Virus record (IMG/VR): IMGVR_UViG_3300005573_000073
Coordinates: 29,706 to 93,705 of that record
Direction: 5' to 3' (one strand)
Source of the DNA: a virus
DNA: 64,000 nt
The notes under the pieces are model-generated. The model was not told where the DNA came from, did no database searches, and worked only from the letters and a program-made list of their open reading frames with translations. Both the position numbers and the translations under genes were made by a program. Shown here in pieces: positions 1 to 64,000 of this stretch. Every line of letters starts with the position of its first letter. The stretch's first letter is position 1.

Positions 1-1130
1 GCTTTAAGTGTTGTAGCATTGTAAGTATAGATTGCAAGCATTTTTCCAGAAGTTAATGGAATGACGGAAACTATCCAACTAGTAGTGGAAGTTGTTGAAA
101 GCTGGTATGGAAAACCGCTTCGAGTTGTCCATGTTCCATCATTAGTGCTCGACTTAATCACGTAAGGACAATAATTGTTGGTTAACCATGTGAAGTTTGT
201 TATTCGACTATTATAAGTAGTAGTATCATAGTAGAATCTGACTGTCCAAGTTTTAGGGGGTCCCGTTGCGATTGACAAATAAAAATAATAATAAACTGTC
301 CAAGTTGCAGAACTCAACGATTGAGTGCCTAACTGATTAGTTTGCCATGTTCCCAGCAGAGTCCAACCCCAAAACCCCCCACCACTATCCCATAAACTAG
401 TGTAAACCCTAACTACAATCGAGTCTGTTGATGCTAACGATGTTGCTGGGCAAGACCATGTAGAGCTTAAAATACCTGAACCACCTGAACCTGAACCAGA
501 TCGGTAAACTTGAGCTACGGGAGTGCCGCTTGTAATTTCCGTTTCACTTCCGCCACTAGTGCGTTTCCACACCCGAATTCCAAGATAAGCTCTACTAGCT
601 GTAGCTTCATAATCAGCATCAACATGTTGCTTGTATCCTGACGTTCCACTTTGACTAGTTAAAAGCGTTTCTGTGTTTAAACCATTAACGTTAGATAAGT
701 CACTGCGAAAATAACGGGTTTCAACAGTTTCTGCCTTGTCCTTATATCCAATCCAAGGACAACCATATGAATCAACAGAAACAAAAGGATGACTAACACT
801 GTTACCCGTTGTTGAAACAGTCTGCTCATTCGCTGACCATGTTATCGTTCCATCACTATTTGGTGTTCCTCGCCTATAATAAATAGAACTAACAGAAGCA
901 TAGGCATAATGTAAGTACGTTCCGTCAAACCACACGCTGAAGTTATATCCATACGTGCATGCTCTCACAGTTATAGCTGAACTCCATGTTGAACCATCGG
1001 TGCTCGTAGCGTAAACCATGTTTGTTCCATCAGTGTAGAAAACCCAGAAACGTCCATTAGCGTAGAAGCTTTTACGCTGGAAAAGATACTGCGTTGCGGA
1101 ACTTGCTGTGCTTGTTCCAACGACACTCAT
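1..1130 (-). CDS. Putative tail fibre / receptor-binding protein (runs off the left edge)
   Basis: Not in the ORF track. ATG at 1130, reads MSVVGTSTASSATQYLFQRKSFYANGRFWVFYTDG..., open to the window edge. S/T/G/W-rich with a BNR-like STDGSTWS motif; downstream of the tail operon. Confidence 0.7.
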   Translation of the reverse strand, partial: MSVVGTSTASSATQYLFQRKSFYANGRFWVFYTDGTNMVYATSTDGSTWSSAITVRACTYGYNFSVWFDGTYLHYAYASVSSIYYRRGTPNSDGTITWSANEQTVSTTGNSVSHPFVSVDSYGCPWIGYKDKAETVETRYFRSDLSNVNGLNTETLLTSQSGTSGYKQHVDADYEATASRAYLGIRVWKRTSGGSETEITSGTPVAQVYRSGSGSGGSGILSSTWSCPATSLASTDSIVVRVYTSLWDSGGGFWGWTLLGTWQTNQLGTQSLSSATWTVYYYFYLSIATGPPKTWTVRFYYDTTTYNSRITNFTWLTNNYCPYVIKSSTNDGTWTTRSGFPYQLSTTSTTSWIVSVIPLTSGKMLAIYTYNATTLK

Positions 1131-1213
1131 AGATCACAACATCGCCTATTTTTTTTATATTTAACCCTATTGCTTCGGTAAAAAAGGAATTAAATAAAGT
1201 TAGTAGATAGTTT

Positions 1214-1741
1214 TTACGTGCCTTGTTTGCATTGTATTTTAACTATCATTTGCAGGCTGTCGCCAGCATCCCAATTCATGTTTTCAGCAGCGAATGTTTG
1301 ACGCATCAGCATGGTTCCACTAGAGCTTGCATTAAACATGCCAACTTCTGTTACTGCACTTGATCCACTTAATCCATCTGCACTTGAAAATGTTGCAGTT
1401 AACTGTGCAGTATCATTGGTAACAGTGGTTGTTACTCTTGTGCCTGTTCCAGCTTTACGTTTAATTTCTGTTTGAAGTGCAGTGTCCGTTGCAGCAGCAG
1501 CATTTGTGCCTGTTCCTATGGCTATGTAATCAAAAGCTGTTCCGCCAACATCAGTTAACATTAAACCTGCAACTTCAGCGAAACCCGCATTTGTCATGCA
1601 GTTTTTCGGTTTCAAATGAAGAGCTTTCAATAATTTACTAACTAAAGTGTTGCTTTTGTAGTGTTTCTTGACGTTGCCGTTTTTGTCTCTTACGAAGTAT
1701 TCAATTTCATCAGCAATTTTAATATCATTTCTTTTACTCAT
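1214..1741 (-). CDS. Putative minor tail/virion protein
   Basis: FDYIAIGTGTNAAAATDTALQTE and TEVGMFNASSSG segments resemble tail-fibre-associated proteins; own BRE-TATA near 1781-1797. Confidence 0.6.
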   Translation of the reverse strand: MSKRNDIKIADEIEYFVRDKNGNVKKHYKSNTLVSKLLKALHLKPKNCMTNAGFAEVAGLMLTDVGGTAFDYIAIGTGTNAAAATDTALQTEIKRKAGTGTRVTTTVTNDTAQLTATFSSADGLSGSSAVTEVGMFNASSSGTMLMRQTFAAENMNWDAGDSLQMIVKIQCKQGT

Positions 1742-1810
1742 ATTTTTCCACCAGTTTAAATATTACATAGTTAATTAACTATTTAAATTTTATGGTTTTC
1801 ACTAACAATA

Positions 1811-2632
1811 TTACTGGGCATAAATGAATGTTAAAGTAACTTCCCATGGTTTTTCCCAGTTGATTTCTCCTTTCCATTCCGATTCCATTTCAACAAAGAA
1901 AGCGTTGGTTTCAATTTTATGAACTACATCTACAAGATAAACCCATGAATGATCTAATAGTAATTGGTTAAATGCCAATTTTTCAAGACCTGTCATCCTG
2001 CATATATATGTTACTTTATAAATTTGTTTATTCCAGAATGAAGTGATTAATTCTGGTGGTTGATTTATCCATTGTGGAAATTGCGTGTAATTTCGGATTA
2101 CACGTTCAAAATCAATTATAAAATCTAAAACATTACCACTTACAGAAACAAATGTTGGGTTAGCAGGCGTAAAACGATAAGATTTAACATCACGTAAACC
2201 TAATTTTTCTCTTAAAATTTTTATAAGTCCAGCACTTTTTACGTCTTTCAATCCAAATTTTTCTTCAAATAATTTAATAAATTCTTTATTTTGATTATCT
2301 TTAAAACCAATCATTTCTAAAATATCTTTCACTAAACCAACAGCGTAACTTTCAGCCAAACTGATTTTTTCAACAATATTCTTTATTACAATTGTTATTG
2401 TTCCATTCTCAATCATTTTTAATGAATCAGACATTTCCAAATTTTCATATACGATTACAGTTTTTTGGGTATATGATCGTAAACCAAAAGATTCTGTAAT
2501 AGTTTTGCTTATATCACTAGAAAATGAATCAACCATTTCCAAATTTTCATATGCTGTTTTAGTTATATCTGATTCTTCATAATCTAAAAAACCAAAAGTT
2601 TCTGTAATAGTTTTAGTTACAGTGTTTGGCAT
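1811..2632 (-). CDS. Putative tail protein with N-terminal degenerate repeats
   Basis: Repeats TKTITETFG/SKTITESFG and YENLEM x2. Start placed at the ATG overlapping the upstream stop (TAATG at 2634-2630). Confidence 0.55.
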   Translation of the reverse strand: MPNTVTKTITETFGFLDYEESDITKTAYENLEMVDSFSSDISKTITESFGLRSYTQKTVIVYENLEMSDSLKMIENGTITIVIKNIVEKISLAESYAVGLVKDILEMIGFKDNQNKEFIKLFEEKFGLKDVKSAGLIKILREKLGLRDVKSYRFTPANPTFVSVSGNVLDFIIDFERVIRNYTQFPQWINQPPELITSFWNKQIYKVTYICRMTGLEKLAFNQLLLDHSWVYLVDVVHKIETNAFFVEMESEWKGEINWEKPWEVTLTFIYAQ

Positions 2633-5600
2633 TATGTCACTGTCCATTTTGTTGAGTAATTATAGAAGTAAATAACTGCACGATTATTTGTTCCTCCATA
2701 AGCTGACAGATACATGTATAGTGGTCTAACTTCAATTGTTAAAATGTTATCAGCATGACACATGCTCGAAAACATCGGACTATTTTCATTGTCAAGATCG
2801 TAAAGATTATATATAACATTGTTGTTTCTAAATATTATTTTTCCATTTTTATCTTTAACATCTGCTTCTTTTTGTATAATTATTTTATATTTATGATTAG
2901 ACTCTAAATATGTGAGAAATGTTGATGTTGTATCGTCAGCATTGCCTGTTAAATTATATTCAGCATAGCACGAAAATAGTCCACCTTGTTTGACAATTTT
3001 AAACCAGAATCCAATTCCTGAAGTTTCATTTTTTAAACCTAAAATTGCATAATCACCATCTGTCCAAAATCGAAGATTTAAAGCATCTTCATTAAGAGCA
3101 AACTCTAATGTTAAAACAGGATCTTTGATCATTCTAATAAATTCGTTCTTAATATAAACTGTAAGTGGTTGTATTCCTCCGCTTGTTGGTCCATAAAGTT
3201 TGAATTCTTCACTACTTTTTACAAAAGTTCTTCCATGAACAGCTTCGAAAACTAGTTGGGCATTTGGATCACTTGTGTTTCCAAAGTTGGAAAAGTTACT
3301 TAACTCGGGATCATAACCCCATTTTATATCTCTAATGTCTCCTTTGGATGTTGCTTCTTTATTAGTTACACTTTTCTTGTATTCACTTGTTTTATCAATT
3401 TGTTCAGCACTTACATTATCAGTTCCATTTTGAGTCCAATCTGGCATTAGAACTCCAACTGTTGCCAAATTCTTAATTTGCTTCATTAATAATGCAAACT
3501 CGTCATCATCTCTATATTTAGGATAACCAAGTGTAAATGTAACTTGTTCACCATTTTCATCAATTTCTTTTTCTATATTTGTTAACCTGAAGTTTCCATT
3601 AGTGTTTGTTAATGTATCAACTATTTTAATTGTATCTCCAACATCATAACTTCCACTTGCATAACTATCATTTGCAACGTATGCTGTTATCTGATCTCGT
3701 GGATAAGCATTTTTATACAGATAAACTTTTCCAACTACTTCTGCAACTGAAGAATCACTTATACTTTTTTCACTTTCAACAGCTTCATAAAACGTTCTAA
3801 CATTATCCATAGCATCTTCGCTTAACACCCACTTACTAACATCTTGTTGTGTTTTTTGCTCACCTCTTCCAACAATATAAACTTTTTGAGCAGTATCTTC
3901 AATATACCTTTCTCTTTTAACACCACTTAAATGTGTTCCAGTAATGAATTGAATATTTGCAGACTTATCTGCTCCGTGACGATTTGAAATGTGTAAAGTA
4001 TTATTTTCATCATAATTTATCCACCATTCATATGGAACATATAATTCTCCAGATTCTTCATAACATTTCTCCACAACAAAATAAATTGCATCAAGCAAAC
4101 GTTGGCGAGAAATGTTTAATGGACCAACAGGAACATCAAATTTACTATCAATAACAATGTTTTTAATATATGGACCACCAGCATATGGTGGAGGAGATGA
4201 CGGTTCAGATTCGCCGTCAAGAAATGCTCTGTATTTTGTATCTTGAGTCTTATAAACATAAATTTGTGAAATAGCCCACGCATGCGGATCATCTTTTGTT
4301 ATTTCAATTCTTAATCTATCTGTTATAATAGGACTCCAACTGTGAATTATATCTCTAAAAACATTATTTTGACATTCAACTAATACACATGCACCATAAC
4401 TAACATCTAAACTGCTAATTTCGCCTAATGTATGAGTTGATGTTGTTGTATATGATCCTAAACGTGCATAATCCAATAAAAATGTTCCATACGCTGAATC
4501 ATAACATACCGCTTCAACATTAAAACAGTTTGGCGTTCCATTTACTGAAGAATTTAAACCCGTTTTTTCACATAATAAATGAGAAGTGTAACCTTCTAGA
4601 TAATATGCTTTAACAAATCCATTAGAAGAATCACTTGAAACATAGAGGCGAAGTCTATGCCAATATGATGGAACCAATGAGTAACTAGAAGACACTACCT
4701 CCCAATATGTTCCTGCATGACCATATATTACGACACGCCATCTATTTTGAAATATGGGCGTATCTTCTGGTCTTAACATTAAAGCACCATGCAACGCAAC
4801 GTTTTTATCTCCAGTTCCATTAACATCTTTATCGTAAATTTTTGCAAGAGTAACATAGCCAAAATATCCTGTTCCTGAAAGATGAACTTTCACTTGTGTA
4901 ATTCTAAAATTACTATCAGCCACATATGTGCATTGATAATAAACTAATTTTAATTTCATAGCATTAATTTTTTCAATTGTCATGGAATTAAGAAGCACAC
5001 TTGGAATAGCAATGGTTCGTTCCACATAACCGTTACTATCAGACCATACGTCACCAATATACTGATAACCGTTGCCATCGTTAAAATCTATGTAAACTTT
5101 AAGCTTCGCTGCACCAGTATTACTTGGATTATCATTTCCTCTGCATTTCACTATTACAACAGCAGAATCTAATTTAACGGCTCTATATTTTGAATCAAGA
5201 TCACTAAACTCCCAATGTTGATCATATTTTCCTTCACTTGTATGATTATTTGGTAAATATATATAAGAAGAATCACCATCATCAGTGCTTATATCTGAAG
5301 ACTTGTTTCCAGTAGATGACAACCAATCTGAATGATCAGATATAAAAGAGTTAGGAACTAGATCAACTTCCAATGATTCATGAGGAATTTCTGGAAGTTT
5401 AACGTAAAAATCAATATAACAATCTTTACTATCTTCAAATTCTTTTTCAACATATGCACCACCATTTTCATTTTCTGATACGTTAATTGAAAAAGATTTG
5501 AACCCATCAACTCTATCATTACTATAACCTATAATCGCATTACCAACTGATCCATGTCTTGTCCAATTAGTTAATGTAGATTCAAAACTATCAGAAAATT

Positions 5601-7299
5601 GTATTGCAAACTCTGACTTACCATACGTTAACGCTTGATAACGATACCTTAAATCATTAGCTGAAGTTGTTAATACCCACTGTGCAAGTAAAGAGCTATT
5701 GTTCATTTTTTCATCATTAAAAATTGAAACTTTAAAATTAGTTCCAGTCTTTGTAAAATGAACATAATACATTTGATTTAATGTTAAAGGTATAGAAGAA
5801 GTAGTTGTAGTTGCTGTTCCTTGTTTATTTTCACAAAACAAGATTAAATCATTATCAAGATTAGCAACAATTAATGCAATAAGATTCGAAGATAAATCAT
5901 TTTCTTGAGAATACAAATTACCTAAATAAGAACTTAAACAAAACGGAATAAAAGCATTTAGAGCAGGTTTACTATTAGATATTTTAAAAGAAAATTTCCA
6001 GTCAGCAGTAACAACATTAGAGCCATAATCTTTATAATAATAAGCAGATTCTAATGGATAATTGTCATGTGTAATAACTCTTTGAGTAGAATCTAAACTA
6101 ATATGACTGTTGGGATCAACTTCAACCCATCCATTTGAAGAATTCCATGGTGAAGTTGAAATTGCAGTTTCATCTGCATTTAAAATTCTATAATTTCTCG
6201 GATAACTATCATTGTCTGTTCTGCTTTCTATATAAATTCCAGTTACTGATTGTTTTGGAAAACTAACTTCAAACCAATCATTTGTGCTTTGTTCTCCAGA
6301 AATCATGTATGTGACTGATAAACATGCATATGTAATAAAAGATGCTAAATCACTTGATTTTTCTACAAATTTAATTTTTGCATTATTAATATCTGAAACT
6401 GTTGTTAAATAATTAGTTAGATTAAATTCGCTTGTTCGCCATGGATTATTAAATCCGCCTTTACCATAAATAGTGTAAAGATAATGCCATGCTTGAGTAG
6501 ATTCAACCCAAATATAACAATCATATGCTGAACGAATCCAAGACCAATACGTAAAATCAGGTTTCGATCTTACTCGTAAAGTAACATTTACAAGAGAAGA
6601 TAAATTTGTGGAAATACTTGAAAAACTGAAAATTGCAGAATCATCAATATGTCCTGTTGATTTTATATAATCATTATCATCATCACTATGAAGATACGGA
6701 CTTGTTCCATGCGTATTCCATGAATTTGAAACCACATTGTCAACAGCTAAAGTTGTGTATCTTTGTTCACCTGAATTTCTCCATTCATATCCACGTCTTC
6801 TCATAAGTGTAAAATCTGGATGTCCAGAAGCGGTTCTATAAGCATTACATGACATTCTTAATGTTCCATCAGTATTTTGAGTTGCTATACCCCATCCTTC
6901 TTTATTACTTGGATAACTTGCTACATCATCAGAAACTGGGGTTCTGCATAAAAACTTAATTAATTCTATTGCATTAACTCTTCCGAAAAAACCATAAGTT
7001 TTCTCTGTCATGTTACTGAAATCTTCAATATATTTTTTCCATAATATAACACTGACATCTCTGCCTTTCAAGTTTAAATATCGCCCATTAGAATCCCATG
7101 TTACTTCCATACTTTCAACATAACCCTTCCATTCCGTATATCCATCACGTTTAATTTCAACAGTATCCATAAAATTAATATCATCATAATATTGAATTGT
7201 AGCATCAAACTTTGTCGGACTAACCATATCTAATTTTCGTTCAAAACTTATATTTTTATATTTTCGTCCAATTTTATTAACTTCTATTGTCCATTTCAT
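2632..7299 (-). CDS. Large tail-tip / baseplate-hub-like protein with inserted beta-sandwich domains
   Basis: 1555 aa, directly after the tape measure gene. N-terminal hub-like segment (VEIKRDGYTEWKGYVE...LKGRD) and later YDVGDTIKIVD segment flank lectin-like inserts. Confidence 0.65.
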   Translation of the reverse strand: MKWTIEVNKIGRKYKNISFERKLDMVSPTKFDATIQYYDDINFMDTVEIKRDGYTEWKGYVESMEVTWDSNGRYLNLKGRDVSVILWKKYIEDFSNMTEKTYGFFGRVNAIELIKFLCRTPVSDDVASYPSNKEGWGIATQNTDGTLRMSCNAYRTASGHPDFTLMRRRGYEWRNSGEQRYTTLAVDNVVSNSWNTHGTSPYLHSDDDNDYIKSTGHIDDSAIFSFSSISTNLSSLVNVTLRVRSKPDFTYWSWIRSAYDCYIWVESTQAWHYLYTIYGKGGFNNPWRTSEFNLTNYLTTVSDINNAKIKFVEKSSDLASFITYACLSVTYMISGEQSTNDWFEVSFPKQSVTGIYIESRTDNDSYPRNYRILNADETAISTSPWNSSNGWVEVDPNSHISLDSTQRVITHDNYPLESAYYYKDYGSNVVTADWKFSFKISNSKPALNAFIPFCLSSYLGNLYSQENDLSSNLIALIVANLDNDLILFCENKQGTATTTTSSIPLTLNQMYYVHFTKTGTNFKVSIFNDEKMNNSSLLAQWVLTTSANDLRYRYQALTYGKSEFAIQFSDSFESTLTNWTRHGSVGNAIIGYSNDRVDGFKSFSINVSENENGGAYVEKEFEDSKDCYIDFYVKLPEIPHESLEVDLVPNSFISDHSDWLSSTGNKSSDISTDDGDSSYIYLPNNHTSEGKYDQHWEFSDLDSKYRAVKLDSAVVIVKCRGNDNPSNTGAAKLKVYIDFNDGNGYQYIGDVWSDSNGYVERTIAIPSVLLNSMTIEKINAMKLKLVYYQCTYVADSNFRITQVKVHLSGTGYFGYVTLAKIYDKDVNGTGDKNVALHGALMLRPEDTPIFQNRWRVVIYGHAGTYWEVVSSSYSLVPSYWHRLRLYVSSDSSNGFVKAYYLEGYTSHLLCEKTGLNSSVNGTPNCFNVEAVCYDSAYGTFLLDYARLGSYTTTSTHTLGEISSLDVSYGACVLVECQNNVFRDIIHSWSPIITDRLRIEITKDDPHAWAISQIYVYKTQDTKYRAFLDGESEPSSPPPYAGGPYIKNIVIDSKFDVPVGPLNISRQRLLDAIYFVVEKCYEESGELYVPYEWWINYDENNTLHISNRHGADKSANIQFITGTHLSGVKRERYIEDTAQKVYIVGRGEQKTQQDVSKWVLSEDAMDNVRTFYEAVESEKSISDSSVAEVVGKVYLYKNAYPRDQITAYVANDSYASGSYDVGDTIKIVDTLTNTNGNFRLTNIEKEIDENGEQVTFTLGYPKYRDDDEFALLMKQIKNLATVGVLMPDWTQNGTDNVSAEQIDKTSEYKKSVTNKEATSKGDIRDIKWGYDPELSNFSNFGNTSDPNAQLVFEAVHGRTFVKSSEEFKLYGPTSGGIQPLTVYIKNEFIRMIKDPVLTLEFALNEDALNLRFWTDGDYAILGLKNETSGIGFWFKIVKQGGLFSCYAEYNLTGNADDTTSTFLTYLESNHKYKIIIQKEADVKDKNGKIIFRNNNVIYNLYDLDNENSPMFSSMCHADNILTIEVRPLYMYLSAYGGTNNRAVIYFYNYSTKWTVT

Positions 7300-7305
7300 G
7301 ATTTA

Positions 7306-8121
7306 TCACTTTCTAACCCTCAAATTTCTACGAAGTGCTTTTCTTATTTCTTCGTCAATATCGTCAATATCAGCTTTAGTATGAACATTTTGAATAGTGA
7401 TTGGTAAATTCCAGACGTTTGTTCCTGCTTCTCCCCTGCTAATTTCATTGCCAACTTGTGTTGGCAAGTTAGTGTATGGATTATAAATTATTTCACCCTT
7501 ATGAATTTTTGCTAAACCAGTGTATGGAGCATAACGAGTTCCAGTTTGATATTCAGGAGTTGTAGCATTCATGCTTTCTTCCATAAGAGCTAAAGAAGCA
7601 GCAGCAGCTATTCCTCCCATTGCAGCAGCGATGGGAAATGCAGCACTTTTGGCAATATACACTGACCAGAATGCTATTGCAACAGCAGCAAGTATAGTAA
7701 TTAATGATGCAAGTGGACTTCGTAGTTGTTGTAAGATTAAATAAGCAACTGTAAAACCAGCAGTAAAAGCAGCCATTGATATAACTATTTGTTGCGTAGT
7801 TACATGTAAACCTCTTAACTCAACATTTAATACTTTTAAAACAGAAATTAACATTTCAAATCCTCCAAGCATCATCATCGTGTAACTTAAAGCATTCATC
7901 ATTGTTCCAGCAGTGCCTCCAACTTGTTGACCTAAAGCATTAAACATCATTCCCGCCATTAAAGCATATTGTCCCATCATCATGTGATGTTTAACAATTT
8001 GAGCTTCGGCACCTTTAAGTTTTTCCAAATCTGAAATAACTGCTGAAAAAATACGTCCAGTATAATTTATAGCACGAAGTGTTATCCAAATTGTCCGCAT
8101 ACCTCCTCCAGTCGCTGCCAT
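7306..8121 (-). CDS. Short tape-measure-like protein
   Basis: Ala/Gly/Met-rich hydrophobic helices; C-terminal YQTGT...TGLAKIHKGEII motif typical of tape measure C-termini; lies downstream of the tail chaperone. Confidence 0.65.
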   Translation of the reverse strand: MAATGGGMRTIWITLRAINYTGRIFSAVISDLEKLKGAEAQIVKHHMMMGQYALMAGMMFNALGQQVGGTAGTMMNALSYTMMMLGGFEMLISVLKVLNVELRGLHVTTQQIVISMAAFTAGFTVAYLILQQLRSPLASLITILAAVAIAFWSVYIAKSAAFPIAAAMGGIAAAASLALMEESMNATTPEYQTGTRYAPYTGLAKIHKGEIIYNPYTNLPTQVGNEISRGEAGTNVWNLPITIQNVHTKADIDDIDEEIRKALRRNLRVRK

Positions 8122-8132
8122 ATTTATTCACC

Positions 8133-9704
8133 TCAATACAACGCTTCTATAGCGTCCTCCGTAGCTTTTATTAATTCACTTTCATATTTATCAAAAGCAT
8201 TAGTTAAAAATGGAACACCAAACCACCATCGCCCATCAGGCATAACATGTCCATCGTGAACCCATGAATTACTTACTAAACATCCATTAACAACTAATGA
8301 ATGAGTATTAGCAACTTGAACATCCCATACAGTTGTCATTTTATGTTCTTTAACAATTTTACGTATTGGATAAGCAATATATTCATCTGTAATTAAACAA
8401 TATTTCCTTTCAATATTTCCTAACATAGGAAGAACACCATCTTCAATAATCTTATAAAATTCATCCATTTCATTACCAGTTATTTCAACAAGATACACGT
8501 CTTTCCAAGGATATCTATGTTGAACTCTAAAGGCTGGAGAAAAACCAAAACGTTCAAGAATAATTCTTGTCTGTTCAGCCAATAATCTGGAAACAATTCC
8601 AAGACGCTTTTTATTTTTGCCCTTTAAACCGTCTCCTCTAAATAAACCGCAAATTATTTCCCTCTGTTTTTCAATTGGTAAATATAAAAATTCTTGCGGT
8701 AAGTATTTCATTCCTGATTCGCCAAATTTTTTGTCTGGAAGATAAAACCGCTTAAAAAACTCAACTGCTTTAGAAGAACAAAAAGTTAATGTAAAACAGC
8801 CACCGTTAATGCCATTTTTACTTGTCTCATATGCTCGTTTGCCGAATTTTTCAAGCATTAAATTTTTTACATCATTAATAAATTCTGTTTCTAAATTATT
8901 AAAACTAAACCTAACATAATATTTTGAGTATATGTTTCCTTCAGCCAAAAAATAGCCTATTAATCTGCAAAGTTTATTATCGATACTTGGCATATCTTTT
9001 ACTTTGTTTAAACGTGGTGAAATTAAATAATCTCCAACTTTTAAATCTTTTGCTTCAATCATTTCAATTTTATACTCTTTATATAAACTGCAACTTTTAT
9101 ATATTCCCCATGGTTTTCTTCTATGATATTTACACGATGGACGACAATAATATATATAGCCTTTATGATATGGACATGGTTTGACTCGAATAGCAAAAAC
9201 ATGATGACTATCTGTTATTTCCAACGGAATATTCGACTTATAACGATAAATTTTTAAAATATCACCATTCCAATCTCGTTTTCTAATTCCCTCAACTTCT
9301 TCAAAATCTTCAAATGAATAAACTTTTATTCCTTCTTGCAATTCTGGAATAGAATAAACTTTGGGATTTGAAACAACAAAATTGTTTTCAGTAAAGCAAG
9401 CGTAGTCGCATGGACGACCAGTTTTAGGATTTATTACAAATGGATCTCCAGCCACTATAGAAGTATCATAAATTGTAATGGCTTTTTGTCCACCAAATGG
9501 CGGTCCTGCATTATCTACAATACGTATAGTTGACACAAGTGTTCCCGTATCTATTGGACATTCCATTATTGCTTCTTCAAGAATTTTATCCCATATTTCC
9601 GTTAAAGAATCATACCATTTATCTATCATCTCACGTTGACCTTTTGTTAAACTATATTTAACCATGTCTTTTGTTCCTGAATCTGTTTCTTGTAATCCAA
9701 TCAT
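8133..9704 (-). CDS. HK97 gp10-like neck/tail-completion protein interrupted by an intein
   Basis: Exteins join as CPIDTGTLVSTI...DYA|SWVHDG...PFLTNAFD (146 aa spliced), matching the gp10-like pattern. Confidence 0.7.
   Translation of the reverse strand: MIGLQETDSGTKDMVKYSLTKGQREMIDKWYDSLTEIWDKILEEAIMECPIDTGTLVSTIRIVDNAGPPFGGQKAITIYDTSIVAGDPFVINPKTGRPCDYACFTENNFVVSNPKVYSIPELQEGIKVYSFEDFEEVEGIRKRDWNGDILKIYRYKSNIPLEITDSHHVFAIRVKPCPYHKGYIYYCRPSCKYHRRKPWGIYKSCSLYKEYKIEMIEAKDLKVGDYLISPRLNKVKDMPSIDNKLCRLIGYFLAEGNIYSKYYVRFSFNNLETEFINDVKNLMLEKFGKRAYETSKNGINGGCFTLTFCSSKAVEFFKRFYLPDKKFGESGMKYLPQEFLYLPIEKQREIICGLFRGDGLKGKNKKRLGIVSRLLAEQTRIILERFGFSPAFRVQHRYPWKDVYLVEITGNEMDEFYKIIEDGVLPMLGNIERKYCLITDEYIAYPIRKIVKEHKMTTVWDVQVANTHSLVVNGCLVSNSWVHDGHVMPDGRWWFGVPFLTNAFDKYESELIKATEDAIEALY
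8268..9398 (-). mobile_element. Intein with LAGLIDADG homing endonuclease (377 aa)
   Basis: Starts CFTENNFV; block B ITDSHHVF; endonuclease blocks LIGYFLAEG and ICGLFRGDG; ends VWDVQV...CLVSN followed by Ser+1. Confidence 0.9.
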
Positions 9705-9907
9705 CTAAATGATCCTCCATGTAGATTTTTGGTTCTCTCGATTTCTTCCTGTTCTATTTGTGCTTTTTTTGCAATGTATGCTTGAATTAAATAAAAATCT
9801 ACAATACCATTTGGTTTTTTCAGTAATTTTCGAAGCTTGGAAGGTGTAATATGAAGGAACTCGCATACCATCATCTTCTGAAAGCCATAGTTGCTATTTA
9901 AAAATTT
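9701..9907 (-). other. Predicted -1 frameshift site (A AAT TTT, 9907-9901) and 66-codon GT-like extension
   Basis: The -1 frame reads LNSNYGFQKMMVCEFLHITPSKLRKLL...HGGSFR and stops at 9703-9701, overlapping the next ATG. Confidence 0.7.
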
Positions 9908-10365
9908 GTCGCAGCTACTCCCAACTCTTCAAACACTTTTTGAATGTGTGTTTGAAAGAGTTTAATAAAGTCAAAGGTTGCATGTTCTTTCCACCAAAGT
10001 GCGTCATGTTTAGGATTGACAATTAGTCTAGCCATTATGTCGAATAAAGCATTATTCATTTTTCTTGATATTTCAGGTGGAATATCTTCAAGTTTTTTTG
10101 TGCTATATGGCAAGAACTCTTCTGGAAACATTGATTCCATGTCAGCTTGTGTTGGACGTTTAACCCAGCACATTACTTTTCCAGTCAACGGATTAACTAT
10201 TGGATCCTGAATTCTGTTAAAATTTTCAAGTTCAAACTCTAGATCAACAGCATCTTGAACTAACTTCTGTTTCGCTTCTTCTTTTTCTTTCATCTGTTTA
10301 GCGAGTTCTTCTGGAGTTAACGACTTATATTTTTTTAATAGATTCTTTTCACTCATTAATCTCAC
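9898..10365 (-). CDS. Tail assembly chaperone (G-like)
   Basis: Upstream of the tape measure region; ends on a slippery heptamer with an open -1 frame. Confidence 0.65.
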   Translation of the reverse strand: MRLMSEKNLLKKYKSLTPEELAKQMKEKEEAKQKLVQDAVDLEFELENFNRIQDPIVNPLTGKVMCWVKRPTQADMESMFPEEFLPYSTKKLEDIPPEISRKMNNALFDIMARLIVNPKHDALWWKEHATFDFIKLFQTHIQKVFEELGVAATNF

Positions 10366-10471
10366 TTTTTTCCATAAATATAATTAGCAATCAGCTATAA
10401 AAATCTTTTCTTAACCAAAAAATTTAAATAGTTGCTTAACATATTAAATAATTGTTTAAATTGGTGATAGA

Positions 10472-20774: not shown

Positions 20775-20895
20775 TTTGTCACCATTAATAATTATGTTAA
20801 ACAATTATTTAAATCTTTTGGGACACAGTGGGTTCCAAAAAAAGCAAAATATTTAAATACCTGATTGTTACTTATTTTTTCAGAGGTAAAATAAA

Positions 20896-21666
20896 ATGTC
20901 CGAACAAGATAAAGGAAAAGAAAAAGAACAAAAACTAACGATAGAAGTTGACAGAAGTTCTGAAATTGCAAAATTACAAGAAGAACTTAAACGCATAGAA
21001 GCTGAAGCAAAAAAAGCTAAAGAAGAAGCTGAACGTTTAGCAAAAGAAAAGGAAGCAATAGAACAGGAAAAAGCTAATTTGTTATCTGAAAAAGAGGAAT
21101 TACAAGGAGCATTAACAACCATTGCAGAAAAAGAATATAATGCCAAGAAAGAGGCAATAATGAAACGTGTTAAAGGTGTTTTTTCAGAGGATGATAAACG
21201 TTTGAAAGATATAGAGGAAAAACTTAATGATCCAGAGAAAGGACCAGAGAATATTAAGGAAGTTGAATTTATGGTTGGAGTTCTTGAAGATGCAATGAAA
21301 AAGGGGAAAGAAGAAATTGAAAAATTAAAGAAGGCTGAAGAAGAAAAAGCTAAACAGCAATTAGCAACATCTCCTCCACCTGCACCTGTTGGGGGAACAA
21401 CTGCTATGCTTAATGAAAAACAATTAACTGGTGGTAAAAAAGAGGAAGAGGGCTACGAGTCTTATGAAGCTATGATTCGTGATTTGCGTGCAAAAGCAAG
21501 AGATACAAGTAATCCAGAGAAGCAGGCTGAAGCAGAAGCAATATTGAAGGAACTGTTTAAGAAATGGGCTATAACGTTAAGAGATGATTTGAGGAAAAAG
21601 ACGAATGCAGCACCACAAGTTGAATATGAAAGTCGAGAAAAAGTTGGACATAAGGAGGAGACATAA
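20896..21666 (+). CDS. Putative capsid scaffolding protein
   Basis: E/K coiled coil with a Pro-rich linker, located between protease and capsid genes. Confidence 0.65.
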   Translation: MSEQDKGKEKEQKLTIEVDRSSEIAKLQEELKRIEAEAKKAKEEAERLAKEKEAIEQEKANLLSEKEELQGALTTIAEKEYNAKKEAIMKRVKGVFSEDDKRLKDIEEKLNDPEKGPENIKEVEFMVGVLEDAMKKGKEEIEKLKKAEEEKAKQQLATSPPPAPVGGTTAMLNEKQLTGGKKEEEGYESYEAMIRDLRAKARDTSNPEKQAEAEAILKELFKKWAITLRDDLRKKTNAAPQVEYESREKVGHKEET

Positions 21667-21668
21667 AC

Positions 21669-22124
21669 ATGTCAGGCGTTCCGCAAGTTAGAAGTATTCG
21701 TGATGTTCCACCGCCAAAAAAAGGTAAGAATTATCATGAATACGATGGTGTCAGATACGAGTTTGATGAACCATATGATGAACTTTACTGGGAAGAAATA
21801 ACCCAAACTGGCGGTGCAATCCATCATAGAGTCTGGCATTATTATCAAGGTATAGTTCCATGTCCCGCATGCCAACGAACAGATGATACAGTGTTTTATA
21901 TAGAAAGAACAGGAGTATTCATGAAATGTAAATGGTGTGAAGTAACAATACCTGTTCCACCAATGGATATAGAAACAAAGGAGTCATGGGCAGAACTTGT
22001 AGAAGATAAAGTAGTTACTCCAGAGGAAGCTACAGCAATATGTAATAGAGTTGCACAGATGATTCCATCTTCAGCACTTACTAGAGGAGCAAGACCGCCA
22101 AGACCAAAAACTTCTAAAAGTTAG
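21669..22124 (+). CDS. Zn-binding hypothetical protein in head operon
   Basis: CPAC...CKWC; GGAGGAG RBS. Confidence 0.55.
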   Translation: MSGVPQVRSIRDVPPPKKGKNYHEYDGVRYEFDEPYDELYWEEITQTGGAIHHRVWHYYQGIVPCPACQRTDDTVFYIERTGVFMKCKWCEVTIPVPPMDIETKESWAELVEDKVVTPEEATAICNRVAQMIPSSALTRGARPPRPKTSKS

Positions 22125-22225
22125 TTTTTTTAATATTTCTCTCTTTTTTTAAAAATATTTTTTTGTAAATAAAGATTTAAATATCTATTCTTATTTAAAT
22201 AATTACGTAAAAGGTGAAAATTAAA

Positions 22226-23143
22226 ATGGCAAAAATAACTATTTCCGAAACTTTGCAAGCCTCTTCAGGTATTGACTATGGAGCATTCTTGATTTACAGT
22301 GAAGTAATTGAAGGAGCAAGACGACCACTAGTATTCTTTGACACTGTAACAGAAGATTTCTCTCTGATTGGAAGCACAGGCGTTCAAATTTATGTTCCAA
22401 CTGCTACACAGTTGACAGCCACAAAATTGACATCAAGTATAGAAGACCAAATATCTTCAGGATTTACTTCAAGTGCAAAAACAATAAGCAAAGTGCTTAT
22501 TAATGTGTCTGTTTTTATATACTGTGCAATGTCTCTGACAGATATATTGAAGGAAGACTATCCAAATATAGATTGGCTACGGCTGGCTTTACACAATATG
22601 GGTAAAGCAGTTCTGGAACAAATAGACGCTGATATTGAATCTGCATATTCTTCAGGTGCATATAACTATGGAATAACTTGCACTGATCTTTCATACGAGG
22701 AAGTAATTGATGCTTTAGCTGCAATGGCTGCACAAAAATGGATGGCTGAACCAGATAATCCGCCATTCCTTATTACGAGTCCAGCTTCAGCAGCTAAATT
22801 GATGAAAGACACTAGATTCCTGTTAAGCCAACGTTACGCATTGGGAATTGCACCAGAAAAGATAGGTCAACTATTGATAACTGAAGGAACGGTTGGATTA
22901 TATGCTGGTTGCCGTGTTCTGCAAACACCACTGCTTGCAGGCACAGGTAAATCATATATAGTCTTTCCGCCAAACTTCAAGTGGGGACCAGTTGCAATAC
23001 TAGCTTGGAAGCGTAAGATGCGTGTCCGTGAAATGAGATATGAAGACAAAGAGATAAGCATTCTTGCGTGCACAGCTAGATGCATCCCCGTAGTCATACA
23101 GAGTAGAGGCATTTGCAAGATTCTTGAATCAAGTTCACCGTAA
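22226..23143 (+). CDS. Major capsid protein (HK97-like fold)
   Basis: About 305 aa after protease and scaffold; long backbone helix (LRLALHNMGKAVLEQIDADI), GLYAGCRVLQT; own promoter, AGGTGA RBS and oligo-T terminator. Confidence 0.75.
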   Translation: MAKITISETLQASSGIDYGAFLIYSEVIEGARRPLVFFDTVTEDFSLIGSTGVQIYVPTATQLTATKLTSSIEDQISSGFTSSAKTISKVLINVSVFIYCAMSLTDILKEDYPNIDWLRLALHNMGKAVLEQIDADIESAYSSGAYNYGITCTDLSYEEVIDALAAMAAQKWMAEPDNPPFLITSPASAAKLMKDTRFLLSQRYALGIAPEKIGQLLITEGTVGLYAGCRVLQTPLLAGTGKSYIVFPPNFKWGPVAILAWKRKMRVREMRYEDKEISILACTARCIPVVIQSRGICKILESSSP

Positions 23144-23169
23144 AAGTGGATTTGATTTGGGAAAAACCC

Positions 23170-23185
23170 TTCTCTTTTTTTTGTT
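23170..23185 (+). terminator. Oligo-T archaeal-type terminator after capsid gene
   Basis: TTCTCTTTTTTTTG run between the capsid stop and the next promoter. Confidence 0.5.
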
Positions 23186-23238
23186 TAAACCGCAAAGTTT
23201 ATATACTACCTTTTATACTTATTATTTTGTGAAATAAA

Positions 23239-23646
23239 ATGGAAGAACAAAAAAATAAAAAAGAACCAATTATAATTCCACGTGACATATCTATACCTGA
23301 ATATGAAATTCCAAAAAATATGGCAATATGGGCTAGTGAAGGAGATTACAGTGAAGGATTTAAACAGTTGCTTTCTGATTTAACTGATATTTGTTTGTAT
23401 GTAGCTAAACAACTGAATGAGGGACCAGAAGTTAAAGATAGCGTTGCTAAACGTGTAATAACTTTAAAGTCACTAATAAAATATCTGATTATGCGGGTTT
23501 TCCTTAATAATATTGAACGTGAAGGAATTCTTCATCAGATAATTCTTGACCTTTACTATGAATATCAACAAGCTGAAGCTGTTAAAAGATACAAATCAAT
23601 GTTAGAAGAACAGCAAAAGAGGGCGACTGAAGATTATGCAATCTAA
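23239..23646 (+). CDS. Hypothetical protein, first gene of replication operon
   Basis: Promoter AACCGCAAAGTTTATATA at about 23188-23205. Confidence 0.6.
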   Translation: MEEQKNKKEPIIIPRDISIPEYEIPKNMAIWASEGDYSEGFKQLLSDLTDICLYVAKQLNEGPEVKDSVAKRVITLKSLIKYLIMRVFLNNIEREGILHQIILDLYYEYQQAEAVKRYKSMLEEQQKRATEDYAI

Positions 23647-23899
23647 TCAAGAAGCATTTCCAGTTGATTCGACAATATCCGTTATTAACGGAGAAACAAT
23701 ATATAAAAATAACAACTGGTGGCTTGCTGTTATATTAGCCAATACGTTTGGTCATAATAAAATTTTGATTTATCAATGGAGATTTGACAAAACAAGCAAT
23801 AAATGGAAGCGAAAACAAAAATTAAGCATCAATTTTTCTAAAGACTGGGAAAAAATGAAACCAATAATTGAAAGGTATATTAAGGAAGCAAATATTTAA
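23636..23899 (+). CDS. Small Trp-rich protein, possibly PC4-like ssDNA binding
   Basis: Beta-rich with YQWRFD...KWKRKQKLSI; adjacent to RadA. Confidence 0.4.
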   Translation: MQSNQEAFPVDSTISVINGETIYKNNNWWLAVILANTFGHNKILIYQWRFDKTSNKWKRKQKLSINFSKDWEKMKPIIERYIKEANI

Positions 23900-23915
23900 G
23901 ATGTGGTAGATTCTT

Positions 23916-24905
23916 ATGACGGATACAAGAGAGATTGTTGATGAAATTGTTAAAACAAAATCTCACGTGATTAAAGAGTTTTTGGATAAACTTGGCAAAA
24001 TAAAGATTGAACCTGTTGACATTGAAAAACTTGAAAAACAAGAACAGGAACAATTTAAAATTAAAACTGGAACAATAATAGATGAAATGATTGGTGGAGG
24101 AGTTCCTGAAGGTAAATCTGTGATGCTTTATGGAGAGTTTGGAAGTGGAAAAACACAAACATGTTTTACGACAGTTTGTTTAGCAAAAGGTTACATAATA
24201 TACATTGATACAGAAGGAAGTTTTTCTTGTCAACGATTAAAACAAATCTGTGAAAGTCGCAAAATAGACTGGAATGATGTTAAGAAAAGAATAATTCTTT
24301 ACACAGCAGAAAACTGGATTCAACAAATGTATATTTTACAAAGTCTTCCAAGTCCATCTGATGTTAATGGAAAAGTTGATTTAATAATATGCGATAGTTA
24401 CAGCAAACATTTTCGTGGAATTGAGTTTGTTGGTAGAGAAACATTACAGCTTAAAAATGGATTCATAAGAGAATTCATATTTTCGTTAGAACGATTAGCA
24501 AAACAACACCGTGCAGCATTAATTTACACCACTCAAATTTACGATGAACCAAAAGCTTCACCATACGCAACTAAAGCCGACACACAAAAACCTGTTGGCG
24601 GACATAGTGCAGAACATCAACCTGATTTTATACTGTTCTTTAGAAGAGGAACAGGAAACGTAAGAATTGTCCGTATGGTTGATTCTAGTTATACAGCATT
24701 AAGTGAACGGGCATTTTTAATTACAGAAAAAGGAATTGAAGATCTTCCACCTGATACTAAAATATCTAAAACACTTGAACCGCAAATCGAAAAATTCGAG
24801 ACAAAGCAACATCAAGAAGAAATAAAAATAAAGAAAAAAGAAAAAAGTCAAGATCAAGAGAATAAAGATAGTGAAGAGGAAATTGTTGATGAAGCGGTGA
24901 TGTAA
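23916..24905 (+). CDS. radA: RadA/Rad51-like recombinase lacking the N-terminal HhH domain
   Basis: GEFGSGKTQ, YIDTEGSF, LIICDS, TTQI, KPVGGH, RIVRMVDS. Confidence 0.85.
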   Translation: MTDTREIVDEIVKTKSHVIKEFLDKLGKIKIEPVDIEKLEKQEQEQFKIKTGTIIDEMIGGGVPEGKSVMLYGEFGSGKTQTCFTTVCLAKGYIIYIDTEGSFSCQRLKQICESRKIDWNDVKKRIILYTAENWIQQMYILQSLPSPSDVNGKVDLIICDSYSKHFRGIEFVGRETLQLKNGFIREFIFSLERLAKQHRAALIYTTQIYDEPKASPYATKADTQKPVGGHSAEHQPDFILFFRRGTGNVRIVRMVDSSYTALSERAFLITEKGIEDLPPDTKISKTLEPQIEKFETKQHQEEIKIKKKEKSQDQENKDSEEEIVDEAVM

Positions 24906-25690
24906 TGACGCATGAGTTTATTTTAACTCCAAGAATGGCAAATATTTTGAAGGGGCGTAAAATGCGTTTAATTTGCAGTGCACCGAAATGTTTATTTGCC
25001 ACTGGTGAAACTAACGATTTGCTTTTTGAAAGGGAAATAAAAGTTAAAGGTTACGGAATATGTAGTAGATGCGGTCATAAAACTCCATTAGAAATGTTTG
25101 AATATTCTGATCAAAAAGCTGTGGAGCTAGCACATAAACATGAATATAGAGCCAAAAGTAAATTGACAATTCCTAAATGTGAAGTTTGCGGTGGAAGAAC
25201 AAGAGTTGTATATACACAAAAAGTCATTGCTCGCCATCATAAAAAATCTCATTTTTATTATCATAAAGAATGTTGGGAAAATATGTATTTTCATGGTGAA
25301 ACAGGAGAGTTATTTAAACGTCAAAAATATAGGATGCGTTATGCTGGAACTCACGGTCACGGTTGCGTGATTTTTCTACCGTTTGATCCACGAAAAGGTG
25401 TTTGTATGGCTTGTGGTAAATCCAGAGAGAAAGGAGAAATTAAAACAACATCTTTGCATCATTGGAAATATGCATATAAAGCTGATACAATTAGAAAAAA
25501 CCCGATTTTAATTTTGGAAAATACTACAGAACTTTGTTTTGCATGCCACATGATTGCCGACTCTTTCAGAAATATGCTTAAACTTTCTGATGAAAGAATA
25601 ATGAATGTTTATAAAACGATGCCTAAAGAAATGCAGGAACGATTTAAATTTTTATGTGGCAAAATCATCAGGAAGAGATTTAAATGGTAA
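24905..25690 (+). CDS. Multi-Zn-finger protein with C-terminal HNH-like domain
   Basis: Several CxxC; CMACG...SLHHWKY...NTTELCFACH. Confidence 0.6.
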   Translation: MTHEFILTPRMANILKGRKMRLICSAPKCLFATGETNDLLFEREIKVKGYGICSRCGHKTPLEMFEYSDQKAVELAHKHEYRAKSKLTIPKCEVCGGRTRVVYTQKVIARHHKKSHFYYHKECWENMYFHGETGELFKRQKYRMRYAGTHGHGCVIFLPFDPRKGVCMACGKSREKGEIKTTSLHHWKYAYKADTIRKNPILILENTTELCFACHMIADSFRNMLKLSDERIMNVYKTMPKEMQERFKFLCGKIIRKRFKW

Positions 25691-26181
25691 GAGCACAAGT
25701 AAGATGTTATCTAGCACATACATTTGGATTAAGATATTATGTTCGTGATGTTTTAATGACTAAAGTGCAGTCGTTAGGTATTTTAACTAAAAACCCATTT
25801 TATGAGTCAGATGGAACTTCCAAACGAAAAGAAGTAATTCTGGCGGATGAATATAATCTTTTTTCTGAAACATCACTGAACAAGAAAGAAATTAAAAAAT
25901 GGTCTAAACTAGTGAAGAAGAAAAATGTTAACATTGTAAAAACAGATTTAAAATCAATTGATAGAAGTGATTTTACTATTGCATACATGCAAAAATTAAG
26001 TGCAGGAACCATGTGTGAAATATTTTATACAGGAGTAATAAAGAAAAGACCAGTATTTTTACTCACAGAAGATGAAGAATTAAAAAATCATCCGTGGATT
26101 ATTTATTCATGTCGTTTTGGAAAAATCTGTAGTTCATTAGATGAATTGTTAAAGGTTTTAAAACGGAGATATTGTAGTTGA
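25684..26181 (+). CDS. Nucleoside 2-deoxyribosyltransferase-like protein
   Basis: YLAH, NPF, DLKSIDRSD, SAGTMCEI motifs. Confidence 0.75.
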   Translation: MVRAQVRCYLAHTFGLRYYVRDVLMTKVQSLGILTKNPFYESDGTSKRKEVILADEYNLFSETSLNKKEIKKWSKLVKKKNVNIVKTDLKSIDRSDFTIAYMQKLSAGTMCEIFYTGVIKKRPVFLLTEDEELKNHPWIIYSCRFGKICSSLDELLKVLKRRYCS

Positions 26182-27251
26182 AAGAAGACCATATAACTAA
26201 AGAAGAATTTATGTTAGATTATTTTGGTTATATTGGTGGAAGAGATTTAGGTAATCCAAAACAATTTTTCGTAGATAATCCAAATGAAATTATAAAGTTC
26301 GTAAATGAAAATAACGCTAAAAAACTGCCAAGTTACTGTTCTGTTCAACCAAGAAAAGAGCATAAAAAAATTTTAGGCATTGAAAAATTATTTTTTGAGT
26401 TTGATTACGGACATGAAAACGAAAAGTTGTCAGATAAAAAAATTGAAGAGAAGAAAGTGGAATTAGAACAGGAAGTTAAAGATTTCGTTAGTTTTTTAGA
26501 TAGTCAGAATATTAGTCCATTAATTGTTAAAACAAGACGTGGTTATCATGTTTATATTTATTTTGATCATGTGTATGATGTAACTGATTCTAGTGAGGAA
26601 TTTTTACGTGAATTATATGTCACTTTAATTGAAACTATTATAAGTAGATATTTTTGTTTTAGAAAAAACGGAGGATTAAAATATCTTGATGAAGCGTGTG
26701 TTAAAGATGTTTATAGAATGGCAAGAGTTCCATTTTCTATACATGAAAAATCTGGAGAGGAATGTATTTTGGTTGAGTTAAAAAATAATTCTTTTAATAA
26801 ATCTAAAATACGTGGCATTGCTATTCAACGTCAAAAAGGATTGAAAGAGGAAGATTTTGAACGTGCAATAAAAGAAACGAAAGCAAAATTAAAAAATAGA
26901 GAGAACATTTTTATGGTAAAGCGTGAACAACAAAAACAAAATTGGATTATAAAACATGGGTTTGTTGGAAAAATTCGTCCATGTTTTATTCATACATTAA
27001 AAAGCGGAGAAATGCCACATCAACAAAGATTAGCGTTACTAATTGAAGCATGGTATAGTGGATACAGAACAGAAGATGATTTAACATTATTATTTACGCC
27101 ATTACATGATTTTAAAGATTCAATTACTCGAAGTCAAGTTCGATGGTTTTTGAAAAATGAAAAATGGAAAACAAAACCATATCGTTGTTCTACATTAATT
27201 AAATTAGGATATTGTATTGGAAAAAAATGTCCATATTGGAGAAAACATTAA
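26178..27251 (+). CDS. Archaeo-eukaryotic primase, PriS domain fused to a PriL C-terminal Fe-S-like domain
   Basis: FFEFD, TRRGYHVY, D..RMARVPFSIH; then RPC...HQQR...YRC...GYC...CP. Confidence 0.85.
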   Translation: MKEDHITKEEFMLDYFGYIGGRDLGNPKQFFVDNPNEIIKFVNENNAKKLPSYCSVQPRKEHKKILGIEKLFFEFDYGHENEKLSDKKIEEKKVELEQEVKDFVSFLDSQNISPLIVKTRRGYHVYIYFDHVYDVTDSSEEFLRELYVTLIETIISRYFCFRKNGGLKYLDEACVKDVYRMARVPFSIHEKSGEECILVELKNNSFNKSKIRGIAIQRQKGLKEEDFERAIKETKAKLKNRENIFMVKREQQKQNWIIKHGFVGKIRPCFIHTLKSGEMPHQQRLALLIEAWYSGYRTEDDLTLLFTPLHDFKDSITRSQVRWFLKNEKWKTKPYRCSTLIKLGYCIGKKCPYWRKH

Positions 27252-27349
27252 AATGGTTCAACCAAATAAACGTAAAAACCGTAGAAACGAAAACGAGTTA
27301 AGTCAAGAAGACTGGAACGAAATACTTGAAGAATTAAAAAGGAGATATA

Positions 27350-27574
27350 GTGAATATGGAGAAAAAAAGGAAAACAACCAGTAAAGAGAAATGGCGATTT
27401 AATTATAAATGGGTTAAACAAGCATTCTTGGAAATTGATGAGTTAAAAAATAGAATAGATAAAATAGAAGAATTTCTTGGCGGGCAAGAATCAATTTATA
27501 AGATTCTTAAAGACCGAAAAGCTTATAAATCTGAAAAACAAGATAATCAGGGGAATACTAATGAAGAAAAATAA
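27350..27574 (+). CDS. Hypothetical protein
   Basis: AGGAG RBS; short coiled coil. Confidence 0.45.
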   Translation: MNMEKKRKTTSKEKWRFNYKWVKQAFLEIDELKNRIDKIEEFLGGQESIYKILKDRKAYKSEKQDNQGNTNEEK

Positions 27575-27908
27575 GAAATATTATGGACATCCAAAGTTTT
27601 ATGAAATTCTAAATAGGCTTGCGGATTTGCATTCCAAGAAGAACTATCAATACGCAACATCTGATGATCCTTTGGCTAACTTTAAACGCTGTGGATTTCT
27701 CTGTAACAAACTTATTAAAATAGAAAATAAACCATTAGCAATGGCAATGTTCTATATGAGTAAACAAATTGACGCTGTCTATGAAATGATTGGAGAAAAT
27801 AAGAAGGATACAATTGAAGAAATAAATGATAAATTCATGGATATAGCCGTATATTCAATTATATGCATGATTTTAAACGATGAATGGAAAAACAAGAAAA
27901 ATAAGTAA
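27561..27908 (+). CDS. DUF1599 / nucleotide-modification-associated-domain-like protein
   Basis: LHSKKNYQYA..DPLANF...DKFMDIAVYSII; start moved to ATG 27561. Confidence 0.7.
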   Translation: MKKNKKYYGHPKFYEILNRLADLHSKKNYQYATSDDPLANFKRCGFLCNKLIKIENKPLAMAMFYMSKQIDAVYEMIGENKKDTIEEINDKFMDIAVYSIICMILNDEWKNKKNK

Positions 27909-27999
27909 AAAATTTGGTTTTTTACGTTAAAAATTGAGTTTTTAAACCAAAAAATTTAAATAATTCAATGTTATTTAAATAATTAATTAAGGTGTTAGA

Positions 28000-30525
28000 A
28001 TGACAAATAAAACTAAAAAGTCAAAACGTAAACCTAAAATCCAAGATGTTAATTTCACCGATTTTGAAAAGTGGCTTAACCAAGAAGTAGTTAGAACTGG
28101 AAAAACAAAGGAGCAAATAATAGAAGAAACCTTTAAGGATGGATTTTTAGTATGGACTATAGGAGATATGGAAAATGTTGTTGGAAAAAAGATTCAAGAA
28201 TCTGCTACAAGTGGCGGAACAATTATTCAGTCACCTCCTATGTTAACTGCTTGGGCTATGCCTAAAGAAGTTGAAGATCTAGATGTTTATCGCCGATTGA
28301 GAAAAAATTTTGCACCAGTTAGCAGAGCAATAGATTATATTAAAGCTCAAATTTTAGGTAAGGCAATTAATGTTTCAGTAGCGGATGATGAAGATAATCA
28401 TCAACATGAAATGAAAGAAGAAATAGAAAGATTTTGTCGTTGGGTTTATCAGGATCGTTACACTGCAAGTTTATATACTATTTTAAGCATTATGGTTGAT
28501 GAAGCGTTAACTGTAGGTGCAGCAGGTGCAGAAATTCGATATATGACTCCTATTAACTTTTGGGATTATGTTCAACAGCAAGGAACAAGTTCACTTCCAA
28601 TCGTTAAATCAACTGTAGCAAGTAGAGAACATGTATATTTCAAAAGTAGAGAACCAGACTGGCAATCTTTAGGTGGAATTGTTCAGTTAAAGATTTTTAA
28701 GAATGCACAGGGAAGAATGAAGCTTTATCGTGATCCTGAAACTTGGGAAGCGAATTACTGGACTCTTGATGAAATTGTAAGTCAAGGCGATACTGCAATG
28801 GCTGTTCATCAGCTTACATTAAAAAAGGATACTGGTCAAGCAGTGAAGTTTCATCCATGGCAAATTTTCTGGTTAGCATTAAATAGACGAGAATTTGATG
28901 AGAGGGGGACAAGCGTTATAGAGCCTGTGCGTTATACTGTTTTGTTACTTGAAAAAATACTTGATGCTGTTGGTGAAGGTGCTTACCGTGCAGGAAACAA
29001 GAAATATTTTATAATCACAGGCACAGAAAAAAGACCATGGGGTAAAGTTCACATACGCAACGTTATGGAACAAATTGTCGAGATGGGAAGGAAGAATTGG
29101 ACTGCCGTTCCTGTTCCATATGGTTTTGATATTAAAGAAATTGGTGGTCAAGTTTTTGAAGCTAACAATATAATAACTCATTTGTTAAATATGGTTGCTC
29201 AAGGCATGCATGTTCCTGTTGAAATACTTGGAGTTCCTAGAAGACTTTCTCCTGAAGCTACAACAGAAGAATTTGCAATAAGCAGTCTTGAATTAGATAG
29301 GTTAAGTTACGAGTTAAAAATTGCTGTTGAAAATCAACTTTTCAGAACTCACTTGTGGTGTAAATTTGGAAAAATAAGACAGAAACAAGGTGGAAAAACA
29401 GAGCCGATATTTATTCCGTTCTTGAAAATCCCTGCAAAAGGATTAACAAGTGACACTGAACGTTTACGTCAAATTGTGCAATTGCTTAATGTTGCTAATC
29501 CTGTTACTCCAGAACTTAAACTTGAACTTGAACGTGAAATGACTCAAATATTAGGTTATGATAGTATAAAATTAAAAAGTCAAGAACAATTACGAAAAGA
29601 TTTAGCTGAAATTGAAGAACAAATGAAAGAAAAGAAAGCAAAGAAAACTGAAGAGAAAGGTGAAGGGGATACAGAAAAGATTTCTCCGTTAGAGAAGAAA
29701 CAAGGTGAACCGAAACCCCAATCAGTTGAAAGACAAGAAAAACGTTTAGAAGGAGGAGTTAATGTTCCTAAACGTGGTCAAGCACGTCCTATGGGAAGCA
29801 CGAGAATTCCGAAAGAAAGTCAAGTGATGGTTGGTGAAACATGGAACAGGGAAAATGAAGATCAAGAACATAAGGCACAACGTGTAAAGTTTATTAGGGA
29901 ATCAAAGAAAACTGGTGAAGTGTTGACGCATGAGCAGATTGATAAGATTTTCAGTATTCAGGAAGCAATTTATAATGCGTATGGTTATGGAGAAGAACGT
30001 GTTCCAGTAGATGACAGGATTGCACAAAGAAATGTTCCATCAACTGGTCAGGAAACTCAAACTCCAAAAGGAATTAAAACACTTGTAAATCCACTAAATA
30101 ATAAGATAGTGATTGTAGTTAAAACTCCTTTAACAGGTGGAATTGCAGGATATAATAAAGATGGGACAAGAATATACTTTGATTCAGATGTTCCTGAATG
30201 GATGTATATTCCACTATTGGCTCATGAAACCTTTGAACAAGCATTAGTGGAAATTTTAGGATTTAGTTATGAATGGGCACATGTGCAAGCTACAAAATTA
30301 GAGAAAGAACTTTGTGAAAAAATGGGGACTTCATGGAAACAATATGATACAGAATATAAGCGGTTATTAGAATTGCAGAAGAAACGTAGTCCTCAACCTA
30401 AAAATCCAGAAGATATGGCGATTCACGGTAAAGGAACTGGTGAACCATACACTACAGAAGAACATCCAGCAGGAAACAGTCACCCGTTTGGACGATACGA
30501 TCTAACGCAAGAAAACAGTCCCTAA
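28000..30525 (+). CDS. Portal protein with long C-terminal extension
   Basis: APVSRAIDYI, EALTVGAAGAEI, FHPWQIFWL, GTSVIEPV, AQGMHVPVEILG follow the portal motif order. Confidence 0.75.
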   Translation: MTNKTKKSKRKPKIQDVNFTDFEKWLNQEVVRTGKTKEQIIEETFKDGFLVWTIGDMENVVGKKIQESATSGGTIIQSPPMLTAWAMPKEVEDLDVYRRLRKNFAPVSRAIDYIKAQILGKAINVSVADDEDNHQHEMKEEIERFCRWVYQDRYTASLYTILSIMVDEALTVGAAGAEIRYMTPINFWDYVQQQGTSSLPIVKSTVASREHVYFKSREPDWQSLGGIVQLKIFKNAQGRMKLYRDPETWEANYWTLDEIVSQGDTAMAVHQLTLKKDTGQAVKFHPWQIFWLALNRREFDERGTSVIEPVRYTVLLLEKILDAVGEGAYRAGNKKYFIITGTEKRPWGKVHIRNVMEQIVEMGRKNWTAVPVPYGFDIKEIGGQVFEANNIITHLLNMVAQGMHVPVEILGVPRRLSPEATTEEFAISSLELDRLSYELKIAVENQLFRTHLWCKFGKIRQKQGGKTEPIFIPFLKIPAKGLTSDTERLRQIVQLLNVANPVTPELKLELEREMTQILGYDSIKLKSQEQLRKDLAEIEEQMKEKKAKKTEEKGEGDTEKISPLEKKQGEPKPQSVERQEKRLEGGVNVPKRGQARPMGSTRIPKESQVMVGETWNRENEDQEHKAQRVKFIRESKKTGEVLTHEQIDKIFSIQEAIYNAYGYGEERVPVDDRIAQRNVPSTGQETQTPKGIKTLVNPLNNKIVIVVKTPLTGGIAGYNKDGTRIYFDSDVPEWMYIPLLAHETFEQALVEILGFSYEWAHVQATKLEKELCEKMGTSWKQYDTEYKRLLELQKKRSPQPKNPEDMAIHGKGTGEPYTTEEHPAGNSHPFGRYDLTQENSP

Positions 30526-30866
30526 TATTTTCTAACCCATCCACGTGGCGAATATTCAATTTCATTATGGCAATGTCTGCAATAAAAATGTTTTTCTCCA
30601 GTGAAGACATCACGTTCAAAAAATATCCAATATGGAGTTAACATTTCATCACACCATGGACAAATCTCCATAATAAACGGTGGAGGAACGTTACATCCTT
30701 TTCCCTGTTTTTCAAAATCTTGATTATATCCGACTTGCGGTCCAGTTGCAGTTTCTCCACTTGAACCCTGTAAATCTTTATTTTCTTTATCGTCAGCATT
30801 CGGTAAATCTTTATTGTCTTTTTTTTCAGGCATTTTACGCCAAGCCTTCCCATGTTCGGAATCCAA
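30522..30866 (-). CDS. Small Zn-ribbon protein
   Basis: CPWC...CRHC; coupled to the upstream gene (likely start MPEKK). Confidence 0.55.
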   Translation of the reverse strand: MDSEHGKAWRKMPEKKDNKDLPNADDKENKDLQGSSGETATGPQVGYNQDFEKQGKGCNVPPPFIMEICPWCDEMLTPYWIFFERDVFTGEKHFYCRHCHNEIEYSPRGWVRKY

Positions 30867-33018
30867 GCGATTCTAATGCTGCCATAGCTTCTGTTTCTAA
30901 TCTTCGTCTAGTATTTTCCAATGTTTCACGATCAGGAACTTCAGCTAACGAATCACTTAATTGACTGAATGCTATTGCCATTTGACGTTTACCAATAACC
31001 CAATCAAACAATAAAACACCAGCTAACTTACTTGAAGCTTCTTCTAACGCAGGCGGAATACTATCTAAAAACGGATCATAACTATACGTCACCGTTATTC
31101 TACCAGTGGGATACCATTCTGGCATGCAATTGCCAGTCCAGTTTGGTTTTCCATTGCGTCTAACGTAAATTATATGATAATTTGGAACAGTTACGCAGTA
31201 AACTTTGCCAATGTAGTCAATTATTTTTGGTTTGTTTTCTAATGTTGCATTCAGCATTCTATTTCTAACATTAACTTTATAACATAAAGCTTTTGGAATT
31301 ATTTTTTTACCATTCTTTAAATATCGAGTTCTATTTTGTAATATTGATATAGATGCAACGTAACCCGCTTTCAAAAATAGTTCCTGTAAGTCATTTGCCA
31401 TTCTCAATGAAGTGGTATAAATAGTTTTAATTGTTCCGTTTTTATTGAATGTTCCATCACCTTTAGCATATGTTTTCAAGAACTCATTTATCAGTTCTGG
31501 TGTTAATTCTTTAACGAAGTTCGGAACATATTTTTCGTAGCAATTTCCAAACTGTGCAAGATAGTTATTAAGTTCTTTTGAATAAATAGCAAAAGTGTGT
31601 TCTCCATTTTCCCTAGTGTAAACACATGGAGTAAATCCAATGTTTGAAATAACTGATTCTATCTCTTTTATTTTCTGTCCATCTGTTTGGAAAATAGAAA
31701 TTCTATTTTCTTTTTGTGAACAACCTTCCGATAAATACCATGCTAGAAATCTTAACCATTGTTTCATTTCTATTTTATTTTTTCCTAAATAGAACCATTT
31801 TTCTTGTTTTCCTTTCCATTTTGCATCTGCTTTTAATTTAAAACGAGTTAATTGTATTGTTTCTGCTTCTTGAAGACGATATTTATTATAGTTTCTTCCA
31901 TACGGGGCAATATACAAGTTATGATTTGGCGTTATCATCATGTCAGCATATCTACTTTGGAAAAGTAACATTTTTCCAGCATAATCCAATATTATTATGT
32001 TTGATGGTTTTTGATATTCTATTGAATTATCTTTATTTAATGTTGCAATCTCATCATCGTATGTTAAATCCTTAAAGAATTTCCATCCTTCCCTAGTTAA
32101 AACTTCAGTTTGTTCATCCACACACCAAGCAATTTCTCCTGATGGGTATGTTGCGAAGAATCCATCGTTGAAGCTGAAGTTATCTATCCAGAAGTTGCAT
32201 GGTCGGTCTGCAACAATTTGGAACCATTCTGTGTATATTAATATCCAGTTGAATGGTGCTTGTTCGCCTTCTCCTCCAACATTTACAAATTGGAATCGTC
32301 TGATGCTTAATTGAACGGTTTCCCACGTGTCTTCGTTGCTAACTTTAAATGTGTTATGATAATAGCTACCTGTATCTCTAACTATTCTAAAATCGAATAG
32401 AGCATCTTTGTTATCTGTTTTAAACCAGAATCCAGCGTAGAACCATGGGTAAATTCGTTTATGCAAGTTTTTAGTTGATGGGTAATAAATGCTTCCACCT
32501 TGTGAACCTGTTATGGTGGCTTTTAAACTTGCTGTTCCACATTTAAAGTCGGATGTATCTTTAGCTATTGTTCCATTTTCAGTTCCCCATCCAGTAGTAT
32601 CTTCTGTAAATTGATCCCAGTCTTTAGGGTATGGAATTTTTGTGCGGTAATTATTATAGTATATAGCGTAAACTTCAACAACTCTGTTTGTCGGATTGTA
32701 TGCACCGAAAAATTCGAATGGATCTTCTCTTTCTGGTCCTAACTGAACAACTGGATTATTGAAGAATTCATGTCCTTCTTTTCTCACGGTTACTGGAATT
32801 CCAAGCATTCTGCGAATTCGTTCATCGGCTCTACTTATATAATTTGAAATTAAACTTTCAACTTGATTATCCGTTAAGTTTCCAATTGATTTAAGAAAAT
32901 CCACTGAAAACCCTGTTGCTTCAAGAACATCTGCTGACGATGAATAATGTTTTTTAACACGGTAATCTTCAAACTGTCGATTGTCCTGTGTTTCTAATGG
33001 TGGTTGTTTAAATGACAT
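30835..33018 (-). CDS. Head-tail connector/adaptor-like protein with inserted beta-sandwich domain and an intein
   Basis: YSSSADV...ISRADERIRRML at the N-terminus; ITVTYSY...IPPALEEASSKLAG at the C-terminus; 395 aa after splicing. Confidence 0.65.
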   Translation of the reverse strand: MSFKQPPLETQDNRQFEDYRVKKHYSSSADVLEATGFSVDFLKSIGNLTDNQVESLISNYISRADERIRRMLGIPVTVRKEGHEFFNNPVVQLGPEREDPFEFFGAYNPTNRVVEVYAIYYNNYRTKIPYPKDWDQFTEDTTGWGTENGTIAKDTSDFKCGTASLKATITGSQGGSIYYPSTKNLHKRIYPWFYAGFWFKTDNKDALFDFRIVRDTGSYYHNTFKVSNEDTWETVQLSIRRFQFVNVGGEGEQAPFNWILIYTEWFQIVADRPCNFWIDNFSFNDGFFATYPSGEIAWCVDEQTEVLTREGWKFFKDLTYDDEIATLNKDNSIEYQKPSNIIILDYAGKMLLFQSRYADMMITPNHNLYIAPYGRNYNKYRLQEAETIQLTRFKLKADAKWKGKQEKWFYLGKNKIEMKQWLRFLAWYLSEGCSQKENRISIFQTDGQKIKEIESVISNIGFTPCVYTRENGEHTFAIYSKELNNYLAQFGNCYEKYVPNFVKELTPELINEFLKTYAKGDGTFNKNGTIKTIYTTSLRMANDLQELFLKAGYVASISILQNRTRYLKNGKKIIPKALCYKVNVRNRMLNATLENKPKIIDYIGKVYCVTVPNYHIIYVRRNGKPNWTGNCMPEWYPTGRITVTYSYDPFLDSIPPALEEASSKLAGVLLFDWVIGKRQMAIAFSQLSDSLAEVPDRETLENTRRRLETEAMAALESLGFRTWEGLA
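31129..32124 (-). mobile_element. Intein with LAGLIDADG homing endonuclease (332 aa)
   Basis: Starts CVDEQTEVLTREGW; block B ITPNHNL; FLAWYLSEG and TYAKGDG; ends VYCVTV...WTGN followed by Cys+1. Confidence 0.92.
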
Positions 33019-33169
33019 ACATATTCACTTCTTTTAACGGTGCCTATTAACGCACCCTTTACATTTTTTATGGTTTAATTCGATATTTAAATGTTTTCCT
33101 ATTTTATTACATTAAATAAATAACCAAAAAATTTAAATAGCTGGCTTGCATATTAAATAATTGATTAAA

Positions 33170-34351
33170 ATGCCAAGTGTGAAAATTTCAAATAGTGGTG
33201 GAACTTTGAGCTTTGATGCATTAAATTTCAATGAAAGATTAGTATGTGAACCTGCTATACGAGATATACCACTTGGCACTAGTGGACAATATATTGATGT
33301 TGATACATATCGTTTTTCCGAACCTATAACTATTAAAATTAAAGTTAGATTAACAGATAGCGAAAAAAAGACTCTTGAAAAGATTTTTAATGCAGATAAA
33401 AGATGCACATTAACAGTAGCTTTAGATACAGGCGGATCAGCAGAATATAGCGGATGGTTACAAAGTATCCAAACAATTTATAGTTACCGAAAAGAATCTG
33501 AAAATGTAACAGAATGGATATGGCTGATGGATTTAAATTTTGCAGCAGGTATCGGTGGTGAAGGTGAAGAAGGTATAAGTTATGTTCGTCATTTTTGTGA
33601 AGATTATTTAACTTTTACTCAAAGTCAATATCCCTATACTTTCGTGGCTGCATCTGTTACTTCATGCTTTTTAGATCATGTTCAAACAAGTAACTGGTTT
33701 GAAAGATATATATATAAAGATTATGGCGTTGATTATTTTGCTGATTTTATTCATACAGTTAAGTTTCATTGGGTTAACATAACTTCTGGAGAAACAGATT
33801 ATAGTAAATGTATTTTTTGGATGTTAAATAATGATGTTGGTGGTTGGACTCAATTAAAAACTGCTAATAAGACTGCTGTTGCATTAATGTTTAGTTATCC
33901 TTCAGGTAAATATCGAATAACTTTAATGGAAACTTATAATGGACAAGAATATAGTTCGCACATTAATAATCTTCCTTATTCAAATGCTACTTATTATCCA
34001 GTTATTCAAAAAGAAGGTAACATTTTAAAAGTAAACGTTTATTCTAATGCAGCAAGATCAATTTTATTAGGTTCAACATCATTAACATTGCATGGTGATT
34101 GGCGTTTTAGATATTTAACAGCTTCTTCATCTTACACTGGCACTTCTACAATGACTGGAACTTTTACAATTTCAAAGTTAGATATAGATTATCAAGGAAC
34201 AGAGTGTGAATGTTTTAACTCTGGAATAGTTTCATGTTATGATAACTCTCACACTGGACAAATCACATTGTTAGTGCCAAGAGGAACAGGTGTGTTAGGA
34301 GAGGTTAGAGGTGGTGTTTATGATTATAGACCAACCGATCAAGATCTATAA
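33170..34351 (+). CDS. Putative tail protein (distal-tail-like N-terminus plus lectin-like domain)
   Basis: Shares a YKDYG...YY...K.G...KV...R(F/Y)RY domain with the 1555-aa tail protein. Confidence 0.55.
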   Translation: MPSVKISNSGGTLSFDALNFNERLVCEPAIRDIPLGTSGQYIDVDTYRFSEPITIKIKVRLTDSEKKTLEKIFNADKRCTLTVALDTGGSAEYSGWLQSIQTIYSYRKESENVTEWIWLMDLNFAAGIGGEGEEGISYVRHFCEDYLTFTQSQYPYTFVAASVTSCFLDHVQTSNWFERYIYKDYGVDYFADFIHTVKFHWVNITSGETDYSKCIFWMLNNDVGGWTQLKTANKTAVALMFSYPSGKYRITLMETYNGQEYSSHINNLPYSNATYYPVIQKEGNILKVNVYSNAARSILLGSTSLTLHGDWRFRYLTASSSYTGTSTMTGTFTISKLDIDYQGTECECFNSGIVSCYDNSHTGQITLLVPRGTGVLGEVRGGVYDYRPTDQDL

Positions 34352-34402
34352 GGAGATAAAGAATAATATGATGTTAAAAATAGAAACTCAAGGTGATGTT
34401 TT

Positions 34403-35305
34403 ATGTCAATAGAACTTCGACTCGCAGAAACTAACTTGTCAACACCTGATAACATCATCTATCGGGACATAGGAAATCTTCCAGATGCCCTTACAACCAC
34501 TACACTCGGCATAACAATACACTATTATAACCATGATGATTCAAGCTTATATTTCCAAATTGTAGGCTCTGGAGAAGGTTACACTTTTACTCCCACTAAT
34601 CTCGGCTTGTTAGCAGGTGGATCAAACGCTTATGCATGTATAGACGCATTCGCTACCAGATCAAAGCCTTCACCAAGCGACTTGCCAAACGGCGAAATGG
34701 AAGAATACATAACTCTAACTTTAAAAGCTTACTCGGACAATTACGTAACTTTGAAATGGACATATCCACTTGACGTAATTGTTCATTGGATAGATAGCAC
34801 AAACCCAGCGTTCACGTTAGATGAGTTAGACAATTTTGACGATGGAACAGTTCAATATTGGACAGCAACCGCTGAACTGAATGAAGAAGCCCTCACTGCT
34901 GGTGTAGCCAGTGATTATGTGTTATCAGGTTTTTACAGCTACAAAGTTATGACGAGTAATTATCCAGAAAGCAGAGTAAGAGTTAGTAAATCATTTTTAA
35001 CGTCAAATAAAGACAAAGTCTATGCTATAATAGATTTTAGAATGTATCATCATCCTAATGCTACTATGCATATTAAGTATATTGCTATAGATCGTGATAA
35101 TACTAGATTGTTGTTTATTGGGAAACCTTATGATGGAAGTTCAACAGATTACCTTCCTTTAAATAAATGGTTAAGAGTGGTTGTTCCATTGCCTAAAAAT
35201 ACAGTGGTAAACTTAAAAATTATTATAGATTGTCATAATACGGATGTTTACAATACTCTCAAGTTCTCATGGTGGATGGATGATTTCAAAATAGTTTCAA
35301 AATAA
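34403..35305 (+). CDS. Putative virion protein with carbohydrate-binding-like C-terminal domain
   Basis: NFDDGTVQYW...NKWLRVVVPL...WWMDDFKI pattern; AGGTGA RBS. Confidence 0.5.
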   Translation: MSIELRLAETNLSTPDNIIYRDIGNLPDALTTTTLGITIHYYNHDDSSLYFQIVGSGEGYTFTPTNLGLLAGGSNAYACIDAFATRSKPSPSDLPNGEMEEYITLTLKAYSDNYVTLKWTYPLDVIVHWIDSTNPAFTLDELDNFDDGTVQYWTATAELNEEALTAGVASDYVLSGFYSYKVMTSNYPESRVRVSKSFLTSNKDKVYAIIDFRMYHHPNATMHIKYIAIDRDNTRLLFIGKPYDGSSTDYLPLNKWLRVVVPLPKNTVVNLKIIIDCHNTDVYNTLKFSWWMDDFKIVSK

Positions 35306-35314
35306 ACACTACTT

Positions 35315-35593
35315 TTATTTTACTGTTACGCTTTTAGCCAAGTTTCGTGGTTTGTCAGGATCATATAATGATTGTGGTTCTTTTAGTTTCAATTTTTTCC
35401 ATTGGTAAATATTTAAAACATTATTTTTCCAGTTCCACTTAACGTGTTGTCCAATTAAAACTTTATATTTTCGCACATCTTTACCGCAAACTAGAATGTA
35501 TGTTACTTTAAAGTTTACGTCATCTAACTTAACTTTCCAGCAGAATCCAATAGCCGAATATACTGCTTTAATTCGTTTTGCTTTTCCAATCAT
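35315..35593 (-). CDS. Hypothetical basic protein
   Basis: GAGG RBS; 92 aa ORF. Confidence 0.45.
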   Translation of the reverse strand: MIGKAKRIKAVYSAIGFCWKVKLDDVNFKVTYILVCGKDVRKYKVLIGQHVKWNWKNNVLNIYQWKKLKLKEPQSLYDPDKPRNLAKSVTVK

Positions 35594-36988
35594 AATATTC
35601 CTCTTCCAAACAGTGTATAATTAACCAAATAACAAACAGATAATAACATTAGTAAGACTAATATATTCATTGTTATTTCACTGTATTCTTTTTTGTTTGT
35701 TAACTATTAAAATTTTATGTTTTACTTTAACGTTTGGAGTCACCTAGTTGCAGCTTATTTTTCATATGCTTTTAGGCATATTGCAAGCATATGTAGGCAT
35801 AACTGGTATGTTTGGTATAACTGGTATGTTTTGGTGCGGGAGTGTTTCATTTGCAAAAAAAATTTTTTAAGCAATTATTTAAATCTTCCGACATTTTAAA
35901 CCAAAAAATTAAACAATTATTTAAATCAACCATTCGGCAACATAACAAGTTTAAATATTTAACCGATAAACCAACACTACTTCCAACGCCACCCATAACC
36001 ATACTTTATGCTGCCACGAATATTAATAAAAACGTCAGGAGGCATCTCCAATATTTCACAAACAATCCAAAACCAAAACACCCGATGAATCTGCTCCCAA
36101 TTATTCTTCCTTTTCAACTGAACATTACTCCTTTGTCTCTATACAAGTCGATCTGCCTAACCTTTTCATGAAACAGTCTTCACATAATTCTCCTGTCCAT
36201 AGACGTTTGTTACAATCAACACATCTTTTTCTCCCTAAAATAATATCAATTAAACTAGTTAATGTTTTCTTCATTTCTCATACCTGTTCCTATTACCTTC
36301 AACATATTATATTCTAAACTAAAATATAAACTTTACGGTTTAATTAAAAATAACACAAACAATATATAAACTTTACGGTTAAACTAAAAACAACACATAC
36401 AATATAAAAACCAAAAAATTTAAATACCAAACCATCATATATAATATTAAACATGTGAACCATAGAAAAACTGTGATACGTAACTTCATTGCGAACCAAA
36501 AGCCTGCTGTGAAACCAATAACCTCATGCGAACCACAAACACCGCCCTCCAATATATTTTAAGCAACAAACCACATAAACCGACAAAAATATATTTCAAC
36601 AACCATTCAAACAATTACTTAAACCACACAAATCTTACCATACAATACATAAAGGTGGATACAATAAACTACAAGTATATTAGACCACACAACAAACTTA
36701 CTATAACATAAAACTCATACTCCATATAAAGGTGGACCTTTCGATTTTTTTGTTTTGGGTTTGTTTTTGGGTGGGGGGGTTGTTTTGGGCTTGTTTGGTT
36801 AATTTAAGCTTGTTTTGTGGTCGTTTGGTGTTGTAGTTTTGATAGGTGTTGTTTAAGTTATTGTTTAACTAGATGTTTAATTATTATGGTATAGGATTTA
36901 TGATTTACTGAATAAGAATCTTAATCAGAAAATCTTAACACTAACACAACACTAACACAACATTAACTAACTAACTAACTAACACACA

Positions 36989-37032
36989 ATTACTTCATTA
37001 CTATTGTTATATTACTTCATTACTATTGTTAT
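36989..37032. repeat. Perfect 22-bp tandem duplication ATTACTTCATTACTATTGTTAT
   Basis: Read directly: 36989-37010 and 37011-37032. Confidence 0.95.
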
Positions 37033-37164
37033 AAAATAAAGAATGAATCCTTTTTTTGTTGGTTTGTTATACTGTTAGTGTATGCTTTTTTTGTTGGTTT
37101 ATTATACTAGTGTTGTTAGTGTTGTTGGTGTGTTGTTGTTTTGCATGTTGTTGTTTTTGTTAGT

Positions 37165-37195
37165 GGCGTCAGTTAAGTAGGGCGTCAGTTAAGTA
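37165..37195. repeat. 15-bp direct repeat GGCGTCAGTTAAGTA x2
   Basis: Read directly: 37165-37179 and 37181-37195. Confidence 0.95.
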
Positions 37196-37216
37196 ATATG
37201 GTTATAGCTAAAGTGT

Positions 37217-37232
37217 TTAAGTAATTACTTAA
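37217..37232. promoter_or_regulatory. Perfect copy of the dispersed palindrome TTAA-NN-AATT-NN-TTAA
   Basis: TTAAGTAATTACTTAA; 15 exact matches to the pattern counted in the window. Confidence 0.65.
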
Positions 37233-37286
37233 AATTTAACTAATAGTTTAACTTTATTGTTAAATGACAAAAAAAAAAGGAGAATT

Positions 37287-37472
37287 TTAGTTTAACCATT
37301 TGATAGTTAAACTTTTTGTTGTTTTATTGGTTATAACTCCAACGACTTTTTGATATGTTGTTTTTCTACAGTAAATACATGTTTTGCGTATTGCTTTTTT
37401 GTTCTTTTTGCTATGTGTTGATATTGTCTTTCTACCACATCTAGAACATATCGCTACATAATCAATCTTCAT
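37287..37472 (-). CDS. Small basic Zn-ribbon protein
   Basis: CSRC...CIYC; AGGTGA RBS. Confidence 0.6.
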   Translation of the reverse strand: MKIDYVAICSRCGRKTISTHSKKNKKAIRKTCIYCRKTTYQKVVGVITNKTTKSLTIKWLN

Positions 37473-37593
37473 TTTTGTTTCACCTTCTTTTTTTGTTGTC
37501 GAAATATTGCAAAGTTTGGTTTAATGTTATCCATAATGCAAACAGTAATAATTCCGCAATTATTATTTGATTCATTTTTGCATATCTCCCTTA

Positions 37594-38031
37594 TCAAACG
37601 AAATATATTTTGTTATCAACCGAATATGCTTGAGATTTTTGTTGTGTGGCTTTTTTAATCCTAGTCAATGAATCTTTGAGTTTTTGCTCAATGTCTTTAC
37701 GTAAAACTGTTTCATACTCTAGTTTTTCTGTTAAGTCATCATTGACGTAAATTATCCATGTTTCGACATAGTCATGTTCGATTTTTCCATTTTCGTTTAA
37801 CCAATATCCACAACAATTAGGTATAATGGTTAAACCATCAAACAGTTTTGTCAAGTTTTGTTTTTCAGATTCTAAAGCGTCAGTAATAGCTTTTATTTCA
37901 GTATTGACATCTAGAATGTCTTTAGCTGATTTAGACTTATCAATGCCATATTGCATTATTTTATCTTCTAACTCAACCGCTTTTGTTAAAACTACAAAAA
38001 TTTCTATCTTCATTTTTATCACTTCAATCAT
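37594..38031 (-). CDS. DUF3574/PII-like ferredoxin-fold protein
   Basis: LFDGLTI...GYWLNENGKIEHD...IKKATQQKS pattern. Confidence 0.4.
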   Translation of the reverse strand: MIEVIKMKIEIFVVLTKAVELEDKIMQYGIDKSKSAKDILDVNTEIKAITDALESEKQNLTKLFDGLTIIPNCCGYWLNENGKIEHDYVETWIIYVNDDLTEKLEYETVLRKDIEQKLKDSLTRIKKATQQKSQAYSVDNKIYFV

Positions 38032-38440
38032 TTAGTATGTGATAGTTTTGTTTTGTTTTGTTAGTAAAGGTTATATGGTTTATTTTGACTTCTCCGAATT
38101 CGCTAACATGTCGTAAGGTTAAGCCAATAACTTCTCCACAATCGCTACAAACTAACTCTGCAACTTCATAATTATTGTCTAGCTTTTGGAATTCGCAAAT
38201 ACGACTAAATGCTCTATGATGCTCACATCTATTAAGATTTTTTAGATATATGTCATTCTCTTTTACTGCATCGCTTATTTGCTCTTTTAGTGGTTTAGCT
38301 TCTGGAAATAACTTTTTTGCTAATTCTCTCAATTTTTTTAATTTCTCTTCTTTTTTTAACTCTTCAGTAAAAAATACAGAAGAGTTTGAACTCTTTTTGG
38401 AAAATAACTCTTTTTCTGTTCTTTTTTCTTTTTCTGACAT
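38024..38440 (-). CDS. Hypothetical Zn-binding protein
   Basis: CEH...CSDCG. Confidence 0.5.
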   Translation of the reverse strand: MSEKEKRTEKELFSKKSSNSSVFFTEELKKEEKLKKLRELAKKLFPEAKPLKEQISDAVKENDIYLKNLNRCEHHRAFSRICEFQKLDNNYEVAELVCSDCGEVIGLTLRHVSEFGEVKINHITFTNKTKQNYHILND

Positions 38441-38481
38441 GTTTTTTACCTTCTTTTTTTGTTATGGTTATTCCATAACTA

Positions 38482-38832
38482 TCATGCAACATAACGATTT
38501 ATCACTTCAAAAAGAAAATATTTGAAACCTTTATATATAATGCAATAAGTATAAGCGTCTTTAAAATCTGAAATAAAATAATCTAACAAATCATGCAATC
38601 CATGCAGTTTTTGTTTTAATCTTGAATCAACAAAAAGTTTTGTAAAGAATCTTTCTATTAGCATATGAATTAATTCGTGTGCTAGTGTGTAGTATTGCAT
38701 ATGCAAAGTTTTTGACGCATTGATAAGTATTAAACGTAGTTTATGGTTAGTTAAACCATAATAATCAACATGACTAAATTTCACAAGTCTAACCTTATAA
38801 TTTAAACTGAATCCAATTTTGATTTTTTGCAT
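38482..38832 (-). CDS. HExxH zincin-like metallopeptidase domain protein
   Basis: YYGLT...ILIN...TLAHELIH. Confidence 0.65.
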   Translation of the reverse strand: MQKIKIGFSLNYKVRLVKFSHVDYYGLTNHKLRLILINASKTLHMQYYTLAHELIHMLIERFFTKLFVDSRLKQKLHGLHDLLDYFISDFKDAYTYCIIYKGFKYFLFEVINRYVA

Positions 38833-40014
38833 TTTTTTAACCTTCTTTTTTTGTTTCTCTAATAATATGTTTCGTAAAAATAGCCTAAAAATGTTCTGTT
38901 ATGGTATGGAAAAACTGAAAAATTGCAAAAATTAGCAAAGTTTTCCGAAAAGCATGGAAAAATTACCATACTTTTTTATTCGTATTTGTGTATATCAACA
39001 TCTACACTAAAACCAAAAAAAGACTTGTAGGTATGGCAACAATTGAAAAAGAAGGCGAAATTAAGCGTTTAAACTGTATTTCGAAGTTTTGATTATGGTA
39101 TACACTTTTTTTTAAGGCGAAATTAAGCTTCTTTTACAAAATTTTGCAAACAACTTCGAAGTAGCATGGAAAAATACCATGCTTTTTACTTCGAAGCTAT
39201 TTATATAGTAGATTTATATATCCACTCAAGCCTAAAAATCTAACTCATATACACATCTATTTTTCCATGATTTTATGTATTTATATAATCATGCTTTAAC
39301 TCCAGAAAAAAAATAGCTTCGAAATAGCCTTATTTTTTGCTAAAAGTATGCTTAAAAAAAGCATGGAAATATACAGTTTATATAAACTTTTCTCTGTTAT
39401 TGTAGTTTTTAGCTACACTTAATCACTAAAAGTTAAACTTTAAATGAACACTTTTAAACTGTATTTTTGTTAAACAATTTCTTATGATTATATAAAGCAT
39501 GTCAAAAATTAGACATATCAAAAAATAGACATGTTCGTAATTTAACATATAGTCAAAAAGATTGCATGGAAAAATTGAGATAAGTTTAAAAAGCTACACA
39601 CTATTTCATTTTTGCACTTGCACACATCTAGAGAAAAACTTTAACAAAAATCAGAAGATAAGAGAAATTAAAAATCTAGTGTTAAGTATGCTAAAAACTA
39701 GATATATCACAAAAAGGATATATCAAAAACTAGATATATCCATAATAGCAAAAATTGGTTTAACGAAAAGTTAAACTCTAGTGATAACCAGCGGTTGCAC
39801 CACCAAAACTACATAGCGACTTTTTCCGAAATTTTTCTGGTGAATTTTTCCAGAAAAATTTCAAAGATTTTTTAACTAATTGTTTAAAATTTTGCGGGAT
39901 AGGGAGTTTTTTAAAAGTGTTGATTATGTTTTTGCATGTGTTTTTCGTAAAGTTTTACGCTGAAATATCTTTTGCAAAATTGACAATATTTCATTAATTC
40001 TTTTTCCATAATCA

Positions 40015-40302
40015 TCATCTAAAAATAAATGGTTGTTTTGGTTTATCCTTTACTTTTTTAACGACTTCTTCATAAAGAAAATAATAATCAAGACGAAAAT
40101 TCGAATCGATAACTTTTCCCCTAAAAGACGTTTCGTAAATTTCAAGAATCTCAACAATTATTGGTTTATCTGGAAAGGAAATTCTCCCGTAATTGTTACC
40201 ATTTTTAATTAAAACTAAATCTCCTTCTTTCAGTTGAAGTTTTTTACCATTAACCATTATAGTTTTCTTTGTCATAATCATTCCTTCACTATCTAAAAAC
40301 AA
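40015..40302 (-). CDS. FxFR-tailed small protein (SH3/KOW-like body)
   Basis: Ends KPKQPFIFR; LKEGDLVLIK. Confidence 0.7.
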   Translation of the reverse strand: MFLDSEGMIMTKKTIMVNGKKLQLKEGDLVLIKNGNNYGRISFPDKPIIVEILEIYETSFRGKVIDSNFRLDYYFLYEEVVKKVKDKPKQPFIFR

Positions 40303-40552
40303 ATGGTTCTTTCTTGTTGTTAAGGAATTTTTCCCAACGTAAATGAATAATCTTTACCTTTTGGTATTGTAGCCTTTCCTTTTCCCAAATGCTACTCCAT
40401 TCGCTAAAACATTTATTGCAGATTTTATAAGTTTTTTCTGGAATTGCCGAATACCAATTGTCGTCAATAATAACCAATTCGTTTTGCACATCACAACGTC
40501 TTTTACATCTATCACAAATATACATACTTATCACTTTTTTAGTTTGCAACAT
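40289..40552 (-). CDS. FxFR-tailed Zn-finger protein (DNW subfamily)
   Basis: CDRC...DDNW...CNKC; ends KKEPFVFR. Confidence 0.75.
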   Translation of the reverse strand: MLQTKKVISMYICDRCKRRCDVQNELVIIDDNWYSAIPEKTYKICNKCFSEWSSIWEKERLQYQKVKIIHLRWEKFLNNKKEPFVFR

Positions 40553-42209
40553 TAAGGTAAATGTCGATAAACGCTTCTGGTAAATCTCTAAAGTCGCTGA
40601 TTTTTGTTCTTTTAATTCCCTTCACTTCTTTAGCAAAGTTTTCAAGATTATAACATTCACTAAACCCCACGAACATTATTTCAATTCCACTTTTAACGCA
40701 TTGTTCAATAACTTTTTTAGCTTCTCCTTCATCACTAAAACAAAAATCACTAGCGATAACTAGAATCTTGCGTCTATCTTCCCTTATACCATTAAACATC
40801 TTGAGAAAACTTTCAATTAAATCGTGAATTCTTGTTCCACTTGCATTAACGCTGATGTTTGGAATTCTTGCACGTGTTGTGTAAAACTGTTCAAAGAAAG
40901 TTTTAATCTTCTGTATGTCTTGAGCAAAAACTCCAACTGCAAAACTATAATCATCAACGAAATTGCCGAAAACTTCGTTAAAAATCGTTGTTATACGCAA
41001 AGCGGTTGTTTTATTGACGCTTCCACTAAAATCGACAAGAAAAGCAATGTTAATTTTCTCTTTTTCAAGTCTTAAATCGTTGTGAACATAAACGTTGCTA
41101 ACTTGTTTTCTTAAGCTATTCGTATAACATCTAGTTAAAATGTTGCTCATTATTCTTCCACGTTTTTGGTAAATGTCCTTCTGTATTTTAGGTTTCAAGT
41201 TTAACTTGAGTTTTGACAGTAATCTGTCAATTTCTGGCTTAACTTCTCCCACTAAATTTTCATAAGCTAAAATGTCTGGTTCTGGCGAAGGTATTTCTTC
41301 TCCCGTTCCCATTCCCGCACTAACATTCTTCTTTAAATCTTGCTCTAATTTTTGTCCTTCCTGCTGTTCCGCTTCAATTTCAGCTTTAATCAGTTTATCC
41401 AACGCTTTTTGAAGTTGTTTACTGATATTACCGTTAATTTTTCCCCCGTCAAAAGCTAACATCAGTTGATTATAAGAATCTTCGCTTTCTTGTTGTTGTT
41501 GGTTATCTTCTTTTGCAAAAGGCTTTATAATTTCGTAAATCTGTTTATAAATGCTTAAAATTTCAATTCGTAAACGTGAATACTTAACTTTCTCCAATAA
41601 ATCAAGACATTCATCGATAGCTTCATTCTCTTTAGTTTTAAGATTATTTCTTATTGGAGTTATATCAACGTTATAAAGTGTTTTTCCACTTATTGCCCCA
41701 ACAATTAAACTTGTCGTTGAAATTGGATTCTTCAACGTGTCTTGCATGTTGGTTTCTAACATGTCTTTAAAAATCAATTCCTTCAAAACTTGTCTTTTAC
41801 CCAAGTCGAATCTAAATCTGTTCTTGCCATAATAATTAACTCTTTTATCTTCCCCAATATTGATTATTTCCCGTGCTAAAAATGGAAATTCTTTGTTATT
41901 ATTTTGTAATTGCGAAACCCAACTTTCAAAATATTTAGCTAAAGGTTTACTTAAAACATAATGTAAAGCTTCATGCATAAGGCTACTATCAAGTATTTTT
42001 TGTGCGATGCGTTCATTATTTTTAGCGTAGTCTGGATAAGCATTAGTTGTTAAAGTTATAGTGTTAGTTGCATAATCAAAACTGCATGTTTTAGCTTTTT
42101 CGTCATATTGCAATTTTAATTGCTTATCCCGTGTAATAGCAATTGCAATGTTTCTTAATTCTTCAAGATTTTTGCTGAAGTTTTCTTTAACGCTTTTTTT
42201 CTTTTCCAT
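40539..42209 (-). CDS. VWA-domain protein with N-terminal HExxH domain (CobT-like MoxR partner)
   Basis: MHEALH...NIGEDKRVN; MIDAS DFSGS, GT, ASD. Confidence 0.85.
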   Translation of the reverse strand: MEKKKSVKENFSKNLEELRNIAIAITRDKQLKLQYDEKAKTCSFDYATNTITLTTNAYPDYAKNNERIAQKILDSSLMHEALHYVLSKPLAKYFESWVSQLQNNNKEFPFLAREIINIGEDKRVNYYGKNRFRFDLGKRQVLKELIFKDMLETNMQDTLKNPISTTSLIVGAISGKTLYNVDITPIRNNLKTKENEAIDECLDLLEKVKYSRLRIEILSIYKQIYEIIKPFAKEDNQQQQESEDSYNQLMLAFDGGKINGNISKQLQKALDKLIKAEIEAEQQEGQKLEQDLKKNVSAGMGTGEEIPSPEPDILAYENLVGEVKPEIDRLLSKLKLNLKPKIQKDIYQKRGRIMSNILTRCYTNSLRKQVSNVYVHNDLRLEKEKINIAFLVDFSGSVNKTTALRITTIFNEVFGNFVDDYSFAVGVFAQDIQKIKTFFEQFYTTRARIPNISVNASGTRIHDLIESFLKMFNGIREDRRKILVIASDFCFSDEGEAKKVIEQCVKSGIEIMFVGFSECYNLENFAKEVKGIKRTKISDFRDLPEAFIDIYLNVAN

Positions 42210-42453
42210 ACTCTATTCGCCCCTTACTAAAATTTACATCTTTCATTAATTGTGATGCTTTCTTGAATCTCCATGATGTTTGTGGATAATTCAAAAATTT
42301 ATTGCGAATAACTGATTCATAAGCTAACTTTATTAATTGTTGTCTAAAACTTTTTTTATCTGGAAATTGAGTATTAAGTTTAACTAAATCAACTTCTGGA
42401 GTAATAAGATGATATAATTCACGATTCGTGAGAATTGTTTTTTGATTCTTCAT
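42187..42453 (-). CDS. Hypothetical protein
   Basis: First gene after the promoter at 42491-42525; AGGTGA RBS. Confidence 0.55.
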   Translation of the reverse strand: MKNQKTILTNRELYHLITPEVDLVKLNTQFPDKKSFRQQLIKLAYESVIRNKFLNYPQTSWRFKKASQLMKDVNFSKGRIEYGKEKKR

Positions 42454-42526
42454 CAGTTCAAGCCTTCACCTTAACTTAAACTCATTTGGCTTATTTAAGC
42501 ATTTCGTTAATTTTCCATACAACCTT

Positions 42527-42796
42527 TTATCTAAAAACAAATGGTTTCACTATTTTTCTTTTTTCTTTACCTTTTTTAACAAAGTTTTGCCAATAAGCAT
42601 GGACAATATCTCCCGATTCTAACTTTAATTTTTTCTCTTTAAAAATTTTTTTCCACTCGTCAAAACAATTATGACAAACAGCATAAGTATTTACGTCATT
42701 CCATACATCAGTATTCCAATTGTCAAAAACATATGTGAATTCTTCGACTTTTTTGTGGCATACATCACACTTTTTTAAATAATCAATTACGTTCAT
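42527..42796 (-). CDS. FxFR-tailed Zn-finger protein (DNW subfamily)
   Basis: CDVC...FDNW...CHNC; ends KIVKPFVFR. Confidence 0.75.
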   Translation of the reverse strand: MNVIDYLKKCDVCHKKVEEFTYVFDNWNTDVWNDVNTYAVCHNCFDEWKKIFKEKKLKLESGDIVHAYWQNFVKKGKEKRKIVKPFVFR

Positions 42797-42809
42797 TTTT
42801 AATCATCTC

Positions 42810-43022
42810 TTATCTAAAAACGAATTTAAATTGTTGCTTTGCAATAATGAAAACATTATACTTTAACCCTAAAATGTTCTGTTCTTCCTTTGGTAATTGA
42901 GAGAAAAAAGTCTTTAAACAGTTATTACACATAAAACAAGAATAGTGAAGTTTTCCATTAATAATTTCTTCAACATAATATACCGCTTTCGAATTACAAC
43001 GTTTACAAAACATTTTAATCAC
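42810..43022 (-). CDS. FxFR-tailed Zn-finger protein
   Basis: CKRC...CNNC; ends QFKFVFR. Confidence 0.7.
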   Translation of the reverse strand: MIKMFCKRCNSKAVYYVEEIINGKLHYSCFMCNNCLKTFFSQLPKEEQNILGLKYNVFIIAKQQFKFVFR

Positions 43023-43172
43023 ATCACAAAAAAAGGGAAAATTTTAACGTATATAATCACTTGTTTTCTTCCGTTCCACGTAGCATTTTATTAGTCGGCG
43101 AATATTTGCGTTTATCTGCATTATTTCTTTCTCAAAGTCTTTCAATAAATCTTCCATGTTTTCTCCCTTCTT

Positions 43173-43826
43173 TTAAGTTGTTTTGGTTTCTTTTTCTTTT
43201 TGTTCTTGTTGTTGAAGAATCATTGCTTCAACTTGGCTTATCTTGTCGCTTAAAATTTCCGCTGTGTCTTGTATTTCTTGTTGTGCATCTTGGCTTTTTA
43301 ATTCTTGTGCTAATTCGTTTACTATTTCGTACGCCTTTTTACAACGCCATAAGTTGCTTTTGCTCATTCTCTTTTCTGTTAATGCGTTATCGCAATATGC
43401 GATATGTTCCATGCAGAATTGTAGTAAAAACTCTATTTTTTGTGTTTCGTAATCTTGAAAGCCTTCTTCTGTTGTTAGTATTGGAATTATTCTTATTCGT
43501 CTATCCACGTTATCAAAGTTTTTGCTTTTCAAGTCGCTTTTAATTTCTTCTAGTAAAACTTTCGCTGTTTCTAATCTATCTTTTGCAATAAGCCAAGATG
43601 ATTCTAGGTGTCTTGTTGCCTTAATCTTAAATTTAAGCGTGAAAAACAGTTTATTTCTGATTTGCTCTGCATATTTGTTTCTTTCTTTAATTTCTTGTCT
43701 TTCTTGTTCCGTTGCGTTTTTAGGAATCTTAATTTTACTGTTTAAGTCATACTCAATAACGTATAGTTCTTCACCGAAAATTCCCATTTTCTTTAATTCT
43801 TCTTTGTCTAATATTAATTCTGTCAT
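43173..43826 (-). CDS. Hypothetical protein coupled to the MoxR ATPase
   Basis: TAATG coupling; N-terminal YVIEYDL...HLESSWL is weakly Cas2/VapD/PaaX-like; helical C-terminus. Confidence 0.6.
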   Translation of the reverse strand: MTELILDKEELKKMGIFGEELYVIEYDLNSKIKIPKNATEQERQEIKERNKYAEQIRNKLFFTLKFKIKATRHLESSWLIAKDRLETAKVLLEEIKSDLKSKNFDNVDRRIRIIPILTTEEGFQDYETQKIEFLLQFCMEHIAYCDNALTEKRMSKSNLWRCKKAYEIVNELAQELKSQDAQQEIQDTAEILSDKISQVEAMILQQQEQKEKETKTT

Positions 43827-44710
43827 TAGTCATCTTCCCCCTTTTCTTTTCCTTCTTCCTTTAACTTTTCTATTTCGGGCAGTTTTGTCGATTCTTCATA
43901 TAGTCGTTGGAACATACTTTGCTCTTCTTCTGGATAAAGGCTTTTTGCAATTTCGATTATTTCTTCTTCTGCAAGATTGTCTTTCCACATTTTAGCATAG
44001 TTTATAAGGTTTCCCGTTGTTAATGGAGTGCGAAGTTTTCCTTCCCGATAAAGCCTTCTTGTCTTATTGGCTAACTCAACGAATTTGCGTGAAAACTCAT
44101 AATTTCCCGAAATTTCCTTAATTAGCTTTGTTTCTTGGGTTATCGAAAGATAATCAACGATTATGCCTTCAAATCTTCTCATAGTTGCGATATTGGTTAT
44201 GAATGTTCCGCTGTAAGACGCTTTTTCACATGGATTATAGCTTATGATTATATAGTGTTTTGCGGTTCTTTCGAAAGTTTTTTCCAATTCTGGTATATAG
44301 ACATTTCCCCTAAAATCTGCAAGACTTTCTATAAGGCTAATTACTCCCGATTCAGCGTAGTTGAAACCATCTAAATATAATATTGCACCTTCCTTTGCTT
44401 CAAGCCACTTTGTTATAATGCCTTTTCTTACAGTTGAATTGCCTTCTTTTAGTGTGTCACATGCCAATAAATCCCAGCGACTTATATCACGTGTCAAGAC
44501 AATTTCGAATAATTGCATGTTAAGTTTTTTAGCTATTGCATAAGCTAAAGTTGTTTTTCCCGTTCCCGTTTCGCCCACAAGACGCAAATTTCCCACGTTT
44601 TTAAGTATTGCTAGTGCTTTTCCCATATAGTTTTTTTCATCTACAAACACAACGTTTTTAACTATTTTTCCGCCAATTTCACTTATTTTTGTTTCTTTTG
44701 TTTCAGACAT
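43826..44710 (-). CDS. MoxR/CbbQ/CobS-type AAA+ ATPase
   Basis: GETGTGKT, LYLDGFN (variant Walker B), SYNP...YSGT...ATMRRF. Confidence 0.85.
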   Translation of the reverse strand: MSETKETKISEIGGKIVKNVVFVDEKNYMGKALAILKNVGNLRLVGETGTGKTTLAYAIAKKLNMQLFEIVLTRDISRWDLLACDTLKEGNSTVRKGIITKWLEAKEGAILYLDGFNYAESGVISLIESLADFRGNVYIPELEKTFERTAKHYIIISYNPCEKASYSGTFITNIATMRRFEGIIVDYLSITQETKLIKEISGNYEFSRKFVELANKTRRLYREGKLRTPLTTGNLINYAKMWKDNLAEEEIIEIAKSLYPEEEQSMFQRLYEESTKLPEIEKLKEEGKEKGEDD

Positions 44711-45753
44711 TTTACATCACTTTGATTTAAAGAGTTGTTTAACTCCTTTATAAGTATTTCGTTATTTTTCCATGCAATCTTTTTTCATCATCATTATTAA
44801 TATGGTTTATTACATTAATGTTTAAGCTAAAAAAGTCAAACCTGTTGCCTGCTTTTTGAAAAACAAGCTGTTTCCTGCCCGATTTTGACAAACAAAGCCT
44901 GAAAAAGCACGGAAAATCCAACCGATTAGACCAGATAAAAATTTTAAACAATTCGTTAAATCCATTCTTCCAAAAAGATTTAGGGTAAAACTTTTAGTAA
45001 AAAAATTCGCAAAGTTTCCAAACCAAATAAGCCCAATTTAAGCCCCTTTTCGCCAAAGTATGTTCAACACAAATACACATTCCCCCTTTTTAAAAAAGAA
45101 GGCTAAATCAAGCCCCTTGGCTAATTTAAGTCGCTTTTGGTTATTGTAGGTAGACGTTTCACAACACCTAAAATTTTAAGTAATTCGTTAAATTTTTAAT
45201 GGTTATGAAGATGGTTAAAAATGCACGTTGCTTCACGTTCTTTTAATGTTTTTTGTGAATTTTTGTTTGTGGTTTTTCCATGATTTTTCCATAGTTTCTG
45301 AAAGTTTCACGAAATTGTTTGTGTTGTTTGTGGGACAACGTGAATGGTGTTATGGGAAAAAAGTATGTTGGAACGTTGAATCACGTTCAAGTTTAAGTAA
45401 TTCGTGAATTTTTCTGCGAAACATTTAAATATTTAAGTTTATATTTTGTAGTTAAGGTTTAAATAATGTTTCAAAAATTTAAACATGTGAACAGAAAATT
45501 GAACGAAAACCAAGTTCGACAAAAATTCGAAAAGTTAAACTTTTAGTTGAACTGTGGGTTGGACAAAAAAACTACATAGGCGATTTTTTTCGGAAATTTT
45601 TTTGGAAAATTTTTTCGGGTTTTTTGGCAGTTTATTTTTGGTTTTTAACTGATTGTTTAAAATTTATAATTTCAAAAATTAATAACGAGCAGGTCGGTGC
45701 TTAAAACAAAAAATAATTTGGAATCAAAATTTTTGGCGAAAAAATTAAACAAT

Positions 45754-45850
45754 AAAAATTTTAAAGGGCAGGGGATTTATGCGAGTGATGTATTTTTCAC
45801 ATTCCCATTCAGTATCACAGTATTTTTCTGGTAACATCACACGCACATTA
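45754..45850 (-). ncRNA. Candidate small hairpin RNA A (or 30-aa micropeptide at 45837-45745)
   Basis: Own BRE-TATA at 45871-45888; 11/12-bp closing stem (45780-45791 with 45834-45845); C-rich then oligo-T tail. Confidence 0.35.
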
Positions 45851-45927
45851 CATTTTAATATCAAAACAACTATTTAAATTTTACGGTTTTTATGAAAAAA
45901 AATAAAAAGAGAAAAAAGGGGGGTTTT

Positions 45928-46341
45928 TTAGCGGACATAATGTATTGAAAAGTCTTCGTGGTCGAACTTGTTAAGCTGGTCTAGTGAACCGAAGTATTGG
46001 TCGAATGAAATGTGTTTGACTTCGTGTTTCGCCATGTTTCCAATGTTTAAATAGTTTTGAACTATTGTTACGTCTGATTTGTCTTTGAAGTAAACCCAAA
46101 GTTCAACATTGGAAACTTTGTCATCTGTGTTTCGTAGGTCAAACTCTATATGTAACATTCCATTTGCACAAGTAATGTGTTCTGTAACGTTTTCAACCGT
46201 TACTACTGATGATTCTTTTTGTTTAGTCCAGAAACCAATGCCATTTGTCGGTAACGTGAAGAAGTAGCCACTACAGGCAGTTGCAGTTGCAACAACTATT
46301 AATGATAGCAAAGCAATTAACACGAATTTTTTCTTATTCAT
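45928..46341 (-). CDS. Secreted / membrane-anchored protein
   Basis: Signal peptide MNKKKFVLIALLSLIVVATATAC followed by an Ig-like beta domain. Confidence 0.65.
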   Translation of the reverse strand: MNKKKFVLIALLSLIVVATATACSGYFFTLPTNGIGFWTKQKESSVVTVENVTEHITCANGMLHIEFDLRNTDDKVSNVELWVYFKDKSDVTIVQNYLNIGNMAKHEVKHISFDQYFGSLDQLNKFDHEDFSIHYVR

Positions 46342-46519
46342 TTGTTTTCACCTCTCTAACTTTTGCATAGTTTCTTTTATCATATTTTGGGTTCATGTTT
46401 TGTAGCCATTTTTTCTTTTCCATTACAGCTTCTTCTTTTGTTGTATGGATAGACACTAAATCACCTAAAACAAACACGCCATATCTTGCTTTCTTATTCA
46501 TTTTTTTCTCACTTGACAA
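46334..46519 (-). CDS. Hypothetical protein
   Basis: Follows the promoter at 46538-46571. Confidence 0.5.
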   Translation of the reverse strand: MSSEKKMNKKARYGVFVLGDLVSIHTTKEEAVMEKKKWLQNMNPKYDKRNYAKVREVKTNE

Positions 46520-46572
46520 TTAATGTTTTAATTGTTGTTTATAAACTTTGCTGTATTTTCCCATGCAACCTT

Positions 46573-46815
46573 TTATCTAAAAACAAATTTTACTTTATGT
46601 TTCGCCTTTAAAAATTCTCGCCAAACACTTTTTCCTTCAACATACATTTTAGCGTTTTTCTCAAAAAACTTAAACCATTCTTCTACACAAATAGGACATA
46701 AATAAATGTAAATGGAAGCAGAATTAATGTCTTTGTAAGGTTTAAATTTTCTTTTACATTTTTGACATTTATATCGTTCACATTTGTGTTTTTTAAATCT
46801 TGCTATGGCAACCAT
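46573..46815 (-). CDS. FxFR-tailed Zn-finger protein
   Basis: CQKC...CPIC; ends KHKVKFVFR. Confidence 0.75.
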   Translation of the reverse strand: MVAIARFKKHKCERYKCQKCKRKFKPYKDINSASIYIYLCPICVEEWFKFFEKNAKMYVEGKSVWREFLKAKHKVKFVFR

Positions 46816-46824
46816 TTTTTAACA

Positions 46825-47316
46825 TCACCTAAAAACGAATGATTCTTTTCTAGTCTTGATTTTAATTTTGTGTCTTATTATATAATCAAACAGATTATTA
46901 CAACCCAACATATTATCTTCACCATCTCCTTCTTCACTACAATTTACTATGTCACCAGAATCAATAACTATCCCAGAATCAATAATCTCTCTGTTTCGTG
47001 TAACAAGAATTTCAAACCAATTGTTAGCTTCCCAATGTCCACATAATATTAAATCTTCAGTTAATTTTCCATCTTCACCATTACCTTCTTCAAACATAAA
47101 ATATTCAGTATCACTTTTCCAAATATCTATATCGCCAGAAGTAAAAAGCGAAATTTCTATATCACCTTTCGTAACTAATAAAATTGGTTCACTACTACCG
47201 TATTCATACCAAAACGTGCAATCATCTTCTTCAACATTCATTAAATTATTCACGCAAATTTTCCAATTCCACTTTTTCAAAATGTTTAACGCTTCTTCTC
47301 TATATGATTTTACCAT
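46825..47316 (-). CDS. FxFR-tailed acidic protein
   Basis: D/E-rich body without CxxC; ends KTRKESFVFR. Confidence 0.7.
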   Translation of the reverse strand: MVKSYREEALNILKKWNWKICVNNLMNVEEDDCTFWYEYGSSEPILLVTKGDIEISLFTSGDIDIWKSDTEYFMFEEGNGEDGKLTEDLILCGHWEANNWFEILVTRNREIIDSGIVIDSGDIVNCSEEGDGEDNMLGCNNLFDYIIRHKIKIKTRKESFVFR

Positions 47317-48161
47317 AATGGTTTCACATCTCCAATAAATCTTGATTTTCCCTTATGTTCAAATGGTTTACCTATTCCTTCAAACTTTGGAAATTGAATT
47401 AAATATGCATGATTTTCAGCTTTATCGTAAAAGATAAATTCAGATATGCCTTCTTCAAAGTTTGTTTTTAAAGTTTTCACTTTGTCTGCAACTTGTGAAC
47501 CGAACATTCTACTGATTTTTTGCACGTCATTATCGCCACTTGTTCTTCCAATAAGAAAATACCTTCTCCGTTCAACTACTCTGGTATCAACATCAGCTAA
47601 TCGCTGTGTTAAACCAATAATCACCATTCTAAAGTTTGTGCACTCACAATACAACTTATATAAGAATCTTCCACTCTTCAAGCCTAAACCATTCCTTCCA
47701 AGAACATTCTGAATTTCTTCAATCACATAAAAGTTTACAAACGGAACAACACCATTTAAACTATTCTTTAATTCGTGTTTATGCATAAAGTCCCGATACA
47801 TCAAATCCGCAATTACATTTTTAACATCTATAATGTCAGCTATTTCATGTAAATTCACAATTAAGTCTTGTTCTTCAAACGGTATAACACTTGTTTTAGC
47901 ATAATCAACAAAAGGAATACTGTCAAACTTAAACTTCCAATTTAACGTATCATCGAAGATTGTAAGTTTATATTCGTTTGTAGAATGTTTCGGAGAATCC
48001 CGTATTCGCCTAGCAATCCACATTACAGCATTAGTCTTGCCCGATTGATTTGTTCCCGAAACAATAAGTCCCCCGCTTTCTTCGATTTTCTTTATTATTT
48101 CGTCTAATTTTTTAATAAAGTCGGGAGAGATTTGTTTCGGTTCAGATTTTGGTTCAGACAT
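47310..48161 (-). CDS. P-loop ATPase, HerA/FtsK-like
   Basis: VSGTNQSGKT, YVIEEIQ, GLTQRLADVD. Confidence 0.75.
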   Translation of the reverse strand: MSEPKSEPKQISPDFIKKLDEIIKKIEESGGLIVSGTNQSGKTNAVMWIARRIRDSPKHSTNEYKLTIFDDTLNWKFKFDSIPFVDYAKTSVIPFEEQDLIVNLHEIADIIDVKNVIADLMYRDFMHKHELKNSLNGVVPFVNFYVIEEIQNVLGRNGLGLKSGRFLYKLYCECTNFRMVIIGLTQRLADVDTRVVERRRYFLIGRTSGDNDVQKISRMFGSQVADKVKTLKTNFEEGISEFIFYDKAENHAYLIQFPKFEGIGKPFEHKGKSRFIGDVKPLW

Positions 48162-48168
48162 TTTTTCT

Positions 48169-48390
48169 TCACTTTGAAAGTATTTCTACCGCTATAATCA
48201 AGTTTACAATCCATAAAACCCATAAAATTGCTGAAACATAAAGAAAACGAAGAACATCATTTAGAGAGTTAATAACGTTTATGGAAGCAAAAACATTATT
48301 TATTATTAAAGATTGCGTGTAGAAACAATAGTATGTTAATATTAAACATTCGACTACAACGATTATTTTTATTGCCAATTTCAACTTCAT
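48169..48390 (-). CDS. Two-helix membrane protein
   Basis: Two hydrophobic segments; follows the promoter at 48431-48465. Confidence 0.6.
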   Translation of the reverse strand: MKLKLAIKIIVVVECLILTYYCFYTQSLIINNVFASINVINSLNDVLRFLYVSAILWVLWIVNLIIAVEILSK

Positions 48391-48465
48391 TTTTTATCAC
48401 TAATCCTAATCCTAGTTATGTCATGTTCCAATATATAAAGTTTACTGTTTTTTTCCATACAATCT

Positions 48466-48714
48466 CTATCGAAATATGAAATTACTTCTTTGTTTGTCTG
48501 TATCTTCAATTTGTATAAGATGATGACAATCATAATTACAGTATTTACGTTTAACTTTTATTGCTTTTACAACTCTATATTCTTTCGTGTTAGTATAAGG
48601 ATTAATGGATTCTTCAACTAAAAACGTGCTACCTATTTCATTTGCATACCAATAACTTTGACGACTTGCTTTTAAAATTTTAACTTCAAACCTCGAATTA
48701 CTCACATTTTTCAC
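48466..48714 (-). CDS. FxFR-tailed small protein
   Basis: Ends KQRSNFIFR, coded TTC ATA TTT CGA TAG. Confidence 0.7.
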   Translation of the reverse strand: MKNVSNSRFEVKILKASRQSYWYANEIGSTFLVEESINPYTNTKEYRVVKAIKVKRKYCNYDCHHLIQIEDTDKQRSNFIFR

Positions 48715-48965
48715 CTAAACACAAATGGTTTCTTATCTTTCAAGTTTCCAATAAACATTTCCCATGTTGGATTAACGGGATTTTTTTGACCCTCTATCCA
48801 AGTGTATAACTTTTCAATTCTTTCATGATTATCGTCAAAGAAGGCACACCATTTTTTCCAACATGAATCACATAATTCGGCACTAATAGTCATATCATCT
48901 TTACGGGCTACAATTTTTTTTCCGCATTTTGAACAATTTCGTTCTATAAAACCATTTCGCAACAT
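48711..48965 (-). CDS. FxFR-tailed Zn-finger protein
   Basis: CSKC...CDSC; ends KDKKPFVFR. Confidence 0.75.
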   Translation of the reverse strand: MLRNGFIERNCSKCGKKIVARKDDMTISAELCDSCWKKWCAFFDDNHERIEKLYTWIEGQKNPVNPTWEMFIGNLKDKKPFVFR

Positions 48966-48977
48966 TTAATTTTCACT

Positions 48978-49169
48978 TTACAAATGTTTTGGAAAATGGT
49001 ATATTACTAGCCAGAATATTCCATACATTATTGGGGCAACTATACCAATGCTAATTAACCAAGCTAAAATTTTTACTGCAACTCCACCTTTTAAACAATT
49101 AGGGCAAAGCGTAGCTTTTTTATCTGTTGTTTCAAACTCTTTACCACATTTAAAACAAATTTTCTTCAT
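48978..49169 (-). CDS. Zn-ribbon protein with C-terminal membrane helix
   Basis: CFKC...CPNC then a hydrophobic segment. Confidence 0.6.
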   Translation of the reverse strand: MKKICFKCGKEFETTDKKATLCPNCLKGGVAVKILAWLISIGIVAPIMYGIFWLVIYHFPKHL

Positions 49170-49439
49170 TCTTTTTTCACTCCCTTATTTCTTTGCCATC
49201 TTTAAAATTAAATTACTTTATTGAAATATATAAACTTTACGCAGTTTTTCCATTCTATCTTTTTCCCATTCTATCTTTCTATCGCTGTCTCCATAAATTT
49301 TTTCCATGAAACTCCTTCTGTAAATTTTAAGTAATTAGTTAAAAATCCATTTCAAAAGGTTATGTAAAGCCCCGTTAAATTTTAAATTTTAAAAAAAATG
49401 TTAAAAAAAAAATAAAAAAGAGTTGTGTTTTGGTTTATT

Positions 49440-49580
49440 TTAAAATTGCAGTATTACAGTATCTTTAGGATTTACTTCGACTTCAGCTAATTTTCGCTTT
49501 GCACTTACACTTGCGTTTTTCTTAATGTTGTCTAAATCTTTTACTGCTGCAACATCTGTTTGCCAAATTTCAACTTTCAT
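49440..49580 (-). CDS. 46-aa protein downstream of the KaiC-like ATPase (not in track)
   Basis: MKVEIWQTDVAAVKDLDNIKK...TVILQF with GAGGTGA RBS. Confidence 0.55.
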   Translation of the reverse strand: MKVEIWQTDVAAVKDLDNIKKNASVSAKRKLAEVEVNPKDTVILQF

Positions 49581-49606
49581 TTTTTTCACCTCTTTATTAG
49601 TTTAGT

Positions 49607-50611
49607 TTAGTTTGGTTTTGTTTCTGATAAACGAACTAGTCCTTCTGGAGTTATAATGTATTTTTTGTATCGTGCATCATATTTGCAAATGCGATTTTTC
49701 AGTATTCTGAAGAAGTAAACGACTTCGCCTTGTTTTGCGTTAGTATCTAACTTAATTGTGCTATCCCATGATGACAACCGTTTATAATCCATTTCTATAA
49801 CTATGTCTGCAATGTGGCTTAAAGCTAAACCCCCTGCCAATGCTAAACTGTCAGCTTCATCTATAGCCCTTTGATTAACCATTAATGAAGTAATACCATG
49901 CAGTTGAAAATACTTCATTAATTCGCCTAGTCTATATTTGATTTGTCCACGTGTATCTTCAAGCAAAGTTAAACTGTCAATTGCAACAAAATCAATTTTT
50001 CTTGTTTCAATTAAGAAGCGGAGTGTTGAAACAAAGTTTGACCATTCTCTTAATTCAGCATTAGAAACAGCGTCAAGCACAAACAAGTTATCAGCAATTT
50101 TCTCCCATTCTAACTTTAAAATTTTTGCCCTTTCTTTAAGTCTTGATTCTAAATCGTATCTTGGTGTTTCTGCACGAAAAACTTCTTCGCTTGTAACGAA
50201 AGCCACTTTTACGCCTTTATTTGCAAGTTGTAAACAAATTTCTTCAATTAGTAAAGATTTTCCGCTGTTTGGCAATCCACTTAACAATGCACAAGAACCA
50301 AATGGAACCCCGTCAATTGCTTTATCGTTTTCGTCTATGAACATTCCATCGATGAAAGTGTATGTTTTAAATCCTAACAATTGTTTCTTTTCCGCAGTTT
50401 TAGAAACAGTAATTATGTTTTTGTTTTCTTTTTGTTCTTCTATTGGTTTTTTAAACGGTTCTGTTGCCAATGTCCATTCGTTGTTGCCGTTTTGTGCTTG
50501 TTGAATCATTGTAGCCATGCTTTTCGCAAACACGTCAGCTAACTGTTGAATGTTAATTTGGTTTTGGTTATTTTGGTTTTGTTTGTTATTGTTTGGTTTT
50601 GTTTCAGACAT
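49607..50611 (-). CDS. KaiC-like RecA-superfamily ATPase (single domain)
   Basis: GLPNSGKS, FVTSEE, VAIDSLT, SHIADIVI, RILKNR. Start moved to MSETKP at 50611, downstream of the promoter at 50646-50678. Confidence 0.8.
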   Translation of the reverse strand: MSETKPNNNKQNQNNQNQINIQQLADVFAKSMATMIQQAQNGNNEWTLATEPFKKPIEEQKENKNIITVSKTAEKKQLLGFKTYTFIDGMFIDENDKAIDGVPFGSCALLSGLPNSGKSLLIEEICLQLANKGVKVAFVTSEEVFRAETPRYDLESRLKERAKILKLEWEKIADNLFVLDAVSNAELREWSNFVSTLRFLIETRKIDFVAIDSLTLLEDTRGQIKYRLGELMKYFQLHGITSLMVNQRAIDEADSLALAGGLALSHIADIVIEMDYKRLSSWDSTIKLDTNAKQGEVVYFFRILKNRICKYDARYKKYIITPEGLVRLSETKPN

Positions 50612-50645
50612 TTTTATCACGATTAAAAGAAAATACTTTTGGGAC

Positions 50646-50678
50646 TTATAAACTTTACTGTTTTTTTCCATGCTACCT
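50646..50678 (-). promoter_or_regulatory. Example of the extended promoter AGRTWGYATGGAAAA + BRE + TATA
   Basis: Minus strand AGGTAGCATGGAAAAAAACAGTAAAGTTTATAA; 10 similarly spaced copies found. Confidence 0.7.
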
Positions 50679-50885
50679 AAAAACAAAATGTTGTTTTTGT
50701 TTACCGACAAGTTTTTTGAAGCAATCTGGACATAAATATAAACAATTGAAGGGATTATTTTTATTGTAATATATATATTCAGAAGTTTTAAAACAATGCA
50801 AACAAATATATGGAGTTTGAGAATAAAGCAATTCGTAACCATCTTCCATAATTTTTGGTTTTTTCTTGTTCATCATTTTAATCAC
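50673..50885 (-). CDS. FxFR-tailed Zn-finger protein
   Basis: CLHC...LCPDCFKKLV; ends KQKQHFVFR. Confidence 0.75.
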   Translation of the reverse strand: MIKMMNKKKPKIMEDGYELLYSQTPYICLHCFKTSEYIYYNKNNPFNCLYLCPDCFKKLVGKQKQHFVFR

Positions 50886-51091
50886 CTAAATATAAAAGTT
50901 TCTTTCTTCACAAGTTTTTTGAAGCATTTAGGACACAACCAATTATATTCAGAATAATGTTCATGCCTACCTTTCCTACGATAAATATCTTTAGAATAAC
51001 AACCGCAAATTAAACAGATAAATGCATCTTTGTTTTTTGGAGAAAAAGAAGAACAATGAATATATTCATAATCATCTTTTTTCATCATCAT
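50882..51091 (-). CDS. FxFR-tailed Zn-finger protein
   Basis: CLIC...LCPKCFKKLV; ends KKETFIFR. Confidence 0.75.
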   Translation of the reverse strand: MMMKKDDYEYIHCSSFSPKNKDAFICLICGCYSKDIYRRKGRHEHYSEYNWLCPKCFKKLVKKETFIFR

Positions 51092-51097
51092 TATTAA

Positions 51098-51502
51098 TCA
51101 CCTAAATATAAATGGGCTACTTTTTACTTTAACTTTTACTTCAAACTCTTTATCACAATTTCCACAATAATAAATAATTCCGATAATTTCTCCATGCTGA
51201 TTATACTTTAAGTTTCTTCCTTCTATGCCTTTATATATGCTTTGGCGACCACAAATTGGACATTTAACAACATCACGTTTAAGCGTTTTACTTTGAAAAA
51301 GAACACAGCAAAGAGCAAAAAACTTCTTTACAGTTATGTCGTATCTTTTGAATCCGTCTGGATTATTTGGGCATTTATAGTAAAGATTTCCATCTTTATA
51401 GAAAATCTGTTTTATAGAACAGTAATCACATAAAACTTTTTCTTTTGGTAAACCACGTGTTTTAGTGGAAAACACGTTTTTCTTTTCTATTTGTGTTGTC
51501 AT
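51098..51502 (-). CDS. FxFR-tailed Zn-finger protein
   Basis: CDYC, CPIC, CGNC; ends KVKSSPFIFR. Confidence 0.75.
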   Translation of the reverse strand: MTTQIEKKNVFSTKTRGLPKEKVLCDYCSIKQIFYKDGNLYYKCPNNPDGFKRYDITVKKFFALCCVLFQSKTLKRDVVKCPICGRQSIYKGIEGRNLKYNQHGEIIGIIYYCGNCDKEFEVKVKVKSSPFIFR

Positions 51503-51509
51503 TGTTTAA

Positions 51510-51806
51510 TCACCTAAAGATAAATTTTTCTTTCAGCTTTTTAAATGGAAAAGGATACCAAGCCATATTTTTCCAAACGAAAGTAAAAGCCCTTTCATCA
51601 ATCCATAACGGAACAAAAACGTTATGGCACATTTCACAATCATACCTTTTAGATTCCATTTTGCAAAAACTAAATATTTCATTTGGTAAACCATGTGGTC
51701 TAGTGAAAAACACATTGTCATGTAAATGGATACGTGTTGATTTGCAAGATGGACATTTTTTAATATTGCGAAACACAATTTTACTCATATAATCACCTAA
51801 ATACAA
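51510..51806 (-). CDS. FxFR-tailed Zn-finger protein
   Basis: CPSC...CEMC; ends KLKEKFIFR; likely start MSKIV. Confidence 0.75.
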   Translation of the reverse strand: MYLGDYMSKIVFRNIKKCPSCKSTRIHLHDNVFFTRPHGLPNEIFSFCKMESKRYDCEMCHNVFVPLWIDERAFTFVWKNMAWYPFPFKKLKEKFIFR

Positions 51807-52005
51807 AGTTTTGTTTAATGTTCATTCGTGAAGGACATTTTGGCGAAATTGGTAGAAATATTGCTTTGTGAAAACCACTTTCATGAAAACAACGTGGACA
51901 ATAACAAAAATCAATACATGAAATTCTTACCTTAATCTTACATTCACCATAACAATAGAAAACTTTACCACAACTATTACAAACACGTTTTAAACGTTTA
52001 TTCAT
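51793..52005 (-). CDS. FxFR-tailed Cys-rich protein
   Basis: CNSC...CYGEC...CYCPRC; ends IKQNFVFR. Confidence 0.75.
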   Translation of the reverse strand: MNKRLKRVCNSCGKVFYCYGECKIKVRISCIDFCYCPRCFHESGFHKAIFLPISPKCPSRMNIKQNFVFR

Positions 52006-52246
52006 TTTTTTTCACTTCCCTAAAAATAAAAGTTGTTTTCTCTTTCTCCATTCGTGGACATTTCTTTAATTCTTTAAGTGAAGAAGAAGCAAGATTAGGA
52101 AGAATATACTTATGAAAACAATCACTACAATAACAATGTGTTTGAAGTGAAATTCTTATTTTATTTTTACATTCACCATGACAATAAAATCTTCTTCCGC
52201 AATTAGTATTGCCACAAACACGTTCTAACAATTTATTCTTCGTCAA
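51998..52246 (-). CDS. Cys-rich paralogue with sub-terminal FIFR
   Basis: Paralogue of 51793-52005; ends TTFIFR-EVKKNE. Confidence 0.7.
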   Translation of the reverse strand: MTKNKLLERVCGNTNCGRRFYCHGECKNKIRISLQTHCYCSDCFHKYILPNLASSSLKELKKCPRMEKEKTTFIFREVKKNE

Positions 52247-52252
52247 TTTCCA

Positions 52253-52501
52253 TCACCTAAAAACAAACTTTACTTTTTCTCCTTTTCTCTTTAAAAACTT
52301 CAGAAAAGTTTTATGAACAATATTCTTTTCCAAATTATCATCTAACTTGTTTTCAGACCATATTAAAGACCATTTTGAAAAGCAATTGCGACAAAGATGA
52401 TAAGTTTTCCAATGTTTACAATCATTCCAATTATCATATATCTTAACCAATTCACCTTCTCTCGTTAGCATTTTACATCTATCACATTGTCGCATTTCCA
52501 A
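52253..52501 (-). CDS. FxFR-tailed Zn-finger protein (DNW subfamily)
   Basis: CDRC...YDNW...CRNC; ends GEKVKFVFR. Confidence 0.75.
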   Translation of the reverse strand: MEMRQCDRCKMLTREGELVKIYDNWNDCKHWKTYHLCRNCFSKWSLIWSENKLDDNLEKNIVHKTFLKFLKRKGEKVKFVFR

Positions 52502-53139
52502 TTCACTAAAAATATTAATGTCAAAACAACTATAAAAACCTTTCTAAAAATTACCATGAAATCTTTTATGCCTTCGCATTAACGTCCATCGCATTCAGCC
52601 CAAATTAGCCTTCTTTTTTAAAAAGAAACCCAAATTAACCTTCCCGCCAAAAAACAACCCGCAAAGTCCATTCAGAACAATTTTAAATAATTAGTTAAGC
52701 AGTTTTATCAACTTATATTTAAACTTTTTGCGAAAACTTTAAAACGGGTAAAACCAAAAAACTGTTAAACAATTCATTAAAATTATTAAACCATAAAAAA
52801 CTACCTCACCTCCGTCTTCCTTTCCTGTTTGCTTTCCCTTTTTAAATAATTACTTAAAATTTACCTACTCTTTAACTACTCCTTAACTACTCTTTAACTA
52901 ATTAACAAAAAAATATTTTTTTAATTTAAATAATTGTTGAAACCCCACAGAAAAACTACATAGAACCTCGCCCAGCAAAAAAATTTCCGAAAAAACTCAA
53001 AAAAATTTCGGAAAATTTCCAGAAAAAATCATGAAAAATTTTGGGAAAAAAATTATAAAAAATTTGCCAAGATTTTCAAAAAAATTCAAGAAAAACTTAA
53101 TTCAAAAATCAAAAATTTTCCAAGCAAAAAATAATAAAG

Positions 53140-53265
53140 AAAAATTTTAGAGGGCGGGGGAGTTGCGTGAGACGGATGCGTTGAACCAATGCAGTAAAAA
53201 GCTGTTCCATTGAATCTCGGCTAATGAAACGAAAGCATCGTGTTCAAAGGCTATCCGTCTCAAAA
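53140..53265 (-). ncRNA. Candidate small hairpin RNA B
   Basis: Own BRE-TATA at 53285-53302; perfect 10-bp closing stem (53168-53177 with 53253-53262) plus inner stems; same C-rich/oligo-T tail as RNA A. Confidence 0.45.
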
Positions 53266-53301
53266 AAGTTATTAGACAAACAACTATTTAAACTTTACGG
53301 T

Positions 53302-53763
53302 TTATCGAAATATAAACGTGTTACGTTCAAATTTTAATTCTTGTCCTTCAAGTGCAATTTTAATTACTATGTTATAAGCTGGAGATTCTAACTGTGTAAA
53401 GAAATTAAGAAGCTTATTTTTTATTTTCCGCATTTTTCCATGGTCATCTTCTAAATAAATTTCTTCACAGATAACAGCTACATTCTTGTTGTTATTATTG
53501 TCGAATTTTGGCATTTTAATAATGATTTTCTTTTGGTAACCATTATAATTAAGCAGGTTACTATAGTAGATTTCACCATGATAAACTACTTTTTGATTGT
53601 TCACAGTCATTTTTTTACATAGAGCAAAAATTTCACTGTAAAGAACAGCGTTAATGTTGGTGAATGGATAAGAAGGTGAAATATAAAATCTAAATTTTAC
53701 GTTTGAACAATCTGCTGTTGTTGCAGTCCATCTTGCGTTTTTTGCTGTTGACATTTTAATCAA
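53302..53763 (-). CDS. FxFR-tailed protein
   Basis: No CxxC; ends FERNTFIFR, coded TTT ATA TTT CGA TAA. Confidence 0.7.
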   Translation of the reverse strand: MIKMSTAKNARWTATTADCSNVKFRFYISPSYPFTNINAVLYSEIFALCKKMTVNNQKVVYHGEIYYSNLLNYNGYQKKIIIKMPKFDNNNNKNVAVICEEIYLEDDHGKMRKIKNKLLNFFTQLESPAYNIVIKIALEGQELKFERNTFIFR

Positions 53764-53838
53764 TTAAATAAAAGGGAAAGTCATATTTAAAGTTTTCGGT
53801 TCTAGAGGGTGGGGGAGTAAGTGCTTACGAGGGTTAAG

Positions 53839-54144
53839 TTACCGAACATAATCAAAATCGCTTTCAGGCAAATCTGGACTTTTCTCTTCTCTTTCTTCTT
53901 CTTCATTATCTGTTTTTTCAAAATGTTTAATTTCAATAATGTTTTTAAGCCATAAATCAATCATGAACTGTTTCAATTGGTGAAGATAATTATCGTCATC
54001 TTGTTCATCAACACTTTTTTTGTAAATGTTTGAAAGGAAAAATTGAATTGTAACATCATGCATTACTGTTTCTGGATGTCCTTTCTGTTGGATTTCTTTT
54101 TTAAGTTCACAACTTTCAATCCAATCGTCAAACTCATACTTCAT
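53839..54144 (-). CDS. Acidic hypothetical protein
   Basis: 101 aa, ends DFDYVR. Confidence 0.55.
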   Translation of the reverse strand: MKYEFDDWIESCELKKEIQQKGHPETVMHDVTIQFFLSNIYKKSVDEQDDDNYLHQLKQFMIDLWLKNIIEIKHFEKTDNEEEEREEKSPDLPESDFDYVR

Positions 54145-54231
54145 TACACATACACATCCAAAGAAAATAAAAGAATAATTGTATGTTTAAATCTTTTCTT
54201 AACGTTTAACTTCCAATATTTTAATCAACAA

Positions 54232-55230
54232 TTAATAATCAATCTTTATTCCATTTTGTTTTACAAAATCCAACAGTTCTTTTATTCCTAGTTTATTCAT
54301 GCAATAGTTGTAAAGGTCGGGATGTCGTTTTTGCATTATCTTGAAACGGGGAACTTCATCTTTTGTAATTCCGAACAAACAGAACATACATCCCGTTCTT
54401 GTTAATCCATCAGCATAGGCTTTAGAATAGGGAAGATTAAATTTATGAATATAATCCCAAACATCTTTTTCTGTCCAAAATCCAAGTGGAGTAGATTTCT
54501 CGCCTTTCTTACGTGTAAAAGTATTACATCCATATTTAAGATAATTTCTTTCTCGATTCCTAGAATCAGTCGCCATTTCTCCCGTAATTGGATGAAGTCC
54601 CGTTTGTTTTTCAAAAAGTTTAGCGGGATTTTTCTTTAAAATATCACAACACACATCAGAACATTTGTATTTTGAAGTTGCCAAAAATCGCCAACGTTTA
54701 GAAATATGTCCACCAGCTTTTCTCTCATTTGGATATTTTGCTATATGTATTTTATAATATTCCTCTCTCGTGGTTTTAGGATGTTCAACTAAATATTTCT
54801 TATATTCTTTCTCAAATGAAATTGGTTTCCCTTCCCAGCGAACCCGTCTTAAATAATCACTTTTTGTTGTTTGATATTCTTTGATGAATTTAGCTTGTTC
54901 TTTAGTCGGAATTGGAAATCCCTCTTCTTTGAGAACTTGATAAAAACTCTTTTTAGGTTTAACCCATTCAACGTTTGGTATTGTTTTTACGAAATCTCTA
55001 TTTTCGGGATGTTCTAATCCCGTGTCAATGAACATGGCTTTTACTTCTGGATACATGGAACGAACTAAATGAAGAACAACAGTTGAATCTTTTCCCCCAG
55101 AAATGCTAACGTAAACTTTACCATCAAGAACATCATAAAATTGTTTAACAGCATCTTGAGATAACTTGATTTTTTCATCGAGTGATAGAGATTGTCGCCG
55201 TTTTAATTCAACATAATCCATTAACATCAC
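54232..55230 (-). CDS. PAPS-reductase-family protein
   Basis: SISGGKDS PP-loop, DTGLE, CCDILKKNP, RTGCMFC. Confidence 0.85.
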   Translation of the reverse strand: MMLMDYVELKRRQSLSLDEKIKLSQDAVKQFYDVLDGKVYVSISGGKDSTVVLHLVRSMYPEVKAMFIDTGLEHPENRDFVKTIPNVEWVKPKKSFYQVLKEEGFPIPTKEQAKFIKEYQTTKSDYLRRVRWEGKPISFEKEYKKYLVEHPKTTREEYYKIHIAKYPNERKAGGHISKRWRFLATSKYKCSDVCCDILKKNPAKLFEKQTGLHPITGEMATDSRNRERNYLKYGCNTFTRKKGEKSTPLGFWTEKDVWDYIHKFNLPYSKAYADGLTRTGCMFCLFGITKDEVPRFKIMQKRHPDLYNYCMNKLGIKELLDFVKQNGIKIDY

Positions 55231-55238
55231 GACTTACT

Positions 55239-56873
55239 TTATAATACATAGTCATCTGCCAACTGATGTAATTGTCTTGCCAACATCTCTTTTTGGTTTT
55301 CATCATATCGAAGTTTTGGGTCATACCAGAGTCCTAAGATAAGAGATATGAATGGTTTGTAAACTTCTTCGGCACGTGTCGTTGTGTAAGTATCACATTT
55401 CTTATGAAGTATGTGGTCTGTATCGAAAGTAATATATGGATATGAAAATTCTACGAAAGTTTTTCCACCGTTAGGAACATGTGAAATAATGATATTAGTT
55501 CTAGCTCGTTTTCCTTTACCTCTACCCTTTTTCCTTTTAGGTTTACGAGGTTTGGAATTAGGATTGGAATTAAGATTAGGATTAGATGGTGGGCGTGGAA
55601 GTTGTTGATATTCAATATTCTTACTATGACATTGCGGACATTCTACAGTCAACGTGTAGGCATGCCATTTATATCCACATAAATTACATTTGAAGATATA
55701 CATATATCGTGGATGTGGTGGCGACCTTATAATTTCGCCATCTTCGCTTTCACCAACTTCTATTTCTTTTCCAAAGTTTTTAAACTTCTTAATCAATCGT
55801 TCAAGAATATTATTGGTTATTTTTTCGGCTGTTTTATCTTTCGTTCTTTCTTGACGAGATTTATATCTTTCCCTAATCTTTCCCTCAATCGGTTCACAAA
55901 ACATTTCACCAACGTCAGCAGTCACATCATCTTTATTGCCAACAATTCCTGTGCGAAATTCGATGGAATCCGTCATGTCCACTTCAACGATAACATCATC
56001 TCGCCGAACTCGTTGAGTTTTGACTTTGAATCCACTCACAAAAAAAACAGTATCACTAACATGAATGATATCGTCTCTTTTTAGGTTTTTGAAATGATCA
56101 CTTACACTTGTTCCTATATGAGCAATGCACGGAAATTTGAATCCTTTGCCATATATATCAAAATTTTCAATTCGTTGTGCATTATAAGTTGGAGCAGTTA
56201 ATTTGTCTTGTTTTTCTATTGTTAAACTGTTTGGTTTGTGAAGAATTAAATTCAAGTTTATTTCACCACGTCTTAAAGCAAGAGCAGAAAAATTCTGCAT
56301 TACTGTTTTTATACTATCATAGTCTGGATTTCTTGTCAAAATAAATTGTTGTGTTCCATGTTCTCCGATAGGCATCTTTTCCAGAAATGGTTTAACCCAA
56401 ATTGGTATATTTTGAGAAGAAGGAGAACATTGAAAAGCCTCTTTGCCTTCTTCTGACGTCAGAAGAAACGTGGCATATTTCTCATTTTCTCCGATTGCTT
56501 TTGTTCGTGTAAATAAGCATCGTGGTTCTTCAGCAGAAGCACTTAATCCAGACTTGCGACCACCTTCTCCAAAAATCCCAAGTTTTCCTTTTGGATTAAC
56601 ATGTTTATTAAGACGTGTTCTATAATCAAGCCAAAATTCGTCTTTTATACCATCGCTATCATCTGTAACATAAACTATAGAACGAGTTTCGTCAAATGGT
56701 ATAATACCAATTGTGATTGTTGGCTTTGCCAATTGTGGTTTGTATTCAGCAGAATTAACTACTGCTTCTTTAATGAAGTCTGTCGTTGTTCCTCTTAATT
56801 CTCGAATGATTTTCTTTATCCATCCTTTTCTGTCGGGTTCTACATCTTGCCATGCCATATTACTCAACTCCAA
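55239..56873 (-). CDS. GHKL (Hsp90/MORC-like) ATPase-domain protein with Zn ribbon
   Basis: KEAVVNS, DDSDGI, GIFGEG, HGT Bergerat-fold motifs; CNLC...CPQC. Confidence 0.7.
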   Translation of the reverse strand: MELSNMAWQDVEPDRKGWIKKIIRELRGTTTDFIKEAVVNSAEYKPQLAKPTITIGIIPFDETRSIVYVTDDSDGIKDEFWLDYRTRLNKHVNPKGKLGIFGEGGRKSGLSASAEEPRCLFTRTKAIGENEKYATFLLTSEEGKEAFQCSPSSQNIPIWVKPFLEKMPIGEHGTQQFILTRNPDYDSIKTVMQNFSALALRRGEINLNLILHKPNSLTIEKQDKLTAPTYNAQRIENFDIYGKGFKFPCIAHIGTSVSDHFKNLKRDDIIHVSDTVFFVSGFKVKTQRVRRDDVIVEVDMTDSIEFRTGIVGNKDDVTADVGEMFCEPIEGKIRERYKSRQERTKDKTAEKITNNILERLIKKFKNFGKEIEVGESEDGEIIRSPPHPRYMYIFKCNLCGYKWHAYTLTVECPQCHSKNIEYQQLPRPPSNPNLNSNPNSKPRKPKRKKGRGKGKRARTNIIISHVPNGGKTFVEFSYPYITFDTDHILHKKCDTYTTTRAEEVYKPFISLILGLWYDPKLRYDENQKEMLARQLHQLADDYVL

Positions 56874-57225
56874 AAAGCATTTTCTTTATTAACGGTTCAC
56901 CCTTTAGATAAGTTTGGACAGCTAACATTTTCTGCGTCATATCTAATCCGAACTTTGGAATCAAAAGCCACGGCAAACTACCTTTTCTTGGCACACCATA
57001 TTTATTATTCTTGCTCTCATTCCAATATGCTTCTGCTCGAATAGTTAATTTTTCTAACCATTCTTCTTTATTTCTTAATTTGATAGGTTCACTTACGCCC
57101 CTTTTACTGCAAACTTCTCTTACGCCTTGAACATTATGAAGATTCAGTTTTATATCTATCTCTTTCGGTTTCATTCCAGACTTCCGAAGTTCAACAATTT
57201 TTTGTTTAGTTTTTTCATCAAACAT
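56860..57225 (-). CDS. HTH-like protein
   Basis: KQKIVELRKSGMKPKEI... Confidence 0.5.
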   Translation of the reverse strand: MFDEKTKQKIVELRKSGMKPKEIDIKLNLHNVQGVREVCSKRGVSEPIKLRNKEEWLEKLTIRAEAYWNESKNNKYGVPRKGSLPWLLIPKFGLDMTQKMLAVQTYLKGEPLIKKMLFGVE

Positions 57226-57240
57226 TTTTTTCTCCCAGTC

Positions 57241-57447
57241 TTATTGTTTTTCCACCTTATTTACTTGCGGAATTCTTTCAGCATCTATTAATATCTGATA
57301 CATTTCATCAATCTCTTTCTTTGATAAACCCTTTTCGTAGGCAAAGTTGTTTATCGCAATTTTGTCTGTTTTACCATTTTTGCGATAACGTAATATTTGT
57401 TGACGTAACGCTTTCATGATTTTTTTACGTTTTTGATTTTTATTCAT
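57241..57447 (-). CDS. Small basic protein
   Basis: AGGTGA RBS; follows the promoter at 57487-57520. Confidence 0.55.
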   Translation of the reverse strand: MNKNQKRKKIMKALRQQILRYRKNGKTDKIAINNFAYEKGLSKKEIDEMYQILIDAERIPQVNKVEKQ

Positions 57448-57564
57448 TTTTATTCACCTGTTGTTAATTATAGTAAAACAAACTACTATATAAACTTTGC
57501 GGTTTTTTACCATGTAACCTTTTTCAAAAATATAAAAAATGGGTTTTATATAAAAAAGTATTAT

Positions 57565-57888
57565 TTAACGGAATTTTCTTTCGTATTCCCTCCAACGTTT
57601 CTCTTCAGGAGTTTCAGTATGCACGTGGTATATGCCTATTACTTCTACTTCACCATCACAGTTGTTATGTTTGCTTCTGTAGTCGCTAATTGTTTTATAA
57701 ACGTAGTCTCCTCTTTGAAACGTTGAGGATTTTTTAAAACCGCATTTTTTACATTGTAACATGACAACCATTTCCCATAATTTAAACGGATCATAAACTG
57801 CAACTGTTTTATTTCTTTTTTTCAGCATTAAAAGTAAAAATATAAAATAGAAAAAAGCGAAAATTAACAATGTTTCTCCTAAATCCAT
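57565..57888 (-). CDS. Membrane-anchored Zn-ribbon protein of a type seen in archaea
   Basis: N-terminal TM; CKKCG...FQRGDYVYK...C...VIGIY. Confidence 0.6.
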   Translation of the reverse strand: MDLGETLLIFAFFYFIFLLLMLKKRNKTVAVYDPFKLWEMVVMLQCKKCGFKKSSTFQRGDYVYKTISDYRSKHNNCDGEVEVIGIYHVHTETPEEKRWREYERKFR

Positions 57889-58128
57889 TCATTCACCTCC
57901 GTCCTTTTCTGTTTTTACTTTTCGTTCCCAATCTGTTAAGTTCCAAATTCTATCATTTATAAATCCTAACATGAAACATACAACTTCAAACAATACGGCT
58001 AAACCAAATGAAAGGTGAGATTCAACACCGAAAAGCATTAAAACAATCATGTCGAATATGATTTCTAAAATTTTAGCTGTTAATCCTTTAAGTAAACTTC
58101 TTTTTTTACTTTCGTTTATTTTTGGCAT
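57889..58128 (-). CDS. DUF2061-like membrane protein
   Basis: ESKKRSLLKGLT...INDRIWN..DW. Confidence 0.6.
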   Translation of the reverse strand: MPKINESKKRSLLKGLTAKILEIIFDMIVLMLFGVESHLSFGLAVLFEVVCFMLGFINDRIWNLTDWERKVKTEKDGGE

Positions 58129-58660
58129 TTAAACTCTTCCATTTTGCATATTCACTTAATATTTCGTTTATTGTAACAGGATAAAAATTCCACACGTCAA
58201 CACCAACATTAATAAAATCAATTGAAAACAATATTTTTTTACCTTTAGAATTAAACGTGTCAATTGTTTTAAAACGCCAATGTTGATGAATATGACCGCA
58301 AAAAACAACGTCAACATCAGAATATCCAACATCTTCTGGTCTATGAACTAAAAGTATATTTTTACCTCCAAGATGAATACGAATATCTTCAATGCAAGTT
58401 TTAACATTATTAGAATTATCATGGTTGCCTTTAATAAGTATTAACTGTCCGTTTAATTGTTTTCGGTAATAATCAAAGTTTCCCTCTCCTTTAAAACAGA
58501 AATCGCCAAGATGAAACACCACGTCTTCGGGTTTAACTCTGGAATTCCAATTTTGAATTAATCGATAATCGTGTTCTTTAATGTTTTTAAATTTACGTTT
58601 ACAATAATACAAAATTTTAGAGTGTCCGAAATGAGTGTCCGCTGTGAACCAGTAGGTCAT
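58106..58660 (-). CDS. Calcineurin-like metallophosphoesterase
   Basis: DTHFGH, LGDF, GNHD, H, GHIH, NVGVD. Confidence 0.9.
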   Translation of the reverse strand: MTYWFTADTHFGHSKILYYCKRKFKNIKEHDYRLIQNWNSRVKPEDVVFHLGDFCFKGEGNFDYYRKQLNGQLILIKGNHDNSNNVKTCIEDIRIHLGGKNILLVHRPEDVGYSDVDVVFCGHIHQHWRFKTIDTFNSKGKKILFSIDFINVGVDVWNFYPVTINEILSEYAKWKSLNAKNKRK

Positions 58661-59046
58661 TTTTTATCTCCTTCATAAATAATAGCATCTTCTTCTTCAA
58701 CACAGTTTGGACAGATCCATAAGTGAATTGTCTCGTATTGATGGAAAAGTAACCGTTTAAAATCTCGCAGTCGCAAATAAATATACTTGTATAATGGAAT
58801 ACAACGTTTAATCTTGTATTTTCCATCTTCCTCAACTAGTTCATAGCCAACCCAGTCTCCTATTCCCTTCTTGTATTCTTGATGCCATGCTTTTGTCAGC
58901 ATTTCAACACGTTCTTCACGATATGGGTATATTCCGTCAAACCAGAATATTATTGTTGCTTCATATTCAACGTCAAATTTTTTGCCACAGATTGCACATG
59001 TTTCAGTATTTTTAAACTTGTATGTTTTTGTTTGACTAGTCCACAT
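58657..59046 (-). CDS. Zn-binding hypothetical protein
   Basis: CAIC...CPNC. Confidence 0.55.
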   Translation of the reverse strand: MWTSQTKTYKFKNTETCAICGKKFDVEYEATIIFWFDGIYPYREERVEMLTKAWHQEYKKGIGDWVGYELVEEDGKYKIKRCIPLYKYIYLRLRDFKRLLFHQYETIHLWICPNCVEEEDAIIYEGDKK

Positions 59047-59305
59047 AACTCCATCCCGCCTCGTCTAAACTTAACTTTTTCTTTTTGTTTTTATCTTTTC
59101 TTGTTTTAAGTAAATTGTAAACTGATATTTGTATACATATCAAATTAAGCAATACTGTTGGAAGCGTGTTAACAAGCAAACCGTAAACTGTCAATAACAA
59201 TCCACCTAGAATGCTTATAACCTGTGACGTTTCATAATGTTTTCTGGTTAAGTAAAGAGTTAGTAAAACGAACATCATGCCCAAATAACCAATTATGTCT
59301 ATCAT
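59036..59305 (-). CDS. Three-helix membrane protein
   Basis: Three hydrophobic segments. Confidence 0.6.
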   Translation of the reverse strand: MIDIIGYLGMMFVLLTLYLTRKHYETSQVISILGGLLLTVYGLLVNTLPTVLLNLICIQISVYNLLKTRKDKNKKKKLSLDEAGWSYVD

Positions 59306-59595
59306 TGTTTTTTCACCTCTTCCAATAACTTTTCAAACTTCCGAACAACTAATCTCATAGCGTCTAACCACCCTTCCTGATAGGTTCCATATGGCGATCC
59401 TATTGGTGCAGGTATATTTTCCAATTCGTAAATTAACTGTTCTATTTTTCCATATTGAATCTGTTTAGGTAGAAGTTTGAAGACTTCTTTAATTTCCTGT
59501 TCATCAATCTTTAGCGTGGCTGGTTCCAACTTAACGTTCATTCTTATAATTGGTTCTTTTTTATGTCGTTTAAATTGTTTTTTCTTCATTTTCAA
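59302..59595 (-). CDS. Hypothetical protein
   Basis: Overlap-coupled ORF in the minus-strand operon. Confidence 0.5.
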   Translation of the reverse strand: MKMKKKQFKRHKKEPIIRMNVKLEPATLKIDEQEIKEVFKLLPKQIQYGKIEQLIYELENIPAPIGSPYGTYQEGWLDAMRLVVRKFEKLLEEVKKQ

Positions 59596-59785
59596 TCTCC
59601 CAATTAACTTTTATACAGAATGAATGTTCCTTTATGGGTATTGTTCCACTTACTGAACCTCTCTTTTCAAAAGTAATATCTGGCAGTTTATCCCATAATT
59701 TACACAATAAATCTTTTTCTTTTTTATTTGAGGGAACTAACACTATAAACAATCCTAATGCATTTTTATGAAATTTTGCTTTCAT
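59570..59785 (-). CDS. Hypothetical protein
   Basis: Overlap-coupled ORF with GAGGAG RBS. Confidence 0.5.
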   Translation of the reverse strand: MKAKFHKNALGLFIVLVPSNKKEKDLLCKLWDKLPDITFEKRGSVSGTIPIKEHSFCIKVNWEIENEEKTI

Positions 59786-60096
59786 TTTTTATTCTCCTCA
59801 AAAAGTTTATTGAATTTTTCTCTTATTTTTCTCATGTGAATTCTGAATCGTGCAATATTTGTAAAATTAGCACTTCCAACATGAAGTTTAGGTTCATTTT
59901 CTTCGGACAGCAATCGTTTAAACTGTTGTAGTTTCTGTTTCAACTCATCTATTTCTTTTTGTGCATCCTCGAGTCTAACCCATAAATCATTACAAACTGG
60001 AAATGGAATGCCATGATAACTCTGCCTAGCTCTTTCAGCCTCAACCATCCGACTTATTTGATCTGAAGTTTTTGCTTTTTTATTCAAGTTGCACAT
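59782..60096 (-). CDS. Hypothetical protein
   Basis: Overlap-coupled ORF. Confidence 0.5.
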   Translation of the reverse strand: MCNLNKKAKTSDQISRMVEAERARQSYHGIPFPVCNDLWVRLEDAQKEIDELKQKLQQFKRLLSEENEPKLHVGSANFTNIARFRIHMRKIREKFNKLFEENKK

Positions 60097-60256
60097 AATT
60101 TATCCCAATCAACAATCATATTTCTTTTCAATTTTCAAAATTGCCTGCTTCAACTTTTCATACGTGGTGTCTGGCAATATTAATTGGAAACGTCTCCATT
60201 TTTCATCACAGCACGATGCATCTTCATGGTCAGTAAATATCACAACTTTAATCATG

Positions 60257-60454
60257 TCACCAGTCTCCTTCTTCATCGAAAAACTCTTCTGTTTCAGTAT
60301 CATCTTCCCAATCCTCGTCTTCCCATTCTTCCTCTTGCCTTTCTTCTTCATATTCTTCCTGCTCTTTAATACTCCATGTATGTCCACAATCCAGACATAT
60401 AAACCCTTCATCGTATTCTCTAACATGTTCAGACCAGCATTCAGGACATTTCAA
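60257..60454 (-). CDS. TFIIB/TFB-type Zn ribbon with very acidic tail
   Basis: CPEC...ICLDCG then a D/E-dominated C-terminal half. Confidence 0.65.
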   Translation of the reverse strand: MKCPECWSEHVREYDEGFICLDCGHTWSIKEQEEYEEERQEEEWEDEDWEDDTETEEFFDEEGDW

Positions 60455-60589
60455 CTTCCATTCAACTCCTCTAAAATTTGATTCGTATAAATATACATTT
60501 TACATTTTCGACAATTATCATAGTCTTCTTCACAGCATTTAGAGCAGGTTACTTTCTGAATGTTTTTAACCAGTTCCTTTATTTTGGCT

Positions 60590-61255
60590 TTATTCATTTT
60601 GATCACTTTTAATATTAACAGTTTCTCCTTTATAAACTTTGCGGTCTTTTTCCATAGCTTCTTTTTTCTTACTTTCTTGCTGTTGTTGATAATCCTCAAA
60701 AACTTTACGATTAACCAGTTGCTTCAAATATTCCCTTACATCTTCATCTTTAACAGTGTTAACAATTAACCCTTTTCCTTTAACTCCACGCTTCCTCATT
60801 CGTTCCAAAGCTTCCCTTCGCATACGTGCCTTAATAGCTTGTCGTTGCTGCCTAGCGAAAGACCTGCATTTCAAACAGTAATTTTCTTTTATAACATCAA
60901 CTTTTTCAACAAGTTTAACCTGATCGCTAGAAGTTTTATACGTGCTAATGTCAAACTGGTCGGCAACGTTAAAGTTACCTAGAACAGAACACGTTTTAAT
61001 CTTGTCCAAATGAACAAGCCACACTTTGTATTTTCCATCTTTAAAATCTAATTCTTTCCTGAAGTCTTTTGGAGTTTCAGGTTCCAAAGGTTTCGATTTT
61101 AACGGTTCCCGCATAAACTTCTCCGCATCTTCAACATTGTCAAACTCTTTTAATACATATTTACGTTCAGGTTTAGCTAACCAAACAACATAACGTGTCT
61201 GTGTCGGCGACCAAAACTTACTTCCACAATACGCACAGTTTATTTGACGTTTCAT
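60590..61255 (-). CDS. Hypothetical Zn-binding protein
   Basis: CAYC...CLKC; contains an internal promoter at 60630-60662. Confidence 0.6.
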   Translation of the reverse strand: MKRQINCAYCGSKFWSPTQTRYVVWLAKPERKYVLKEFDNVEDAEKFMREPLKSKPLEPETPKDFRKELDFKDGKYKVWLVHLDKIKTCSVLGNFNVADQFDISTYKTSSDQVKLVEKVDVIKENYCLKCRSFARQQRQAIKARMRREALERMRKRGVKGKGLIVNTVKDEDVREYLKQLVNRKVFEDYQQQQESKKKEAMEKDRKVYKGETVNIKSDQNE

Positions 61256-61653
61256 TTATTCCATTCACCCATTTTTTTTCTTATTTCCAGTTCTTCAGGC
61301 TTTAATCTACGTAAAAGTTGCTTATAAACCTTTCGGTAATTCACTGTATCTGGAAAAAAACATAACTTATTGGGGTATGCAAAAGGACTTACTAAATGTG
61401 CTACACGTGTAGAACCAAAATGTTTAATTTTAACATAAAAACGCCATTTACGAGTGCATTCCCGCAATAGTTTAAGTAGTGAAACTTCAGTTAACTCGTG
61501 AACGTAAAATTCTACTTGTTCACATTCATGTTCAGACGCATAAATTATTGTTGAACCCCAATCAAGCTCTGCAAAACCATAATCTTCACTGGTTAACTTA
61601 AACTTGCATTCACTAGTGTCAAAAACATAATTTTTCTGTTTAAGTTTAAACAA
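61252..61653 (-). CDS. Hypothetical protein
   Basis: Overlap-coupled ORF. Confidence 0.5.
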   Translation of the reverse strand: MFKLKQKNYVFDTSECKFKLTSEDYGFAELDWGSTIIYASEHECEQVEFYVHELTEVSLLKLLRECTRKWRFYVKIKHFGSTRVAHLVSPFAYPNKLCFFPDTVNYRKVYKQLLRRLKPEELEIRKKMGEWNK

Positions 61654-62356
61654 TTCCCTCGTCTCTCCACTCTCGCAGTTTATATGTTTTGAAGTCTGGA
61701 AGCATAAAAACCAATACTCCAGTAGTTTTTGCTACACGTTGAACTTCGTAGCCTATACGTTGCATTAAAAGTATCTTGTTTTTAAACTTGTCTTTTTCCG
61801 TGCTCGCAACTTGCTTAATAACTGCTTCAGAGATGGCTCGCAAGAAACATCTTTCACCATTCTTAACAAGTATGTTTGTTAAATATAATATTAAATCTTC
61901 CAATTCTGCACTTGAAAAAACCATAGGATTCTGATTATTATTCATTTTTCCACTTGTCAATCTGTTCCATTTTTCCTCGTTTAAAATTACTTGAACACGT
62001 TCCTGAAACTTATTCCACCATTCATTAATAAATTGTTTAAGCATTAACTCAACTTCTTTTTTCACTGATTCATCTATATCATCTGGAAATTCATCATAGT
62101 CTAAAAGAAACTGAACAATCTTCCAGAATTCAGTATCACTTAAAAATGACTTACTATAAAAATCAACGTAAAATCTTAAATCGTCAATACATGTTAAAAT
62201 AATACGTCTATCTCTTTCCCTCGGTTCAATCTGCGGATAAAATTCACGAAGTAAACTAATGATTATATCTTCTAATTTTATATCTATATTTTCCTTTTCC
62301 ATTTGGAACCCCCAAACTTTCAACATCTGGAACTCCGCCATCAAACAAATTATCAA
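61646..62356 (-). CDS. Hypothetical protein
   Basis: Long ORF; likely start MEKEN. Confidence 0.55.
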   Translation of the reverse strand: MIICLMAEFQMLKVWGFQMEKENIDIKLEDIIISLLREFYPQIEPRERDRRIILTCIDDLRFYVDFYSKSFLSDTEFWKIVQFLLDYDEFPDDIDESVKKEVELMLKQFINEWWNKFQERVQVILNEEKWNRLTSGKMNNNQNPMVFSSAELEDLILYLTNILVKNGERCFLRAISEAVIKQVASTEKDKFKNKILLMQRIGYEVQRVAKTTGVLVFMLPDFKTYKLREWRDEGIV

Positions 62357-62558
62357 ACTTTGAACTCACAGAATATCCCTCAAGTTTTCCAATTACAGTA
62401 TGCAGTAACTCATGATTCAACACTCTATTAATGAATCGTTCACTGCACCATTTACCTAAAACAATAATCTTACGATTTCTAGGACATATAATAGCATATT
62501 TAGATCCGAAACACAAACGTGAACAATGCCTGCAAACTTCACTGGATTTTACTTCCAT
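62256..62558 (-). CDS. Small HExxH protein
   Basis: VLNHELLH; follows the promoter at 62594-62626. Confidence 0.5.
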   Translation of the reverse strand: MEVKSSEVCRHCSRLCFGSKYAIICPRNRKIIVLGKWCSERFINRVLNHELLHTVIGKLEGYSVSSKFDNLFDGGVPDVESLGVPNGKGKYRYKIRRYNH

Positions 62559-62603
62559 CTTCTCATCTTCAAAAATATTAATTGTTAAACTACTTAATAA
62601 ACT

Positions 62604-63248
62604 TTACGGATTTTTTCCATAGCACTCAAACTTTTGTAACCATTCCTTATATTTTTCTGCTTGTTCACGTGTTTTCTTTTTTGACAAGTGATGAATAATA
62701 AATTGTTTTAATGGTGGAAAATCTTTAACGTTATAATCAACTAACTCATTGTTAATTTGTAGGTAACGATGATTTTTACTCAAATGCATTCCACTGCATT
62801 TTTTCAGAAGGCGAGGGGGTAAAATCCACATGGCTTTATCTTGTGACTGGTCATGCTCAAACATGTAAAAACAGTATCCTTTAACTGGTTTTTTAAGTAA
62901 CTCATTAATTTCTTCACGGGAAGGAAAATTTACTAGAATTTCATCACTGTCAATAATCATAAACCAGTCTCCGTCTGGAACTTCAGAAATAAGTATGTTT
63001 CGTGCTTCACACTGATGAAACGGTCTTGTTAACATCATAAATTTAATTTGCAGTGGAGAATTACATTTTTGATTTTGTATAAACTCCCAAATTTTTTCAA
63101 TTGTTCCATCTGTTGAACGTAAACTTCCTTCATAACCTATCCAGCGACCTTCTAAAATAACTATGCGATCAACAATTTTACTTAAAATAGTTAAAACTTG
63201 ACTTATTGTTTCCACATTATTCCAAACACAAACTAATGCGTGTAACAT
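62604..63248 (-). CDS. Glycosyltransferase family 2-like protein
   Basis: VCVWN, STDGT, ARN, IIDSDE. Confidence 0.8.
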   Translation of the reverse strand: MLHALVCVWNNVETISQVLTILSKIVDRIVILEGRWIGYEGSLRSTDGTIEKIWEFIQNQKCNSPLQIKFMMLTRPFHQCEARNILISEVPDGDWFMIIDSDEILVNFPSREEINELLKKPVKGYCFYMFEHDQSQDKAMWILPPRLLKKCSGMHLSKNHRYLQINNELVDYNVKDFPPLKQFIIHHLSKKKTREQAEKYKEWLQKFECYGKNP

Positions 63249-63259
63249 TTACTTCATCT

Positions 63260-63463
63260 TCATTTAGATTTAAAATAAAACGTCCACGCCATTGTCGTCA
63301 ACGAAAAAGTATATTTTAACATTTCAACAGCCGTGTTTGCTAAAGTATCATTTCTTAACGCTGCTCCTATTCCAGCTAAAATTATGCATAGTATTGTTAT
63401 TAAAGAGGAGATTATTGCCAAATAAAACGGTTTATCAGCTTCTTTAATTTCTCTTTCTGACAT
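63260..63463 (-). CDS. Small two-helix membrane protein (holin-like size)
   Basis: Two hydrophobic segments. Confidence 0.5.
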   Translation of the reverse strand: MSEREIKEADKPFYLAIISSLITILCIILAGIGAALRNDTLANTAVEMLKYTFSLTTMAWTFYFKSK

Positions 63464-63914
63464 TGTTTATCATCTCTATTATTTTTTCGTCATATTCTAT
63501 TTGTGACTGAAGTTTTATTTTAAGATACCAATTATACGTCATTAAACTTATTCCACTCCACCAGAAAACATGTGCAGTCCACCTTGATGGACCTTTAGGC
63601 AGAAAACTTAACAGGTTAAAAGCGATCACAGTTAATCCTAAACCTAAATAATGAATTAAATTATTGAAGAATCCAGACTCTATCACATTGACACCTGTTG
63701 TTGCTAATCCAAGTCCAACATAAACTCCATGTGTCGGTCTTTCAATGTCAACTTCATATTCTTCACATTCCCACCAGAAATCGTGACTTGCAACTCCAAT
63801 TCCAAGCCAGTATAATACTGAACCAATAAGTTTCTTGTCAACAGTCTTCTCAAACTCTTTAAGTTTAAGTTGTATCTCGTTAATTAGCAGTTTAATATTT
63901 TTCCAATCTAACAT
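63444..63914 (-). CDS. Membrane protein
   Basis: Several hydrophobic segments with spaced His residues. Confidence 0.55.
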   Translation of the reverse strand: MLDWKNIKLLINEIQLKLKEFEKTVDKKLIGSVLYWLGIGVASHDFWWECEEYEVDIERPTHGVYVGLGLATTGVNVIESGFFNNLIHYLGLGLTVIAFNLLSFLPKGPSRWTAHVFWWSGISLMTYNWYLKIKLQSQIEYDEKIIEMINNVRKRN

Positions 63915-64000
63915 TTTAATGAATTCTTCAAATTCTTTTAAGTTTTCTTCAAAAATTAGACTTTCACTAATATTTCTACGTTTCTTCCAATAATAAATAG

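Follow-up and report, generated by a model that had tools for sequence, protein, structure and literature searches.

A shared C-terminal ending on unrelated small proteins of an archaeal virus suggests a virus-specific docking tag not described before

About one in eight genes of a complete 93.7-kb tailed archaeal virus, which carries MCM and PolB genes and comes from a hot-spring metagenome, encodes a small protein that ends in Phe-Ile/Val-Phe-Arg on a body otherwise unrelated to the others, and because a related virus gives homologous proteins another shared ending, this tail looks like a docking tag specific to the virus and not described so far. We favor, at a probability of roughly one half, the hypothesis of a lineage-specific docking tag whose single reader co-evolves with it. 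That is, the free C-terminal peptide (Pro)-Phe-[Ile/Val]-Phe-Arg, held on a flexible Lys/Arg-rich linker by at least 17 small and soluble proteins, mostly basic zinc ribbons, would be read jointly with the free carboxyl end, and a single reader protein could in this way handle the whole set of fast-changing accessory proteins. The genomic contexts read were two, the source genome and 20 kb of the related virus, and we found no description of such a shared C-terminal tail in the literature.

The tail and the proteins that carry it

A six-frame scan of the window (the whole 64,000-nucleotide stretch analysed here) returned exactly 15 open frames of at least 30 amino acids that end in F[IV]FR-stop, all on the minus strand (Table 1), and none in the rest of the window beyond these genes. 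This agrees with the first-pass annotation, whose account of the codon variation and whose count of 11 CxxC proteins and four others also stood on recounting. Based on the amino-acid frequencies of the same genome, the chance of such an ending is 1.4e-5 per gene, or about 0.002 endings expected in 129 ORFs. Two further genes raise the total beyond 15: one in which FIFR is followed by six more residues, its DNA resembling the usual AGG-TGA with a 4-nt (GAAG) insertion after AGG, and one outside the window.

BLAST within this genome sorts the bodies into families A, B and C plus five singletons, i.e., at least eight unrelated groups, with identities of 25-45% or beyond detection while the tail remains exact. 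The tail proteins are small, hypervariable and mostly basic (net charge +4 to +15), and no membrane segment was found in any of the 16 examined, as opposed to three of eight tail-less small neighbours. The tail is modelled as flexible, which is consistent with a free C-terminal extension in the cytosol: in the AF2 prediction for family A (gene 40289), a zinc ribbon and two helices are modelled with confidence and the last nine residues behind them form a coil (pLDDT ~56), and in that for family C, a low-confidence model overall, the last 24 residues have pLDDT <50.

Table 1. Tail genes and candidate reader genes (window coordinates unless noted; SD, Shine-Dalgarno)
Feature	Coordinates	Strand	Description
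Tail gene	40015..40281	-	88 aa, SH3-like body, no Cys; end KQPFIFR (AGA TGA); then 32-aa C2H2 mini-ORF
Tail gene	40289..40552	-	87 aa, family A zinc ribbon + two helices; end KEPFVFR (AGA TAG)
Candidate reader, 556-aa protein	40539..42209	-	C-terminal VWA domain, HEALH motif in N-terminal part; tail genes on both sides
Tail gene	42527..42796	-	89 aa, family A; end VKPFVFR (AGA TAA); operon-last, then promoter-like element
Tail gene	42810..43013	-	67 aa, distant family A zinc ribbon; end FKFVFR (AGA TAA)
Candidate reader, MoxR/CobS-like AAA+ ATPase	43826..44710	-	Interleaved with tail genes
Tail gene	46573..46815	-	80 aa, family A; end VKFVFR (AGA TAA); operon-last, then promoter-like element
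Tail gene	46825..47316	-	163 aa, strongly acidic body (net -16), without relatives; end ESFVFR (AGG TGA = SD of gene 46573)
Tail gene	48466..48714	-	82 aa, not zinc ribbon, weak PHROG 17910 match; end SNFIFR (CGA TAG); operon-last
Tail gene	48711..48965	-	84 aa, family A; end KKPFVFR; AGG TGA overlaps GTG start of gene 48466
Candidate reader, KaiC/RecA-like ATPase	49607..50587	-	Within tail array
Tail gene	50673..50876	-	67 aa, family B zinc ribbon; end QHFVFR (AGG TAG); last before promoter of KaiC-like ATPase gene
Tail gene	50882..51091	-	69 aa, family B; end ETFIFR (AGG TGA = SD of next gene)
Tail gene	51098..51502	-	134 aa, double zinc ribbon; end SSPFIFR (AGG TGA = SD)
Tail gene	51510..51788	-	92 aa, zinc ribbon without paralogue in this genome; end EKFIFR (AGG TGA = SD)
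Tail gene	51793..52005	-	70 aa, family C, Cys-rich; end QNFVFR (AGG TGA = SD)
Buried-tail gene	51998..52246	-	82 aa, family C paralogue; ...TTFIFR then EVKKNE; natural C-terminally extended variant
Tail gene	52253..52501	-	~80 aa, family A; end VKFVFR (AGG TGA = SD)
Tail gene	53302..53763	-	~150 aa, body without relatives; end NTFIFR (CGA TAA); then promoter-like element
17th tail gene	Genome 5236-5478, outside window		Zinc ribbon; end CFVFR-TAA

A related virus with a different tail

A profile built without the tail and run against 1.84 billion proteins retrieved some homologues ending in F[IVM]FR and more ending in [EK][KR]-V-x-F-[TD] (VxFT or VxFD), with VVFI as a further ending. In a related virus (a 151-kb contig; locus L003, identical to L002), 36 small genes within 20 kb carry the [EK][KR]-V-x-F-[TD] tail. 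Three body families are common to the two viruses, each bearing the local virus's tail; for instance, the homologue of gene 48711 lies at 9986-10273 of L003, and family C homologues outside the present genome end in KEKVEFT, KEKVIFT or REKVEFT. Comparison of the two viruses shows the tail to be specific to the virus lineage, because the relative has [EK][KR]-Val-x-Phe-[Thr/Asp] on homologous as well as unrelated bodies. The earlier expectation that homologues in related viruses keep the tail thus held for the presence of a tail but not for its identity. About 120 unrelated IMG/VR loci, fetched by DNA pattern, included none with two such tails.

These findings leave little room for the tail being a remnant of one expanded paralogous family, with no function of its own. 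The CxxC character of 11 of the 15 proteins fits that explanation, as does the fact that families A, B and C are real tandem paralogue groups, but at least five bodies are similar to no other, the 35 tail-stripped proteins of the relative fall into 31 clusters, the tail stays exact across the body divergence given above, and homologous bodies bear different tails in the two viruses. We consider simple inheritance extremely unlikely.

The core common to both tails is hydrophobic(-4)-x-Phe(-2)-x-COOH, with Phe at -2 in 16/16 tails here and in 36/36 of the relative, where the hydrophobic residue at -4 is also conserved and residue -3 is Gln, Glu, Thr, His, Lys, Ser or Asn (mostly Gln or Glu) in 33 of the 36. 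This pattern bears directly on the leading idea of the first-pass annotation, i.e., that the [IV]-F-R end is HbYX-like and, as PAN C-termini do, inserts into the inter-alpha-subunit pockets of the host 20S proteasome, for gate opening or target delivery. That the host is an archaeon follows from the MCM and PolB genes and the BRE/TATA-like promoter elements of the virus, and archaea possess 20S proteasomes. Like the HbYX motif of PAN, Rpt2/3/5, Blm10 and Cdc48, the tail sits at the extreme C-terminus with a free carboxylate, an aromatic residue at -2 and, in this virus, a hydrophobic one at -3. Known proteasome activators are multivalent rings, as opposed to the single-tailed monomers here, and a tail that varies by lineage is not what one would expect for a deeply conserved pocket; nor does the polar -3 of the relative, with its conserved -4, match. 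Many HbYX endings do occur in viral proteomes according to a database paper (PMC11475706). However, HbYX is defined by three contacts, among them a bond from the Tyr hydroxyl to the backbone of Gly19 (PMC10055539), and the tail, having Phe instead of Tyr, lacks it. The proteasome idea is therefore poorly supported, and we regard it as very unlikely.

A comparably small chance attaches to the tail being a mimic of small heat-shock proteins, in which, by analogy, hydrophobic-x-hydrophobic-x-COOH would copy the I-x-I/V motif of the archaeal members and plug into a host alpha-crystallin domain at its beta4/beta8 groove. Pattern and position match, the linker is flexible, charged and often contains Pro, and the virus comes from a hot spring; in M. 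jannaschii Hsp16.5, an I-x-I motif within the last five residues drives assembly (PMC3638399). In both cases a hydrophobic-x-hydrophobic ending on a flexible extension could add a beta strand in a hydrophobic groove, but the residues of the chaperones are aliphatic (Ile, Val or Leu) whereas Phe is invariant at -2 here, and no alpha-crystallin domain, i.e., no partner within the virus, was found among the viral ORFs scanned.

The same comparison also weighs against the docking-tag hypothesis itself. Residue -1 differs sharply between the lineages (Arg vs. Thr/Asp), and -3 is constrained here and free in the relative; hence, the two tails may not share one reader or even a function.

Translation signals within the tail DNA

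The tail motif is maintained by selection at the amino-acid level and not as a DNA repeat, as had been proposed from the first reading of the sequence: all changes within the 12 tail nucleotides are synonymous or Ile/Val, the bodies are unrelated, and tails at operon ends keep the peptide. Among the 15 tails, the first Phe is TTT in 12 and TTC in three; position 2 is ATT, ATA, ATC, GTT, GTG or GTA and never Leu or Phe, though T there would preserve the U-rich word; the third-position Phe is TTT in all 15; and Arg is AGA (five), AGG (eight) or CGA (two), followed by stops of all three kinds. Pro directly precedes the tail in 5/15.

AGG accounts for 8/15 of the Arg codons in tails vs. 8% genome-wide, and in seven of the eight AGG tails AGG-TGA lies 0-13 nt ahead of the next start, where AGG-TGA(T) makes a 6-7-nt match to the genome-wide Shine-Dalgarno word. 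AGG-TGA is the Shine-Dalgarno of the next gene, which places a ribosome-binding-site constraint on part of the tail DNA as well, a double role of Arg-stop that the first-pass annotation had missed. Tail genes that end operons have AGA or CGA with TAA/TAG (in Table 1, gene 50673 has AGG TAG and gene 40015 AGA TGA). Translational coupling to a downstream gene is lacking for seven of the 17 tail genes; a promoter-like element follows six of these, and gene 40015 is followed only by its mini-ORF.

The tails of the relative are likewise built around translation signals. In 33 of the 36, the end is A/T/G-TGA, which overlaps a start codon, and AAGGTG lies 8 nt further upstream; that is, AAG-GTG is the Shine-Dalgarno and AC[AT]-TGA the overlapping start. 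GTG stands at 61% vs. 14% and ACC is absent (0/33), which fits tuning for the Shine-Dalgarno and start codon. The Phe codons (TTC 17, TTT 19) follow that genome's own usage, the tails show strict three-base periodicity, and several tails at operon ends, with GAC and TAA/TAG, keep the peptide.

Alternatively, the conserved word might be a by-product of gene junctions, i.e., the ribosome-binding site plus stop/start junction of tightly packed, coupled mini-genes whose encoded peptide is merely tolerated, perhaps also serving as microhomology for cassette swaps by which inserted genes acquire the resident tail. Termination-reinitiation coupling at such stop/start overlaps is established in archaea (PMC6728339), and the embedding of translation signals in both tail versions indicates that part of the conservation lies at the RNA level. 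The likeness to known overlaps with the Shine-Dalgarno in the upstream gene would explain the synonymous codon choice, but it leaves unexplained the Phe codons, which have no ribosome-binding-site role in either virus and whose amino acid is invariant while TTT and TTC vary, the codon periodicity, and the operon-end tails, seven here and several in the relative, that keep the peptide with AGA/CGA or GAC and TAA/TAG. The tail-less junctions also lack the U-rich word: the T content of the 9 nt ahead of Shine-Dalgarno words is 38% there and 80% where a tail is present, and TTTRTNTTT is hence not general to ribosome-binding sites in this genome. Recombination at gene junctions could also account for the uniformity of tails within a genome. 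For homologous recombination, the tails share too little DNA identity over too short a stretch. Overall, we judge the by-product explanation rather unlikely.

Candidate readers and comparable systems

One tail, many bodies and one reader, as originally suggested, is still the best reading given the unrelated bodies and the flexible basic linker, and it is strengthened by the related virus, in which a different tail is common to 36 small genes and is also the one found on homologous bodies. Since the tails of one genome have all changed in concert, their reader probably co-evolves with them, and judging from these sequence patterns a viral protein is a likelier reader than a deeply conserved hub of the host.

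The tag might instead serve in packaging, loading these proteins as procapsid cargo that is injected along with the DNA. They are small, mostly basic and hypervariable, with a short shared peptide after a flexible linker, and the virus has an HK97-type head module. Encapsulins, which share the HK97 fold, take up cargo through C-terminal loading peptides, and the capsid-targeting sequence of T4 is a further precedent; in both, one short peptide sits on unrelated small, often basic, fast-evolving proteins. The T4 tag, however, is N-terminal and cleaved, and the strict very-C-terminal position seen here is atypical of encapsulin loading peptides. The array lies with ATPase genes, outside the head module and ~17 kb from the capsid gene, and no scaffold, protease, portal, other head protein or other large protein bears the tail end. 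Cargo loading thus appears improbable.

The most likely form of the docking-tag hypothesis, itself tentative and proposed by analogy and gene content only, is that the tail delivers to a proteolytic or unfolding machine, with the tail proteins acting either as adaptors that bring in the host targets they bind or as clients that are themselves removed as a group. The ClpX-binding tail of SspB and the C-terminal degrons of phage regulators similarly tie variable bodies or short-lived regulators to an AAA+ machine. As in such adaptors, a flexible linker and a short C-terminal peptide would link variable bodies to one machine, but those are single bacterial proteins, whereas here each viral genome has 17 to 36 unrelated ones, and we know of no such adaptor tail in archaea. 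Small viral proteins that pair a variable, target-binding body with a short constant element at the C-terminus for recruiting a host machine are also seen in papillomavirus E6, a zinc-binding protein whose end binds PDZ domains, and in the poxvirus ankyrin/PRANC (F-box-like) proteins. These systems are eukaryotic, with no archaeal counterpart known to us, and PDZ ligands need a hydrophobic last residue as opposed to the Arg, Thr or Asp found here.

Candidate readers are a chymotrypsin-fold serine protease, the MoxR-type AAA+ ATPase with its VWA partner, an M78 metallopeptidase and the KaiC-like ATPase. The gene for the last, at 43% identity, is the one gene without a tail that also occurs in the related virus's 20-kb locus.

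A shared C-terminal tail on unrelated bodies

Fifteen open frames end in F[IV]FR followed directly by a stop codon, all on the minus strand between positions 40015 and 53763, and a six-frame scan of the window found none elsewhere in it, in agreement with the first-pass annotation. The chance of such an ending is 1.4e-5 per gene. With one gene whose tail is extended and one outside the window (both in the table below), the motif is present on 17 of about 129 ORFs. The stop codon stands directly after the tail in 15 of the 16 in-window tails and in 36/36 tails of L003, a 20-kb locus of a related virus. That the bodies in front of the tail differ, as had also been claimed, is borne out by BLAST, which gives three families plus five singletons (at least eight groups in this virus). 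The view that this is not a described system likewise stands: full-text literature searches on the motif strings turned up nothing relevant, and neither these tail motifs nor C-terminal tails shared among archaeal-virus proteins were found to be described.

Coordinates of tail genes, candidate readers and other elements (window positions unless marked; tail genes are named by stop-side coordinate; L124 and L125 are fetched pieces of the same viral genome)
Feature	Coordinates (strand)	Properties
Tail genes, family A (BLAST)	40289, 42527, 52253, 46573, 48711; 42810	42810 distantly related
Tail genes, family B (BLAST)	50673, 50882; 51098	51098 weakly related
Tail genes, family C (BLAST)	51793, 51998
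Tail genes, singletons (BLAST)	40015, 46825, 48466, 51510, 53302
Extended tail gene	51998-52246	FIFR plus six further residues; usual AGG-TGA with GAAG inserted
Tail gene outside the window	genome 5236-5478	zinc ribbon, ends CFVFR
Serine protease, candidate reader	genome 434-1486 (-) (L124:434-1486)	outside the window; 350 aa, chymotrypsin-fold; PHROG 20754 'protease' (E 1.6e-43); GDSGSP motif; far from head module
MoxR/CobS-like ATPase, candidate reader	43826-44710	among tail genes
VWA protein, candidate reader	40539-42209 (-)	interleaved with tail genes; HEALH (HExxH-like) motif in N-terminal 370 residues, that part otherwise unmatched
IrrE/ImmA-like M78 metallopeptidase, candidate reader	38482-38832 (-)	116 aa, just downstream of array; HELIH motif; above Pfam cut-off
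KaiC-like ATPase, candidate reader		within this genome
P-loop ATPase	47310-48161 (-)	283 aa; Walker A GTNQSGKT; gene overlaps start of tail gene 46825
TFIIB/Yippee-like zinc-ribbon protein	38024-38440	next after M78 peptidase gene
Two unrelated proteins with Tyr-Val-Arg ends (HYVR, DYVR)	45928-46341 (-), 53839-54144 (-)	one secreted or membrane-bound, the other very acidic
C2H2-type zinc-finger mini-ORF	39911-40009 (-)	32 aa; directly after tail gene 40015; tail-less, ends NQHF
Non-coding stretch	38840-39900	~1.1 kb; dense repeats of CATGGAAAAA (complement TTTTTCCATG)
Family B DNA polymerase (PolB)	genome 19175-21619 (+) (L125:175-2619)	C-terminus ...KKLDTYFG, PIP-box-like
Two large ORFs	30835-33018 (-), 8133-9704 (-)	LAGLIDADG or intein-splicing domains
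SPFH/Band-7 protein of related virus	L003:18934-19830 (+)	beside tail array

None of the 16 in-window tail proteins has a membrane segment; 15 of them are basic, the remaining one is strongly acidic, and the 12 residues preceding the tail are Lys- and Arg-rich. Among the eight tail-less small genes of the same stretch, three code for proteins that are secreted or membrane-bound. In the AlphaFold2 models, family A is a zinc ribbon plus two helices, with low-confidence coil for the last nine residues, and family C, in a model that is weak overall, has a disordered C-terminal third. With the family A model as query, a fold search returned nothing at E <= 0.001, the best sequence match in the PDB was to a small archaeal zinc finger of the generic CPxCG type, and no structural relatives of the tail proteins were found beyond generic zinc ribbons. 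A RiPP leader or follower peptide was rejected, the bodies being folded zinc ribbons. The HYVR and DYVR ends may reflect chance or a second, minor tail.

One short peptide common to unrelated, small, basic proteins is also what would be expected of a tag that loads cargo into a capsid or encapsulin. This explanation is weakened, however, because about 17 kb separate the array from the capsid gene and head module and no head protein carries the tail, which among the 129 ORFs is found only on small proteins.

Peptide and ribosome-binding constraints

Each variable site among the 12 tail nucleotides is either synonymous or an Ile/Val switch, and the second tail position is never Leu or Phe, as expected if selection acts on the peptide, which had been the earlier proposal; the synonymous sites are, in addition, tuned to the Shine-Dalgarno (SD) word. 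That is, the tail Arg is encoded by AGG in 8 of 15 cases vs. 8% genome-wide, seven of these eight tails read AGG-TGA with the next start 0-13 nt beyond, and AGGTGA(T) is an SD word in wide use across the genome. Operon-final tail genes have AGA or CGA followed by TAA or TAG, keeping the Arg end, and are followed by a repeated promoter-like element with AAAGTTTATAA.

Alternatively, the conserved word might be a by-product of translational coupling, with the SD inside the upstream ORF and the stop near the next start, an arrangement known in archaea (PMC6728339). Such a junction accounts for the codon bias, for the seven closely spaced AGG-TGA junctions and for 33 of the 36 L003 tails, which form ATGA, TTGA or GTGA overlaps with AAGGTG upstream. 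It is not a full explanation, however, since the invariant Phe codons lie outside both the SD and the start codon, the codon periodicity of conservation is left over, tails persist at operon ends with codons and stops other than AGG-TGA, and ribosome-binding sites at non-tail junctions lack the U-rich word. The T content before the SD is 38% at non-tail junctions vs. 80% at tail junctions; since the former are not U-rich there, TTTRTNTTT is not a general enhancer of ribosome binding, and a U-rich enhancer was rejected on the same observation. Hence, based on the synonymous variation, the AGG use, the operon-final tails and the T-content contrast, we conclude that the amino acids of the tail are selected and that codon choice is tuned where the downstream gene needs an SD; both peptide and nucleic acid are constrained, the peptide first. 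These overlaid peptide and ribosome-binding-site codes show cleanly how dual coding shapes synonymous sites, and should be weighed when reading such tails elsewhere.

Two further nucleic-acid explanations were rejected. For an oligo-T intrinsic terminator, a run of five T is present in only 9/15 in-window tails and absent from the three words of the genome-5236, 48466 and 53302 type, such runs do not correlate with the ends of operons, and the tails in L003 are not rich in T. For a programmed frameshift at TTT-AGG, a stop follows within 0-3 codons in both shifted frames.

Tails in related viruses

A family A profile with the tail removed, searched against 1.84 billion representative proteins, recovered near-identical copies as well as more divergent homologues. 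The first-pass annotation had suggested inspecting the tails of homologues as a check, and the outcome is divided: some keep an F[IMV]FR end (KPFIFR, QTFIFR, KAFMFR, TTFVFR), but more carry a different tail of the VxFT/VxFD type (ERVQFT, EKIEFT, ERVEFT, EKVVFT, EKVCFT, EKVIFT and EKVEFT, with EKVNFD, EIVNFD and ELVVFI counted alongside). Family C homologues from further contigs end in KEKVIFT or REKVEFT.

Two genomic contexts were compared, namely this genome and L003, which is part of the 151,787-bp metagenome contig Ga0315284_10000057 and encodes one family A homologue. In L003, 36 small ORFs end in [EVI][KRV]-V-x-F-[TD]-stop, most of them in chains with 4-nt overlaps. Stripped of the tail, 35 of the proteins fall into 31 BLAST clusters, which, together with the eight or more body groups here, excludes pure paralogy, i.e., inheritance of the tail by descent. 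Three body families are common to both viruses, each with its own virus's tail, and the only other gene that this genome shares with the L003 locus encodes the KaiC-like ATPase (43% identity). The L003 locus also encodes an SPFH/Band-7 protein, for which this genome yielded no counterpart.

Codon periodicity is strict in the L003 tails. Counting from the C-terminus (-1 being the last residue), Val(-4) draws on all four GTN codons, Phe(-2) is TTC in 17 and TTT in 19 tails, as in that genome's own usage, and position -3 is free (Gln 19, Glu 4, Thr 3, others), being hydrophobic in 3/36. GTG is raised among the Val codons (61% vs. 14%) because AAG-GTG constitutes an SD, and the Thr codon is ACA, ACT or ACG but never ACC because Thr codon plus TGA forms the overlapping ATG, TTG or GTG start. 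Operon-final L003 genes keep V-x-F, with an Asp end and a TAA stop. What the two viruses have in common is therefore (Pro)-hydrophobic(-4)-x-Phe(-2)-x-COOH. As DNA patterns in IMG/VR, the L003-type tail gave 0 matches and the tail of this virus at least 119 single chance matches with no second array; no comparable array was present among about 120 unrelated viral loci fetched by DNA pattern.

These comparisons speak against the leading idea of the first-pass annotation, that the tail docks in the host 20S alpha ring in the manner of HbYX motifs. HbYX docking involves three contacts, i.e., carboxylate to Lys66, Tyr hydroxyl to the Gly19 backbone, and insertion of a hydrophobic residue into the pocket of the subunit next to it (PMC10055539). 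The free extreme C-terminus it requires is present in both viruses, and position -3 is hydrophobic (Ile or Val) in this one. Yet position -2 is Phe, never Tyr, in 16/16 tails here and 36/36 in L003, the relative has mostly Gln or Glu at -3 with the conserved hydrophobic residue one place further in, and lineage-specific tails are not what so conserved a site as the alpha-ring pocket would lead one to expect. We thus consider HbYX-like docking, conceivable at most for this virus taken alone, very improbable.

By analogy, the tail might instead mimic the I-x-I/V tail of small heat-shock proteins (PMC3638399), given its hydrophobic-x-hydrophobic end (F-x-F here, V-x-F in L003) on a segment modelled as coil. 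This fits the pattern but not the invariant Phe at -2, where the motif wants aliphatic Ile, Val or Leu; the scanned viral ORFs yielded no HSP20/alpha-crystallin domain. A PIP box for PCNA (the tail spacing does not fit) and an amphipathic membrane anchor (basicity and hydrophobicity of the L003 tail are both too low) were rejected. PDZ-binding C-terminal motifs have a hydrophobic last residue and a conserved residue two positions before it; here the last residue is Arg, or Thr or Asp in L003, and the conserved positions are second and fourth from the end, so the tail does not fit this motif, and the virus yielded no PDZ domain.

A proposed docking tag and its candidate readers

We favor the hypothesis that the tail is a docking tag for one reader (a single partner protein), which would co-evolve with it, since the peptide is kept exactly at a free C-terminus behind a flexible linker, occurs on numerous soluble proteins that are unrelated to each other, and has changed in concert across a genome. 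AAA+ protease adaptor tails, C-terminal degrons of phage regulators and viral adaptor families provide analogues for a tag leading to a proteolytic or unfolding machine, to which we would tentatively assign a probability of about 0.3. A bolder version, which we think rather unlikely, is that the tailed archaeal viruses of this MCM/PolB group possess a virus-specific "address code", with tagged adaptors each delivering a different host protein for destruction. Under this hypothesis, dozens of fast-evolving small target-binding proteins would share one C-terminal tag that connects them all to the same co-evolving machine, for which a protease or unfoldase is the most attractive choice, and the tags of different lineages (FxFR, VxFT, VxFD) would be mutually incompatible. 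If true, archaeal viruses would have their own equivalent of the strategies based on F-box/PRANC and E6 proteins.

Several proteins of this virus could be the reader (see table). It is possible that the serine protease reads or processes the tagged proteins. The VWA protein and the MoxR/CobS-like ATPase form a CobS/CobT-like pair, as in many phages. The 283-aa P-loop protein has a weak likeness to the large terminase subunit or to FtsK/HerA-type ATPases and is a second packaging-type ATPase. The three genes of the M78 peptidase region have a repeated ACAAAAAAAGAAGGT ribosome-binding region in common.

Among the small early genes of large viruses, most have no annotation. A shared tag, if true, would make 13% or more of such a virus's genes accessible through a single experimental approach, and a whole protein class would gain a function if the reader were identified. 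It would also represent the first archaeal-virus case of a modular design of variable bodies with a constant docking peptide, and its lineage-specific versions would provide a natural test of co-evolution.

The source is a single contig of 93,705 bp (the window being bases 29706-93705), whose first ~122 bases recur at its end; therefore, the assembly is complete. The virus is tailed and has an archaeal host. Its genome encodes a large terminase subunit (TerL), an HK97-like capsid protein, MCM helicase, family B DNA polymerase, RNA ligase, a RadA/UvsX-like recombinase, a KaiC/RecA-like ATPase, the MoxR/CobS-like AAA+ ATPase, the VWA protein, inteins and the chymotrypsin-fold serine protease. 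The PIP-box-like C-terminus of the polymerase suggests that it may use host PCNA. Protein-atlas matches of TerL and MCM pointed to archaea and viruses in general, nothing narrower, and searches for relatives returned nothing useful with TerL and the KaiC-like ATPase against GenBank phages, with the MoxR ATPase, the KaiC-like alignment, P0036 and P0010 against IMG/VR, or with the KaiC-like alignment and P0038 against species genomes. The viral DNA is almost fully present in two hot-spring metagenome runs; relatives are present in sediment runs that contain 5-29% of the sampled words, from which we conclude nothing on habitat or cassette swaps, and no RNA run is listed among the sequencing runs containing the viral DNA.

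Finally, the word repeated densely in the non-coding stretch at 38840-39900 also occurs just after the stops at 42527, 46573, 48466, 50673 and 40015, and just upstream of the BRE/TATA-like AAAGTTTATAA elements behind several tail genes. These repeats could represent an operator regulon or an origin region.
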